Shown piece by piece: positions 1 to 64,000 of a stretch of 64,000 bases of DNA. Location: the NCBI GenBank assembly GCA_964016885.1, contig OZ024744.1, positions 98,084,001-98,148,000 of the forward strand. Direction: 5' to 3'. The first letter of the stretch is position 1, and each line of letters begins with the position of its first letter. Both the position numbers and the translations under genes were made by a program. This DNA comes from Eledone cirrhosa. Lineage: Eukaryota. The notes beneath the pieces were generated by a model. The model did no database searches and had not been told where the DNA came from. It saw only the letters and a program-made list of their open reading frames with translations.

Positions 1-22
1 ATATATATATGTATGTAATGTA

Positions 23-74
<52 letters not shown>

Positions 75-237
75 ATGAAATGACAGGAGGCTGGATTTGT
101 GTAAATCCTTGAAAGTTTTATTATACTATGATCATTTCAATGACCGGGTTCCGTATGAATCCGGTGATATCATTATTATTGCATTACGATTGACCATACG
201 GAATAGACCAGCTCTATACAGTGGTGAACCTCAAACC

Positions 238-316
<79 letters not shown>

Positions 317-814
317 TCTTATTCGATATGTGTATTTCCACATTTTCCCGAATATTTTTTGCGGATATAGAGGTTATCTCCCTTGCTGAATTCCATGTGC
401 TTTTTTTCAATTCGGGTTATGCCTTTTTATTCGTTCGGACAAAAGCTCGTTGAGGAAATAAATTCCGGTCCGTTGCTTTCTAGAAGTCTTATATATTTTT
501 ATGTGGGCTGATAGAGGGCGGTTTAAGGATTTACAGAAGCCCAAGAAGCTTGATTTACCATCTTTCTAGCGGGTCCGGGTATGCTTTTTACATTCATTTG
601 ATTTATTGATTTATTGATATTTTATCTGAGTGTCCCGAATCTTCCAGATCGTAACTTTTCAGTCGTATGGTTGATTTTAGACATGTTCTATGTGTGTCGG
701 TATTTTAACGATAGTTATAGCTCTGATTTATCTGAATTATTGAGCCCTCTGCCGCTCATTTCGAATTTTGTTTATCGTGAACTCGTGCGCCGATTTTTCG
801 ATACTCGATTATTC

Positions 815-954
<140 letters not shown>

Positions 955-956
955 CT

Positions 957-1130
957 TCTACAGGACTAGAACTGTTTCATTCAGGAGAAATCATCAGGGG
1001 TTCCTGGTGATTTCTCCTGAATGAAACAGTTCTAGTCCTGTAGCAACCATCTATATTAAATAGTTATACTCTGCTTTGTATTGAGTACCTTACTTATTGT
1101 GGTTACCCCCGATTGAACCCGGGATAAACT

Positions 1131-1132
<2 letters not shown>
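957..1132. mobile_element. Fold-back element (palindrome 957-1043 plus tail) with a decayed hammerhead; probable Penelope-like pLTR relic
   Basis: Near-perfect inverted repeat; GGTTC CTGGTGA..GAAA CAG..CTG TA GCAACC; the same family occurs at 44330-44510; flanked by microsatellites. Confidence 0.6.
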
Positions 1133-1190
<58 letters not shown>

Positions 1191-1198
1191 TGTTAGTG

Positions 1199-1287
<89 letters not shown>
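1133..1287. repeat. (TG)n microsatellite
   Basis: Direct reading. Confidence 0.95.
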
Positions 1288-1288
<1 letters not shown>

Positions 1289-1354
1289 TGTTTAATTGTT
1301 TTTTTTTTCTGGTCCTTTCTCTTCTCACTCTTTATCTTTCTATTTGATATTTAA

Positions 1355-3350
1355 TAATAATGAAATTATTGTTTACAGTGCTCAGGTGCACTACAACTCA
1401 TCAAAGGTGCATGTATAGTACATAGAATAATTGTTTCTACTTTTGGCACAAGGCCAGCAATTATCCCAGTGTATTACTGGTACTTTATTTTATCGACCCC
1501 ATAAGGATGAAAGGCAAAGTTAACCTCGGTGGGATTTGAACTCAGAATGGCAAGGGCCGTAACTCTATGCTTGGCGTCCGACCCTCTGCCGATACTGCCA
1601 ATCCATGTCCAAATGTCAGGAAAGTGAACAGTGTACGAGTCATGATATACATGTGCGTATGGAGGGGGGACATCAGGTTAGCGAATCTCAGGAAACATGG
1701 AGGTTTTAAAGGATGCAGTGTCTCGGCAGCTAACAACTGATGCAGGTAGTTTGTTCCATGGGGGTTTTAAAGGATGCAGTGTCTCGACAGCTAACAACTG
1801 ATGCAAGTAGTTTGTTCCATGGAGGTTTTAAAGGATGCAGTGTCTCGACAGCTAACAACTGATGCAGATAGTTTGTTCCATGGAAGTTTTAAAGGATGCA
1901 GTGTCTCGGCAGCTAACAACTGATGCAGGTAGTTTGTTCCATGGGGGTTTTAAAGGATGCAGTGTCTCGGCAGCTAACAACTGATGCAGGTAGTTTGTTC
2001 CATGGGGGTTTTAAAGGATGCAGTGTCTCGACAGCTAACAACTGATGCAGGTAGTTTGTTCCATGGAGGTTTTAAAGGATGCACTGTCTTGACAGCTAAC
2101 AACTGATGCAGGTAGTTTGTTCCATGGAGGTTTTAAAAGACGCAGTGTCTCGACAGCTAACAACTGATGCAGGTAGTTTGTTCCATGGGGGTTTTAAAGG
2201 ATGCAGTGTCTCGGCAGCTAACAACTGATGCAGGTAGTTTGTTCCATGGGGGTTTTAAAGGATGCAGTGTCTCGAGAGCTAACAACTGATGCAGGCAGTT
2301 TGTTCCATGGAGGTTTTAAAGGATGCAGTGTCTCGACAGCTAACAACTGATGCAGGTAGTTTGCTCCATGGAGGTTTTAAAGGATGCAGTGTCTCGACAG
2401 CTAACAACTGATGCAGGTAGTTTGCTCCATGGAGGTTTTAAAGGATGCAGTGTCTCGACAGCTAACAACTGATGCAGGTAGTTTGCTCCATGGAGGTTTT
2501 AAAGGATGCAGTGTCTCGACAGCTAACAACTGATGCAGGTAGTTTGTTCCATGGAGGTTTTAAAGGATGCACTGTCTTGACAGCTAACAACTGATGCAGG
2601 TAGTTTGTTCCATGGAGGTTTTAAAAGATGCAGTGTCTCGACAGCTAACAACTGATGCAGGTAGTTTGTTCCATGGGAGTTTTAAAGGATGCAGTGTCTC
2701 GGCAGCTAACAACTGATGCAGGTAGTTTGTTCCATGGGGGTTTTAAAGGATGCAGTGTCTCGAGAGCTAACAACTGATGCAGGCAGTTTGTTCCATGGAG
2801 GTTTTAAAGGATGCAGTGTCTCGACAGCTAACAACTGATGCAGGTAGTTTGCTCCATGGAGGTTTTAAAGGATGCAGTGTCTCGACAGCTAACAACTGAT
2901 GCAGGTAGTTTGCTCCATGGAGGTTTTAAAGGATGCAGTGTCTCGACAGCTAACAACTGATGCAGGTAGTTTGCTCCATGGAGGTTTTAAAGGATGCAGT
3001 GTCTCGACAGCTAACAACTGATGCAGGTAGTTTGCTCCATGGAGGTTTTAAAGGATGCAGTGTCTCGACAGCTAACAACTGATGCAGGTAGTTTGTTCCA
3101 TGGAGGTTTTAAAGGATGCAGTGTCTCGACAGCTAACAACTGATGCAGGTAGTTTGTTCCATGGAGGTTTTAAAGGATGCAGTGTCTCGACAGCTAACAA
3201 CTGATGCAGGTAGTTTGTTCCATGGAGGTTTTAAAGGATGCAGTGTCTCGACAGCTAACAACTGATTTGCTCCATGCTTCAGCAACTCTGAGCGTGAACA
3301 AATGTTTCCGAAAGTCATCGGAGTTATGGTGTTTTCTGACTTTGTTGGCA
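1355..3350 (-). mobile_element. CR1-like LINE 3' fragment interrupted by a SINE and the satellite
   Basis: Homologous to 17580-17995 and 18756-19310. Confidence 0.75.
1696..3265. repeat. 61-bp tandem satellite, ~26 copies, derived from a CR1-like LINE 3' end
   Basis: Unit catggaggttttaaaggatgcagtgtctcgacagctaacaactgatgcaggtagtttgttc; the minus strand encodes WNKLPASVVSCRDTASFKTSM. Confidence 0.95.
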
Positions 3351-4504
3351 TTTCATCTTTTATTTCTCGTTCTATCTTCTAATGAAAGACTAGTATCCGA
3401 AACGTTAAGACTCTTTTCCTATTATTTCAAGCGTTAAACTAATATATTTCTCCATTGTATTGTGTTGTTTGTTTTGTTATTTTTGTTTACTTTTTAATTT
3501 ACAAAAAATAAAAACTGTTAAAAGGGAGATAAACTTGTAAGACCAGAGTAGTTGGTTACGTCCCTTCCCCAAAAAGGTCAGCATGGTATATAGGTAGTTT
3601 TGTTTCTTTAGTTTTTTGTTTGAATGTTAAGTCATGTACCTTAACTAGTGGAGTGAGGTGGGGGCTGTTGGGTGCAGGGATTATAAAATATATATGACAT
3701 ATATAAGTTATATGTGAAGGCGCGTGGTAAGAGCATTGAACTTGCAATCGGGAGGTTTTGAGTTCGATTCTCGAACCGGGTGATACGTTGTGCCCTTAAG
3801 CAAGACACTTTATTTCATGTTGCTCCAGTTTACTCAGACAACATTGTTGGCGTGGAGGGAGAGGAGACTGGTATCTATGCGCGATCACTGGTCTTCCATA
3901 AACAACCTTGCCCAGGCTTGCGCCTCGGAGAGAAACTTTCTAGATGCAAATCCCAAAGTCATTAGTGACCGGCGGCTGCCTTTACCACTGGTGTCAAGCT
4001 TTATTGCCCATTGTCATTCCCTTGGACATCATCAGTGGTGTGAGAGGGGAGACTGGAATGCAAGGTTGACTGCTAGTCTTCCATAAACAACCTTGACCAG
4101 ACTAGTGCCTCTGGGTGGGTGAGGGGACTTTCTAGGTGTAGGTCCCATGGTCATTTGTGACCTAAGGAAATCTTTACCTTTTTATATAAGTTATATATTT
4201 AATATATAATTGTTTCTACGTTAGGCACAAGGCTAGCAATTACCCAGTACATTACTGGTACTTTATTTTATCGACCCCGTAAGGATGAAAGGCAAAGTTA
4301 ACCTCGGCGGGATTTGAACTCAGATCATAAAGGGACGTAACTCTATGCTTCAAAGCATATTATATATAAAGCATATTATATATATTTAATATATAATGTT
4401 TCATATATAATGTTTCATATATTTAATCTATTGTCTAGGTGATGGGGTGCAGAATTAAAGCGTAGCTGTGTCTGCTTGGTGCTTCCAAAAATTTAATTTA
4501 ATTT

Positions 4505-4880
4505 AAAATCGAAAAGAATGGAGATTAAGGTATTGAAATAACTGTCCTGGCGCGACCGAGTGCGAAACGAGAAAATCCTGCGGAGACCGAGTCAATGACG
4601 CTGCAGAGGGTGGACACGGAATGAAGTTTGCCGCCTGGCTGGCCATATTCTGTGCCTGCCCAACGAACGACACTCGAAAATAGCGATGAACTGGACTCCA
4701 CCAGGCGGCAAACGGAGATGGGTTTGCCCCAGGGTCACCTGGTGACGAACGTTCCGAAAAGACCTGATGGCAGCCAACATCACTTGGCACGGACGTGAAA
4801 AGGTCGCCGTTGATCGTGACCATTGGTGACTATTTACTGCTTGATGAGCCGAACGGTGCGGAAGAATCTAAGACTAAGAA
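4505..4880 (+). mobile_element. Decayed RTE-clade LINE C-terminal fragment
   Basis: Frameshifted WRDRVRNEKIL..AGHIL..KIAMNWTPPGGKRR..DRDHW motifs. Confidence 0.65.
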
Positions 4881-5748
4881 GGGCGGGGGGTGATGTGGAC
4901 CCACATAAAGATTTTTTTTTTTAAATTTGTCGATCGACTTTCGTCAAATCGGACCGAGGGAGCAATGTTTCCGTTGGTCTTTCCAATTCTAATACTATCT
5001 ATCGGTCGCAACTCCAGGTAGAACGACCAACGTGAAATAAAGTGTCTTGCTCAAGGACATAACGCATCGCCCGGTCCAGGAATCGAACTCACAACCTCAC
5101 GATTGGGAATCCAATTCTCTAACCAATCAGCCACACGCCTTCACATAATAATTATGTGAACTATGTTTAACTATTTTAAATAATCAATTATTTAAAATAG
5201 ATTTACTGTCAGCGTTATAGCAGGAGGGGGGGGGGGGGCAGAGTGTTTGAGAGTTGGGGGAGCTACTAAAAAGTTAATCAAATATTTAACTTAGGGTAAA
5301 GTTTGTTGGTTGGGCTATTGGGATGGGAAGGTGAATATAGGACTTACTTAAATCACCTTCTTCGCCAGTTAGACCTTAGGTAAAATATATATATTCGAAT
5401 ATGTGTTTGAAATACCAGAGTATATTAAACATTTAAACATTAACCGAATTAGCACTCAATACTGGTGTGTTATGTCGAAGTTTCAGTTTAATCGCTTCAT
5501 TATCACTATATATTATCAGGATGGTAGATTCTCTGTATCGGTAGAGGGTCGGACGCCAAGCTTTGCAGCATAGAGTTACGGCCTTTTATGATCTGAGTTC
5601 AAATCCCGCCGAGGTTAACTTTGCCTTTCATTCTTACGGAGTCGATAAAATAAAGTATTAGTCGATTTAATCGACTTTCCCTTCCCCCAAAATTGCTGGC
5701 CTTGTGCCTGTATCAGAAACCATTATCACCATATATGGTCAATGTATA

Positions 5749-8700
5749 GAAAGACACCCACACTGATTTCAGTGGGAAGTAAGTTCTTTTCTTCAGTTTC
5801 TTCCTTTTTTTTTTTTTTTTCGTGAGCTATCAATTAAACTTACCTCCTAATATGGACTTCTTTCCCCGGGAAAGGAAGAGTTCTCGGACTTTTCACACAC
5901 AGCCACAGTGAGTTTACTTTACCATTTCATTTTCCCTTGTTTTGGGGTGTGTGTTTTTGCCCGTATGTTACCAACTGATCTTATCTCCGAACATGCTGCA
6001 AAGGAACTTTTTTCCGGAAAAGGGAGGGGAAAAGGGGAGCTGGAACCTGCTACTATTCAGGACTTTTCTTTACCCATAACTCTTACTCTAACCCTAAACC
6101 TGACCCAAACCCAAGCCACACACTAACCCTAACCCTGACCCAAACCCCAGCCATAAGCCTAACCCTAACCCTGACCCAAACCCCAGCCATAATCCTAACC
6201 CTAACCCTGACCCAAACCCCAGCCATAATCCTAACCCTAACCCTGACCCAAACCCCAGCCATAAGCCTAACCCTAATCCTGACCCAAACCCCAGCCATAA
6301 TCCTAAGCCTAACCCTGACCCAAACCCCAGCCATAATCCTAATCCTAACCCTGACCCAAACCCCAACCATAATCCTAACCCTAACCCTGACCCAAACCCC
6401 AGCCATAATCCTAACCCTAACCCTGACCCAAACCCCAGCCATAAGCCTAACCCTAATCCTGACCCAAACCCCAGCCATAATCCTAACCCTAACCCTGACC
6501 CAAACCCCAGCCATAAGCCTAACCCTAATCCTGACCCAAACCCCAGCCATAATCCTAACCCTAACCCTGACCCAAACCCCAGCCATAATCCTAACCCTAA
6601 CCCTGACCCAAACCCCAGCCATAATCCTAACCCTAACCCTGACCCAAACCCCAGCCATAAGCCTAACCCTAATCCTGACCCAAACCCCAGCCATAATCCT
6701 AAGCCTAACCCTGACCCAAACCCCAGCCATAATCCTAATCCTAACCCTGACCCAAACCCCAGCCATAATCCTAACCCTAACCCTGACCCAAACCCCAGCC
6801 ATAATCCTAACCCTAACCCTGACCCAAACCCCAGCCATAAGCCTAACCCTAATCCTGACCCAAACCCCAGCCATAATCCTAACCCTAACCCTGACCCAAA
6901 CCCCAGCCATAAGCCTAACCCTAATCCTGACCCAAACCCCAGCCATAATCCTAACCCTAACCCTGACCCAAACCCCAGCCATAAGCCTAACCCTAATCCT
7001 GACCCAAACCCCAGCCATAATCCTAACCCTAACCCTGACCCAAACCCCAGCCATAATCCTAATCCTAACCCTGACCCAAACCCCAGCCATAATCCTAACC
7101 CTAACACTGACCCAAACACCAGGCATAATCCTAACCCTAACCCTGACCCAAACCCCAGCCATAATCCTAACCCTAACACTGACCCAAACCCCAGCCATAA
7201 TCCTAATCCTAACCCTGACCCAAACCCCAGCCATAATCCTAATCCTAACACTGACCCAAACACCAGGCATAATCCTAACCCTAACCCTGACCCAAACCCC
7301 AGCCATAATCCTAACCCTAACACTGACCCAAACCCCAGCCCTAATCCTAACCCTAACACTGACCCAAACCCCAGCCCTAATGCTAATCCTAACACTGACC
7401 CAAACCCCAGGCATAATCCTAACCCTAACCCTGACCCAAACCCCAGCCATAATCCTAACCCTAACACTGACCCAAACCCCAGCCCTAATGCTAATCCTAA
7501 CACTGACCCAAACCCCAGGCATAATCCTAACCCTAACCCTGACCCAAACCCCAGCCATAATCCTAACCCTAACACTGACCCAAACCCCAGCCCTAATGCT
7601 AATCCTAACACTGATCCAAACCCCAGGCATAATCCTAACCCTAACACTGACCCAAACCCTGGCCATAATCCTAACCCTAACACTGACCCAAACACCAGGC
7701 ATAATCCTAACCCTAACCCTGACCCAAACCCCAGCCATAATCCTAACCCTAACACTGACCCAAACCCCAGCCCTAATGCTAATCCTAACACTGACCCAAA
7801 CCCCAGCCCTAATGCTAATCCTAACACTGACCCAAACCCCAGGCATAATCCTAACCCTAACACTGACCCAAACCCTGGCCATAATCCTAACCCTAACACT
7901 GACCCAAACACCAGGCATAATCCTAACCCTAACACTGACCCAAACCCCAGCCATAATCCTAATCCTAACACTGACCCAAGCCCCAGCCATAATCCTAATC
8001 CTAACCCTGACCCAAACCCCAGCCATAATCCTAGCCCTAACCCTGACCCAAACCCCAGGCATAATCCTAACCCTAACCCTGACCCAAACCCCAGCCATAA
8101 TCCTAGCCCTAACCCTGACCCAAACCCCAGCCATAATCCTAACCCTAACCCTGACCCAAACCCCAGCCATAATCCTAACCCTAACCCTGACCCAAACCCC
8201 AGCCATAATCCTAACCCTAACCCTGACCCAAACCCCAGCCATAATCCTAACCCTAACCCTGACCCAAACCCCAGCCATAATCCTAACCCTAACCCTGACC
8301 CAAACCCCAGCCATAATCCTAACCCTAACCCTGACCCAAACCCCAGCCATAATCCTAACCCTAACCCTGACCCAAACCCCAGCCATAATCCTAACCCTAA
8401 CCCTGACCCAAACCCCAGCCATAATCCTAACCCTAACCCTGACCCAAACCCCAGCCATAATCCTAACCCTAACCCTGACCCAAACCCCAGCCATAATCCT
8501 AACCCTAACCCTGACCCAAACCCCAGCCATAATCCTAACCCTAACCCTGACCCAAACCCCAGCCATAATCCTAACCCTAACCCTGACCCAAACCCCAGCC
8601 ATAATCCTAATCCTAACCCTGACCCAAACCCCAGCCATAATCCTAACCCTAACCCTGACCCAAACCCCAGCCATAATCCTAACCCTAACCCTGACCCAAA

Positions 8701-9550
8701 CCCCAGCCATAATCCTAACCCTAACCCTGACCCAAACCCCAGCCATACTCCTAACCCTAACCCTGACCCAAACCCCAGCCATAATCCTAACCCTAACCCT
8801 GACCCAAACCCCAGCCATAATCCTAACCCTAACCCTGACCCAAACCCCAGCCATAATCCTAACCCTAACCCTGACCCAAACCCCAGCCATAATCCTAACC
8901 CTAACCCTGACCCAAACCCCAGCCATAATCCTAATCCTAACCCTGACCCAAACCCCAGCCATAATCCTAACCCTAACCCTGACCCAAACCCCAGCCATAA
9001 TCCTAACCCTAACCCTGACCCAAACCCCAGCCATAATCCTAATCCTAACCCTGACCCAAACCCCAGCCATAATCCTAACCCTAACCCTGACCCAAACCCC
9101 AGCCATAATCCTAATCCTAACCCTGACCCAAACCCCAGCCATAATCCTAACCCTAACCCTGACCCAAACCCCAGCCATAATCCTAACCCTAACCCTGACC
9201 CAAACCCCAGCCATACTCCTAATCCTAACCCTGACCCAAACCCCAGCCACAACCTAACCCCCAGGAAGTGAGTGAAAAGTCCGGTGGTCTGCCTTCTTGT
9301 CCCCAACATTTTACGGGGGAAAAGTCCTTTGCAGATGTTTCAAGAGCACCCGAAAAAAGGCAAAAAACAAACGAGGGAAAATGATATGGGAAAAACACGG
9401 GCGGGGGAGAAAAGTCCGAAGGTCCTTCCTCACGCCTCTCCTTTTCCATGGGTAAAAAAGTCCTTAGGACCCTTTTAGGAGGTATGTTTAATTGATAGCA
9501 CAATAAAAATATATATATATTTCCCACTGAAATCCCTGGAGGTGTCTTTC
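5749..9550. mobile_element. Non-autonomous element with ~300-bp imperfect TIRs enclosing the telomere-like array
   Basis: TATA-GAAAGACACC...GGTGTCTTTC-TATA; mirrored blocks GATTTCAGTGGGAA, GCTATCAATTAAAC.TACCTCCTAA and GGACTTTT. Confidence 0.7.
6086..9261. repeat. 36-bp telomere-like satellite, ~88 copies
   Basis: Unit CCTAAC CCTAAC CCTGAC CCAAAC CCCAGC CATAAT, equivalent to six degenerate TTAGGG hexamers. Confidence 0.97.
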
Positions 9551-10244
9551 TATAAAAGTTTATGATTTAGGCACAAGGTCAACAATTGTGGGCGAAAGGA
9601 AAGTCGATTAAATTTACCCTCAGTGCGTTACTGGTACTTCATTTTATCACCCCTGAATGAATGAAAGTCAAAGCTAACTTCGGCGGGATTTAAATTCAGA
9701 ATGTAAGAATGTAAAAGACGATAACTCTATGCCGCAAAGCATGCTGTCTGACGCTCTACCGATTCTGCTAACCACCGCCTTTAGTTTCTTTCTATAATAA
9801 CCTTATGATTCCTGAACCAATCACACCCCCCCCCCCCCCCTGTCTCTATTATATGAGGTATATAAGTTAACTTGCCATAAAAACCTCTGATTCTATCATG
9901 CAGACCTTTGGGGGATAAGGGAGGTAACCAACCCCTGTGGTCACAGAAACTTATCTCCCTTATAAGTAATTTTTATTTTTGTAAATATCCAGACTAAAAA
10001 AACAGTTAGTCTGTTTCGAGCCCGAGGGCTCGTCAGGCTGATATTTATACCGGTTTCTGTCGCGGGGAGACACTAGGAGTACAAGACTTCCCCCTTACAT
10101 ATACACATACTCTTTTACCAGTTCCAGCCATCCGGCTGAGGCCATGCTGGGGCACCGCTCATATATTCTAAGTTATTCAGTATGGGTTACTGGAGGTAGC
10201 ACCAGCATGGCCACTCTTTGTTAAAGTAGAGCGGATATATTAAG

Positions 10245-10570
10245 TTTGGCTGCTGTTAGGGCGAGAGCCACAGCTTCTGCGGCCGAGCGGAGCAAGACCC
10301 TCAAATACTCTGATCTGTCGGCCAGCTACATTTTCCAGCCTGTGGCTTTCCAGACGTTTGGGGGAATCGGGCTGCTGACTGCGAGGTTCCTTTCCTCACT
10401 GGCGGCTCGCCTAATAGAGGTGACTGGCGAATCTCGCGAGGGTGCTTGGTTGTTTCAGCGCATCAGCCTCGCCATCACCCGAGGCAACGCTGCGAGTGCT
10501 GACTCAAAAATCATTAGAGAGGTTGCCCAGTACTCGCGACATTGCTGTCTTTTGCTCTGGTGTTGGCTCC
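10245..10570 (+). mobile_element. CRE-like retrotransposon 3' fragment
   Basis: AERSKTLKY..FQPVAFQTFGGIG..LFQRISLAITRGNA. Confidence 0.7.
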
Positions 10571-11619
10571 GTTGTTCACCCCTTCTTTTACATTTTCTCA
10601 TATTGAAGGAATATATCTTTCATTGTATCATCCTTTGTAGTGTTACCGAGGCATTTGTAATGTTCTTTATGTATATATTTAAAACATATTTGTTATGTTA
10701 TTCTACTGTAAATTTATTTATATGCTCTGTTTATATTTTCATTCTGAAGGAACTTATCCACCTGTGTTGATATAAGTGATTTTATGACTTTCCTGTAAGC
10801 ATTGTGTCATTATATATGTTATTATTTATCATTTATCTTGAATAATATACTACACAAGGATGTTTCAGATAAATGTTTTTATTGATTATCAAACAGTTAC
10901 GCACATTTCACAGATGATTGGAGTGTATGTGTGTGTGCGTGTGTATGCGTGCGTGCGTGTGTATGCGTGCGTGCGTGCGGGGGGGGGGGACTACGTGTGT
11001 GTGTATGTGTCGTTGCATGAGTGCATGCGTGTGGGGGGGGGCTACGTGCGTGTGTGTGTGGTTGCATGAGTGTGGGGGTGCGTGTGTGTGGGGGTGCGTG
11101 TATGTATGTGTGGTTGCGTGAGTGCATGTGCGGTGGGGGGGGGGGGGGGGGGGTGCAAGTGTGTGTAGAGATTTCAAGAGCTTGATTGAGGAGATGGGAC
11201 TGTCCGTTTTTCTGTTGTTTTTTCCGTTGTCTTCATATTCAACAGGTCTTGGGGGGGGGGGGGGGGACTATCATATAATAGACATCACAGCGCAGGGTCT
11301 GTTTTCCTCTATTTTCCCTTCTTACCTTTTCTACGCCTCGGTGACCTTTCTTCTTTGTCTGCACATTAGACTTCAGTTCATTTTATTATCTTGTTTTACT
11401 ATTGCTCTCTTTCTGTTTTTTGTTTTGTTTTGTTTTTTGTTATTTTTTGTTTTGTTATTTTTGTTTTCTTATTTTTTGTTTTGTTTTTTTTTTCTCTTTG
11501 GCTAAGCCCTCGCGCACAGTTCTCTTCCTTTTTTTTGCTAGTTGACATACTAGGTAAGTTTATCTCTAGTTTGTATGAGATGAAAGAATGGTATTCAACT
11601 AATGTAATGGTACGCGATG

Positions 11620-12655
11620 GGGCCCACCCACAGCCCCAGCGGACAGAATGGAGAAGGCGTTTCCCCGGAGGACGACAAGGGAGACGCGCTGGAAAAGCCA
11701 CTCCAACTCGCGGGGCTCACACCTGCGGCTGGCCAGCTCAGCGCCTATGGTGGTGAGTAAGGAGGTAGCTCTGGGGCCGAGGACAGCAGAAGTTTCCACT
11801 GCCAGGGGGACGACCGCAAACCTGTCGGAGAGTGACCAGTATTTGAGGAGTTTGGCCCCCTCAGCCCGACGTGCAGCAGAACCTGGCATCCCAAGTGCAT
11901 TGGGGGAACTTGACATCAACAGGGGGAGAAGGAGGAGGGACGTCTACTGGGCTAAGTCCCAGCCGGTGCCACGTCTCACAGGCGACCTCACGTTCTCTGA
12001 ACACAGAGGGTTCTGTTGTGTTTTTAAGAACCCTGCTGACGAGGTTACCGACGAAAGATACGCCGGCAAAGCTGGTAAGATCGGGGACCGGAGGCCAAGG
12101 CCGCCATACCTGTCAGGTAAAGTGGCCTGTTGCCACCCTATGTCGTCAAACTTGACGTTGCATATCCCCTTGGCTGCTGCTCGGATACAAGTATCGAGGT
12201 CAGCGAGGAGAGATGTCTGGGTGTAGCATGGAGCGCTGCACAGTGTATAGAGGAGCTTCGGCATGGCGAAGCAGTTCCTCAGCAGAAAGGGAGCTGGGTG
12301 GCCGTCAATCAAGCCCAGTCGGCTCGTGAGAGTCTGGAGCTGTTGAAGCCTGGACCTGATGGTGGAGCGGATGGCCAGCAGGTGGATCGGTGACCCGAGG
12401 ATGAGAACATCCTCTTTGGAGGTCACCTGAACCTGGCAGAGAATGGACCGCATGTCCAAGACGGAGACTGCAAAGCTCGCAGCATCGAGGCTGACGTTCA
12501 CCACCTCCGACTTGGCCGAGTTGACCTGGAGGCCGATTCCCGCCAGAGCAAGAATCACCGATTGAAGGTCATGGCAGACCGTCTGTACGGGCCCACCCAA
12601 CATAGCATCATCCAGATACCAAACGTTGAGAGAGGCCGTGATACACTTGGGATGC
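11620..12655 (-). mobile_element. CRE-clade-like non-LTR retrotransposon fragment (RT YLDD plus restriction-like endonuclease C-terminus), internally deleted
   Basis: WYLDDAMLGG, GLQVNSAKSE, GGLGLRS..LPAYLSS, then AE.AK..KY..VPLAVETS.VLGP..FQRVSLVVLRGNA. Confidence 0.75.
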
Positions 12656-12665
12656 TTTTTCTTCT

Positions 12666-12697
<32 letters not shown>

Positions 12698-12958
12698 TAT
12701 TTTACGTCCGTTTTTCCCTGCTTGCGTAATTTGCCGAAAGACATAAATTGTCTTGTCTTTCTCTCTACTTGTTTTGTTACGTCCCAATGAGCATTAGAAT
12801 TAACATTATCAACCTTAATGAACCGAAACTGCAAGGATTTCCAGAGGTTAACTGAGGAGGTGGGACTCTATGTATGCATGAATGTATGTATACACACACA
12901 CACACACACGTGTGTGTGTTTCTTTTTTTAATTTGTTTTGCAAGATTTCTAATCTGTA

Positions 12959-12989
<31 letters not shown>

Positions 12990-13657
12990 TTCTGTTCCTT
13001 CTTCTTCTCATTTATCTTTTATTTCTCATTCTATCTTCTGATGAAGGACTAGTGTCCAAAACGTTAAACTAATATATTTCTTCATTGTACTGTGTTGTTT
13101 GCTTTGTTATTTCTATTAACTTTTTACATATATATATATATCATCATTTCATCCTTTCATTTTACGTCCACTTTTCCCTGCTTGCAAGGGTGGGACGGGA
13201 ACTGATTCTGGCTTGATTTCTACAGCTGGATGCCCTTCCTAACACCAACCTCATTTACAGTGAGTGCTGGATGCTTTTTTTCCGTGGCGCCTACACGTCC
13301 ACTTTGCAGTGGAATGATAGGGACCCCAGTCCCTATCATCTCATTTCTACAGCTGAGTAAACTGGAGCAATGTGAAATAAAGTGTCTTGCTCAAGGAAAC
13401 AACACATCACCCGGTCTGAGAATTGAACTCACAACCTTTCGATTGCAAGGCCAATGCTCTAACCACTAAGCCATGTGCCCCCATATATATATATAGTAAG
13501 GGGTTAACCGAACAGGGATGTGTGGACCACATAATGGTCTGTCGGTAGTGAAGTAGATAAAGGAAAGCACTCAACGACCTGTATAAAGGTGTAAGCCAGA
13601 ATATTAAATATTAATAAAAATTCGAGGCCATATTCATTTGGTTTTGATTTATTACAA

Positions 13658-13717
13658 TCCGTTATATATATTTCGCTAAGGACTATCAGTTATGACAGCC
13701 TGAGCTCCTCAGATGGT
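13658..13717 (-). ncRNA. Minimal hammerhead (family C)
   Basis: ACCAT CTGAGGA GCTCAGGCTGTCA TAAC TGATAGTCCTTAGC GAAA TATATA TA ACGGA, followed by AATAAA; stem I is imperfect. Confidence 0.6.
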
Positions 13718-14144
13718 AAACCTATAAAACAATGAAATATGAAAAAAAAACTTTAGATTTGGAAAAGGTTTATTTCTGTTGATACAGGAGGCCGGCAGAC
13801 ATGTGATGCTATTTCCTCAATGGTTGGCCCCTGTATTTTAATAAACCAAAACCAAATGACTATTGCCTCAGATTTTTATTGTAGGAGTCATGGTAAAAAG
13901 ACTCTCAGTCCCAGAATGACACTGCCTAAGGTTTTCAAATGATTTTTTTTTTATAATGAAGAATATGGGTAGGGTGCATTTAGTTATATAATTTTCTCAT
14001 TACTATGCTAGTAATTGGTACATAACTTTCTCATTACTATGCTGGTATTTGGAACATAACTTAACAAAAGTTCTCATATAAAATTATGATGAAAGGTTTT
14101 TAGATTAATATAAATATTTAATAACAAACAGTTAATCATCATAA

Positions 14145-15292
14145 ACTTGGAAGCAGGGACTAGAAAGAAAGGGTCTCAAAGTCAACATGACAAAGACTAA
14201 GGTCCTTGTAAGTAGACGAGAAAACAGAACCCAGATCCCTTCAGGGAAATGGCCTTGCTCAGTATGTAGGAAAGGTGTAGGTAGGAACTCCATTCTCTGC
14301 CCCAAATGCAAACAATGGGTACACAAGAGATGTAGCGGGATCTCAGGAAGCTTAATTAAGAATGTAGGCTTCACATGCAGCAGCTGTGCTGGGACAGCAA
14401 GCAGCAAACAGCCACAGGAAACAAGTACCACCAATCTCTGGGCGGACTCTGTAGAAACAGTAGACAGTTTCTGCTAGCTAGGTGACCGAATTAGCAGCGG
14501 AGGTGGGTGTTCAGAAAGTACAATAACTATGGTAAGAACGGGATGGAAGAAGTTCAGGGAACTAGTGCCACTGCTAGCTGCAAAAGGCTTCTCCCTCAAA
14601 ATGAAAGGCAGACTGTATGATGCGTGTATCCGAACAGCGATGTTACATGGTACTGAGACCTGCATGCTCCGATGGATGTGTAATAGTTATATATGCGAAC
14701 GACAAAGCATAAATGTATTGAGAGAGAGACTGAGCATAAGAGGAATCAAATGCTGTGTGCAGGAGAGGTGGTTGCGTTGGTATGGACATGTGATGCGTAT
14801 GAAGGATGACAACTGCATAAAAAGGTGCAGAGCACTAGAAGTCAATGGAAACCGCGGAGTGGGGAGATAAAAGGTTATATGAGGTGATAAAAGCCGACCT
14901 TACCCAATTACACCTCTCAAAGGCGATGACACACAACCGTGACCTCTGGCATCACGCAGTAATACAGAGTACCCGACCCCCCATGGGTACAAGCTGAAGC
15001 ATATAGACAATATGCCCCCACACCCTCCCACTGCAAGGTGGTCGTGGAGGTGCCACAGCAAAAAAGCACCCAGCCCACACTGTAAAGTGGACGTGTAGGC
15101 GCCACGAAAAAGCACCCAGCACTCACTGTAAATGAAGTTGGTGTTAGGAAGGGCATCCAGCTGTAGAAATCAAGCCAGATCAGTTCCTGTATGAGCAAGG
15201 CATGGTCAGCCGACCAGACACTGCCCACAACAGGACAACCCATCTAACCAATGCTAGCATGGAAGAACGGACATAAAACGGTGATGATGATG
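14145..15292 (+). mobile_element. RTE-clade LINE 3' fragment with a PHD-like Cys insert and (TGA)n tail
   Basis: GLKVNMTKTK, CSVCRKGVGRNSILCPKCKQWVHKRCSG and RWYGHVMRM motifs. Confidence 0.85.
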
Positions 15293-17539
15293 AAACCCAG
15301 GGGCAGTTTCAACCTGTTTAGTATCAGTCTGATATGTATAACAATGTAGGTGCTGAAAATAGCAATTAATTAATTCATTTATTCATTCATAGTGCAGCAT
15401 GCTTTTGGATAATTTGAAATACAATATATTCCTTTTTTTTTTATTTTGTAACCCTTTAGCATTTAAACCAGCCATATTCGGCCAGAATTCCCTAACCTCT
15501 TTCTGTTCAAACCAGTCGTAACCAGCTGCTCATACCAATGTTAAGTTATTGTTCTCAAAATAAATGTTTCTACTTTTGGCACAAGGCCAGCAATCACCAG
15601 TACATTACTGGTATTTTATTTAATCGACCCTGTAAGGAAAGTTAACCTCGACGGGATTTGAACTCAGAATGGCAAGGGGCCTAACTCTATGCATCAAAGC
15701 ATAGTGTCCGACCCTCTACCGATACTGCCAATCTACCGTTCTCAAAATAAATAATTGTTTCTACTTTAGGCACAAGGCCAGCAATTATCCAGCGCATTAC
15801 TGGTACTTTATTTTATCGACCCCGTAAGGATGAAAGGCAAAGTCAATCTCGGCGGGATTTGAACTCAATCAAAATCTCAGAGATTCAATATTATGTGAGG
15901 TAAAGCCTTTATCACGAAAATATGAAAGTAAATATACAGTAATGTAAATACTAAAGGGTTAAGGAACATACATCTTACCCATGCTAGTGAAGCAAAATGG
16001 ATGTTAAATGGTGGTGGTGGAGCTGGTGGTAGTAATGGTGGTAATGATGGTGATGATGATGGTGATGATGATGATGATGAAAACTAGTCATACAAAATTA
16101 TAATAAAATTCAACTAGGAAATGTTTTCCAATAGAAGGAGATGAGACTGTCGAAGATCACGCCATCTAGCGTCGACTGTGATGCCAGTTGATTGATCTTC
16201 TACAAGACTTTAGGGGAAGACCCTATACAAAAACCAAAGATTACTCTGACATTTGGTTCAGGGCATTAAAACTACCCTTTCCAGTTTTCTTTCATACTGT
16301 TCAGAACAGACTAGGACCACTCAGTCTCACCAATCTTGTCAAGGAATCTAAAACAGGGACACAAATAGGGCTATTAAGTTCTGGGGGAGATGATGATGAT
16401 GATGGTGATTGGTGGTGATGGTGGTGATGGTGAGTGATGGTGATGATGATGATGATGATGATGACAGCTTTACCAAGAAAATACCCCAAATGGTCATACA
16501 ATAGCTTTTATCACTATGTGGGCAGATTAGTTACATCATCATCACCGTTTTACATCCATTCTTCTATGCTAGCATGGGTTAGACGGGTTGTCCTGTTGAT
16601 GGCAATGCCAGGTCAGGTGACCTTGTCTTGCTCATACAGGACTGATTCTGGCTTGGTGTCTTCAGCTGGATGCTCTTCCTAACACCAACCTCATTTACAG
16701 TGAGTACTGGGTACTTTTTACTATGGCACCTCCACAACCACTTTACAGTGAGTACTGGGTGCTTTTTTAGCGTGGCGCCCACACAACCACTTTACAGTGG
16801 GTGGGGGTGGGGTCATATCGTCTATATGCTTCAGCTTGTACCCGTGGGAAGTCGGGACTGCCGTAATACTGTGTAACACCAGAGGTTTTGGTCCTGTCTC
16901 ATCGCCTTTGAGAGGTGCAATTAAGCAAGATCAGCTTTTATCACTTCATCCCAGGTTTTCTTGGCTTCACTCCAAGGCTTCCATCAACTTTTAGTGCTCT
17001 GCACCTTTTTATGCAGCTGTCATCCTTCTTACGCATCGCATGTCCATACCAACACAACCTCCTCTCCTGCACACAGCATTTGGATTATTCAAATTATACT
17101 AACCAACTTATTTACGGCTTTGCTTGCACGCACTCTATAAATGTGGTAATACCTATATTAATGTTAAACATCCTATAATGATTTAACAGAAAATGTCTAA
17201 AATATAGGTTTGTTAATTCAAATGTTTATAGTATCTTTACTAGTGGACAGATTGTTCTGAAAATTTACAGTATTAGACTTTAATATTTAATGTGATACCG
17301 TCATAATACTGTTTTGTACTTTTCAAGCATGTCTTGCTGTGATTTCATGTGGTACACAAGTTAAATTTATCTTAAACATTTTTTAACAAGTGCTTATTTG
17401 TGCATAAATATTTATTATTTATTTAATTCTGTTGCCTTTGATTGCACATTATGCAAATTAGACAAACCATATCAGTTAAGTTCTGTTTTGCGTTTGATGT
17501 AAATAGTATTTGATTATCTTGCTCAGAATATTGATCTAG

Positions 17540-17995
17540 AAACTGTTCAGTCGTACAACCTAATGAATACCCTCCATCAGGTATCAACCATACTCTGAAC
17601 ACCTTGCTACCATGGGCATGGATACATTAAAGCTTTTTGAATTCCGAATGTCTAACACCCATCGACATGCTTACAAAATCAGAAAACAGCGCAGCTTCCA
17701 TGACTTTCGGAAACATTTTTTCACACTCAGAGTTACTGAAACATGGAACAAACTACCTGCATTAGTTGTTAGCTGCTGGGACACTGGATGCTTCTCAAAA
17801 TTCGCCAACACTACACCTGATGTCCCCCCCTCCATGTACAAGCACGCATCTGCCTGTGTGTATATCATGATTCATACATTGTTCATTTTCCTGACATTTG
17901 TACATTATTCTATCTACTATACATGCACCTTTGATGAGTTGTAGTGCACCTGAGCACTGTACACAAACATTTTCATTATTATTATTAAGTTGTCT
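17540..17995 (+). mobile_element. CR1-like LINE 3' fragment
   Basis: HAYKIRKQ..FRKHFFTLRVTETWNKLP C-terminal signature and an (ATT)n tail. Confidence 0.75.
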
Positions 17996-18519
17996 TTATA
18001 AGCAGAATGATGAGAGTACTTGCCATCTGATGAACATTCAAACAGCTATGAAACAGGCAATAGAAATCTCTTATTATTTTCTGTTTGAAGAGGATAACAG
18101 GATGTTTTCACATTTATTTACATTTTCACAGCAAGAATTATACTGTAGTTATACCTAGATTAAACTTATCTTAGATTTCAATTTTAAAAATATCCATCGT
18201 AACCACTTTTTTTGTTTTTATTCTGTAACTCCTGAGGGAATTGTAGGAGTGCTGTGTTGACATGCGGCGTTCCAAGGGCATTTTTTATACCTGACAGAGC
18301 CCCTCTCCATTCCAAGTCTTCCAGCAGATTTCTTCCAGAGAAGGATAAGGAGAGTGAAAAAATGGAAGTGGGGAAAGAGATATAGAGGAAGAATCGACCC
18401 CAGTACTAGACTGGTACTTTTTTTTTATATCAACCTTGAATGGATATCCAATTTTTATATATTCCATTTAAATATAAATAAAATACAGCACACAAGACAA
18501 AAATTTGTTTTTAGAAATA

Positions 18520-18529
18520 TTTATTTATT
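18520..18529 (-). terminator. Polyadenylation signal (overlapping AATAAA)
   Basis: The + strand reads tttatttatt; a U/GU-rich tract lies downstream on the minus strand. Confidence 0.65.
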
Positions 18530-18582
18530 TCATAAAAATGTTGTTGAAAGAATTTCAAACTTGTCAGCATTGGTTAATTTGT

Positions 18583-18655
18583 CCATTGAAAGCTATCATA
18601 GTCATGCCATTCCCAAGAAGGGTTTTTCCCATGTCTATTCATAAAGCAACAATCA
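18583..18655 (-). promoter_or_regulatory. SECIS element (form 2-like)
   Basis: Minus strand reads GCUUU AUGA AUAGACAUGGG AAAAA CCC UUCUU GGG AAUGG CAUGACUA UGAU AGC. It has the AUGA/GA quartet, 11 nt to the unpaired AA, helix UAG-A-CAUG/CAUG-A-CUA and an apical CCC/GGG minihelix. Confidence 0.85.
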
Positions 18656-18755
18656 GATAAACCAACACCAAGTTGTTTGCTGGAAAATAGAAAAGTGAAA
18701 GAAAACATTAATTGCATGAGAAATATTTCTAAAAATAAATTATCATTTTAATTAG

Positions 18756-19315
18756 ATGAGAGACTATGTAAAGTACATCTCTAAAATCATCAAGAAGGCC
18801 CCAGGTGTCTTAATATCACTTAGTAAGACCTTTGTCAGCTGCTCTCCAGTTATTTATTTAAAGCTATGGTGCAGCCACGCTTGGAATTTGCATCAACCAT
18901 ACTCTGAATGCTTTGCTTCCCTGGGCATGGATACATTGAAGCTCCGACGTCTGGCAACTGAGTTGGTAAACACCCACAAAATTATTATCCATCTTACCAA
19001 CAACAACCCTGAGCACCTTTTTGATTTCCATGTGTCTAACACCCATGGACATGCTTTTGTCAGCTGTCATGCAGTTGTTAGCTGTTGGGACACTGGATCC
19101 TTCAAAACTTCCATGCTGCCTGAAATTAGCCAACACTACACCTGATATTCCCCCTCCATACACACGCACACATGTGTGTGAATCATGACTCATACACTGT
19201 ACACTTTCCTGACATTTGTACATTATTCTATGTACTATTCATACACCTTTGATGAGTTGTAGTGCACCTGAGCATTGTACACAACAATTTTCATTATCAT
19301 TTAATTATCATTATC
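18756..19315 (+). mobile_element. CR1-like LINE 3' fragment
   Basis: LGMDTLKLRRLATELVNTHKII motif; same 3'UTR as 17540. Short 3' pieces also occur at 34480-34620 and 54825-55060 (minus). Confidence 0.75.
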
Positions 19316-19399
19316 ATTAAATGATAGAAAACAAAATTTTAATCTAGAAATGAGTAAACAAATGTTATTCTGAGTTCTGTTTCCACATCCAAAATTTAT

Positions 19400-20380
19400 T
19401 CTCTAATTCTTCCACACATTCAGCTACGAGGACCAGATCATTAGCATACAGAAGTTCCCATGGACAATCAGTCTTAAACTCCTCTATTATGGCCTGAAGA
19501 ACTATGATAAACAGAAGTGGACTAAGAACTGAACCCTAATGTACTCCTACCTGACCCTTGAATTCCTTGCTAAATTAATTACCTACTCTCATTTACTGAC
19601 AGCACCTCTGTACATGGCTTGCACTGCTCTTACAAGCCAATCTTCTACACCTAGATTCCTTAAGGACCACCAGATGACAGATTGTGATACTCTGTCAAAG
19701 GCTTTCTCCAGATCAACAAAAGCTAGATATAGAATCTTACTCTTAACTAAGAACTTCTCTTGTAGTTGTCTTACTAAAAAGAAGGAATCTGTGGTGTTCA
19801 TCCTTGCCATGAAACCAAACTGCATCTCATCTAATTTGATTCTTTCCCTAATTAGTTGTGCTAGAATTCTTTCTGTCACTTTCATAACCAGACCCGTCAG
19901 CTTTATTTCCCTGTAGTTGCTCTGTTATGATTGTAGTTGCTCTGCCAGTCATTGAGTATGACTCCGTCCTGTCCTGTAATACCTGATTGACTATGCGGGT
20001 TACTAACTGACTCCTACCTCTCCAGATGCGTTCAGCATCTCAGCAACTATCTCCGATGGTTCCGCAGCTTTACCATTTTTCATTTTCTTGATTGCTTTTT
20101 GACCCTATAATTGCCAGCTTCAATAGCTGGTCCCTCTGTTGGGTCAGTTGGGGGGTACTCTCCCATTCATTCTCTACATTCAATAACCTCTCATAACAAC
20201 CTTTTCAGCCCTCTTTATTTAGAGCAGCAGGGGTGCTAAGTACACCAGTGTCATTGTGAAAACACACTTTTCTCCAACAACATCCTGATTTACACTGACA
20301 TACCACCTTGCAATGCAGAACACCTCACGTCTCAGATCTGTACAGTACAAGATATTAGCAAATATCCTTCATTCAGCCAA
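19400..20380 (-). mobile_element. RTE LINE reverse transcriptase fragment (pseudogenised)
   Basis: MQFGFM..FLVRQLQEK..AFVDLEKAFDRV. Confidence 0.85.
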
Positions 20381-20515
20381 TGATGGTAATGAAAATGATG
20401 ATGATGATGATCACTTTAAAACAAGTATTTTTTTTTTGTAGAACCAGTTTCAGGTATTTTGGTATCCAAAGGGTTAAGTTAATAAGGACTTACACTTCTT
20501 TTTCTCAAAAATAAT

Positions 20516-20593
20516 TTATTTCTTCAATGCAGCTTTAACTCCACTTAAAATGCGGTCATATTTTTCATCAGTGTTAACATAACCATCGCCATT
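20516..20593 (-). CDS. SELENOW: SelW coding exon 5 NGDGYVNTDEKYDRILSGVKAALKK* (exon continues as UTR to the donor at 20494)
   Basis: ttttcag|AATGGCGATGGTTAT...AAGAAATAA, then 22 nt of UTR and gtaagt. Confidence 0.92.
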   Translation of the reverse strand, partial: NGDGYVNTDEKYDRILSGVKAALKK

Positions 20594-21749
20594 CTGAAAA
20601 TATTCAACAACAAAAATATAAATTACTGTAAATACTCAAACATAAGACGCAGTAGAGGAAGACCACAAAAGACGTGGGCGGAGGTGGTGAGAACAGACTT
20701 CAGATCACCTGAAGCTCACGGAGGAGATGACGAAGGACTGTGACAAGTGGAGAGATGCTGTGCTGAATAGAACTCGTCCCACCCTTGCAAGCAGGGAATA
20801 GCGGATGTAAAATGATGATGATGATGATGATGAAGCCAACACAAATATGAAACTTAAGTACCTGTACATGTTACTGTTGTAACTAATTATACTTAACTCA
20901 GTCTATGGACTGAGTGCTCTAAACCCTTGGATATTTACACCAAGTTTGTACTACAGTATATATAAAACCTCAATCTTAACAAATATATTTTTATTTCATC
21001 TATAACCAATAACCAGCACTAATAAAGTCACCAAGGAAATATCTACTACATCTAGCAAGCAATCTGAGCAGCTCATAGATGCTGTTGTGGTGGTTGGTGG
21101 TGCCATTATAGATATATATCATCATCATTATTAATGGCAAGTAGAGGGTCGGACGCCATGCTTTGAAGCATAGAGTTACCTCCCTGTATGATCTGAGTTC
21201 AAATCCAGCCGAGGTTAACTTTGCCTTTCATCCTTACGGGGTCGATAAAATAAAGTACCAGTAATGCACTGGGGTAATTGCTGGCCTTGTGCCAAAAGTA
21301 GAAACAATTATTAATGGCAAATTGCAGTGGATTGCCAGTATCGGTAGAGGGTCGGGCACCATGCTTTGACGCATAGAGTTACGGCCCTTGCCCCTTGCCA
21401 TTCTGCGTTCAAATCCCCCCAAGGTTAACTTTACCTTTCATCCTTACGGGGTCGATAAAATAAAGTACCAGTAATACACTGGGTAATTTGCTGGCCTTGT
21501 GCCTAACGTAGAAACAATTATTAATGGCAAATTAGAGAAGCTTGTCATTTGTACTGTATATCTTCAATAACTGTTTCTACTTTAGGCACAAGGCCAGCAA
21601 TCACCCAGTACATTACTGGTACTTTATTTTATCGACCCCGTAAGGATGAAAGGCAAAGTCAACCTCGGCGGGATTTGAACTCAGATCGTAAAGGGACGTA
21701 ACTATGCTGGAAAGCATGGCGTCCGACCGTCTACCGATACTGCCAATCC

Positions 21750-22222
21750 AACCACGACCAACTACAACAACAACAGCACCACCAACACCACGACAGCCAC
21801 CACCAACAACAACACCACAACCACCAACACCACGACAGCCACCACCTACAACACCACAACCACCACCACCACAAACAACAGCACCAGATGGTGGTGTTGG
21901 TGGTTGTGGTGTTGTTGGTGGTGGTGGTTGTGGTGGTGTTGTTGGTGGTGGCTGTGGTGGTGTTGGTGGTGTTGGTGGTGCTGGTGGTGGTTGTGGTGTT
22001 GTTGTTGGTGGTGCTGTTGGTGGTTGTGGTGGTGGTTGTGTTGTTGTAGGTGGTGGCTGTGGTGGTGTTGGTGGTGCTGTTGGTGGTTGTGGTGTTGTTG
22101 TTGGTGGTGGTGGTGGGTTTGGTGGTGTTGGTGGTGCTGTTGGTGGTTGTGGTGTTGCAGGTGGTGGTGTTGGTGGTGCTGTTGGTGGTTGTGGTGGTGT
22201 TGTTGTAGTTGATCGTGGTTAT
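21750..22222. repeat. Back-to-back (CAC/CAA)n and (GGT/TGT)n low-complexity tracts forming the core of an inverted duplication
   Basis: Strand switch near 21888; the flanks are inverted copies of each other. Confidence 0.85.
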
Positions 22223-22763
22223 TGAAGATATACAGTACAAATGACAAGCTTCTCTAATTTGCCATTAACAATGATGATATATATATATGCATGTATGTAT
22301 GTATGTATGTATGTCTATGGTGGTGCTACAACAACAAAAGCTCTCAGTCCGCCATGTAGAGTGATCCTACTAGTAACTTGACAAAAAACCACCCAGCCCA
22401 TCCTGTTAGATAGTCAAGCTGGTATCATCATCATCGTCATCATCATCATTTTCCCTGCTTGCAAGGCTGGGACGGGAACTGATTCTGGCTTGATTTCTAC
22501 AGCTGGATGCCCTTCCTAACACCAACCTCATTTACAGTGAGTGCTGGGTGCTTTTTTGCCGTGGCACCTCCACGACCACTTTGCAGTGGAATGATATGGG
22601 CCCCAGTCCCTATCATCTCATTTCTACAGCTGAGTAAACTGGAGCAATGTGAAATAAAGTGTCTTGCTCAAGGAAACAACACATCACCCAGTCTGAGAAT
22701 TGAACTCACAACCTTTCGATTGCAAGGCCAATGCTCTAACCACTAAGCCATGTGCCTCCATTT

Positions 22764-22833
<70 letters not shown>

Positions 22834-23464
22834 CCATGGAGTGGGAAGACCCAGAAATACTTGGGATGAGGTGATAAAAGCTGACCTTGCACAACTGCAC
22901 CTCTGACGTTATGTAGTAATACAGGAGACCCACTTTCCCATGAGCACAGGTTGAAACATAAATATAGCATGCACCGCCTTTGCCTCTATCACCCCTTCCA
23001 TCCACCTCCCACGTCCTAACATTTTGCCCCTCACATATGCTCATATACCCATCTCTCTAATCCCCACACACTTCTCCCACCAAAGAACCCAGGCCCCACT
23101 GTAAAGAACACCCAGTCCACACTGTAAAGTGGTCATGTAGGCGTCACAACAAAAAGTACCCAGTCCACACTGTAAAGTGGTCGTGTAGGTGACATGGCAA
23201 AAAGTACCCAGTACTTACAGAAAATGTGGTTGGCGTTAGGAAGGGCACCCAGCTGTAGAAACGAAGCCAAAATCAGTTCTGTATGAGCAAAACATGGTTA
23301 CCTGACATTGCCCACAACAGGACAACTCATCTAACCCATGCTAGCGTGGAAAAATGGACACTAAACGGTGATGATGATAATGATGATGATGATATATATA
23401 TATCACAGTTAACTCCATTATATATCAGATATGAAATTTGAAGAAAAAAAATTCTAAAACATAC

Positions 23465-23542
23465 CTTTTTGGAATGAAGCATTTTACCACCAACTACGCT
23501 CACTTCAAGCCAACCAGTTTGACTTGGAGTAGCTTCACAACT
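23465..23542 (-). CDS. SELENOW: SelW coding exon 4 (78 nt) SCEATPSQTGWLEVSVVGGKMLHSKK
   Basis: ttttgcag|AGTTGT...AAAAAG|gtatgt; carries the Rdx-family TG.(F/L)EV motif; lies inside ORF 23327..23548. Confidence 0.93.
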
Positions 23543-23964
23543 CTGCAAAATAAATTTTATTTTTCATCATTATTTCATATATTGTGTTTTGTTTAGCTTC
23601 AGTAAATTAAACATTTTTTTGCTCAAAACAGAAATTATACAACACTGAACATGGCACACGCTGTCAATATGATAGGCATTAGGAAGGGCATCCAGCCGTA
23701 GAATACCAGCCAGAAACACTCCTATTTGTGCGAGACACGGTCACCCGACACAACTTGTCTCTAATTGGGACAAACCTGTCTAACCCATGCTACCGTGGAA
23801 GATAGACGTTAATCGATGATGATGATCATCATCATCATCATCACCATTTATAATGTGTGAAAGCAAAGGTTTAAAATTGTTGAAGGTGAACATAGCAAGC
23901 AAGGAAAGATAAATGTGATAATAGAAATATATACTCAAATATAAACTGACACAAATATAAGCAG

Positions 23965-24206
23965 CAGGGCCTATGAGCGGGGAAGCCCAAGAGCTAATGT
24001 GGTTTTATGAGCTGATGTGGTTTCATGTGGTACAGGATGTTAAAAGTTAATGTGGTTTCATATGGTACAGGACGTTAAGGTTCTGGAGCCCAAGAGCTAA
24101 AAAGGCCCCACAGCAACCATGCAACATCCGTTTTGAGAAAAATCTTGGCCTACTTCGGGCCCCAAAGGAGTCTTGCACTGCCTTACAAAATTTCTTTGAG
24201 GCCCTG
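23965..24206. mobile_element. hAT-like MITE
   Basis: CAGGGCC...GGCCCTG termini with a perfect 8-bp TSD ATAAGCAG; nested in a Tc/mariner-like element at ~23925-24730. Confidence 0.75.
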
Positions 24207-24655
24207 ATAAGCAGACTCCTACAATTTTATGTCTGAAAAAAGGGCAAAAACCCAAACCTTATTTACATAGAATATTAAGTTGGTGAAAATCATCAAAATA
24301 TTGACCCCGAATATAAGCGAACCCCCTCTTCTCCCATTGATTTTTTGTCATATATTCTTCGGCTTATAATTGACTATATCTGGTGATAATGTGGTTTCCT
24401 GTGGTACAGAATGTTAAGACTTAATGTGGTTTCGTGTGGTACAGGATGTTGCGGGTTAATGTGGTTTCATGTGATACAGGATGTTAATAGTTAAATATAA
24501 GCTGATACAAATATAAGCCAACCCCACTATTTTATATCTGAGAAATGGGCAAAAAACCCAAACCTTATTTACAAAGAATTTTAAGTTGGTGAAAATCATA
24601 AAATATTAACCCCGAATATAAGTTGTCACCTCACCCCCCTCTATTTCACCATCAA

Positions 24656-24687
<32 letters not shown>

Positions 24688-25279
24688 GGGGTCACATATT
24701 CCTCGGCTTATATTTAAGTATATACAGTAACTGAAAAGTTCAAGTAATATATGCAGAGGAAAATATAAAAACTAGTAAATACAATAGTTAGAGTTAGAGT
24801 TGTACTTAACAGGTCAAATTTAAACCTGCCATTACTGGCCACTTATACTAATGTTAAGGTATTGTTCTCAAAATAAATAACATCAAAATCTCATAGATTC
24901 GATATTATGTGAGATAAATACAATAGTATTTATAGAGTAATGTAAATGCTAAAGGGTTAAGTTTCAAATTCAAGCAGAAAAGTCATAGAATACTGGTAAA
25001 GAACGAAAAACTGCTAATAACTTCATAAAATACATGTCTACAATAACAGACGCAGTAAAAATATTCCTAGCGTTATGCAGTAATGCAGAAGACCTGCCTT
25101 CCCATGTGCAGGAGCTGAAGCATACATCTAGTATGCGGCACCTTCCCTTCCATCACACCTCCCATACACCACCCATATCATAACCCAACCCCCATTCTAA
25201 CACCCACACTTCTAGATCTACCTCCCCAACCCCAATGCATCTCCCCCACACAGGTCCCCAATTCACACAATAAAGTGGT

Positions 25280-25660
25280 CATTTTGGTGCCACGACAACG
25301 AGCACCCACTCCACACAGTAAAGTGGTCATATAGGTGTCATGACAAAAGGCACCCACCCCACACTGTAAAGTGGTGGTGTGGGTGTCATGACAAAAGACA
25401 CCCACCCCACACTGTAAAGTGGTGGTGTAGGTGTCATGACAAAAGGCACTCAGCCCACACTGTAAAGTGCTTGTGTAGGTGTTATGACAAAAGGCACCCA
25501 GCCCACACTGTAGAATGGTTGTGTAGGTATCACGATAAAAAGCACCCGATCTACACTGTAAAGTGGTTGTGTAGGTGTTATGACAAAAAGCACCCAGTCC
25601 ACACTGTAAAATGGTCATGTTGGTGACACAACAAAAGGCACCCAGCACACACTACAAATC
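25280..25660. repeat. 48-bp minisatellite in an RTE 3'UTR module
   Basis: Unit approx. aaaaagcacccagcccacactgtaaagtggtcgtgtaggtgtcacgac. Confidence 0.85.
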
Positions 25661-26203
25661 TAGTTGGCGTGAGGATAGGCATCCAGCCATAGAAACCAAG
25701 CCAGAAATAGTTCTGTATGAGCAAGACATGGTCACCTGACCTGACCTGCCTTGGCGATTTATAGCAGAGCAAATTATATGATTTTCACCATTTATGGAGA
25801 GAAAAATCTATCAGTGGGATAATGAAAATCTCAAAACATAACCAAAAATTCTTCATTGGAATACACAATTACACACACATAAACAATACATATTTACATA
25901 TACATGAATATATATGAATATAATTGTAGTTTTTGTGGTAGGTCCAGGTTACAGAGTCATTTCTGAAGAAGACAGTGATTGAACAGGGATTTCAAGACTA
26001 GAAATAGGTAGTAAGTTAACCACTACCATGCTAGTTGATACAATCTATATCCACCAATCAATCGACCCTCTGAAACGATTGTAAAACAATGAACTACCTA
26101 CCTCTAACTTTTGTCTTGTATTGTTCTATGGACAAACACACATTATATATATCTATATATATAAAATTCACAGGAATCAAAGCTATGTTCAAAGCATTTA
26201 TTA

Positions 26204-26248
26204 GCTTACAATTGTTTCATCCAAACCGAGGCTTGGAGTCTTCGGAGC
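26204..26248 (-). ncRNA. Minimal hammerhead (family B, opposite strand)
   Basis: Identical reverse-complement copy in the left arm of the 1.3 kb fold-back. Confidence 0.58.
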
Positions 26249-27386
26249 ATTTTTCAATGTTTGTATACATACATGACCTCCTTTCCAACGCAAGAGACAT
26301 ACAGATACATATGTATATATTGATGTACAGTGGGGTGACATATATATTATTTCTGAATGGCAATTTAAATTCAAAACTTAAAATCATATTAAAACAGAAT
26401 CAAAGCAAAATTAAAATACAACATCAATGCAAATTTAAAATACAATCGGCAGTTAACGTAGATAATGCAAGAGGATAGTTTGTTAGTCAGTTGTAGTAGT
26501 TATTGTATGCATTAGTTACACGTGGGGCATGCACGTGTGTCTTATTTATATATGATTATTGTGCGGCAGGGTGTTATATGTAATACAAGCACTCTTTAAG
26601 CGGTTAATCAAGGGTATTATGGAGGTTGTAGTGGTAAGGTATGTTTTGTGTTCTTTAATCCAATTTTATAGAGCAGGTTGCGAGGATTTACATTGTTTTA
26701 TTATCCGGATAATAAAACGATGTAAATCCTCGCAACAGAAACAACCTGCTCTATAAAATTGGATTAAAGAACACTGAGCCGCAACAAGCTATAATAATTT
26801 AACTTAATACATCAAACATCCAATACGGAATCATCGTTAATTATGTGAAGGACATATAAACTATATATTACGTTTCCTGAATGTGAAAATGGTGGTGTAT
26901 ACAAAAACCATAACATTATTTTACTTCTCATTTATACTATTCTTCGGCGCACAAGCTCCATTATCATATACAAAAAATACCTTACCACTACAACCTCCAT
27001 AATACTCTTGATTAACCGCTTAAAGAGTGCTTGTATTACATATAACACCCTGCCGTACAATAATCATATATAAATAAGACACACGTGCATGCCCCGCGTG
27101 TAACTAATGCATACAATAACTACTACAACTGACTAACAAACTATCCTCTTGCATTATCTACGTACACTGCCGATGTTGTATTTTAATTTTAATTTTGCTT
27201 TGATTCTGTTTTAATGTGATTTTAATTTTTGAATTTAAATTGCCATTCAGAAATATATATCACCCCACTGTACAGTGGGGTGACATATAATATATGTCAC
27301 CCCACTGTACATCAATATATACATATGTATCTGTATGTCTCTTGTGTTGGAAAGGAGGTCATGTATGTATATAAACATTGAAAAAT

Positions 27387-27431
27387 GCTCCGAAGACTCC
27401 AAGCCTCGGTTTGGATGAAACAATTGTAAGC
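27387..27431 (+). ncRNA. Minimal hammerhead with CCGAAGA core variant (family B)
   Basis: GCT CCGAAGA C TCCAAGC CTCG GTTTGGA T GAAA CAATTG TA AGC; stem III is the perfect palindrome ACAATTGT. Confidence 0.6.
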
Positions 27432-27677
27432 TAATAAATGGTTTGAACAGAACTTTGATTCCTGTGAATTCTATATAACTGCTCTGTAGAACAACTGATG
27501 TTATTACATTGAGCTATTTATCTTACTGGTAATAAGGTAGTAATAAATTACTGTCTTTCACTGTTTAGGGTTTAAAATATATATAACTATAAAAAGTTTT
27601 AGTATATACATAACCATAAATAGTATCCTTAATACTATATTTATATATATATATATATATATATATACATGAATATA

Positions 27678-27893
27678 TTAACCCTTTAGCATTTAAACTG
27701 GCCATATCCGGCTAGAATTCTCTCACCTCTTTCTGTTCAAACCGGCCATAACCAGCCACTTATATTCGTATTAAGGTATTGTTCTTAAAATACATGATAT
27801 CAAAATCTCATGGCTCCGATATTATGAGAGATAAAGTCTTTACAGTGAAAATACAATAGTAAATATAGAGTAATGTAAATGCTAAAGGATTAA
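27678..27893. mobile_element. piggyBac-like MITE (other copies: 15448-15962 with two SINEs inside, partial 24800-24960 and 54515-54590)
   Basis: TTAA CCCTTTAGCATTTA ... TAAATGCTAAAGGA TTAA. Confidence 0.7.
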
Positions 27894-27961
27894 AACATAT
27901 CAACAAAACACACAAGTAGAAAAATAAAATAAAATACAATAAAAAATATCAAAATACTCAC

Positions 27962-28015
27962 AAACTCAAGCATGTCAGGAAAATCCATTTCCAACAAGCG
28001 CTTTAGTTCTCGATA
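27962..28015 (-). CDS. SELENOW: SelW coding exon 3 (54 nt) YRELKRLLEMDFPDMLEF
   Basis: aaaatag|TATCGAGAA...CTTGAGTTT|gtgagt, phase 0/0; resembles the SelW L..(D/E)FP..L segment. Confidence 0.9.
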
Positions 28016-28179
28016 CTATTTTATTGAGAAGAAATAAAATACATAGAAATTATTATTTATAATTATATCTATTTCAAAACATTTCAAATCAAAAATTTTG
28101 CAAACAAATGTAAAAACAAAATAATTAATAATTTTAGCAAATTCCTCAAAATTATTCATTGATTAATTAAAATAGGGTG

Positions 28180-28700
28180 TACTATTTTTTCCAGCCTGTG
28201 ATGTTCAAGACATTTGAGGGAGCTGGGCCACTGACAAAGAAGTTTTTGTCATTGTTAGCAGCTTGTCTTACCAAGGTGTCGAGTGATGCCCAGAGGGTGC
28301 CTGGTTCTTTCAACACCTTAGCCTCGCCATCATCATCATCGCCATCATCATCATCATCATCATTTTACACCCGCTTTTCCCTGCTTGCAAGGGTGGGACA
28401 GGTCCTATTCAGCACAGCATCTCTCCATTCATCACGGTCCTTCGTCATCTCCTCGGTGAGTTTCGGCGATCTGAGGTCTGCTCTCACCACCTCCGCCCAT
28501 GGTTTCCGTGGTCTTCCTCTACTGCATCTTCCCTCTACTGGCATTTCTTGGCACTTCTTTACCCAGCAGTCATCCTCCATGCATATCAGATGTCCATACC
28601 ATCTCAGCCTTCTCTCCCACACACTAGTAGTGCTGCGAGCGTGTTGGCTTGCCTCAAAAATTTCCGATGACCCCTTGTGATGTGGTGTGTGGCCAATTGA
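28180..28700 (+). mobile_element. CRE-like 3' fragment interrupted by a minus-strand RTE 3' end (28330-28625)
   Basis: FFQPVMFKTFEGAGPLT resembles the 10246 ORF; the inserted piece encodes RRLRWYGH..GRPRKPW..DRDEWR. Confidence 0.65.
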
Positions 28701-30029
28701 CGCACTTAGTGTTGAATTGATGGGCTTTTTTCTCTCACTTTGATTATATATTTTTGTGTATTATATTTATAAGGTTCCTAGCATTAATTAATTGATTATA
28801 TGTATGTACTTGTATTTAATATTATATATATAGACAACAATAAATAAATAAATAAAATAGAATAAGAAAACATTACAAAAATACAATGGAAGGAAACATA
28901 GAAACATCACTGATGATATCACAGTTGTGTGACGAAAGAACTCTGAGACACTATATTTATAACTGTTGGTCAACATTAATTGATAAACATTAATTGCCAG
29001 CTGAACTAATTATAGAAATACAAAAAAATATACCAAAGCGAAAACCAAACCAAACCAAACCAAACCAAACAGTGAGTGTGTTTTACTGTATTTTTCTGGT
29101 AATATTATATCAACATTAACCTCCCTAAATATGACAACATCTGTTTCAACTCATGATTTCATATCAAAAACCTTACAAAACAAATATATTATCATTTCTT
29201 ATATGATTTTAAAATAAAACTTTTATTATAAATAAAGCCATTATAAATTAAAGCAATAGAAATGCCGATATACCACTAGTGTATTGTTTTATGCAATGCT
29301 ATTAGGTTTGATATATTGCAATGTTATAGGAGAAAATAAACTTAATTTTAAAAAATACTTGGTATTTTAAAATGTGCCTATTGAAGGTACATGGCTTAGT
29401 GGTTAGAGAATTGGAATCACAATCATGAGGCAGCGAGTTTGATTCCTGGACCGTTCTTGAGCAAGACACTTTATTTCACATTGCTCCTTCTTTCTACTAG
29501 GAGTTGCATCTGGTAGATAGTATTAGCAATTGGAAAGATCAATGGAAACATTGTTTTTTGGTCTGATTTGACGAGCTCCACTTCCATTCGGTAAGCGAGT
29601 GAGGTCTTAGATCTTGTTGATTGTTAAAAATAAATAAATAAATAAATAAATAGTGAGTGCTGAATATTGAACCAAGAGTAAAATTAATGAAATCAATATA
29701 CAGGATTAATCAATATTCATTATTTTGAAATTTCATCAATTTCAATTTGAAATGAATTAAATTGATAATTAGGTCAAGCTAACATATTTTTAAAGCAGAA
29801 ATTAGATTTTAAAAAATCTCAAGAGACGGAGAGTGAAAAAAAGATTAACTGGGAAGAGTTCAGAAATATATATATATTCAAAATTTATCAGAATGGTCAG
29901 TCTGATGTCGTTTGTATGTGTGTGTGTATGTGTGTGTGTGTCTATGTATATATATGAATGTATGTACATATGTATTTATGCATGTATGTGTGTATGTATA
30001 TAGTTATGATATATGTTTGTATATATGTA

Positions 30030-33000
30030 TATATGAGATACAAGGACAGCATCAAGAACAACCTCAAAGAGCTGACATTTGATAAAGACAACTGGGAGGA
30101 GATAGCTTTAAATAGGGCTGAGTGGAGAAAGTACATAAAGGGCAGTTGCAAAACTTTTGAGGAATGTCGTCTAGAACATAAACAACTGAAGTGTCAGCTC
30201 CGGAAGGGCTGTGGACACAGTCTAGATGAAGTCATCAGTAGCTGGACATGTAATTTCTACCAGTGTGTACTCCTCTCAAAGGCTGGCTATGTTAATCACC
30301 TGAAGTCATCAGTAGTCAGACATGTAATTTCTACCAGTGTGTACTCCTCTCAAAGGCTGGCTATGTTAATCACCTGGAGTCATCAGTAGCTGGACATGTA
30401 ATTTCTACCAGTGTGTACTCCTCTCAAAGGCTGGCTATGTTAATCACCTGGAGTCATCAGTAGTAGGACATGTAATTTCTACCAGTGTGTACCCCTCTCA
30501 ATGGCTGGTTATGTTAATCACCTGGAGTCATCAGTAGTAGGACATGTAATTTCTACCAGTGTGTACTCCTCTCAAAGGCTGGCTATGTTAATCACCTGGA
30601 GTCATCAGTAGTAGGACATGTAATTTCTACCAGTGTGTACCCCTCTCAATGGCTGGTTATGTTAATCACCTGAAGTCATCAATAGCTGGACATGTAATTT
30701 CTACCAGTGTGTACTCCTCTCAAAGGCTGGTTATGTTAATCACCTGGAGTCATCAATAGCTGGACAGGTAATTTCTACCAGTGTGTACTCCTCTCAAAGG
30801 CTGGCTATGTTAATCACCTGAAGTCATCAGTAGTCAGACATGTAATTTCTACCAGTGTGTACTCCTCTCAATGGCTGGCTATGTTAATCACCTGAAGTCA
30901 TCAGTAGCTGGACATGTAATTTCTACCAGTGTGTACTCCTCTCAAAGGCTGGCTATGTTAATCAGCTGGAGTCATCAGTAGCTGGACATGTAATTTCTAC
31001 CAGTGTGTACTCCTCTCAAAGGCTGGTTATGTTAATCACCTGAAGTCATCAGTAGCTGGACATGTAATTTCTACCAGTGTGTACTCCTCTCAATGGCTGG
31101 TTATGTTAATCACCTGAAGTCATCAGTAGCTGGACATGTAATTTCTACCAGTGTGTACTCCTCTCAATGGCTGGCTATGTTAATCACCTGAAGTCATCAG
31201 TAGTCAGACATGTAATTTCTACCAGTGTGTACTCCTCTCAAAGGCTGGCTATGTTAATCACCTGGAGTCATCAGTAGTTGGACATGTAATTTCTACCAGT
31301 ATGTACTCCTCTCAATGGCTGGTTATGTTAATCAGCTGGAGTCATCAGTAGTCAGACATGTAATTTCTACCAGTGTGTACTCCTCTCAAAGGCTGGTTAT
31401 GTTAATCACCTGGAGTCATCAGTAGTAGGACATGTAATTTCTACCAGTGTGTACCCCTCTCAAAGGCTGGCTATGTTAATCACCTGAAGTCATCAGTAGT
31501 CAGACATGTAATTTCTACCAGTGTGTACTCCTCTCAAAGGCTGGTTATGTTAATCACCTGAAGTCATCAGTAGTCAGACATGTAATTTCTACCAGTGTGT
31601 ACTCCTCTCAAAGGCTGGTTATGTTAATCACCTGAAGTCATCAGTAGTCAGACATGTAATTTCTACCAGTGTGTACTCCTCTCAAAGGCTGGTTATGTTA
31701 ATCACCTGAAGTCATCAGTAGTCAGACATGTAATTTCTACCAGTGTGTACTCCTCTCAAAGGCTGGTTATGTTAATCACCTGAAGTCATCAGTAGTCAGA
31801 CATGTAATTTCTACCAGTGTGTACCCCTCTCAAAGGCTGGCTATGTTAATCACCTGAAGTCATCAGTAGTCAGACATGTAATTTCTACCAGTGTGTACTC
31901 CTCTCAAAGGCTGGTTATGTTAATCACCTGAAGTCATCAGTAGTCAGACATGTAATTTCTACCAGTGTGTACTCCTCTCAAAGGCTGGTTATGTTAATCA
32001 CCTGAAGTCATCAGTAGTCAGACATGTAATTTCTACCAGTGTGTACTCCTCTCAAAGGCTGGTTATGTTAATCACCTGAAGTCATCAGTAGTCAGACATG
32101 TAATTTCTACCAGTGTGTACTCCTCTCAAAGGCTGGTTATGTTAATCACCTGGAGTCATCAGTAGTAGGACATGTTATTTCTACCAGTGTGTACTCCTCT
32201 CAAAGGCTGGTTATGTTAATCACCTGGAGTCATCAGTAGCTGGACATGTAATTTCTACCAGTGTGTACTCCTCTCAAAGGCTGGCTATGTTAATCACCAG
32301 AAGTCATCAGTAGCTGGACATGTAATTTCTACCAGTGTGTACTCCTCTCAAAGGCTGGCTATGTTAATCACCAGAAGTCATCAGTAGTCAGACATGTAAT
32401 TTCTACCAGTGTGTACTCCTCTCAAAGGCTGGTTATGTTAATCACCTGAAGTCATCAGTAGCTGGACATGTAATTTCTACCAGTGTGTACTCCTCTCAAA
32501 GGCTGGCTATGTTAATCACCTGGAGTCATCAGTAGCTGGACATGTAATTTCTACCAGTGTGTACTCCTCTCAAAGGCTGGCTATGTTAATCACCTGGAGT
32601 CATCAGTAGTTGGACATGTAATTTCTACCAGTGTGTACTCCTCTCAAAGGCTGGTTATGTTAATCACCTGGAGTCATCAATAGTTGGACATGTAATTTCT
32701 ACCAGTGTGTACTCCTCTCAAAGGCTGGCTATGTTAATCACCTGAAGTCATCAGTAGCTGGACATGTAATTTCTACCAGTGTGTACTCCTCTCAAAGGCT
32801 GGTTATGTTAATCACCAGAAGTCATCAGTAGCTGGACATGTAATTTCTACCAGTGTGTACTCCTCTCAAAGGCTGGCTATGTTAATCACCAGAAGTCATC
32901 AGTAGTCAGACATGTAATTTCTACCAGTGTGTACTCCTCTCAAAGGCTGGCTATGTTAATCACCTGAAGTCATCAGTAGCTGGACATGTAATTTCTACCA

Positions 33001-33725
33001 GTGTGTACTCCTCTCAAAGTCTGGCTATGTTAATCACCTGAAGTCATCAGTAGCTGGACATGTAATTTCTACCAGTGTGTACTCCTCTCAAAGGCTGGTT
33101 ATGTTAATCACCTGGAGTCATCAGTAGCTGGACATGTAATTTCTACCAGTGTGTACTCCTCTCAAAGGCTGGTTATGTTAATCACCTGGAGTCATCAATA
33201 GTTGGACATGTAATTTCTACCAGTGTGTACTCCTCTCAAAGGCTGGTTATGTTAATCACCTGAAGTCATCAGTAGCTGGACATGTAATTTCTACCAGTGT
33301 GTACCCCTCTCAAAGGCTGGTTATGTTAATCACCTGAAGTCATCAGTAGCTGGACATGTTATTTCTACCAGTGTGTACTCCTCTCAATGGCTGGCTATGT
33401 TAATCACCTGGAGTCACATGAAAGGATAACTACCCACAACACCACTCAACAAAGACCTGGTGAAACAACGTGTGTGATATGCTACAAAGTGTGTAGAACT
33501 AATTCTAGTTCCAGACTAAAAAGACACATGGAGGTACATAGAGATTGTGTCCTACAAGGTGACACTACCAGTCCTGTGGAAAGCACAACTCTATTCTGTC
33601 ACCTGTGTTGTAAACCATGCAGCAGGTCTACAGCTGGCCTACAAAGTTATGGACAGGGATAAGATGACAATGAAGAATCAGTAAGAGACGGCAATCGTCT
33701 GTAAAGATGCTGCAAGCATCATATA
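30030..33725 (+). mobile_element. RTE/BovB-like LINE 3' end with C2H2-like fingers, split by the 74-bp satellite
   Basis: RYKDSIKNNLK..WEEIALNRAEWR before the array; AGYVNHLESH..CVICYKVC..LKRHMEVH..CHLCCKPC after it. Confidence 0.75.
30227..33417. repeat. 74-bp tandem satellite, ~43 copies, derived from a LINE zinc-finger segment
   Basis: Unit tgaagtcatcagtagctggacatgtaatttctaccagtgtgtactcctctcaaaggctggctatgttaatcacc. Confidence 0.95.
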
Positions 33726-35029
33726 TGTATTTATGTATAGGTCTCTCTCTTTCTCTCTATGAAATCGGATGTGTCCAGACATGGAAAGGGATGGATTTCA
33801 CTAGGTTTAAAATACCCAAGACACACCTATATATGTCAGGACAACATTCCCATAACTCCACTAAATCAGTACTGAAGTGAAGCCACTGATTTCCCAGGTA
33901 AGCCAGGGACTTGTGTCTCGCTTGTGTATGGTCTGACTTAATATATATATAGTGTGGTCTCTGTAGCACAGTGTTTGTTCTAAAGAGAAAGCTTGCTCAC
34001 CATATAACACCTGGATTATGAGGCATTATATTTGCTGTTCATGGGTAAAAAAAGGTGTAATGTTGTAGGTGTGTTTATTGTAGGTATGTTTATTTTGATA
34101 TAAGTAGAGAATTCTTAATTTTTGTCAAAGACATGACAACCGCTTTAATGCTGGTGATTTACACGATAAAATGAACCCAGTACACTCAGTAAGGTGGTTG
34201 GTGATAGAGAATGTATCCAGCAGTAGAAAACATACCAAAAAAAGGCTTGGAAGGACTCTTCTACTGTGTTAAAGAAATGGCAACCTCCCTAGTGTGGTGA
34301 CATGATAAAATACACCCAATACACTGTGTCAAGTGGTTTGTGATAGGAAGGGTATCCAACCATAGAAAACATGCCAAATAGAGGACTCTTCCATTAAGTC
34401 CAAGATATGACAACCTTCCTAGTAGAGTGCCATATTAAAATGCACCCGAGGGTCCTTGTGGAGTGCAGGAAAAAAAAAAAAATAATAATGAAATTATTGT
34501 GTACAGTACTCAGGTGCACTACAACTCATCAAAGGTGCATGTATAGTACATAGAATAATGTACAAATGTCAGGAAAATGAACAGCTTACGAGTCATGAAA
34601 TACATGTGCATGTGTATGGAGGGAGGGGGGGGGGGTATTGAATGCGTGTAAAAGTCCAAGACATGACAACCTTCCTAGTATGGTGCTATATTAAAATGCA
34701 CCCAAGGGTGCCTGTGGAGTGCAGGAACATATGTAAATGAGATGGACACTTGCAGCCTATCTAAGAGGTTGGTGTCAGGTGATTAAGTATAGTACTCTCT
34801 TCATCTGTAACAACCTATCCAACCCTTGCTAGCAGCAACGTTAAATGGTGATGATTAATGTGCTACATCATCATTATCATCATCGTTTAACATCTATTTT
34901 CCACTCTAGCATGGGTTAGATATGTTGTCCCATTAGAAGCATGTTGAGTAAGGTGACCATGACTTGCTTAACAGAACTGATTTTGGCTAGGTTTCTACGG
35001 CTGGATGCCCTTCCTAACACCAACCACAT

Positions 35030-35490
35030 TTACAGTGTGGACTGGGTGCTTTTTATTGTGACACCTACACAACCACTTCACAGTGTGGACTGGAGAGCTT
35101 TTGTCATGTCACCTACCAAACCACATTTACAGTGTGGGCTGGGCACTTTTTGTTGTGACACCTACACTATCACTTTACAGTATGGGTTGGGTGCTTTTTT
35201 GTTGACACCAACATAACCATGTTTACAGTGTGTGCTAGGTGCTTTATGTTGTAACACTGCCGTGACTGACCACTTTACAATGTGGGCTGGGTACTTTTTG
35301 TTGTGACACTGACACGACCACTGTATAGTGTAGGCTGGGTACTTTTTGTTGTAACCTACACGACCACTTTACAGTGTGGGTTGGGTACTTTTTGTTGTGC
35401 ACAAACCACTTTACAGTGTGGGCTGGGTGTTTTTTGTTGTAACCTACACAAACCACTTTACAGTGTGGCTGGGTAGTATTTGTTGTACAC
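35030..35490. repeat. 48-bp minisatellite in an RTE 3'UTR module (minus orientation)
   Basis: Same unit, diverged. Confidence 0.8.
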
Positions 35491-35974
35491 ATTAAATACA
35501 TTTGGTTTCATATTTGGGTTTTGTACTGTCATAAATTCTAGAGCCAATAGTACAAGTATGAGCAATTTATTGTAATATCTTCTACGATTAAAACAAAACA
35601 GATATGATTCTATCGCATTACAAAATGTGTATTATGTCTGATTATAGATGAAAAAAAATATTTAGGTCAGCGTGACCTAATAGTTAAAATTAAACATACG
35701 CTATATGGCAACTTACCTAGTGTGGTGACATGATAAAATACACCCAATATACTGTCAAGTGGTTTGTGATAGGAAGGGTATCCAGCCATAGAAAACATGA
35801 CAAACAAAGAATAGAGAGGACTTTTCAGTTAAGTCCAAGACATATATATATTATCATCATTATCATCATCACCCGAGGTTAACTTTGCCTTTCATCCTTA
35901 CGGGGTCGATAAAATAAAGTACCAGTAATTCACTAGAATCATTGCTGGCCTTGTGCCAAAAGTAGAAACAATTA

Positions 35975-38690
35975 TCATCATCACCTTTTAACATCCATTT
36001 TCCATTTTAGCATGGGTTAGACAAGTTGTCCCGTTGTGAGACAAGTCAGATCAGAAGACAGTGTCTTCCTCATACAAACCTCTGGTTTGATTTCTATAGC
36101 TGATTGCCCTTCCTAGTGCCAACCACATTTACAGCATGGACTGGGTACTTTTTCACCGTGTCAACAGCATGACCATCTTACAGGAAGGACCAGGTGCTTT
36201 TTGTCATTTCACCAGCACAACCATCCTAGAGGGAGGGCTGCGTGCTTTTTGTTGTGTCACCAACACGACCACTTTATGGGGTGGACTGGGTGCTTTTTGT
36301 TGTATCATCAACACAACCACGTTACAGAGTGAGCTGGGTGCTTTTTATCATATCATCAACACGATCACTTTATGGGGTGGACTGGGTGCTTTTTGTTGTG
36401 TCATCAACATAAGCACGTTACAGCATGGACTGAGTGTTTATTTATCATGACATCACTTCTTACAGGGTGGACTAAGAGTGTTTAGCTATTTCAACAGCAT
36501 TGTGGGAGAGAGTGTCCAGCTTTCCATGCCTGGGTGTATTGGTTAAACAAAAGGTGTATCAAATGTGAAAGGGGGGGGGGGGTATGTGTATGTAGTATGG
36601 GGATTGGAAAAGTATGTCTAAGGCGGGGTACTTAGCTGGTAAAAGGTGAAGTGTTAAGACATGGGAGGTTTATGGATGGAGAAAATACTAATACCCTCAA
36701 TATGTCTGCTTTATCTCATGCACATGAGATGGTAGGTCTTCCATAGTACTGTATATCGCCAGAGATCTCGGTACTGTGTCATTGTCTTTGAGAGGTTGAA
36801 TTGTGCAAGATCAGTTTTTATCACTTCATCCCAACATTTCTTAGGTCTTCTATAGTTTCCATTAACTTTGAGAGTCCAGCACCTTTTTATACGGCTCTTT
36901 TCCTCCATATGCAACACATGTCCACAATCTCTTCTACACACAGCATCTGTCCCCTCTTATGCCCAGTTTCTCTCTCTCTCTCTCTTAGTTATTTACGCTT
37001 TGCTGTTCATGTATTCTACTATTACACATCCATGAGAGTATGCAAGTTTCATGTCTTTCCAATCTTCGTAGGTCCTCTGCATACAGTACCTAGCTCCCCT
37101 GTTCATACACATGCATCATAAAATGTGCCCTTCATTTTGAGGTGAAAACGTTTTGTGACTAGCAGTAATAGTAACTCCCTGAACTTTCTCCATCCAGTTC
37201 TTACTCTGGCTACTGTACTTTCATAATACCCACCGCCACTGCTAATTTGGTTAACCAGGTAACAGAGGCTGTCAACTTCTGTCAACTATTTCTATGGAAC
37301 CTCAAAGAATTCAATAGAACTAGCTTCCTGTGAGCACTTGCTGCTTACTGCTCCTGTGCATCAACCACACCTGAGATCCCACTACATCTCTTGTGTACCC
37401 AGAGTTTACATTTGGGAGGGGACATAGGATGACTCCTTTTCTGCACACAGGCCATTTCATTGGAGGGATTAGGTCCCTGTTTTAATTTCTACTTACTAGG
37501 ATTTTAGTCTTTGTCAAGTTTGATTCCAAGTCATGCTTCCAGACCACAAATTTTTTTTTTTTTCGTAATTCTGTCATAGATTCAGCTAAAAAGCATGGGC
37601 AGCCTGTTTGAAACTTTTGTTATAGCCTAGAGGATGATAATAAACAGGAGAGAGCTAAAAATGGAGCCCTGATGGACCCCTACTTACATACTAAACTTCA
37701 CTATAATCATTATTAATTTTAACCTTGCTGACTGCTCCTCTGTACATGGCTACCCCTAGTTTCTTAAGCACCCACCAGATTGTGGAATAGAGGACTGTCA
37801 AATGTTTTCTCCAGGTCAACATGTGTCAAGTAGAGGGGTTTACCTTTTGCTAGGTACTTCTGCAGTTGCTTTATAAGGAAGAGAGCATCCGTGGTACTTT
37901 TATCTGGCACAAATCTGAACTACAATTCATCTAAGTTAATTTGATCTTTAATCAGTTGTAGAATTAATCTTTCTGTAAGTTTCATGACTTAGTTCATCAA
38001 TATGATGCCTTGGTAATTTCCTCTAGTTTAGTGCATCACCTTTGCCTTCGTGATATTGATGCTGCTAAACCAATCATTAGGTATAGTACTGTTTTGTATT
38101 ACTTGGGTGGTTATGGTGTGGCCAACCAACCCAGATGCTTTCAGCATCACAGCAACTATTCCCAATGGCCCAGCTGCTTTGCCTGCCTTCATATCCTTAA
38201 TTGCCTTACATACTACACTGCTGCTGACTTGTACAGGTCTTCCATCTGTTGGGCCCACTTAGGGCAGACTATCTTCCTCCCGTGCATTCTCATCATTTAT
38301 CAGTCTTTCATAATGTCACTTCCATATTGGCTTCTTTTCAGCATCGGTGAGGACAAGGACACCATTGTCATCTTGCACACACCTCTCCCCACAACAACAT
38401 CACAATTTTCCCTGATACACCGCCTTGCGCTCCTGAACATCTCACGTTTCTGTTCCTCACATCACAAAACATGCATAAACCTTTTAATTTATCTTCTTCC
38501 CTCTTTGCAAAGTATACTTGTTGCTTAGCTTCTCTCTTTCCATGCTTATTTCTTGTTATTCCTGCCTTAATTGTTTCTATCCATCCTTCTATTCCACCAC
38601 CAACTCACTCTTCTACTCCCTGGGGCTCTGCTTCAGTCACAGGTCTTTTTTTTTTGTCACCTTCAGCAAATTATCTTTCAGGAACAGTGG
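35975..38690 (-). mobile_element. Long decayed RTE LINE (RT through 3'UTR minisatellite and tail)
   Basis: ORF remnants 38028-38258, 37103-37285 and 36711-36941 are collinear with the 40735-42272 and 14145 copies. Confidence 0.8.
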
Positions 38691-39815
38691 AAGTTCATCA
38701 TCATCATTATCATCATTATCATCATTATCATCATCATCATCGTTTAATAGATGTTAAACAATGATGATGATGATGTTGAACTACCACCGCCTCCTCTATA
38801 TTGTATGTCTCTATTTGTTCTTCCTTATTGTCGTAAGCACCAAACAAAATACCTCTAAATTTGTTACTGGCTGAGGGCACCTTCACATTCCTTCTCTTTC
38901 GTCTCCATGTTGCCCTCTGTCTCTCTCCAACTTCATCTAGCTCTAACCATGAAGTCGCAAACTTCTAGGTTATGTCGGGAGGTTCATTCATCACTAAAGA
39001 GGAACTTTGTGCTTACAACTGTCATTCTATATCATCTTCTGGTGCAGATAAAATCTATCTGACTGGCATGGCCACCTGATCTATAGGCGATCAGGTGGCG
39101 TGTCAGATTTTTTTGATATTTGCATTACATGCACTTGATAGGTTTGATGCTGAGTGCTGCACAGTTGCGAAGACCGAGATACTTGTCCTCTAAATGAAGC
39201 CTATGCAGCACATTCTACTTTTGAATGGAGTTTCACTGAAGCAGGTGGAGAGGTTAAAGTATATCGGGGATGTATTCAAATGTGATGGAAGGCATGAGGC
39301 TGAATTAAGTGCAAGAATTGCAGGAGCTGGTGCAGAGAGATCAAAGAGTCATTCCAAGTAGAGTTGCTATTTCTCTAAAAAATAAAAAATTTAAAAAAAA
39401 AAATAAAAAATTTAAAAAAAAAAATAAAAAAAAAAAAATATAAAAAAAAAAAAAAAAAAATCGCTGGACAGATTTTGTGGGTAAGACCAACTAGCCGGAG
39501 AACAAAGGGTAGACCTTGAGCAAGTTTGTTGGATAAGATACATGAGTTCAACTGGTCTCACTTGAGGATCCAGCCAAATCAATTGGAGACAGAGACTGTA
39601 AGAAGTATCTGAGGGCTCTGCCTCCACAAGACGACAACAAAAAAGAAAAAGAAGACAACAAAAAAGAAAAAGAAGACGAAAAGAAAAAGAAAAAGAAGGC
39701 GAAGAAGAAGAAGAAACCGACAAAGAAAATGAAGAAGACAACAATGACCCTAACAACTGTCAATTAATCACCTTAGAGAGTCAAATACAAGAATATATAC
39801 AAACGGATTTCTTAC

Positions 39816-39840
39816 CTTCCCCTCGTAACCTCACGCACCA
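39816..39840 (-). CDS. SELENOW: SelW coding exon 2 (25 nt) with in-frame TGA = Sec at 39831-39833
   Basis: Minus strand reads ttcttcaattttcag|T GGT GCG TGA GGT TAC GAG GGG AAG|gtaaga, giving (C)-G-A-U-G-Y-E-G-K, phase 2 to 0. Confidence 0.92.
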
Positions 39841-40734
39841 CTGAAAATTGAAGAAGAAAACAAAAATCATTAATCATTTTGTGATAAATTAATGAACAAA
39901 AAATAAAAATAAATATGAATACAGAATTTCATTAAGATATAATTTGACAAAAATATTTTCTTTTAACCCTTTTGATACCAACCCAGCAAAAACCTGCCCT
40001 GGTTCTATGAAAAAAAAACCATCCATTTCGAATGATCCCTATATAAATTTATATCTGCTATCGTTATATTATACAAGAACAAGGCGGTGGATTGACAGTA
40101 TCAGTGGAGCGTCAGACGCCGTGCTTTGCAGCACAGAGTTGTGGCCCTTTACGTTCTGAGTTGAAATCCCGCCGAGGTTAACTTTGCCATTCATCCTTTC
40201 GGGGTTGATAGAATAAAGTACCAGTGATGTACTGTGGTAATTGCTGTCCTTGTGCCAAAAGTAGAAACAATTATACAAGAACAATATATTAACCATCTGC
40301 ACACATCAGGTTTCCAGGAAAGAACTCTGTCAGTAGGTTCATTCTGGTGACATTTCACATGTCCAACTAATGTGAGCCTCATACACCTTATGATGTCAGA
40401 AAGGTGAATTTCTTTGCTACGTGTGTTCTCCAAGATATGTTCTGGACATTTCTCAGCATTCATGTGATTCTAAATTCTATTTCCATAGTAGGAATTTCTT
40501 CTCAAGCTCTTCAACAGATTCTACTATAAGAACCAGGCCATTAGTATACAGAAGTTCCCATGGACAGCCAGTCTTTAACTCCTGTTATGGCCTGGAGAAC
40601 TATGATAAACAGAATCAGTTAAAACTGAAACTTGCATTCCTCATTAAACTCATTACCTATTCTCGCTCTCTAGATTTTCTGAGCTCAATGTATTTATCCC
40701 TACAATTCTTGATTTTCCTAGAGACATGTACGTA

Positions 40735-42272
40735 CATATATTTATTTATATCACATTCTCCTTCCTACCTGTTATGAGAGTAATGAAGGACAGATAGAGA
40801 CATTCAATATAGAAGAGCACTGGGAGTTCCTAAAAAATAACCTACTAAAGGCGACAGACGAGATTTGTGGTTGGAGCAAGACTACAGGGAGAAGGAGGGT
40901 GACTTGGTGGTGGAACAATAAGGTAGATGAAGCAATTAAGGCCAAGAGACAGGATTGGAAACAATGGAAGAACGGGGGAAGCAGGATACATTACATAGAG
41001 ACCAGGAGGGAAGCTAGGTGACAAGTATACTTAGCTAGGAGGGAAGCGGAGGATAAAAAAATTCAAGTATGTTTTGCAGCATGAGGACCAGAAACAGGAG
41101 GTGTTCAGGATTGCGAGGCAGTGTGTTAGAGAAAATTGCAATGTCCTTAGTGAGAAGTGTGTCCAGGATGATAAAGGTGCACTTGCCCTCATATGCTGAG
41201 AAGAAAGACGCGTCGAAGAGTCATTATGAAAGATTAGTGAATGAAGAGAATGCATGGGAGAAAGAGACCCTACCCCAAGTGGACTCCATAGAGGGCCCAG
41301 CAGTACAATTCAGCAGCTGTGTAGTAAGTAAGGCAATTAAGGATATGAAAACTGGGAAAGCAGCTGGTCCATCAGGAATAGTTGCTGAAATGCTGAAAGC
41401 ATCTGGGCTAGTAGGACACACCATAACCACAGGTATTGTAAACCAAGTAATACTAGATGGTGTCATACCAAATGATTGGCACAATAGCATCATTGTCAAT
41501 TACTATAAGGTTAAAGAAGATGAACTATATAGAGGAAACTATAGAGGTATAAAGCTGATGGACCAGGTCATGAAAGTAACGGAAAGAGTCATAGCACAGT
41601 TGATTAGGGACTGGGTAAAACTAGATGAGATGCAGTTTGGATTTTTGTACCAGGCAAAAGCACCACTGACACTTGTGAGACAGTTACAAGAAAAGTACCT
41701 AGCTAAAAACAAGCTGCTCTACCTGGCATTTGTTGATCTGAAGAAAGCTTTCGACAGAGTTCCCCATGATATAATCTGGTGGGCTCTTAGAAAACTAGGA
41801 GTAGATGAATGGCTTCTGAAGGCTGTACAAGCCATGTATAGGGGAGCAGTCAGCAAAGTTAGGGTTAACAATGACTATAGCGAGGAATTTAGTGTACAGG
41901 TCGGTGTCGACCATGGCTCTGTTCTTAGCCCAATCCTGTTTACTATCGTTTCGCAGGCTATAACAGAGGACTTTAAGGCTGGCTGCCCATAGGAACTTCT
42001 GTACACAGATGGTCTTACATTCCTAGCTGAATTTATGGCGGAACTAAAGAAGAAATTCCACACATGGAAGCAGGGATTAGAAAGAAATGGTCTCAAAGTC
42101 AACCTGACAAAGACTAAGGTCCTTTTAAGTAGACGAGAAAACAGAACTAAGATCCCCTCAGGGAAATGGTCTTGCTTAGTATGTAGGAAAGGTGTAGATA
42201 GGAACTCCATCCTCTGCCCCATATGCAAACAATGGGTACACAAGAGATGTAGTGGGATCGCAGGTAGTTTAG
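40735..42272 (+). mobile_element. RTE LINE reverse transcriptase fragment
   Basis: KAAGPSGIVAEMLK, NYRGIKLM, QFGF, AFVDLKKAFDRVP and GSVLSPILF motifs; stops and frameshifts; catalytic YADD decayed. Confidence 0.9.
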
Positions 42273-42293
42273 CTATATTTATAAAACCATATT

Positions 42294-42359
42294 TATTTTA
42301 TTATACATATTTCAAGGGCCACCAAGGCAAATTATGGTGTGCTTTCATCAGATAAAATA
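42294..42359 (-). ncRNA. Minimal type I hammerhead (family A, opposite strand)
   Basis: Reverse-complement copy in the left arm of the palindrome. Confidence 0.72.
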
Positions 42360-42552
42360 CAATACAGATTAGTTTTATAAATAAATATTGACATACCCTG
42401 AAAAAAGACAACCTTAACGGTTGGAGCTTCCTGGATAGTGGAGATATCACCCTCAATAAATGTAATATCTCCACTATCCAGGAAGCTCCAACCGTTAAGG
42501 TTGTCTTTTTTCAGGGTATGTCAATATTTATTTATAAAATTAATCTGTATTG

Positions 42553-42618
42553 TATTTTATCTGATGAAAGCGCACCATAATTTGCCTTGGTGGCCCTTGA
42601 AATATGTATAATAAAATA
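42553..42618 (+). ncRNA. Minimal type I hammerhead (family A)
   Basis: TATTTTAT CTGATGA AAGCGCACCA..TGGTGGCCCTT GAAA TATGTA TA ATAAAATA; 8-bp stem I and a quasi-palindromic stem III. Confidence 0.75.
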
Positions 42619-42652
42619 AATATGGTTTTATAAATATAGTTTCCATTTGTTA

Positions 42653-42697
<45 letters not shown>

Positions 42698-42774
42698 ATC
42701 ATCATCATCACATTTAAAGTGTAAAGTGGTCGTGTAGGTGTCCCGACAAAAAGCACCCAGCTCACACTGTAAAT

Positions 42775-43720
42775 TCCTTCCCCAGATGATTTCAGTACAT
42801 TAGTGACTACTTCTGATGGTCCAGCTACTTTACCATTTTTCATCTTCCTGACTGCTTCTTCGACCCTATAACTGTCAACTTCAACAGCTGGTCCCGCTGT
42901 CCAGTCAACTGGGGGTCGTACCTATTCCTTCTACTTATTTTCTACGTTCATCAACCTCTCATAATAGCATTTCCAGGCCCCTTTCATCTGCACACTAGTA
43001 AGGCTAAGTGTACTGGAGTCATTCCAAACACACTTCTCCCAACTTCCTGATTCACACTAACACATTGCTTCACAATCTGGCACACCTCATGTTTCTGATC
43101 CTCACATTGCAGTACATTAGCAAACCTCTTCCTTGCTGCTTCTCTACATGCTAAGTAAACCTGTTGTCTAGCTTCCCTTTTAGCTACTTGGTATTCCATT
43201 TTGGTGCCCCTTTTCCCCAGTCTCTTCATGCCTGTTTATTAGCTACAATGGGTTTTTTCTTTTAGAGAGAAAAGCAGATTACATGAAACATTGTGTGCAA
43301 ACAGCAATGCTACATGAAGTAAGACTTGGACTTTGTGTGTGGAAAGAAATGAAGCAAGCATGCTCTGGTGGATGTGTAAAATAGTATTATACATGAACGA
43401 AAAAGCATTAATGAGCTGATAGAAAACTGTGCACAAGAGGTATCAGATACAGTATGCAGGAGAGAAAACTGCGATGGTTATCGACATGGAATATGCATGG
43501 AGGATGACAGTTGCATAAAGAAATACAGATTGCTTGAAATCGATGGAACCTATTGAAATGGAATACCTAGGAAAACTTGGGATGATGTGAAGGCACTCCT
43601 CACAAAGAAGATGACCCAAGATCAAGTTGAAATGTGACATGCTGTACTGCAGGAGGCATATGTTCTCACATGCGTGGGATGAAACAAGCATGAAGAGGAT
43701 GGTAGTGAAGAAACAGAGAG
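42775..43720. mobile_element. Two abutting decayed RTE fragments (minus 42775-43240, plus 43250-43720)
   Basis: MKNGKVAGPS and YQVAKREARQQVY remnants. Confidence 0.65.
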
Positions 43721-43735
43721 AGGTGGAATATACAA

Positions 43736-43777
<42 letters not shown>

Positions 43778-44039
43778 CATCATCACCATTTTACGTCCGT
43801 TCTTTCATGCTAGCATGGGTTAGACGGGTTGTCCTGTTGTGGGCAGTGTCTGGTCGGTTGACAATGCCTTGCTCATACAGGAACTGATTCTGGCTTGATT
43901 TCTACAGCTGGATGCTCTTCCTAACACCAACCTCATTTACAGTGAGTGCTGGGTGCTTTTCTGCCGTGGCACCTCCACGACCACTTTGCAGTGGGAGGGT
44001 ATGGGGGCATATCGTTTATATGCTTCAGCTTCAGCTTGT

Positions 44040-44083
<44 letters not shown>

Positions 44084-44329
44084 AAAATGTTGGGTGAAAA
44101 CAATGGAAAAATAGATGAAACACAGTACAGAACCTTCTCATCAGTTGACCACTAGAGGTCTTTGTGGTTTTGGTGCTATAAGCTGTACTGTGTTTCTTCC
44201 ATTTTCTGTTGTCTTCGCCCATTGTTTTGATTCTTTGTATGATCTTAGCCATGCTAGATACTTTTTCAAAAGTATATACACACACATCATTTATCATTCA
44301 ATTTCTATGCTAGCAAATATATATATATA

Positions 44330-44510
44330 TATAATATAGATGAGATTCTACAGGACTAGAACTGTTTCATTCTTTAGAAATCATTTCTAAAGAATGAAAC
44401 AGTTCTAGTCCTGTAGAATCTCATCTATATTAAAACTTCTATACTCTGCTATGTATTGAGTACCTTACTTACTGTGGTTACCTCCGATTCAACTCGGAAT
44501 AATGTACTTT
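44330..44510. mobile_element. Fold-back element, same family as 957-1132
   Basis: Perfect palindrome centred near 44382 with the shared tail gtattgagtaccttactta; TA-repeat flanks. Confidence 0.65.
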
Positions 44511-44549
44511 ATATATATATATATATATATATATACGCACACACACACG

Positions 44550-44970
44550 TCATGACAAAACACACCCAGCCCACACTGTCAAATGGTCATGTAGGTGTCA
44601 CGACAAAAAGCACCCAGTCCACACTGTAAAGTTGTCGTGTAGGTGTCATGACAAAAAGCACCTAGTCCACACTGTAAAGTTGTCGTGTAGGTGTCACAAC
44701 AAAAAGCACCCAGCACACACTGTAAAGTGGTCGTGTAGGTGTCACAACAAAAAGCACCCAGCACACACTGTAAAGTGGTCGTGTAGGTGTCACAACAAAA
44801 AGCACCCAGCACACACTGTAAAGTTGTCGTGTAGGTGTCACAACAAAAAGCACCCAGCACACACTGTAAAGTGGTCGTGTAGGTGTCACAACAAAAAGCA
44901 CCCAGCACATGCTGTAAAGATGTCGTGTAGGGGACACAGCAAAAAGCACCCAGCCCACACTGTAAATGTG
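44550..44970. repeat. 48-bp minisatellite, ~9 copies, RTE 3'UTR module
   Basis: 16-aa periodicity in the spurious ORFs. Confidence 0.9.
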
Positions 44971-45204
44971 GTTGGCATTAGGAAGGGTATCTAGCCCTAG
45001 AAAACCTGCCAGAAACAGTCCTATATGAGTGAGACATGGTCACCTGACCCACCTTGCCTCTAATGGAACAAACCCATCTAACCCATGCTAAAGTGGAAAG
45101 TAGACGTTAAATGATGATGATGATGATGATGTGTATGTGTGTGTTTATGCACAACCATATATATATATATATATGAGTGTGTGTGTACACAAACATATAT
45201 GCAT

Positions 45205-46875
45205 ATAAACCTAGAGTTGAAAAGCCCTAAAGAAAACTTCACAAAGACAAAAGTCTTAATAACTAGGAAAAAGGACAAGAGGCTGATATGATCAGGGAAG
45301 TGGCCTTGTTCAATATAACAGAAAGGGTTGGGCAGAAATTCTATAAGGTGTACACAGTGTAATCTATGACAGCACAAAAGATGTAGTGGGATTGCAGGAA
45401 GGTTAACAGAGAAGATAGACTTTATGAGTTTATGAGATATAGATACACAAGAGAAGTAAGGACATGTGAAATTGTTTGACTTGGCTGCATGGGAGGCTCC
45501 ATAGAAGTTGTTGACAGTTTTTGATACCTTGGTAATCTAATTAGCAGTGGGGGGAGGGGTTGCTTTAAAGGTGTGCTGATCAGAATAAGAATTGGCTAGA
45601 AGTTTAGGCAGTTGGTACTGCTAATGACAACAAAGGGCTTCTCTCTTGTGAAGGATAGACTGCATGATGCCTGTGTGCAAACTGTAATGCTACATGGCAG
45701 TGAAATATGGGCCTCAACTGCAGAAGACAATGCAAAGGCTAGAAAGAAAGGTGTGTTCTGGTGGATGAGTAATGTCAGTGTGTATAAATGACGTAACATA
45801 AGTGAATTGAGAGAAAAACTTGGCATAAGAAAGATTGGATGTAATGTGCAAGAGAGAAGACAGTGTTGGTATGGATAAGAAGATTATACCTTTTTGTACC
45901 CAAAATGTGCATTGTGGATATAGTATAGTTTCTAACTAGTCCTTTTCTGCATATCGAGCATGGTTATTTCTCTTATGGGATTAAGACCTTGTCTTTGTCC
46001 CTATTTATTAAGACTTAAGTTTTTAATAACTTCCCTCTCAGTCCTTTTGATTCTAGGTTCTGTTTCCACGGTCAGAATTTGTTCTCTACTATAAGAACAA
46101 AATCATCAGCATATAGAAGTTCCCATGGATAACCTGTCTTAAACACCACAGTTGTGGCTTGAAAGACTATGATAAACAGCAATAGGCTGAAAACCAAACC
46201 TGGTGAACACCTACCTACATATTGAATTCCTTACTAAACTCATTATCTACTTTTACTTTACTGACAGCTCCTCTGTACATGATTTGCACTGCTCTCACAA
46301 GTCATTCTTTTACATCTAGTTTCTTTAAAGGCCTTCTCTAGAACAACAAAAACTAGATACAGAGGCTTACTCTTAGCTAGGAACTTCACTTGTAGTTGGT
46401 TATCTCACTAAGAGGATATCTGTAGTACTCCTTTCTTGGACAAAACTGAACTGCATCTCATCTAATTTGACTATTCCTCTAATTTAGTTGTGCTAGAACT
46501 CTTTCTGGCACTTTCATAACTGTTGCTGGTCCTTTCTGGAGCATCACCTTTTCCCTTGTAACAATTAATGAGTATACTGTTGTACCAGTCATTGGATATG
46601 ACACGGTCCTGTATTACCTGATTTATTATGCAGGTTACTAGTTCAACTCCTATTTCTCCTGAAGCTTTATGCATCTTAGCAACTATCTTAGATGGTCCTA
46701 CGGCTTTACCATACTTCATCTCCTTGATTGCTTCTTGACCCTATAACTATTTAGATAACCGGTCCCTCTGTTGGGTCAGTAGAGGGTAGTCTCCCTTCCT
46801 CTCACTCATTCTCCACATTCATCAGCCTCCCATAGTAACATTTCCAGACCTTTCTTTTCAGCATCAGTAAGCCTG
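45205..46875. mobile_element. Two decayed RTE fragments (plus 45205-45880, minus 45900-46875)
   Basis: KAVGPSKIVAKM and NCYKGKGDA remnants; homologous to 14145 and 41069. Confidence 0.7.
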
Positions 46876-47969
46876 TAGTAGGTTGAACTTCCATGACTGC
46901 AGAGGGTAGATGTGGGCTCCACAAGCTACTGTAGAGCCAACCTGTCAAGAAGAGTAGTCACTCTGAATAAAAACTGATGCAGGGTCAGACAACCTCACTA
47001 GAGCTGCTGGCAAGAATAATGGTTTCTCATTTAGGAAACAAAGCCAACAATTTGGGAGAGGGGAAAGTCGATTAAATCGACCCCAGTGCATTACTGGTAC
47101 TTTATTTTATCGACCCCCGTAAGGATGAAAGGCAAAGTTAACCTCGGTGGGATTTGAACTTAGAACATAAAGAGCCATAACTCTGTACTGCAAAGCATGG
47201 CGCCTGACGCTCTACCGATACTGCCAATACATCGCCCTACTGCTGGCAAAAATAATACACCCAGTACACTCTGTAAAGTGGTTGGTGATAGGAAGGGCAT
47301 CCAGCTAGAAATACCATGCCAAATATGAAAAGCACAACATATAAGATTCACAGTAATTGTATATACAGGACTATCATTAGTCATATTAGTGCTGAACACA
47401 TAAGAAGATTCATTGTTGATGAAAACAACAGCTAAGATCTTTATTGTATTTCATTTTAGTTTCATTATTATCTCATGGATTGGCAGTATCGGTAGAGAGT
47501 CGGACGCTATGCTTTCCAGCATAGAGTTACGTCCCTTTACGGTCTGAGTTCAAAACCCGCCGAGGTTAACTTTGCCTTTCATCCTTACGGGGTCGATAAA
47601 ATAAAGTACCAGTAATGTACTGGGGTATTTGCTGGCCTTGTGCCTAACCTAGAAACAATTATTATCTCAAGCAAAGAGTTACGGCCCTTTATGGTTTGAG
47701 TTCAAATCCCGCTGAGGTTAACTTTGCCTTTCATCCTTACGGGGGGGTCGATAAAATAAAGTACCAGTAATACACTGGGATAATTGCTGGCCTTGTGCCA
47801 ATAGTAGAAACAATTATTATCTCAACCAATCTCTCTCTCAATTAATGATATTGTATTCCTATTATAGCAGATACTGGAACATTTTTCATGTATTGCATAT
47901 TGCTTGGTGGCCAAGCATTTATCTATCAATCTCTCTCTCTCTCTCTCCATACATATGTATACATATATA

Positions 47970-48535
47970 TCATCATCATCATCATCACGTCCGTTGCTCC
48001 ACGCTAGCATGGGTTAGACGGGTTGTCCTGTTCTGGTCGGCTGACCATGCCTTGCTCATACAGGAACTGATTCTGGCTTGATTTCTACAGCTGGATGCCC
48101 TTCCTAACACCAACCTCATTTACAGTGAGTGCTGGGTGCTTTTTCGTGGCGCCTACACGTCCACTTTACAGTGTGGGCTGGGTGCTTTTTAGCCGAGGCA
48201 CCTCCACGACCACCTTGCGGTGGGAGGGTGTGAAGGCATATTGTCTATATGCTTCAGCTTGTACCCATGGGAGGTCGGGTACTCTGTATTACTGCGTGAC
48301 GCCAGAGGTCACGGTAGTGTGTCATTGCCTTTGAGGTGTAATTGGGTAAGGTCGGCTTTTAACACCTCATCCCAGGTCATCTTGGGTCTCCCCACTCCAC
48401 GGTTTCCATCGACTTCTAGTGCTCTGCACCTTTTTATGCAGCTGTCATCCTTCATACACATCACAGTCCATACCAGCACAACCTGATTTGATTCCTCTTA
48501 TGCTCAGTCTCTCTCTCAATTCATTTATGCTTTTA
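47970..48535 (-). mobile_element. RTE LINE 3' end, closely similar to 14700-15292
   Basis: Direct sequence comparison by eye. Confidence 0.8.
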
Positions 48536-48918
48536 TACATATATATATATATATATATTAAAAGCACAGCCAATGCTCGACAGTAAAACTAAATGTGTGC
48601 ATTCAGAAGAGGTGATTGCATCTGCATAACTGCAATTCAGTAGATTTGTTGATTGACCTAGACGCTGGTCGAAGGACGCTGTATTTATACCAGAGATCTT
48701 CGTTTATATTGTTATATATATATATTTTCCTGCTATTTCAAGTGTTAAATTAATATATTCCTTCCGTGTACTGTGATGTTTGTTTTTTTTGTTTTTTTCT
48801 GTTTACTTTTTACACACACACACATAGTTTAGAATAAAACTCTTACGAACAAGAAAACAGATATGGATAGGTGAAGAAGTTACTACAGCTCAATATTAAC
48901 AGTTTTGGTATTCTTTCC

Positions 48919-49073
<155 letters not shown>

Positions 49074-49159
49074 AGGTCACAATATCAGGCGCCTTGAAAC
49101 TTTAGGTAGTACTTTTGTTCCGTGTGTGAACATGAATAAATAATATAATATAATATAAT

Positions 49160-50030
49160 ATATATTGTTGAGGACATGACAGGAGACGCCCAACCCACCC
49201 TTTAAAGCAGTTGTGTTGGTGGCATGACAGAAGATGCCCAGTCAGCCATGTGGAGTGTTCAGTTTGGTAGTACGACATGACAATAATCACCCAGCCTACC
49301 CTGTAAAATAGGTGTGGTGAAGACACGACAAAAGCACCCAGGCCAACACAACACAAAGCAGTCGTGTTGGAGACAAGACAAAAGAGCCCAATCCACACTT
49401 TCACATGTAAAGTCGTTGTTTTAGTACCATGACAAGGAACCCAGCCCACACTAAAGTGGTTGTGTTGGTGACAGAACAAAAACCATCTCAGCCCACCCTA
49501 TAAAGTGGTCATTTGGTGCCATGACAAAGAGCACCCAGTACACACTGTAAAGTGGTCATTTGGTTCCCCAACAAAAAGCACCCTGTCCACACTGTAAAGT
49601 GGTCATGTAGGTGTCATGACAAAATGTGCCCAGTTGACACTGTAAAGTGGTCATGTAGGTGTCATAAAAAATGTGCCCAGTTGACACTGTAAAGTGGTCA
49701 TGTAGGTGTCATGACAAAATGTGCCCAGTTGACACTGTAAAGTGGTCATGTAGGTGTCATGACAAAAAGTGCCCAGTTGACACTGTAAAGTGGTCATGTA
49801 GGTGTCATAACAAAAAGTGCTCAGTTGACACTGTAAAGTGGTCATGTAGGTGTCATAACAAAATGTGCCCAGTTGACACTGTAAAGTGGTCATGTAGGTG
49901 TCATGACAAAAAGTGCCCAGTTGACACTGTAAAGTGGTCATGTAGGTGTCACGACAAAGAGTGCCCAATCCACACTGTAAAGAGGTCGTGTTGGTGTCAC
50001 AACAAAAAGCACCCAGCCCATACTGTAAAT
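49160..50030. repeat. 48-bp minisatellite, RTE 3'UTR module
   Basis: Homogeneous at 49590-49960 and degenerate upstream. Confidence 0.88.
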
Positions 50031-50747
50031 GTGGTTGGCGTTAGTAAGGACATCCACCCATAGAAACCAAGACAAAATCTGTTCCGTATGAACAAGACAC
50101 AGTCATCTGATTTGACTCATTTCACAATGGGACCAACTCATCTAACCCATGCTAGTGTGGAAAATGGACATTAAACAGTGATGATGATAATGATGATGAT
50201 ATATATATATATATATATCATCATCATCAACATCATCATCATCATTTTATGTCCACTTTTTTTCCCTGCTTGCAAGGGTGGGACGGGAACCGATTCTGGC
50301 TTGATTTCTACAGCTGGATGCCCTTCCTAACACCAACCTCATTTACAGTGAGTGCTGGGTGCTTTTTTTGCGGGGCACCTCCACAACTACTTTACAGTGG
50401 AATGATAGGGACCCCAGTCCCTATCATCTCATTTCTACAGCTGAGTAAACTGGAGCAATGTGAAATAAAGTGTCTTGCTCAAGGACACAACACAGCCGGT
50501 CTGAGAATTGAACTCACAATCTTTCGATTGCAAGGCCAATGCTCTAACCACTATCTCCCAACTCCTCGCTTAAAGTCTTTATTTAACTTCTTAATGTCCA
50601 GTAAGAAGATCTGTTGTTGATGAAAACAGCAGCTCAGATCTTTATTGCATGTTGGATTTTGTTTCTGTTTTAGTTTCATTGTTAACTCAATTAATGATAT
50701 TGTATTCCTATTATAGTGGATATAATAACACAATAGATACTCTCGGC

Positions 50748-51697
50748 CAGTGGTCACCAACCAGTGGTCCAAGAGAAAATTTGGACATTATTTGCAATTT
50801 TTGTTTTATTAATAATTGTTTCTACTTTTGGCACAAGGCCAGCAATTATCCCAGTGCATTACTGGTAGTTTATTTTATCGAACCCATAAGGATGAAAGAC
50901 AAAGTTAACCTCAGCAGTATTTGAACTCAGACTGTATAGGGCCGTAACTCTATGCTACAAAGCATGGCAGTATCAGTAGAGGGTCGGACACCAAGCTTTG
51001 CAGCAAAGAATTACGGCCCTGAGTTCAAATCCCGCCGAGGTTAACTTTGCCTTTCATCCTTATGGGGTCGATAAAATAAAAGTACCAGTAAATTGCTGGC
51101 CTTGTGCCAAAGGTAGAAACAATTATTAATAATAAAACAAAAATAATATTCAGTTAAAATATATTTTATAACCCCCTAAAATATGTTTTAATAGGTGCAT
51201 TTCATATTAATAAAATGGTAGTTCTCTGATCATTATTTTATCGGTAGAGGGTCCGACACCATGCTTTGACGTATAGAGTTACGGCCCTTGCCATTCTGAG
51301 TTCAAACCCCGCCAAAGTTAACTTTGCCTTTCATCCTTACGGGGTCGATAAAACAAAGTACCAGTAATGCACTGGATAATTGCTGGCCTTGTGCCTAAAG
51401 TAGAAACAATTATTTTATCGGTAGAGGGTCCGACACCATGCTTTGACATATAGAGTTACGGCTCTTGCCATTCTGAGTTCAAATCCTGCCGAGGTTAACT
51501 TTGCCTTTCATCCTTACGAGGTCGATAAAATAAAAGTACCAGTAATACACTGGGATAATTGCTGGCCTTGTGCCAAAAGTAGAAACAATTATTTTATAAA
51601 TGTATTTACCTTTTTAAAAAATTTCATATTAGTGGTCCACGAGATTTAAAATTATGAATTTAGTGGTCCGTGAGGTCGGAAAGATTGGTGACTACTG
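50748..51697. mobile_element. hAT-like MITE containing four SINE copies
   Basis: CAGTGGTCACCAA...TTGGTGACTACTG termini with a perfect 8-bp TSD CTCTCGGC. Confidence 0.8.
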
Positions 51698-51917
51698 CTC
51701 TCGGCAGAGCCTTTATGAGAGGAAAAGGCAGATATATATAGACATCTCACTATGGAACGCACTCAACACCCCACCCCACCCACACACACCATGTGAGTAC
51801 CCCAGTGAATCTACAAGGGAAATGATGATACCCTAGAGAATTTAAACTAATAGATCAATTTATAGGAATGATGGAAATAGCTCTAATACAGCTAATTAAG
51901 AAAAAAAAAACTCAGAT

Positions 51918-52659
51918 TACCGTATATACTTGAATATGAGCTGATCCAAATATAAGCCAACCTCTATTTTATGTCTGAGAAATGGGCAAAAATCCAAACC
52001 CCATTCATAAGCCGAGGCAGCTAATCAATACATTGGGTTTTGATGGTGCGGTTTAGAAATTCTCATGAAAGGAGAATATATTTAAGCGGTTTTAATATTC
52101 TAATATATAAAATGTTTTAAGTGTCGTTTAGATCAGGCATGTCAGACATGCGGCCCTTTACAAGCACACCTGCGGCCCACACAAAGGTTTTTACAGCGCG
52201 AGCATGTTTTATCTTTGTAATATAAAATATAAACTATTAGTTGTAATGTGCGCAATTAGTTGTCAAGTGTGGCCCTCAGACAACACATATGTGACCTATG
52301 TGGTCTTCGGGGGACATTCAGTTTGACATGCCTGCTTTAGATTATAGTTTCTGTTTCACAACTACATTATATAATGATTTTTTAACAATTTCCAACTGCT
52401 TCAAAGGCCGTATTCATTCAAAACATATCAAAAACTATAAGAAAAATGAATTTTACATCGAAAGTGAAACTGGTGTGATATTTACCTAAAAAATGAAACT
52501 GGTGTAATATTCACTTCCAAAGCAAGAATGTTTTAGAACCTCATTTGAAGTTAGTGAAAATGAGCAAAATATTGACCTTGAATATAAGCCACAACCACCA
52601 TTTTGCCATAGATTTTTTTGTCATATATTTCTCAGCTTATATATGAGTATATACAGTAG
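51918..52659. mobile_element. Tc1/mariner-type non-autonomous element with a nested hAT MITE at 52134-52334
   Basis: TACCGTATATACT...AGTATATACAGTA termini. The inner CAGGCATGTCA...TGACATGCCTG has the 8-bp TSD (G/C)TTTAGAT. Confidence 0.7.
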
Positions 52660-52766
52660 ACGGAATGCAGTTTGGCTTCGTGCCTGAGAAAAGTACTATA
52701 GATGTCCTCTTCTTAGTGAAACATCTACAAGAGACGTTCCTAGCCAAGAATAAGCCACTATATTTA

Positions 52767-53115
52767 TGGAGGCACATGCTTAGTGGTTAGAGCATTGGAC
52801 TTGCAATCGAAAGGTTGTGAGTTCAATTCTCAGACCAGGTGATGTGTTGTTTCCTTGAGCAAGACACTTTATTTCACATTGCTCCAGTTTACTCAGCTGT
52901 AGAAATGAGATGATAGGGACTGGGGTCCCTATCATTCCACTGTAATGTGGTCGTGGAGGGTCCATGGCAAAAAAAAGCACCCAGCACTCACTGTAAATGA
53001 GGTTGGTGTTAGGAAGGGCATCCAGCTGTCGAAATCAAGCCAGAATTAGTTCCCGTCCCACCCTTGCAAGCAGGGAAAAGCGGACGTAAAAAGCGGACGT
53101 AAAATGATGATGATT
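52767..53115 (+). mobile_element. tRNA-derived SINE family 2 with CORE-like domain and RTE tail. Full copies: 13143-13482-, 22430-22760-, 50220-50551-. Head-only or variant copies: 3716-3837+, 5030-5143-, 29385-29487+, 57120-57365-
   Basis: A box (G)GCTTAGTGG, B box GAGTTCAATTC, CCTTGAGCAAGACACTT, and tail CGTCCCACCCTTGCAAGCAGGGAAAAGCGGACGTAAAATGATGA. Confidence 0.85.
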
Positions 53116-53354
53116 ATTTAACTTTCATTGATCTAGAAAAGGTCTCTGACAGTGTACCACAATCTGTCATGTGGTAAATTAGGTATAGAATAATGCCTGA
53201 TGAGTGTAGTGCAAGCCATATACAGTGGTTTTGTTAGTAAAGTGACAGTAGGAAGTGAGTTTAGTGAGGAATTCATCAGGGTTCGATTTTTAGCCCACTG
53301 CTTTTCATCATAGTTCTCTGCCTGTCCCTTCTTTCTTTCTAATTTCTCATTCTT

Positions 53355-53390
53355 TCTTCTGATGAAGGACTAGCGTCCGAAACATTAAGA
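53355..53390 (+). ncRNA. Minimal hammerhead-like motif (family D); decayed copies at 3375-3410 and 13034-13068
   Basis: Consensus of three copies is TCTT CTGATGA A GGAC TAGY GTCC GAAA CG TT AAGA; each copy carries a different substitution in or next to the core. Confidence 0.55.
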
Positions 53391-53505
53391 CCCTCTTCTT
53401 GCTATTTCAAGCGTTAAATTAATATATTCCTTCCATATACTGTACCGATTGTGTTGTTATTTCTGTTTACCATTTACATATATTTATATATATATAGGAA
53501 AATGT

Positions 53506-53675
53506 TAGACCCCAATGGCAGAGCTCAAGCCGTTTCGACGGCTATTTCAGTCTAAAAATAGCCGTCGAAACGGCTTGAGCTCTGCCGTCGGGATCTATTA
53601 CCCACTCTACTACCCTAAGTATTGAGTACTCTGGTGCGTTATGGTCCATCTGGTTCCTTACCACACCTTCGTTAT
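53506..53675. mobile_element. Short fold-back element with the 3' half of a hammerhead
   Basis: Palindrome 53506-53598; GAAA CGGC..GCCG TC is present but the CUGAnGA half is replaced by the inverted copy. Confidence 0.55.
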
Positions 53676-54119
53676 ATACATATATATTGTGCTGGAGCAG
53701 CCTTGATGTAAGAATGCCAGATTATCATATTCCTAAGCAGTTTCTGTGCAGGGAGTTAGTCAAAGGCAAACACCCAAGGCATTAACCAAAACCCAGATAT
53801 AAAGACTGCATCAAAAGAGTTTTGATAAAGTCAAAAATAGGAGAAGACCATCCAGGCAACAATAATATCTGTCGCAGACCATCTCCAAATCAAATATTTT
53901 TCTATAGTTTCTCTGTTTGTGTATGCCATAATTCCTTTAATGATTAACTAATTATGCAATCCACACCTGATGATGTTGCCAGGATCTTATGTAACCAGGC
54001 CATTAAAATATACATATAGTGTTTTGCAACATTAAAACTTTAAAGGAGCATCACCAGTCTGGCTTCCTGTTATTTTAATCAATCAATATATACACACACA
54101 TATATATGCATGTCTATAT

Positions 54120-54158
<39 letters not shown>

Positions 54159-54962
54159 GAATATTTACGTATCGAGAGAGAGAGAAAAGGGGGGATAGGT
54201 GATACATGTAGTTATTTGCCAAATATATATATATATATATACATATATATTCATATATACATACATTTTATACATATATATGTGTGTGTGTGTTATAACA
54301 ACGGTTTTATACATGCATATACATGGTGCATGCATTTGTGTGTGCACAACTGGCTTAGAGTCCAGTGTTTTGTACATGTTCTTGCCTGCATACGTATATT
54401 GGTATGTGTAAATATGTATTTACTTAGATAGCATGAACATGCATGTGATTGTGTAATGCTTGTACTAGAATATTTTCTTACAAAAGAAACAGTTCTAGTC
54501 CTGTTGAAGTTACTTAACCCTTTACCATTTACATTACTCTATATTTACTATTGCATTTTCACAGTCAAGGCTTTACCTCACATAATATCTCATATAACAT
54601 TTACATATATGCTAAATAAATGATTTGCTATATAACTGATAAACACAACCACAAGGATATGGTCCGAACGTGGAAGGGCCGAACTCCCACTGTCATCGCC
54701 CTCCCCATCACTCTCTGTATGGTGAGCAAATGGGGTCCCACGTGCTAGCCTGCCCACAGCCCCGGCGGACAGAATGGAGAAGGCATTTCCCCGGAGGATG
54801 GTGATGGTATTATGTTAATGAGAGATTATTGTGAAACAGTGCTCAGGTGCACTACAATCCATCAAAGGAGCATTTGAACTCATAGTACATACAATAGTGT
54901 ACAAATGTTAGAAAGGTGAACAGTGTATGAGTTGATATACACACAGACACACACACACACGC

Positions 54963-55001
<39 letters not shown>

Positions 55002-55411
55002 TGTGTGTGTGTGTGTATATATGGAGGGGGAATATCAGGTGTAGTGTTGACAAATGTAGCTGAACACTCATATCTGAGAGTTTGTGCATTCATTTCCATA
55101 TGTATTTCCATATACACAGCTGTATATGTGTGTGTGCATTTGGCTTTATGCTCACTACAATCTCCACACTTACCTCCCCTTACAAACGCTGTAATTAAAT
55201 ATCAAGACTAAATGTGATTTTATTATCTCTCCTTTTCTTATTTTTTGTTTTGATTTTGTTTGGTTAATATATATATATATGGGGGGGGGGGGGGCTTTCT
55301 TTCCTACTTGTTTTTTTTTTCCTTTCATGGAGAAGAGTGCAGCCCCAAAACGTTATGTACTTATTTTCTTTCATGTCTTTGACGGTTTTTCTTGCATTCT
55401 TATTATTTTGT

Positions 55412-55440
<29 letters not shown>

Positions 55441-55452
<12 letters not shown>

Positions 55453-55987
55453 TTATTGAATATAAAAGAGAGATAAACACAGATATATACATATATGTGT
55501 TCAAATCGTAAGGGACCAGATTCGCTGGGGAGAAATAGATACTAACTATGGACAATAGGGATTGCTAGACTCAATTTAAGAATAAATCAAGAAAATAAAT
55601 ACAAACCGGAATTGTGGTAAGAAGTGAAGAGTTTATTAATTTTACACCCACTGATGAGCAATAAGAATTGGTAATTCTCTTCACAATTAAATTGCGAAAC
55701 AGCATTACCAAACGCTGTCTGGGTGACTGGTTGTTATCACAATTCCGGTTCGTATTTATTTTCTTGATTTATTCTTAAATTGAGTCAGGCAAACCCTATT
55801 GTCCATAGTTAGTATCTTTTTCACACTACCGAATCTGGTCCCTTACGATTTGAACACATATATGTATATATCTGTGTTTATCTCTCTTTTATATTCAATT
55901 ATATTATACAGTCCGGAAAAATCTCTTTCCTTGAGCTATTTAATTGTAAGAGACTATTTTGTGTTTCTAACTCAATATATACCTTTG

Positions 55988-55990
<3 letters not shown>
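55441..55990. mobile_element. Fold-back element with an intact hammerhead in its loop
   Basis: Inverted arms ~55445-55620 and ~55732-55908 surround hammerhead 55645-55725; (TA)n flanks. Confidence 0.75.
55645..55725 (+). ncRNA. Type I hammerhead ribozyme, intact core
   Basis: CACCCA CTGATGA GCAAT..ATTGC GAAA CAGC..GCTG TC TGGGTG; all three stems pair; predicted cleavage after GUC (C55719). Confidence 0.88.
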
Positions 55991-56035
<45 letters not shown>

Positions 56036-56162
56036 AAAGTTCTATTTAAATTGTTGGGATACAACAAGCAAATATTTTTATAACTGATATAAAGCACTCG
56101 ACAAGTATTTGGAGTAAATATACGATATTAACAAATGGAAACTATATTTATAAAACGATATT

Positions 56163-56227
56163 TATTTTATTATACATATTTCAAGGATACCATGTTAAAT
56201 TATGGTATGCCTTCATCAGACAAAATA
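56163..56227 (-). ncRNA. Minimal type I hammerhead (family A diverged, opposite strand)
   Basis: Reverse-complement copy in the left arm. Confidence 0.72.
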
Positions 56228-56370
56228 CAATATATACCAGTTTTATAAATAAACATTGACGTACCCTTTCAAAATGCAACCGTTACTTTTACATCCTGAT
56301 GTCTTCCAAAAGTAACGGTTGCATTTTGAAAGGGTACGTCAATGTTTATTTATAAAACTGGTATATATTG

Positions 56371-56435
56371 TATTTTGTCTGATGAAGGCATACCATAATT
56401 TAACATGGTATCCTTGAAATATGTATAATAAAATA
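56371..56435 (+). ncRNA. Minimal type I hammerhead (family A, diverged subfamily)
   Basis: TATTTTGT CTGATGA AGGCATACCAT..ATGGTATCCTT GAAA TATGTA TA ATAAAATA; the stem changes relative to 42553 keep the pairing. Confidence 0.75.
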
Positions 56436-56474
56436 AATATGGTTTTATAAATATAGTTTCCATTTGTTAATATC

Positions 56475-56524
<50 letters not shown>

Positions 56525-58079
56525 GTGTCTTCTTGTCTGATGACCGTGAGATAAGCAGAAGAAAACTCCATAGTAACAAGACTCAGTATTTAACCTTAAT
56601 AATAAAATGATGAATATTTAAACTGTACTTTGGTATCAAGTACTCTTTTTCTCTCAGCTGTCAACCACATTCAGACATTTGAGTGTGTGTATGTGTGTAT
56701 GTATGTGTGTATGTATGTATGTGTGTGCGTGTGTATGTATGTTTGTAGATAACACACACACACGTGTTAGAAAACAGGATAGACAATTGGTTATGACTAC
56801 TATGTCTTTCCTCAGAGAAGAAGAGACCACTTAACAAATTAATTATTAATGACATCAGAATAATAACGAGATGGAATCAAATATGCAGGATAATCTGGAG
56901 AAGCGTAGAGAAGTTAAAGGATTCTGCGAAATACCAGAACTTCTGTATATTGATGATATGATTATTTTAGCCAAGTCTATGCAAGAGCTTGGTAAGAAAT
57001 TCCTGTTGGGGAATTGGAGCTTAGAATTAAAAGGGTTCAGAGTAAATATAGCAAAAAACCAAAGTTTTAGTTAGTAGGAAAGAAGACACATCTCTGGCCC
57101 TCTCAGGGAGGTGGTTTTGTGGAAGGTTAGCAGTCACTCATGCATGTCACCCTCCTCTCTTCACATCACTGATGTTGTCCTAGGGAAAGGCAATGGTCGA
57201 TACAGCTTGGCACCAGTGAACTCGCAACTCATTTCTACAGCTGAGTGAACTGAAGCAACATGAAATAAAGTGTCTTGCTCAAGGACACAACAGATCGGCT
57301 GGACCAAGGATCGATCTCACAAACTTCATGATTGCAAGCCCTAACCACTAATCAATACGCCTTCACTCATGTACACCACTATTATACATCCATCGGAGTG
57401 TGCTCACCTCATGCCATTCCAATTTCTGTAAGACCTCCACACCCAAGACTCAAGTGTCATTTCCATGCGGTATTGCTGTTCATAAACAATCATCATCCAC
57501 TGCCTTTCACATTGAGGAAGACTACTTTTGTAGTTAACAGTATATATACACGTAGCCAGCACATCTATGAGGTGCTAGTGAGGGGTGATTTTAATGAGAA
57601 GTTACTATATATGCAGCAACAGCCTTCAGTATCCATGAATAGTAAGACCAACACTGTGTTGCCATCAGAGAAAGACCCTGTTAATTTCAAGTTAATGGCC
57701 TCTAATACTCGGTAAAGACCACTTTAACTTCATCTTGTCTGTATGTATATGCAAGGTAGACAACTCTCACTTTCCTTGCACCACTGCTGCCAACAACCAA
57801 TAAACGCACACACACATTTAAAATTATGCTGTTGTCAACCTTTGTTGATAAGGAGGATAATCGACAGTAGATACACAGACATATTTGTTGTGTTGTTGCT
57901 GTCATTAAATTACCATCTTCCACAACTATTTAACTGTCAATTTTAACAGATGTTCCCTTAGAGCAGTCTTCCTTTGTTTTTTTTTAATTTGCTCACTCCA
58001 AGCAAGGCAATAAAAGCACTAAAATGCAAGGAGTTACTGAGAAGAGAAAAGGATAAAACAGGGAGATTATACACACACT

Positions 58080-58121
<42 letters not shown>

Positions 58122-58215
58122 AAAAATGGAATGCTGCATGGTTGCACATGGGTTACATATGAATAAAATTAGTCCTTCATCAGTGATCTTCCAACCTTCA
58201 TTGGTATTTCATCGC

Positions 58216-58402
58216 TTGGATTGGCAGTATCGGTAGAGGGTCAGACGCCATGCTTTGCAGCAAAGAGTTACGGCCCTTTATGGTCCGAGTTCAAATCCCG
58301 CCGAGGTTAACTTTGCCTTTCATCCTTACGGGGTCGATAAAATAAAGTACCAGTAATACACTGGATAATTGCAGGCCTTGTGCCAAAAGTAGAAACAATT
58401 GT
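58216..58402 (+). mobile_element. tRNA-derived SINE family 1 (representative). Other copies approx.: 1427-1604-, 4207-4357-, 5520-5725+, 9562-9781-, 15563-15737-, 15750-15866-, 21134-21312+, 21325-21522+, 21567-21749-, 35872-35974+, 40081-40273+, 47030-47229-, 47475-47664+, 47668-47819+, 50808-50968-, 50966-51129+, 51238-51413+, 51416-51593+
   Basis: A-box-like TGGCAGTATCGG, B box GAGTTCAAATCC, central GCCTTTCATCCTTACGGGGTCGATAAAA and an AT-rich tail. Confidence 0.88.
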
Positions 58403-58754
58403 TATAATAATCGTTTAACGTCCATCTTCCACACTAGCAAGGGTAAGACGCTGTCCCTTTGTGAGGGATCAGGTCAGGGGATCGTGATTTGCTCACTCAG
58501 AACTGATTTTGCTTTGTTTCTACGGCTGGATTCCCTTCCTGACACCAAACACATTTACAGAGTGTGCTGGGTGCTTTTTGCCATGTTGCCTACACAACCA
58601 CTTTACAGCGTATATATATATATATATATAAATATATATATATTATTAGTACAGATTAAAAGTTTAAGCAAAGAATTTCTGCTTTCACCTTAAGCAGGAT
58701 CTTATCGAGTTCTCTTCGGATTTTGGTCTTTGTATCTATTATTACTATATATAT

Positions 58755-59457
58755 ATGTGTGTAATAATAATATACGTGAACGGCAAAGCATAAACGAACT
58801 AAGGAAAAAATTAGAAATAAGAGGGATCAGATGTTTACTCGAGAGAAGGCTACGTTGGTATGGTCACGTGATGCGCATGAAGGACGATAGCTGTATAACA
58901 AAGTGCAGGGCAATAAAGATAGACGGTAGCCACGGAATAGGCAGACCCAGAAAAACCTTGGACGAGCTGATAAATTCCGACCTCACACACTTACACCTCT
59001 CCAAGACAATGTCACTGGACCGAGACCTTTGGCGGTACTCAGTAATAGAGAAGACCCGCCTTACCTAAGTACAAAGTAAAACCTACTACAGTCAGTAGGC
59101 ATCTCTAACAAAATACACCCCCGTCCCACCACCCCCACCCCATCCACACCACCCCTTTCAATGTAAAGTTATGTTGGTGCCACAACATCCAGGCCGAAAC
59201 AAATGAGATCGTGTAGGTGTCACGTAAAAAAACACACAGTTCACGCTGTAATGTGGCCGTGTAGGCAACACGGTAAAAACCTCCCAGCCCCACACTGTAA
59301 ATGTGGTTGGTGTTAGGAAGGGCATCCAGCTGTAGAAAACCCGCCAGATAGTCCTATGCGAGCAAGATAACCACTCTTGCCTCAAGTGGGAAAACCCTCC
59401 GTCCAAACCCATGCAAGCGTGGAACACGGACGTTAAACGATGATGATGATGATGATG
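58755..59457 (+). mobile_element. RTE LINE 3' end
   Basis: ERRLRWYGHVMRM..GRPRKTL..DRDLWR; (TGA)n tail. Confidence 0.85.
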
Positions 59458-59675
59458 TAAAAATATTTTCGTGGTGTACATATTTTCCCATGTACGTCAA
59501 TACTCATCTTTTTCCATTTCTCAGAGGGTTCTTAACCCCACTATCAGGCAAATAATTTCTTTGATTTCTTTAGTCAAAATACGGCGATAGCCTACATTTA
59601 TAATAATAATATATATATATATATATATATATACAATATATTAACAAATGGAAACTATATTTATAAAACCATATT

Positions 59676-59741
59676 TATTTTATTATACATATTTCAAAAG
59701 CCACCAAGGCAAATTATGGTGCGCTTTCATCAGATAAAATA
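59676..59741 (-). ncRNA. Minimal type I hammerhead (family A, opposite strand)
   Basis: Reverse-complement copy in the left arm, with two substitutions in stem II. Confidence 0.7.
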
Positions 59742-59936
59742 CAATACAGATTAGTTTTATAAATAAATATTGACATACCCTGAAAAAAAGACAACCGTAA
59801 CGGTTGGAGCTTCCTGGATAGTGGAGATATTACATTTATTGAGGGTGATATCTCCACTATCCAGGAAGCTCCAACCGTTAAGGTTGTCTTTTTTTCAGGG
59901 TATGTCAATATTTATTTATAAAACTAATCTGTATTG

Positions 59937-60002
59937 TATTTTATCTGATGAAAGCGCACCATAATTTGCCTTGGTGGCCCTTGAAATATGTATAATAAAA
60001 TA
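59937..60002 (+). ncRNA. Minimal type I hammerhead (family A)
   Basis: Same sequence as 42553-42618. Confidence 0.75.
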
Positions 60003-60939
60003 AATATGGTTTTATAAATATAGTTTCCATTTGTTAATATATTGTATATTTACTCCAATAAACTGTATATCAGTTATAAAAATATTTTTAAGCTTGTTGT
60101 ATCCCAAAAAATTAAATATAACCTCTGCATATATATATATATATATATAATTTACTCACTCCAGGCAAGGCAATAAATCCACTAAAATGCAAGGGGTTAC
60201 TGAGAAGGCAAAAGAACAAGACAGAGAGAACATAATTCAAGGAGAGATGACAATTGATATTGCTTTTGGATTTTGCAAATTTGTAGTTAGTGGTCAGAAA
60301 TGTAGGAAGCTGAAAGATAATTCCATAGGTAAGATGTAATGAGGGAAGAAACTATCAGAGTAGAATTTGCAATTGCATTTAAGAACTTTAACTGTAAATG
60401 TATGATGAAACCTAGCCGCCAATCTGGTGCTCATGGTAAACTCATAAGGGCAAGGCAATAAAGAGGAAAGCTCTTCCTCCCACACAATCTCCAGTCAACA
60501 ACCTTTTCTAAAGGCCTCCTTCTTTACCTCGTCTGTGAGGGTAAATGTACCACAGTTATTCTGAAAATATTTTTATCTCCATCTTGATTGTCTCTGATAC
60601 ATTGCTCTGCAATCTGAAAAAACACCTTACACCACTGATCTTTTCAACACAGAACATTGGCAAACTGCTTGCTTTCAACTTCTCTACAAGTGATGTAAAC
60701 CTTAAACCTAGCTTCTCTTCTAGTTACTTAACATTGTACTTTTCTGCCCCCTATCTTCCACCCTATCTATATATGCAAATATATCATCATCATCGTTAAA
60801 CGTCCATTTTTTATGCTTGCTTGGGTTAGATGGGTTGTCACTTATGAGACAAGTCAGGTCAGGTGACCACATCTTGCTCATATAGATCTGTATTTTGGTT
60901 TTGTTTCTATGGCTGGGTGCCCTTCCTAACACCAACCAC

Positions 60940-61800
60940 ATTATAGGGTGGACTGTGTGCTTTTTATCATGCTACCAAAATGACCATCTAACAGGGTGAA
61001 CTGAGTGTATTTTTCGTGTCACCAGCACAACCCTTTTACAGGGTGAAATGGGCATTTTTTGTTGTGTTGCCAACACAACCACCCTACAAGGTGAATTGAG
61101 TACGTTTTCTCATGTCACCAACATGACCTTACAGGATGGACTGGAAGCCTCTTGTCATGTCACCAGAACAACCACCATACAGAGTGGATTGGGAGTTGCT
61201 TCTTATGTCACCAACAACCACCATACAGTCTGGATTGGGAGTTGCCTCTTGTTATGTCACCAGTACAACCACCATACAGAGTGGATTAGGAGTTGCCTCT
61301 TCTGTCACCAGTACAACCACCATACAGAGTGGATTGGGAGTTGCCTCTTGTTATGTCACCAGTACAACCTACCATACAGAGTGGATTGGGAGTTGCCTCT
61401 TATGTCACCAATACAACCACCATACAGTCTGGATTGGGAGTTGCCTCTTGTTATGTCACCAGTACAACCTACCATACAGAGTGGATTGGGAGTTGCCTCT
61501 TCTGTCACCAGTACAACCACCATACAGACTGGATTGGGAGTTGCCCCTTATGTCACCAATACAACCACCATACAGTCTGGATTGGGAGTTGCCTCTTGTT
61601 ATGTCACCAGTACAACCACCATACAGAGTGGATTAGGAGTTGCCTCTTGTCATGTCACCAGTACAACCTACCATACAGACTGGATTGGGAGTTGCCTCTT
61701 GTTATGTCACCAACACAACCACCATACAGAGTGGATTGGGAGTTGCCTCTTGTTATATCACCAGTACAACCATCTTACAGGATGGGCTGGCTGCTTTTGT
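60940..61800. repeat. ~45-51-bp minisatellite, variant of the same module
   Basis: Unit approx. cagtacaaccaccatacagagtggattgggagttgcctcttgttatgtcac. Confidence 0.88.
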
Positions 61801-62966
61801 TGTTGTGTCAATAGATAGCCGTACATGGTAAGCAAAATGCCAATTTTTTTTTTTTGTCAAGTCTGTAGTATTATGAGGAGGTGGGCAGATTTGGAACGTG
61901 TCCATCTTCCATATCTTTAATCATTTTCCATGCCTGTGTTTATGTCCATGAATGTTGTAACATTCATTCTCCTCTTTCAACAAACATGAAAGTAATAAAA
62001 CTTTATATTGTTGTATCCTTGTCTTTGTCTTGCTTATCTTATATATCATCATCACATTCATCATCGTTTAATGCCTATTTTCAATGCTTGCATGGGTCTG
62101 ATGGTTTGTCACATAATGAGATTAGTTATGTCAGGTGACCATGTCTTACATATTGATTTTATAAGGTATGCCTCTGCAAGCTTTCAGTCTACCAAATTTC
62201 TTTTGTAAGATATTGATTGAACTATATATATAGCAAAATCTGTCCACACCTTGACCCCTGGGTGATATTTAACGGTCATTTTTAGGGTTATCTCCTTTCG
62301 GGTATAAACAGGTCTGAGAGTGGACAACTTTTGAGAGAGAGGTCAGTCTTTTGTTCTCAAGGCTTGGGGACAGAGAAAGCGACATAGATAAATAGCCTGT
62401 CTTAGATCAAGCCGGGGGGGAGAGGGCACTTCGAAGCAGTTCTTGATAGAGTAAACATGTAAAACATTTGACTTCTACAGACCTCTTGGGGTCTTACAGA
62501 CTCTTACTTTCTCTGTTTCACTCAATCTCTATCTCTTGGTCTCTCTCTTATCCAAGCCAGTGAAGTTCATGAAGTTTTCTTGGTAAATACAATTTAATTC
62601 TACTTTTACAAACAAACAAATAACGTACATAATTCCTGTGTATTTTTCATATAGCTTTGCTGTGAGCTATTTTCAATAAATTACTGTCAATTAAATGATT
62701 TACTTTAAATCCTTGTTAATCTTTATTCTTTATATATATATTTAATTTGTCGGTTATTCAACAAAAATATTTATATTTATAACAGATTCGAAGCACTTGA
62801 CAGGTCTTCTGGAGTAGAATATCCTTTTTTAATTTTTTGGTACCCCCTTTTTATACTCCCACCTGCAAGCATGTGTGTATTTATAGTTTGTCTGCCTATA
62901 TGTTTATGCACACACACGCGCACGTGTATGTATGAATGTGTTTGTGTGTGTATATTTATAGGTGTT

Positions 62967-62998
<32 letters not shown>

Positions 62999-63009
62999 CA
63001 TGTGTGTGT

Positions 63010-63314
63010 GTCATCATCATCATCGTTTAACGTCCATCTTCCACGCTTGCATGGGTTTGGACGGGAGTTTTCCCCACTTGAGGCAAGATTGGTTGTCTTG
63101 CTCGTATAGGACTGTCTGGCAGGTTTTCTACGGCTGGCTACCCTTCCTAACACCAACCACGTTTACAGTGTGGGGCTGGGAGGTTTTTACCGTGTTACCT
63201 ACACGGCCACATTACAGCATGGACTGTGTGTTTTTTTCGTGACACCGACACGATCTCATTTATTTCGGATTGGATTACATCGAAAGGGGTGGTGTGGATG
63301 ATGTGTGTGCGTGT

Positions 63315-63345
<31 letters not shown>

Positions 63346-63732
63346 TTAGAGATGCCTACTGACTGTAGGTTTCGCTTTGTACTTAGGCAAGGCGGGTCTT
63401 CTGTATTACTGAGTACCGCCAAAGATCTCGGTCCAGTGGCATTGTCTTGGAGAGGTGTAAGTGTGTGAGGTCGGAATTTATCAAGTCGTCCCAGGTTTTT
63501 CTGGGTCTGCCTACTCCGTGGCTACCGTCTATTTTTATCGCCCTGCACTTTTTTATACAGCTGTCGACTTTCATGCACATCACGTGACCATACCAACGTA
63601 GTCTTCTCTCGAGTAAACAGCATCTGATCCCTCTTATTCCTAATTTCTCCCTTAGTTCATTTATGCTTTGCTGTTCACGTATATTACTATTGCACATCCA
63701 GCGGAGCATGCAAGCTTCGTTCCTCTCCAATA
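63010..63732 (-). mobile_element. RTE LINE 3' end, same subfamily as 58755-59457
   Basis: ORF 63383..63730 is nearly identical to ORF 58730..59068. Confidence 0.85.
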
Positions 63733-64000
63733 TATATATATATGTGTGCGTATATATATGTATATATGTTTTTGTATATATGTGTGTATGGATTTACGTA
63801 TGTTTATATGTATGCGTGTGTTGATTTTTTATTGCATGTGTGTGTGCGCGCGCGCATCTGTACGTATGTGTGGGTTATGTACCTATGAAATTCATCTATC
63901 TAATTTATTGTTTTTTTGTATGTGTATATATATATGTGTGTATATATATATATATATATGCATATATATATATGTATATATATATTTATATATATACATA

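Follow-up and report, generated by a model that had tools for sequence, protein, structure and literature searches.

We are highly confident that this stretch of the Eledone cirrhosa genome carries most of a single-copy, six-exon selenoprotein W gene (SELENOW, SelW1-type), in which an in-frame UGA in exon 2 is predicted to be translated as selenocysteine (Sec) with the help of a SECIS in the non-coding exon 6. The locus is a spliced and transcribed six-exon gene: three of its five junctions were observed in an RNA-like contig, and the two 5' junctions (exon 1 to exon 2 and exon 2 to exon 3) are predicted. It encodes a small antioxidant protein and is an ordinary member of the well-known selenoprotein W family, and the main value of the analysis lies in annotation, as it provides a full octopus selenoprotein W gene model with a probable exon 1, the SECIS and the 3' end. 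The gene is conserved, the family is known and no new mechanism is involved. SelW has already been reported in the phylum, and predicted family members include those of a mollusc and of an annelid: three genes are listed for Lottia gigantea, two for Capitella teleta and two for Nematostella (PMC3473315). No paper on octopus selenoprotein W was found in the literature searched and no close protein in the protein collection searched, each of which is a weak negative.

The window (the whole stretch of 64 kb that was analysed) contains exons of 25, 54, 78 and 100 nt and a non-coding last exon on the minus strand, and all of their ends are canonical AG/GT (Table 1). Five exon edges with canonical splice sites had been proposed by an earlier sequence-only reading and proved exact on this strand. 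When the exons were joined in silico, one of the three frames was open apart from a single TGA in the context G-A-TGA-G-Y, and this frame closed at the TAA of exon 5; the joined exons showed no second in-frame stop, in agreement with the claim that the TGA is the only internal one. That reading gave exon 5 as 78 nt, which is right for coding sequence plus stop codon but wrong as the exon size (100 nt). The predicted product has 93 aa and the 3'UTR is ~198 nt. Each of the four coding exons is single copy in 264 kb (search allowing up to 20% mismatch), and exon 6 occurs once in a genome-wide search. Introns 1-5 measure 33.0, 11.8, 4.4, 2.9 and 1.8 kb and are filled with repeats, such that the gene spans ~54 kb when the candidate exon 1 is included. 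Intron 1 contains a reverse-transcriptase fragment and tandem arrays. Exon 2 had been called a micro-exon; we dropped the term in its regulated neural sense, as skipping was not seen and the loss of 25 nt would shift the frame.

Table 1. Features of the selenoprotein W locus (positions in the window unless otherwise indicated).
Feature	Position	Strand	Remarks
Probable exon 1, coding part 47 nt	C28:98156909-98156863, beyond window end	-	ATG to split Cys codon; donor TG/gtaagt
Intron 1, portion within the window	39841..64000	-	Phase 2; full length 33,022 nt, given candidate exon 1
Exon 2, 25 nt	39816..39840	-	Acceptor ttttcag, donor gtaaga; final base of split Cys codon and predicted Sec codon; join to exon 3 predicted
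In-frame TGA	39831..39833	-	Codon 19 of 93; predicted Sec of CxxU
Exon 3, 54 nt	27962..28015	-	Acceptor ag, donor gtgagt; joined to exon 4 in RNA-like contig
Exon 4, 78 nt	23465..23542	-	Acceptor tttgcag, donor gtatgt; splice sites and RNA-like contig
Exon 5, 100 nt	20494..20593	-	Acceptor ttttcag, donor gtaagt; 75 coding nt, TAA (20518-20516) and 22 nt of 3'UTR
Exon 6, 176 nt, non-coding	18504..18679	-	Acceptor ttccag; letters 257-432 of the 437-nt X3 contig (record 9)
Type II SECIS (predicted)	18585..18650	-	AUGAA at 18642; run of apical As from 18627; mini-helix of CCC/GGG; UGAU at 18598
AATAAA poly(A) signal	18524..18529	-	20 nt upstream of the RNA contig's last genomic match

The evidence for splicing comes from one contig of one sequencing run (X3, library type unrecorded). 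This contig (record 9, depth 605) is spliced exactly at 27962>23542, 23465>20593 and 20494>18679 with CT..AC ends, which are three of the junctions that the sequence-only reading had put forward for checking against RNA. None of these three joints is present in the DNA-like run X1. The three runs belong to one study and none is recorded as RNA; X3 was counted as RNA solely from its spliced contig. The non-coding last exon that had been expected is spliced on in the same contig, which departs from the genome at 18504. At its other end, the contig carries 24 more letters 5' of exon 3, which match the 25-nt exon 2 by length only.

The sequence-only reading had expected the first intron to exceed 24 kb and to split a Cys codon, with an exon 1 ending in TG/gt that was to be sought in the adjacent sequence. 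We found such a candidate beyond the window end, 33,022 nt upstream of exon 2, and it ranks first among 18,462 candidate phase-2 donors scored over 224 kb of upstream sequence (40.8 bits vs 35.1 for the next). It has the sole GTAAGT donor among 11 motif matches, and presents an ATG and an open frame with no further ATG within the preceding 200 nt. Alternatively, the gene is selenoprotein W and its true exon 1 lies further off or is one of several, in which case the N-terminus and the length of intron 1 would differ. The scan was restricted to 224 kb, the RNA contig ends within the length of exon 2, and no X3 contigs were found on the candidate, although the method can yield false zeros and this count is no evidence either way. 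Against this stand the lead of 5.7 bits, runners-up that sit within a tandem repeat and have weak donors, and the start codon, open frame and donor of the candidate itself, so that we consider another exon 1 very improbable. Candidates within the window at 61.2-61.7 kb were rejected because they lie in a 51-bp tandem array and have GTTGT donors.

The protein joined by script from the six-exon model scored 127 bits against a profile built from 15 homologues of the Rdx family, while the best of 1000 shuffles reached 11.7 bits; exons 1-3 alone scored 41 bits, and identity to each of the 15 homologues was 41-57%. These homologues were retrieved with a motif that sits at the edge of exons 4 and 5 and represent 15 of 28 metagenome loci, 13 having been left out as truncated or intron-bearing; the loci include the near-duplicates L053/L059 and L051/L064. 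All six homologues tested passed the Pfam Rdx (PF10262) cut-off of 22.6 bits with 48-59 bits. Among 177,635 PDB sequences, the only match of exon 4 was mouse SelW (2npb, residues 39-61, E 0.021) and the only match of exon 5 was the same protein (residues 63-85, E 0.0056), the two exons aligning in order. SELENOW2/MIEN1 (Rdx12, C17orf37; PDB 2ljk) likewise belongs to the Rdx family and has a CxxU/CxxC motif, but 2ljk was matched by neither exon, and the one homologue compared with PDB, 57% identical to the product, favoured 2npb, with E-values of 5.9e-29 for SelW and 0.0035 for MIEN1 (~26 orders of magnitude apart). The predicted product thus appears nearer to SelW than to SELENOW2/MIEN1 or SELENOT, and similarity to 2npb suggests that it would adopt a thioredoxin-like fold. 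The SelW/Rdx assignment made earlier is therefore upheld by the profile score and by exons 4 and 5; a joined peptide without an Rdx/SelW match had been named as the result that would overturn it, and the match was found.

Single exons and unspliced DNA yielded little in the family searches. Exon 4 matched TIGR02174 at E 0.014 (15.7 bits, under the cut-off of 34.2), exon 3 had no match in PDB, and single exons had no Rdx match in Pfam, where the only match of exon 3 was S_100 (E 0.02). A genome-wide Pfam Rdx search of unspliced DNA gave four matches and the SelW locus was not among them. Two other loci on C2 found in this search resemble the SELENOW2/MIEN1 branch. A search of 1.84 billion representative proteins returned 15 matches, 12 of them with the exon 4 block; the other three were discarded as noise, being long repetitive proteins. 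Eleven of the 12 were bounded Q...V in their protein letters, which resembles genomic read-through of that exon, a kind of match that the query flanks favour. Only two of 12 scanned matches (of the 15) passed the Pfam Rdx cut-off. Word-index searches with exon 4 plus flanks gave 10 candidates among longer proteins, none at E<=10, and nothing among proteins of near length. An Atlas search gave three matches under 0.9, with Rdx on 14-15% of the members in two of them, which we regard as a lead only.

In all 15 intron-free full-length homologues, a TGA occupies the aligned Sec site and Cys is found in none, even though the motif used for their retrieval lies elsewhere, at the edge of exons 4 and 5. 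The motif C16-x-x-U19 aligned with all 15, its Cys depending on the predicted exon 1. Together with a SECIS-shaped sequence in exon 6, this conservation supports the earlier proposal of a Sec codon in the 25-nt exon, and the in-frame UGA is very likely read as selenocysteine.

By the definition in PMC3753652, a SECIS combines helix II and apical adenines with a UGAN/KGAW core and lies in the 3'UTR, more than ~51-111 nt from the UGA. The predicted element begins 37 nt into exon 6, and 287 nt of mRNA separate it from the UGA. Its core (UGAA/UGAU) conforms to UGAN/KGAW, the apical As are located 10 nt past the core, and the 39-nt insert includes a third helix and has a folding energy of -7.5 kcal/mol; by its distance, core, helices and apical As, the element thus agrees with the structural definition. 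Rfam SECIS_1 (RF00031) matched it over its full length with 21.5 bits (E 0.54), the best E-value of six weak matches in 2.3 kb and under the gathering score of 35, and a scan of the 64-kb window at Rfam's gathering level was negative for SECIS. This cut-off was passed by only one of 20 homologue loci, so that it fails to tell members from non-members in this case. Folding was no better than in shuffled sequences, of which 39 of 200 did as well (z -0.80). A custom SECIS scan found the target site among eight matches on both strands of the 64-kb window and gave a match in 3 of 1000 exon 6 shuffles, a rate that is not a clean P value since the energy cut-off was set knowing the target.

Should the TGA be a plain stop, the locus would be a transcribed pseudogene, or would make only a 60-aa Sec-free product from an in-frame ATG in exon 3. 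Naive reading of the joined exons indeed gives ORFs of 18 aa and 60 aa, the SECIS is under the Rfam cut-off and the two 5' junctions lack an RNA sighting. Nevertheless, we judge a plain stop extremely unlikely: all 15 homologues keep the TGA, the joined frame is free of any other stop or frameshift, profile similarity is kept in exons 1-3, and the SECIS core and position are retained. Sub-threshold scores are moreover common at the homologue loci, two of which reach 23-24 bits.

Coleoid cephalopods edit many of their mRNAs and thereby recode them. A-to-I editing might therefore convert the UGA into UGG (Trp) in some transcripts, and read-through would then occur not, or not solely, by Sec. This background is context only; an edited letter was seen nowhere in the data, in which the RNA-like contig aligns to exons 3-6. 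The SECIS and the Sec machinery account for the codon. Distant homologues also keep the UGA, ADAR disfavours target As that have a G on their 5' side, and Trp would abolish the redox centre; editing as the explanation is accordingly most improbable. We give just as little credence to a further idea, that the Sec codon itself is an editing target forming a tissue-tuned switch between selenoprotein W in its active state and a Trp form that lacks the redox centre; the Trp form, if the idea is true, would need no selenium and escape decay. As for the machinery, the genome search found two tRNA-Sec genes (anticodon TCA, 77.7 bits) and eight exon matches to SepSecS in order. The closest match of one SepSecS exon is to Octopus bimaculoides, at 96% identity against 89% for the next best, in keeping with an octopus genome.

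With the UGA read as Sec, the mechanism would be the established eukaryotic one: SBP2 and eEFSec would bind the SECIS and bring Sec-tRNA to the UGA upstream. The product would be a thioredoxin-like protein whose Cys16/Sec19 pair may serve as redox centre, as in mammalian SELENOW. Under selenium shortage, translation would end at the UGA, 247 nt upstream of the last junction, and by the 50-nt rule this could expose the mRNA to nonsense-mediated decay; the true TAA lies only 22 nt upstream of that junction.

It is plausible that gene callers would truncate the gene at the UGA, given the two naive ORFs and PMC12822975, in which 'downstream' misannotation is reported for families with an N-terminal Sec, including W, and UGA often truncates models.

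Mammalian SELENOW has six exons, with coding sequence in exons 1-5, an exon 1 that ends just before CxxU and a SECIS in the non-coding exon 6 (PMC3316567). The octopus gene presents the same layout, given its predicted exon 1, and the CxxU is likewise near the N-terminus; the vertebrate arrangement described in the sequence-only reading is thus consistent with both. The SECIS offset in exon 6 is also nearly identical (37 nt here, a mean of ~38 nt to the core in mammals). In contrast, the predicted exon 1 encodes 15 residues rather than ~9, exon 4 is one residue longer than the corresponding stretch of mouse SelW, the 3'UTR is shorter than the mammalian mean of 358 nt, and the large span and repeat-filled introns are unlike those of mammalian SELENOW. 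Among 11 metagenome loci that were inspected, 6 likewise have their Cys codon split by an intron at the identical position. This sharing, and a layout whose agreement with mammals extends to where the SECIS lies in exon 6, suggest that this SelW gene structure is likely very old.

The minus strand of the window carries a gene that is real, intact and transcribed. As the sequence-only reading had proposed, four coding exons join in frame with canonical splice sites: all edges were confirmed as AG/GT, and when the exons were joined by a coordinate-based script one of the three frames was open save for a TGA at 39833-39831, which is indeed its sole internal stop, until the TAA of the 100-nt exon closes it. 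The length of 78 nt proposed for that exon holds for its coding part with the stop, not for the full exon. Across 264 kb of sequence each coding exon of the window has a single occurrence, and the search of the genome likewise gave a single site for the last exon. In genome coordinates the window is G000:C28:98084001-98148000.

Coordinates of the gene and of related features (bare positions are window coordinates)
Feature	Position	Strand	Remarks
Exon 1, predicted	L005:8909-8863		L005, stretch fetched beyond the window end; motif scan and first in donor ranking
Exon 2	39840-39816	minus	25 nt; AG acceptor, GT donor
Exon 3	28015-27962	minus	54 nt; AG acceptor, GT donor
Exon 4	23542-23465	minus	78 nt; AG acceptor, GT donor
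Exon 5	20593-20494	minus	100 nt, contains TAA stop; AG acceptor, GT donor
Exon 6	starts 18679	minus	AG acceptor
SECIS_1 match (Rfam)	18650-18585	minus	in exon 6; whole model, 21.5 bits, E 0.54
Tandem array	1696-3266		61 bp x 26
Tandem array	6088-9260		36 bp x 88; 4 frames open over 1000 codons
Tandem array	30227-33416		74 bp x 43; within intron 2
tRNA-Sec genes	C23:15059770-15059855 (L025), C23:15118228-15118313 (L026)	opposite	equal scores, 58 kb apart
Rdx locus 1	G000:C2:74110938-74111045 (L001)		SECIS-like hairpin downstream at 74116509 (L038:6509)
Rdx locus 2	G000:C2:166737490-166737624 (L002)		SECIS-like hairpin downstream at 166745764 (L044:5764)

Three sequencing runs, all from one study and none recorded as RNA, contained the last exon. 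Within 18300-28200, a 437-nt contig of run X3 (record 9) omits exactly 18679-20494, 20593-23465 and 23542-27962. All three gaps have CT..AC ends, and the predicted junctions 27962>23542, 23465>20593 and 20494>18679 are all found in this one contig; run X1 presented none of these three joints in the same region. The depth of this contig is 605, contig depth being no measure of expression level. Its match stops at 18504, 20 nt past an AATAAA, with 5 letters left unmatched; 5' of the 54-nt exon the contig continues for another 24 letters, a number that fits the 25-nt exon. From this number we infer the junction 39816>28015 between exons 2 and 3.

Metagenome loci were sought with a degenerate pattern based on the motif where exons 4 and 5 meet; of the 28 retrieved, 15 have an intron-free full-length frame. 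All 15 have TGA at the CxxU site, although the search pattern did not reach this site and the test permitted Cys. On the profile of these homologues the spliced window protein reached 127 bits, against at most 11.7 among 1000 shuffles, and exons 1-3 by themselves reached 41 bits; pairwise identities were 41-57%. Among 177,635 PDB sequences, exons 4 and 5 alone each matched only mouse selenoprotein W, 2npb (residues 39-61, E 0.021, and residues 63-85, E 0.0056); exon 3 had no PDB match. Exon 4 matched TIGR02174 below that model's cut-off, single exons gave no Pfam Rdx match, and a genome scan for Pfam Rdx gave none at the gene's locus. Six of the 15 homologues were scanned with Pfam Rdx and all six passed its cut-off; one homologue, L053, matched 2npb at E 5.9e-29 versus 0.0035 for MIEN1 (2ljk). 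The PDB matches, homologue profile, Rdx scans and L053 preference indicate that the gene is of the SelW1 type; the proposed SelW/Rdx membership is upheld by the profile score and the exclusive 2npb matches.

The first exon had been expected beyond the window, behind an intron of more than 24 kb. The sequence covered reached 200 kb past the window end. Motif scanning left 11 candidates, of which one combined an ATG with a GTAAGT donor. An unbiased ranking then took every phase-2 GT/GC donor preceded by 6 or more open codons in the 224 kb upstream, 18,462 in all, spliced each in turn to exons 2-3 and compared the products with the profile of homologues; the motif-scan site came first (40.8 bits; second 35.1, median 20.8). 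With this exon, intron 1 would span 33,022 nt, in agreement with the expectation, and the 93-residue product would have Cys16 and the TGA as codon 19. Since no X3 contig was found at the candidate, by a search method that can miss true matches, exon 1 is predicted only.

According to PMC3316567, mammalian SelW has six exons, of which 1-5 are coding; exon 1 encodes 9 residues and ends just before CxxU, and exon 6 begins on average 38 nt before the SECIS core. The window gene follows the same plan in exon number, coding exons, exon 1 end and SECIS distance, and thus matches the vertebrate-like layout with a non-coding last exon suggested previously, exon 1 being predicted. An intron within the Cys codon, in the same phase and place, was present in 6 of 11 metagenome loci examined, and in one of the 11 a GT directly follows the stretch matching exon 2. 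PMC3473315 lists SelW in six of six invertebrates studied, with three in the mollusc Lottia, and PMC12822975 describes selenoprotein genes of such type as commonly misannotated in vertebrate databases. Our literature search, with most subscription papers outside its reach, found nothing on cephalopod SelW.

The SECIS_1 match in exon 6 scores below the Rfam gathering score of 35, and the folding energy of the region is unremarkable (z -0.80). The candidate has a UGAA/UGAU core, a helix with 7 standard pairs and a single A-A mismatch, a run of A that follows 10 nt past the core and a third helix CCC/GGG, an anatomy that fits the SECIS definition in PMC3753652. Only one of 20 homologue loci reached the Rfam cut-off, and two more scored 23-24 bits. 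Measured to its AUGA, the candidate is 37 nt from the exon 6 start, 59 nt past the stop and 287 nt past the UGA. The genome possesses two tRNA-Sec genes (anticodon TCA, 77.7 bits) and 8 exon matches to SepSecS. One SepSecS exon of the genome shares 96% identity with its Octopus bimaculoides counterpart, against 89% for the next-best protein, so that the genome is, at the level of the group, likely that of an octopus. Just below the tRNA-Sec cut-off, tRNA-like arrays occur at C1:441187689-441227599 (~1.7 kb spacing) and C10:51299043-51322323 (3-4 kb spacing); these are probably tandemly repeated long-arm tRNAs of other kinds.

Selenocysteine insertion at the UGA is predicted and highly likely. 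In the pathway established for eukaryotes, SBP2 and eEFSec with Sec-tRNA would be brought in by the SECIS and Sec would be inserted at the UGA. Translation would then run on to the TAA and yield a small protein of the thioredoxin-like type in which Cys and Sec form a redox pair; SELENOW is a glutathione-dependent antioxidant oxidoreductase according to PMC13134290. The UGA lies 247 nt and the TAA 22 nt before the last exon junction. Were recoding to fail, the UGA would act as a stop at that greater distance, and the two positions make selenium-dependent decay, by general rules, a likely though putative control of the transcript.

Two more Rdx-family loci lie 92 Mb apart on contig C2 and have in common a SELENOW2/MIEN1-like exon (labelled by eye). 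Their 3' regions align with 79% mean column identity, and the hairpin of the second scores 26.7 bits with SECIS_1 (E 0.0057); they are likely a duplicated pair of putative selenoprotein genes. A weak Rdx match was also found at G000:C9:40647575-40647655 (L003), whose translation resembles a SELENOT exon.

The three tandem arrays of the window are large and homogeneous. Intron 1 contains a reverse-transcriptase fragment of a LINE-like element at 41057-41992 on the plus strand (PF00078, E 2.8e-18), and similar remains were seen by eye in intron 5, at about 19400-20150 (minus). Heads resembling tRNAs at 22689-22752 (minus), in highly repeated DNA, and 52778-52833 (plus) score barely above the Rfam tRNA cut-off and are likely SINEs. 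Finally, a near-perfect inverted repeat, seen by eye, lies at about 9550-9920 of L005, ~650 nt upstream of the exon 1 ATG, with arms of ~180 nt and (TA)n flanks.

Follow-up and report, generated by a model that had tools for sequence, protein, structure and literature searches.

A probable type II SECIS element in a separate 3′UTR exon of the SELENOW gene of Eledone cirrhosa

The minus-strand hairpin at 18583..18655 of the DNA studied here is very probably a working type II SECIS element of selenoprotein W (SELENOW), by means of which the UGA at 39833-39831 would be read as selenocysteine. The DNA, henceforth the window, comprises 64,000 nucleotides of the Eledone cirrhosa genome (GCA_964016885.1, contig OZ024744.1, 98,084,001 to 98,148,000). 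Positions refer to the window, and the features of the gene within it are on the minus strand. The gene which carries the hairpin is likely the single SELENOW (SelW1-type) gene of this genome. The feature is real, correctly interpreted, and ordinary. The original prediction implied a surprise in a separate SECIS exon at a distance of 21 kb. Such an exon is a described structure of SelW genes (accessible part of Mariotti et al. 2012, PMC3316567), and the 21 kb are intron.

The exons were assigned as follows. Exon 6 (18504..18679) is exclusively 3′UTR, with an AG acceptor before 18679; its 3′ end is the end of a spliced contig and not a mapped cleavage site. Exon 5 (20494..20593) carries the last 25 codons, the stop codon TAA at 20518-20516, 22 nt of UTR and a GTAAGT donor. 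Exon 4 (23465..23542) has 78 nt, i.e., 26 codons, and exon 3 (27962..28015) has 54 nt, i.e., 18 codons. Exon 2 (39816..39840) is 25 nt long and contains the in-frame Sec TGA within a CxxU motif. Exon 3 is taken from the spliced contig, exons 4 and 5 from the contig and from homology, and exon 2 from the end of the contig together with prediction. A candidate for exon 1, with 47 coding nt and a GTAAGT donor, lies outside the window 33 kb upstream of exon 2 (L026:8909-8863, i.e., G000:C28:98156909-98156863). It was chosen by prediction instead of reads, as the best candidate when the window and the 80 kb upstream of it were considered; those within the 64-kb window were all poor. With this putative exon 1 the gene spans about 54 kb up to exon 6, and the reading frame has 93 codons with a single internal stop, the TGA at codon 19, three residues past Cys16. 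The coding exons are all open and have canonical splice sites. A further exon candidate at 24232 was dropped because the spliced contig skips over this site.

Three public runs from one study (X1, X2, and X3) cover the stretch, and none is on record as RNA. A 437-nt contig in X3 connects exons 3 to 6 through three GT..AG joints, with no other letters in the listed pieces; none of these three joints was seen in X1 and X2. The loose end of the contig, 22 nt, is exon 2 including the TGA and has one place of match in the window. The exon 2 side of the contig amounts to 24 letters, which is under the bar of 31 letters set for a bridge, yet it matches exactly at the predicted junction. The splice evidence thus is one contig from one study and from a run not recorded as RNA, and contigs report neither strand nor expression level. 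A processed copy as the origin of the spliced contig was searched for in the genome and none was found; nor did the genome searches return a second copy of SELENOW, which indicates a single one. As a side observation, the spliced contig starts at 39840 one base inside exon 2, on the third base of the Cys codon; a synonymous variant or the use of another first exon may lie behind this start.

In the spliced RNA the UGA and the SECIS are separated by 284 nt, i.e., by more than the 51-111 nt asked of a type II element. The 21 kb of the original prediction stands as a genomic distance, but not as the distance in the message. That the SECIS has a 3′UTR exon to itself was borne out, as exon 6 is non-coding, is joined in the spliced contig and is preceded by an acceptor.

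PDB searches with exon 4 and exon 5 each had 2NPB, selenoprotein W, as their only match (E 0.021 for exon 4 and 0.0056 for exon 5). Compared to 7 full-length relatives from metagenome contigs, the predicted protein has an identity of 40-56%. In all 7 the Cys and the TGA of the CxxU motif align with C16 and U19, the Cys codon here being dependent on the predicted exon 1. P0007, the only relative which was scored whole, reaches 69.4 bits with TIGR02174 (cut-off 34.2) and matches 2NPB at 1.4e-22 compared to 2.4e-4 for C17orf37. Judged by its sequence the gene appears to be closer to SelW than to MIEN1/Rdx12. Pfam searches with single exons gave no match in any of 3 queries, a genome scan for Rdx (PF10262) missed the locus, and word-based protein searches with exon 4, which are weak searches, returned no close relative. 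Three of six phmmer matches were examined, i.e., all except P0001, P0002, and P0004: P0003 is a repeat, and P0005 and P0006 are ORFs in genomic sequence which cover the same exon. Further exons of the Rdx family are present in the genome (L002:1501-1608, L003:1501-1635, and L004:1501-1581), of which we take two to be SelW2/MIEN1-like and one SelT-like.

The machinery for selenocysteine incorporation is encoded in the same genome. A tRNA-Sec with a TCA anticodon was identified at 77.7 bits in 2 of 4 loci scanned. Genes for SepSecS and for eEFSec (domain 4) are present, and an SBP2-like gene has an L7Ae-domain exon with SBP2 as the best PDB match (1.8e-11). SBP2 binds the kink-turn core of a SECIS, and eEFSec delivers the Sec-tRNA. 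The original prediction had connected the hairpin with the TGA at 39831-39833 by inference. This connection is supported by the spliced contig which both share, the homology of exons 4 and 5, the TGA in the 7 relatives and the machinery genes. Of note, the two tRNA-Sec genes (G000:C23:15059770 and 15118228; L034 and L035) have equal scores and are positioned 58 kb apart on opposite strands.

After splicing, the hairpin would follow the in-frame UGA at the above distance of 284 nt and would there recruit SBP2 as well as eEFSec with its Sec-tRNA. The UGA would then be decoded as selenocysteine, and a CxxU redox protein with a predicted length of 93 residues would result. The last exon junction follows the true stop by 22 nt and the Sec UGA by 250 nt. 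According to the 50-nt rule for nonsense-mediated decay (NMD), as presented in the available part of PMC5397149, the true stop would escape decay, and the Sec UGA would trigger it when selenium is short.

The hairpin has the sequence parts of a type II SECIS. The minus-strand AUGA begins at 18642. The 5′ side of the core is A-UGAA (18638..18642) and the 3′ side, by sequence and predicted fold, is UGAU (18595..18598); UGAA/UGAU with the preceding A matches the UGAN/KGAW of type II elements (PMC3753652, in part). The same source describes the eukaryotic core as a kink-turn formed through G·A/A·G pairs, a shape which the core presumably adopts here as well. A run of five adenosines (18623..18627) follows 11 nt above the core, where ~11-13 nt are expected, and is predicted to be unpaired with probabilities of 0.87-1.0. 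In the predicted fold helix II consists of 8 canonical pairs (P 0.84-0.99) and one A·A mismatch, and is capped by two G·G oppositions, 18629/18607 and 18628/18608. The apical minihelix, helix III (18612..18622), is predicted from CCC/GGG with pair probabilities of 0.97-0.98 and closes a 5-nt loop. ViennaRNA folds helix I, helix II, internal loop, and helix III at -13.4 kcal/mol, with both G/G oppositions and the A run in an open 7x5 internal loop. The same pairs are predicted within the spliced 3′UTR of 198 nt, helix I at P 0.64-0.74. Two overlapping polyadenylation signals AATAAA (18520..18529) start at 18529 and 18525, the first one 54 nt beyond the SECIS element. Coordinates and predicted fold thus agree with the arrangement read from the letters at the outset, i.e., AUGA-N11-AA, a paired helix and an apical minihelix upstream of AATAAA, and the two G/G oppositions at the top of helix II were found as well.

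With UGAN/KGAW, unpaired apical adenosines, helices I-III and the location in a 3′UTR the element resembles the type II SECIS family (RF00031; PMC3753652, in part). It differs by an Rfam score of 21.5 bits, which is below the cut-off, by a helix II of 8 canonical pairs and by two consecutive mismatches, a property which lowers the grading by SECISearch3 (same source). A set of SelW-like genes from metagenome contigs (L038-L054) shares the CxxU with TGA and a SECIS-like hairpin after the stop with covarying helix II; most of these have 9-11 canonical pairs in helix II. The pair counts (alignment A3) come from 9 relatives which were chosen for fitting the SECIS pattern and are biased toward structure; the window element was excluded. 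Helix II of the element is weaker than in most of these 9 relatives. The folding energy of its upper part is -8.6 kcal/mol compared to -8.3 to -20.7 in the relatives, i.e., it is the second weakest of 10.

One may ask whether this is a real but weakened SECIS with low read-through, such that the majority of transcripts would terminate at the UGA and be degraded. This would make SELENOW a strongly selenium-dependent, low-priority selenoprotein, and it is a variant of the main reading which does not exclude it. A short helix II capped by G·G/G·G, the energy just mentioned, and the low model scores (21.5 bits with Rfam and 10.3 bits with a model of the relatives) point in this direction, as does the drop of mouse Selenow mRNA upon failed recoding (PMC5397149, in part). 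On the other hand, the core and helix III are intact, as are the free adenosines and their 11-nt spacing; in the same comparison the SECIS of L042 is equally weak and L051 has more ungapped mismatches. ViennaRNA treats G·G as unpaired and may underrate such a helix. On balance we consider a weakened element somewhat unlikely, and we retain the working SECIS as the preferred reading.

How well can the element be distinguished from chance by its shape? The match to Rfam SECIS_1 (18585-18650) is the best of 3 Rfam matches within 601 nt around the element. The Rfam check proposed in the original prediction points to the expected family, but at 21.5 bits against a cut-off of 35 the element is not an Rfam-grade member; at this curated cut-off no SECIS is found in the 64-kb window. 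The low standalone score is due to helix II, which is short and has G·G/G·G at its top. An E-value scan of 22 kb did not list the SECIS_1 match to the element, probably as an effect of filtering. When SECIS_1 was applied to 15 loci of relatives, of which 10 contain a candidate according to the descriptor, matches were listed for 2 (31.8 and 23.0 bits), and no locus reached 35 bits. A covariance model built from the SECIS elements of 9 relatives gives the element 10.3 bits, rank 6 of 11 window matches, with E 7.1. The z-score of folding is -0.80, with 43 of 200 shuffles folding as well. A descriptor which asks for RUGA, AA after 11-13 nt, KGAW, helix I, and 8 or more of the 9 pairs of helix II matches the real spliced 198-nt 3′UTR once and 41 of 10,000 dinucleotide shuffles (192 of 10,000 when loosened); it also matches 3 further sites in the 64-kb window, counting both strands. 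These counts flatter the element because the descriptor was defined after the element had been seen. Shape alone sets the element apart from chance only modestly, and the case for a SECIS therefore rests on its context.

The context bears on the proposal that the hairpin is a chance look-alike and that the gene either is a pseudogene, or terminates at the TGA, or relies on a different SECIS downstream. In favor of such a view, false positives with higher scores exist in this genome and the score alone fails to single out the element. Yet the hairpin is the sole descriptor match in a spliced UTR which ends at AATAAA, the coding exons show open frames and canonical splice sites, the TGA is conserved in all 7 relatives, and the position within the exon agrees with that in mammals and in L042. 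A chance origin is accordingly very improbable. Least probable of all is a switch at the apex, in which helix III and a GGG-A5-CCC hairpin alternate and tune activity: the same C3 run is indeed flanked by two G3 runs, but the GGG-AAAAA-CCC hairpin put forward as a competitor in the original prediction is negligible in the folding model (-7.4 compared to -13.4 kcal/mol, i.e., 6 kcal/mol worse, pair probability 0.003), and the adenosines are unpaired in either fold, so that switching would not hide them.

The reading as a working SECIS in SELENOW agrees with the mammalian gene structure. Mammalian SelW has six exons, and exon 6 is 3′UTR only and harbors the SECIS with ~38 nt from the exon start to the core; split UTRs are also reported for SelH, SelT, SelV, and TR3 (both PMC3316567, as far as available). 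The layout of exon 6 equals that of mammalian SelW, i.e., a SECIS in its own exon is the known SelW layout. Here, the A of AUGA is base 38 of exon 6. If exon 1 is as predicted, both genes have six exons, five of them coding, with a SECIS exon which is UTR only, and in both exon 1 ends at the CxxU motif; further, the 284 nt are inside the mammalian UGA-SECIS range of 207-5207 nt (same source). Differences are the long introns (a gene of ~54 kb), the 15 residues which the putative exon 1 contributes compared to about 9, and exon 4, which in the alignment with 2NPB has 26 codons, one more than in mouse.

Evidence on the age of the 3′UTR intron comes from 6 relatives with intron-containing or genomic sequences, in which the sites were predicted from sequence. 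L042 has a donor 15 nt past the stop, an acceptor, and the SECIS at base 40 of its predicted last exon. L045 and L046, two near-identical contigs, show a donor-like GT 33 nt past the stop, and in L040 a GT is seen by eye at the same place; all three contigs end with no SECIS found on them. L052 is uninformative on this point. In L047 the SECIS appears to sit in the exon of the stop codon, and Ciona SelW1 has the ORF and two SECIS elements in one exon without a UTR intron (PMC2874816, available part). Since the unrelated genomic contig L042 shows the same predicted intron and spacing, the UTR intron of SelW may be very old and kept within an NMD-safe distance, yet it is not universal. Separately, the SelW-like gene at L047:238-716 has introns which are very short and a SECIS which is strong at 31.8 bits; a quick look revealed no obvious CxxU TGA in its exon 2 region.

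A more far-reaching idea is that this is an ancient non-coding intron from the common ancestor with mammals, which was held at <50 nt from the stop and at ~38-40 nt before the core because its splicing matters. Through splicing at this intron, SBP2 or an exon-junction complex would be deposited on the SECIS region, and selenium-dependent decay would be tuned in this way. We regard this as unlikely at present. No account of a SelW 3′UTR intron in invertebrates was found in a literature search with subscription journals mostly outside its scope, and one may be in print; invertebrate gene structures, possibly including such introns, are dealt with in PMC3473315 (seen in part). With these data the known exon layout of SelW, together with its UTR intron, is extended to one more animal. 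They also provide the correct annotation of a selenoprotein gene which is small, has a TGA in frame and includes an exon of 25 nt; genes of this type tend to be missed by gene finders. If selection were shown to act on the UTR intron across animals, this intron would be a convenient system for testing whether splicing near a SECIS influences recoding or decay.

The genome-wide comparison shows how misleading SECIS model scores are in repeat-rich genomes, where a likely true element ranks below LINE look-alikes. A genome-wide search with RF00031 missed the element; 129 of 57,266 candidates were scored, which gave 39 matches, none above cut-off. Twenty loci were retrieved, 19 of them copies of a single LINE-like ORF; the remaining one is a degenerate LINE-like element. 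The best SECIS_1 matches of the genome (27-33 bits) are located in LINE-like repeats and outscore the SELENOW element. Two distinct LINE-like families (L006-L009 and L011-L025 at about 1500-1562, and L010:1501-1564) carry an in-frame SECIS-like hairpin. The pattern AUGAUGA...AAA...GGGA...CUGAUG is positioned ~30-40 codons upstream of the first endonuclease motif, the motifs being assigned by eye. In the larger family there is no conserved upstream TGA, the upstream stops being mostly TAG, and Sec recoding is therefore unlikely. Both retrotransposon families appear to share a kink-turn element; transposons could spread SECIS elements, as speculated in PMC8557442 (seen in part).

Several repeats were observed within the window. 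Two SECIS-descriptor matches at 56382 (plus strand) and 56216 (minus strand) form an inverted pair in intron 1 and are probably repeat ends. Weak tRNA-like matches at 22689-22752 (minus strand, 29.9 bits) and 52778-52833 (plus strand, 32.9 bits) are in very deeply covered repeats and are likely heads of tRNA-derived SINEs. Long homogeneous tandem arrays are present at 30227-33416 within intron 2 (74-nt unit, 43 copies), at 1696-3266 (61-nt unit, 26 copies) and at 6088-9260 (36-nt unit, 88 copies), the latter with telomere-like CTAACC at its start.
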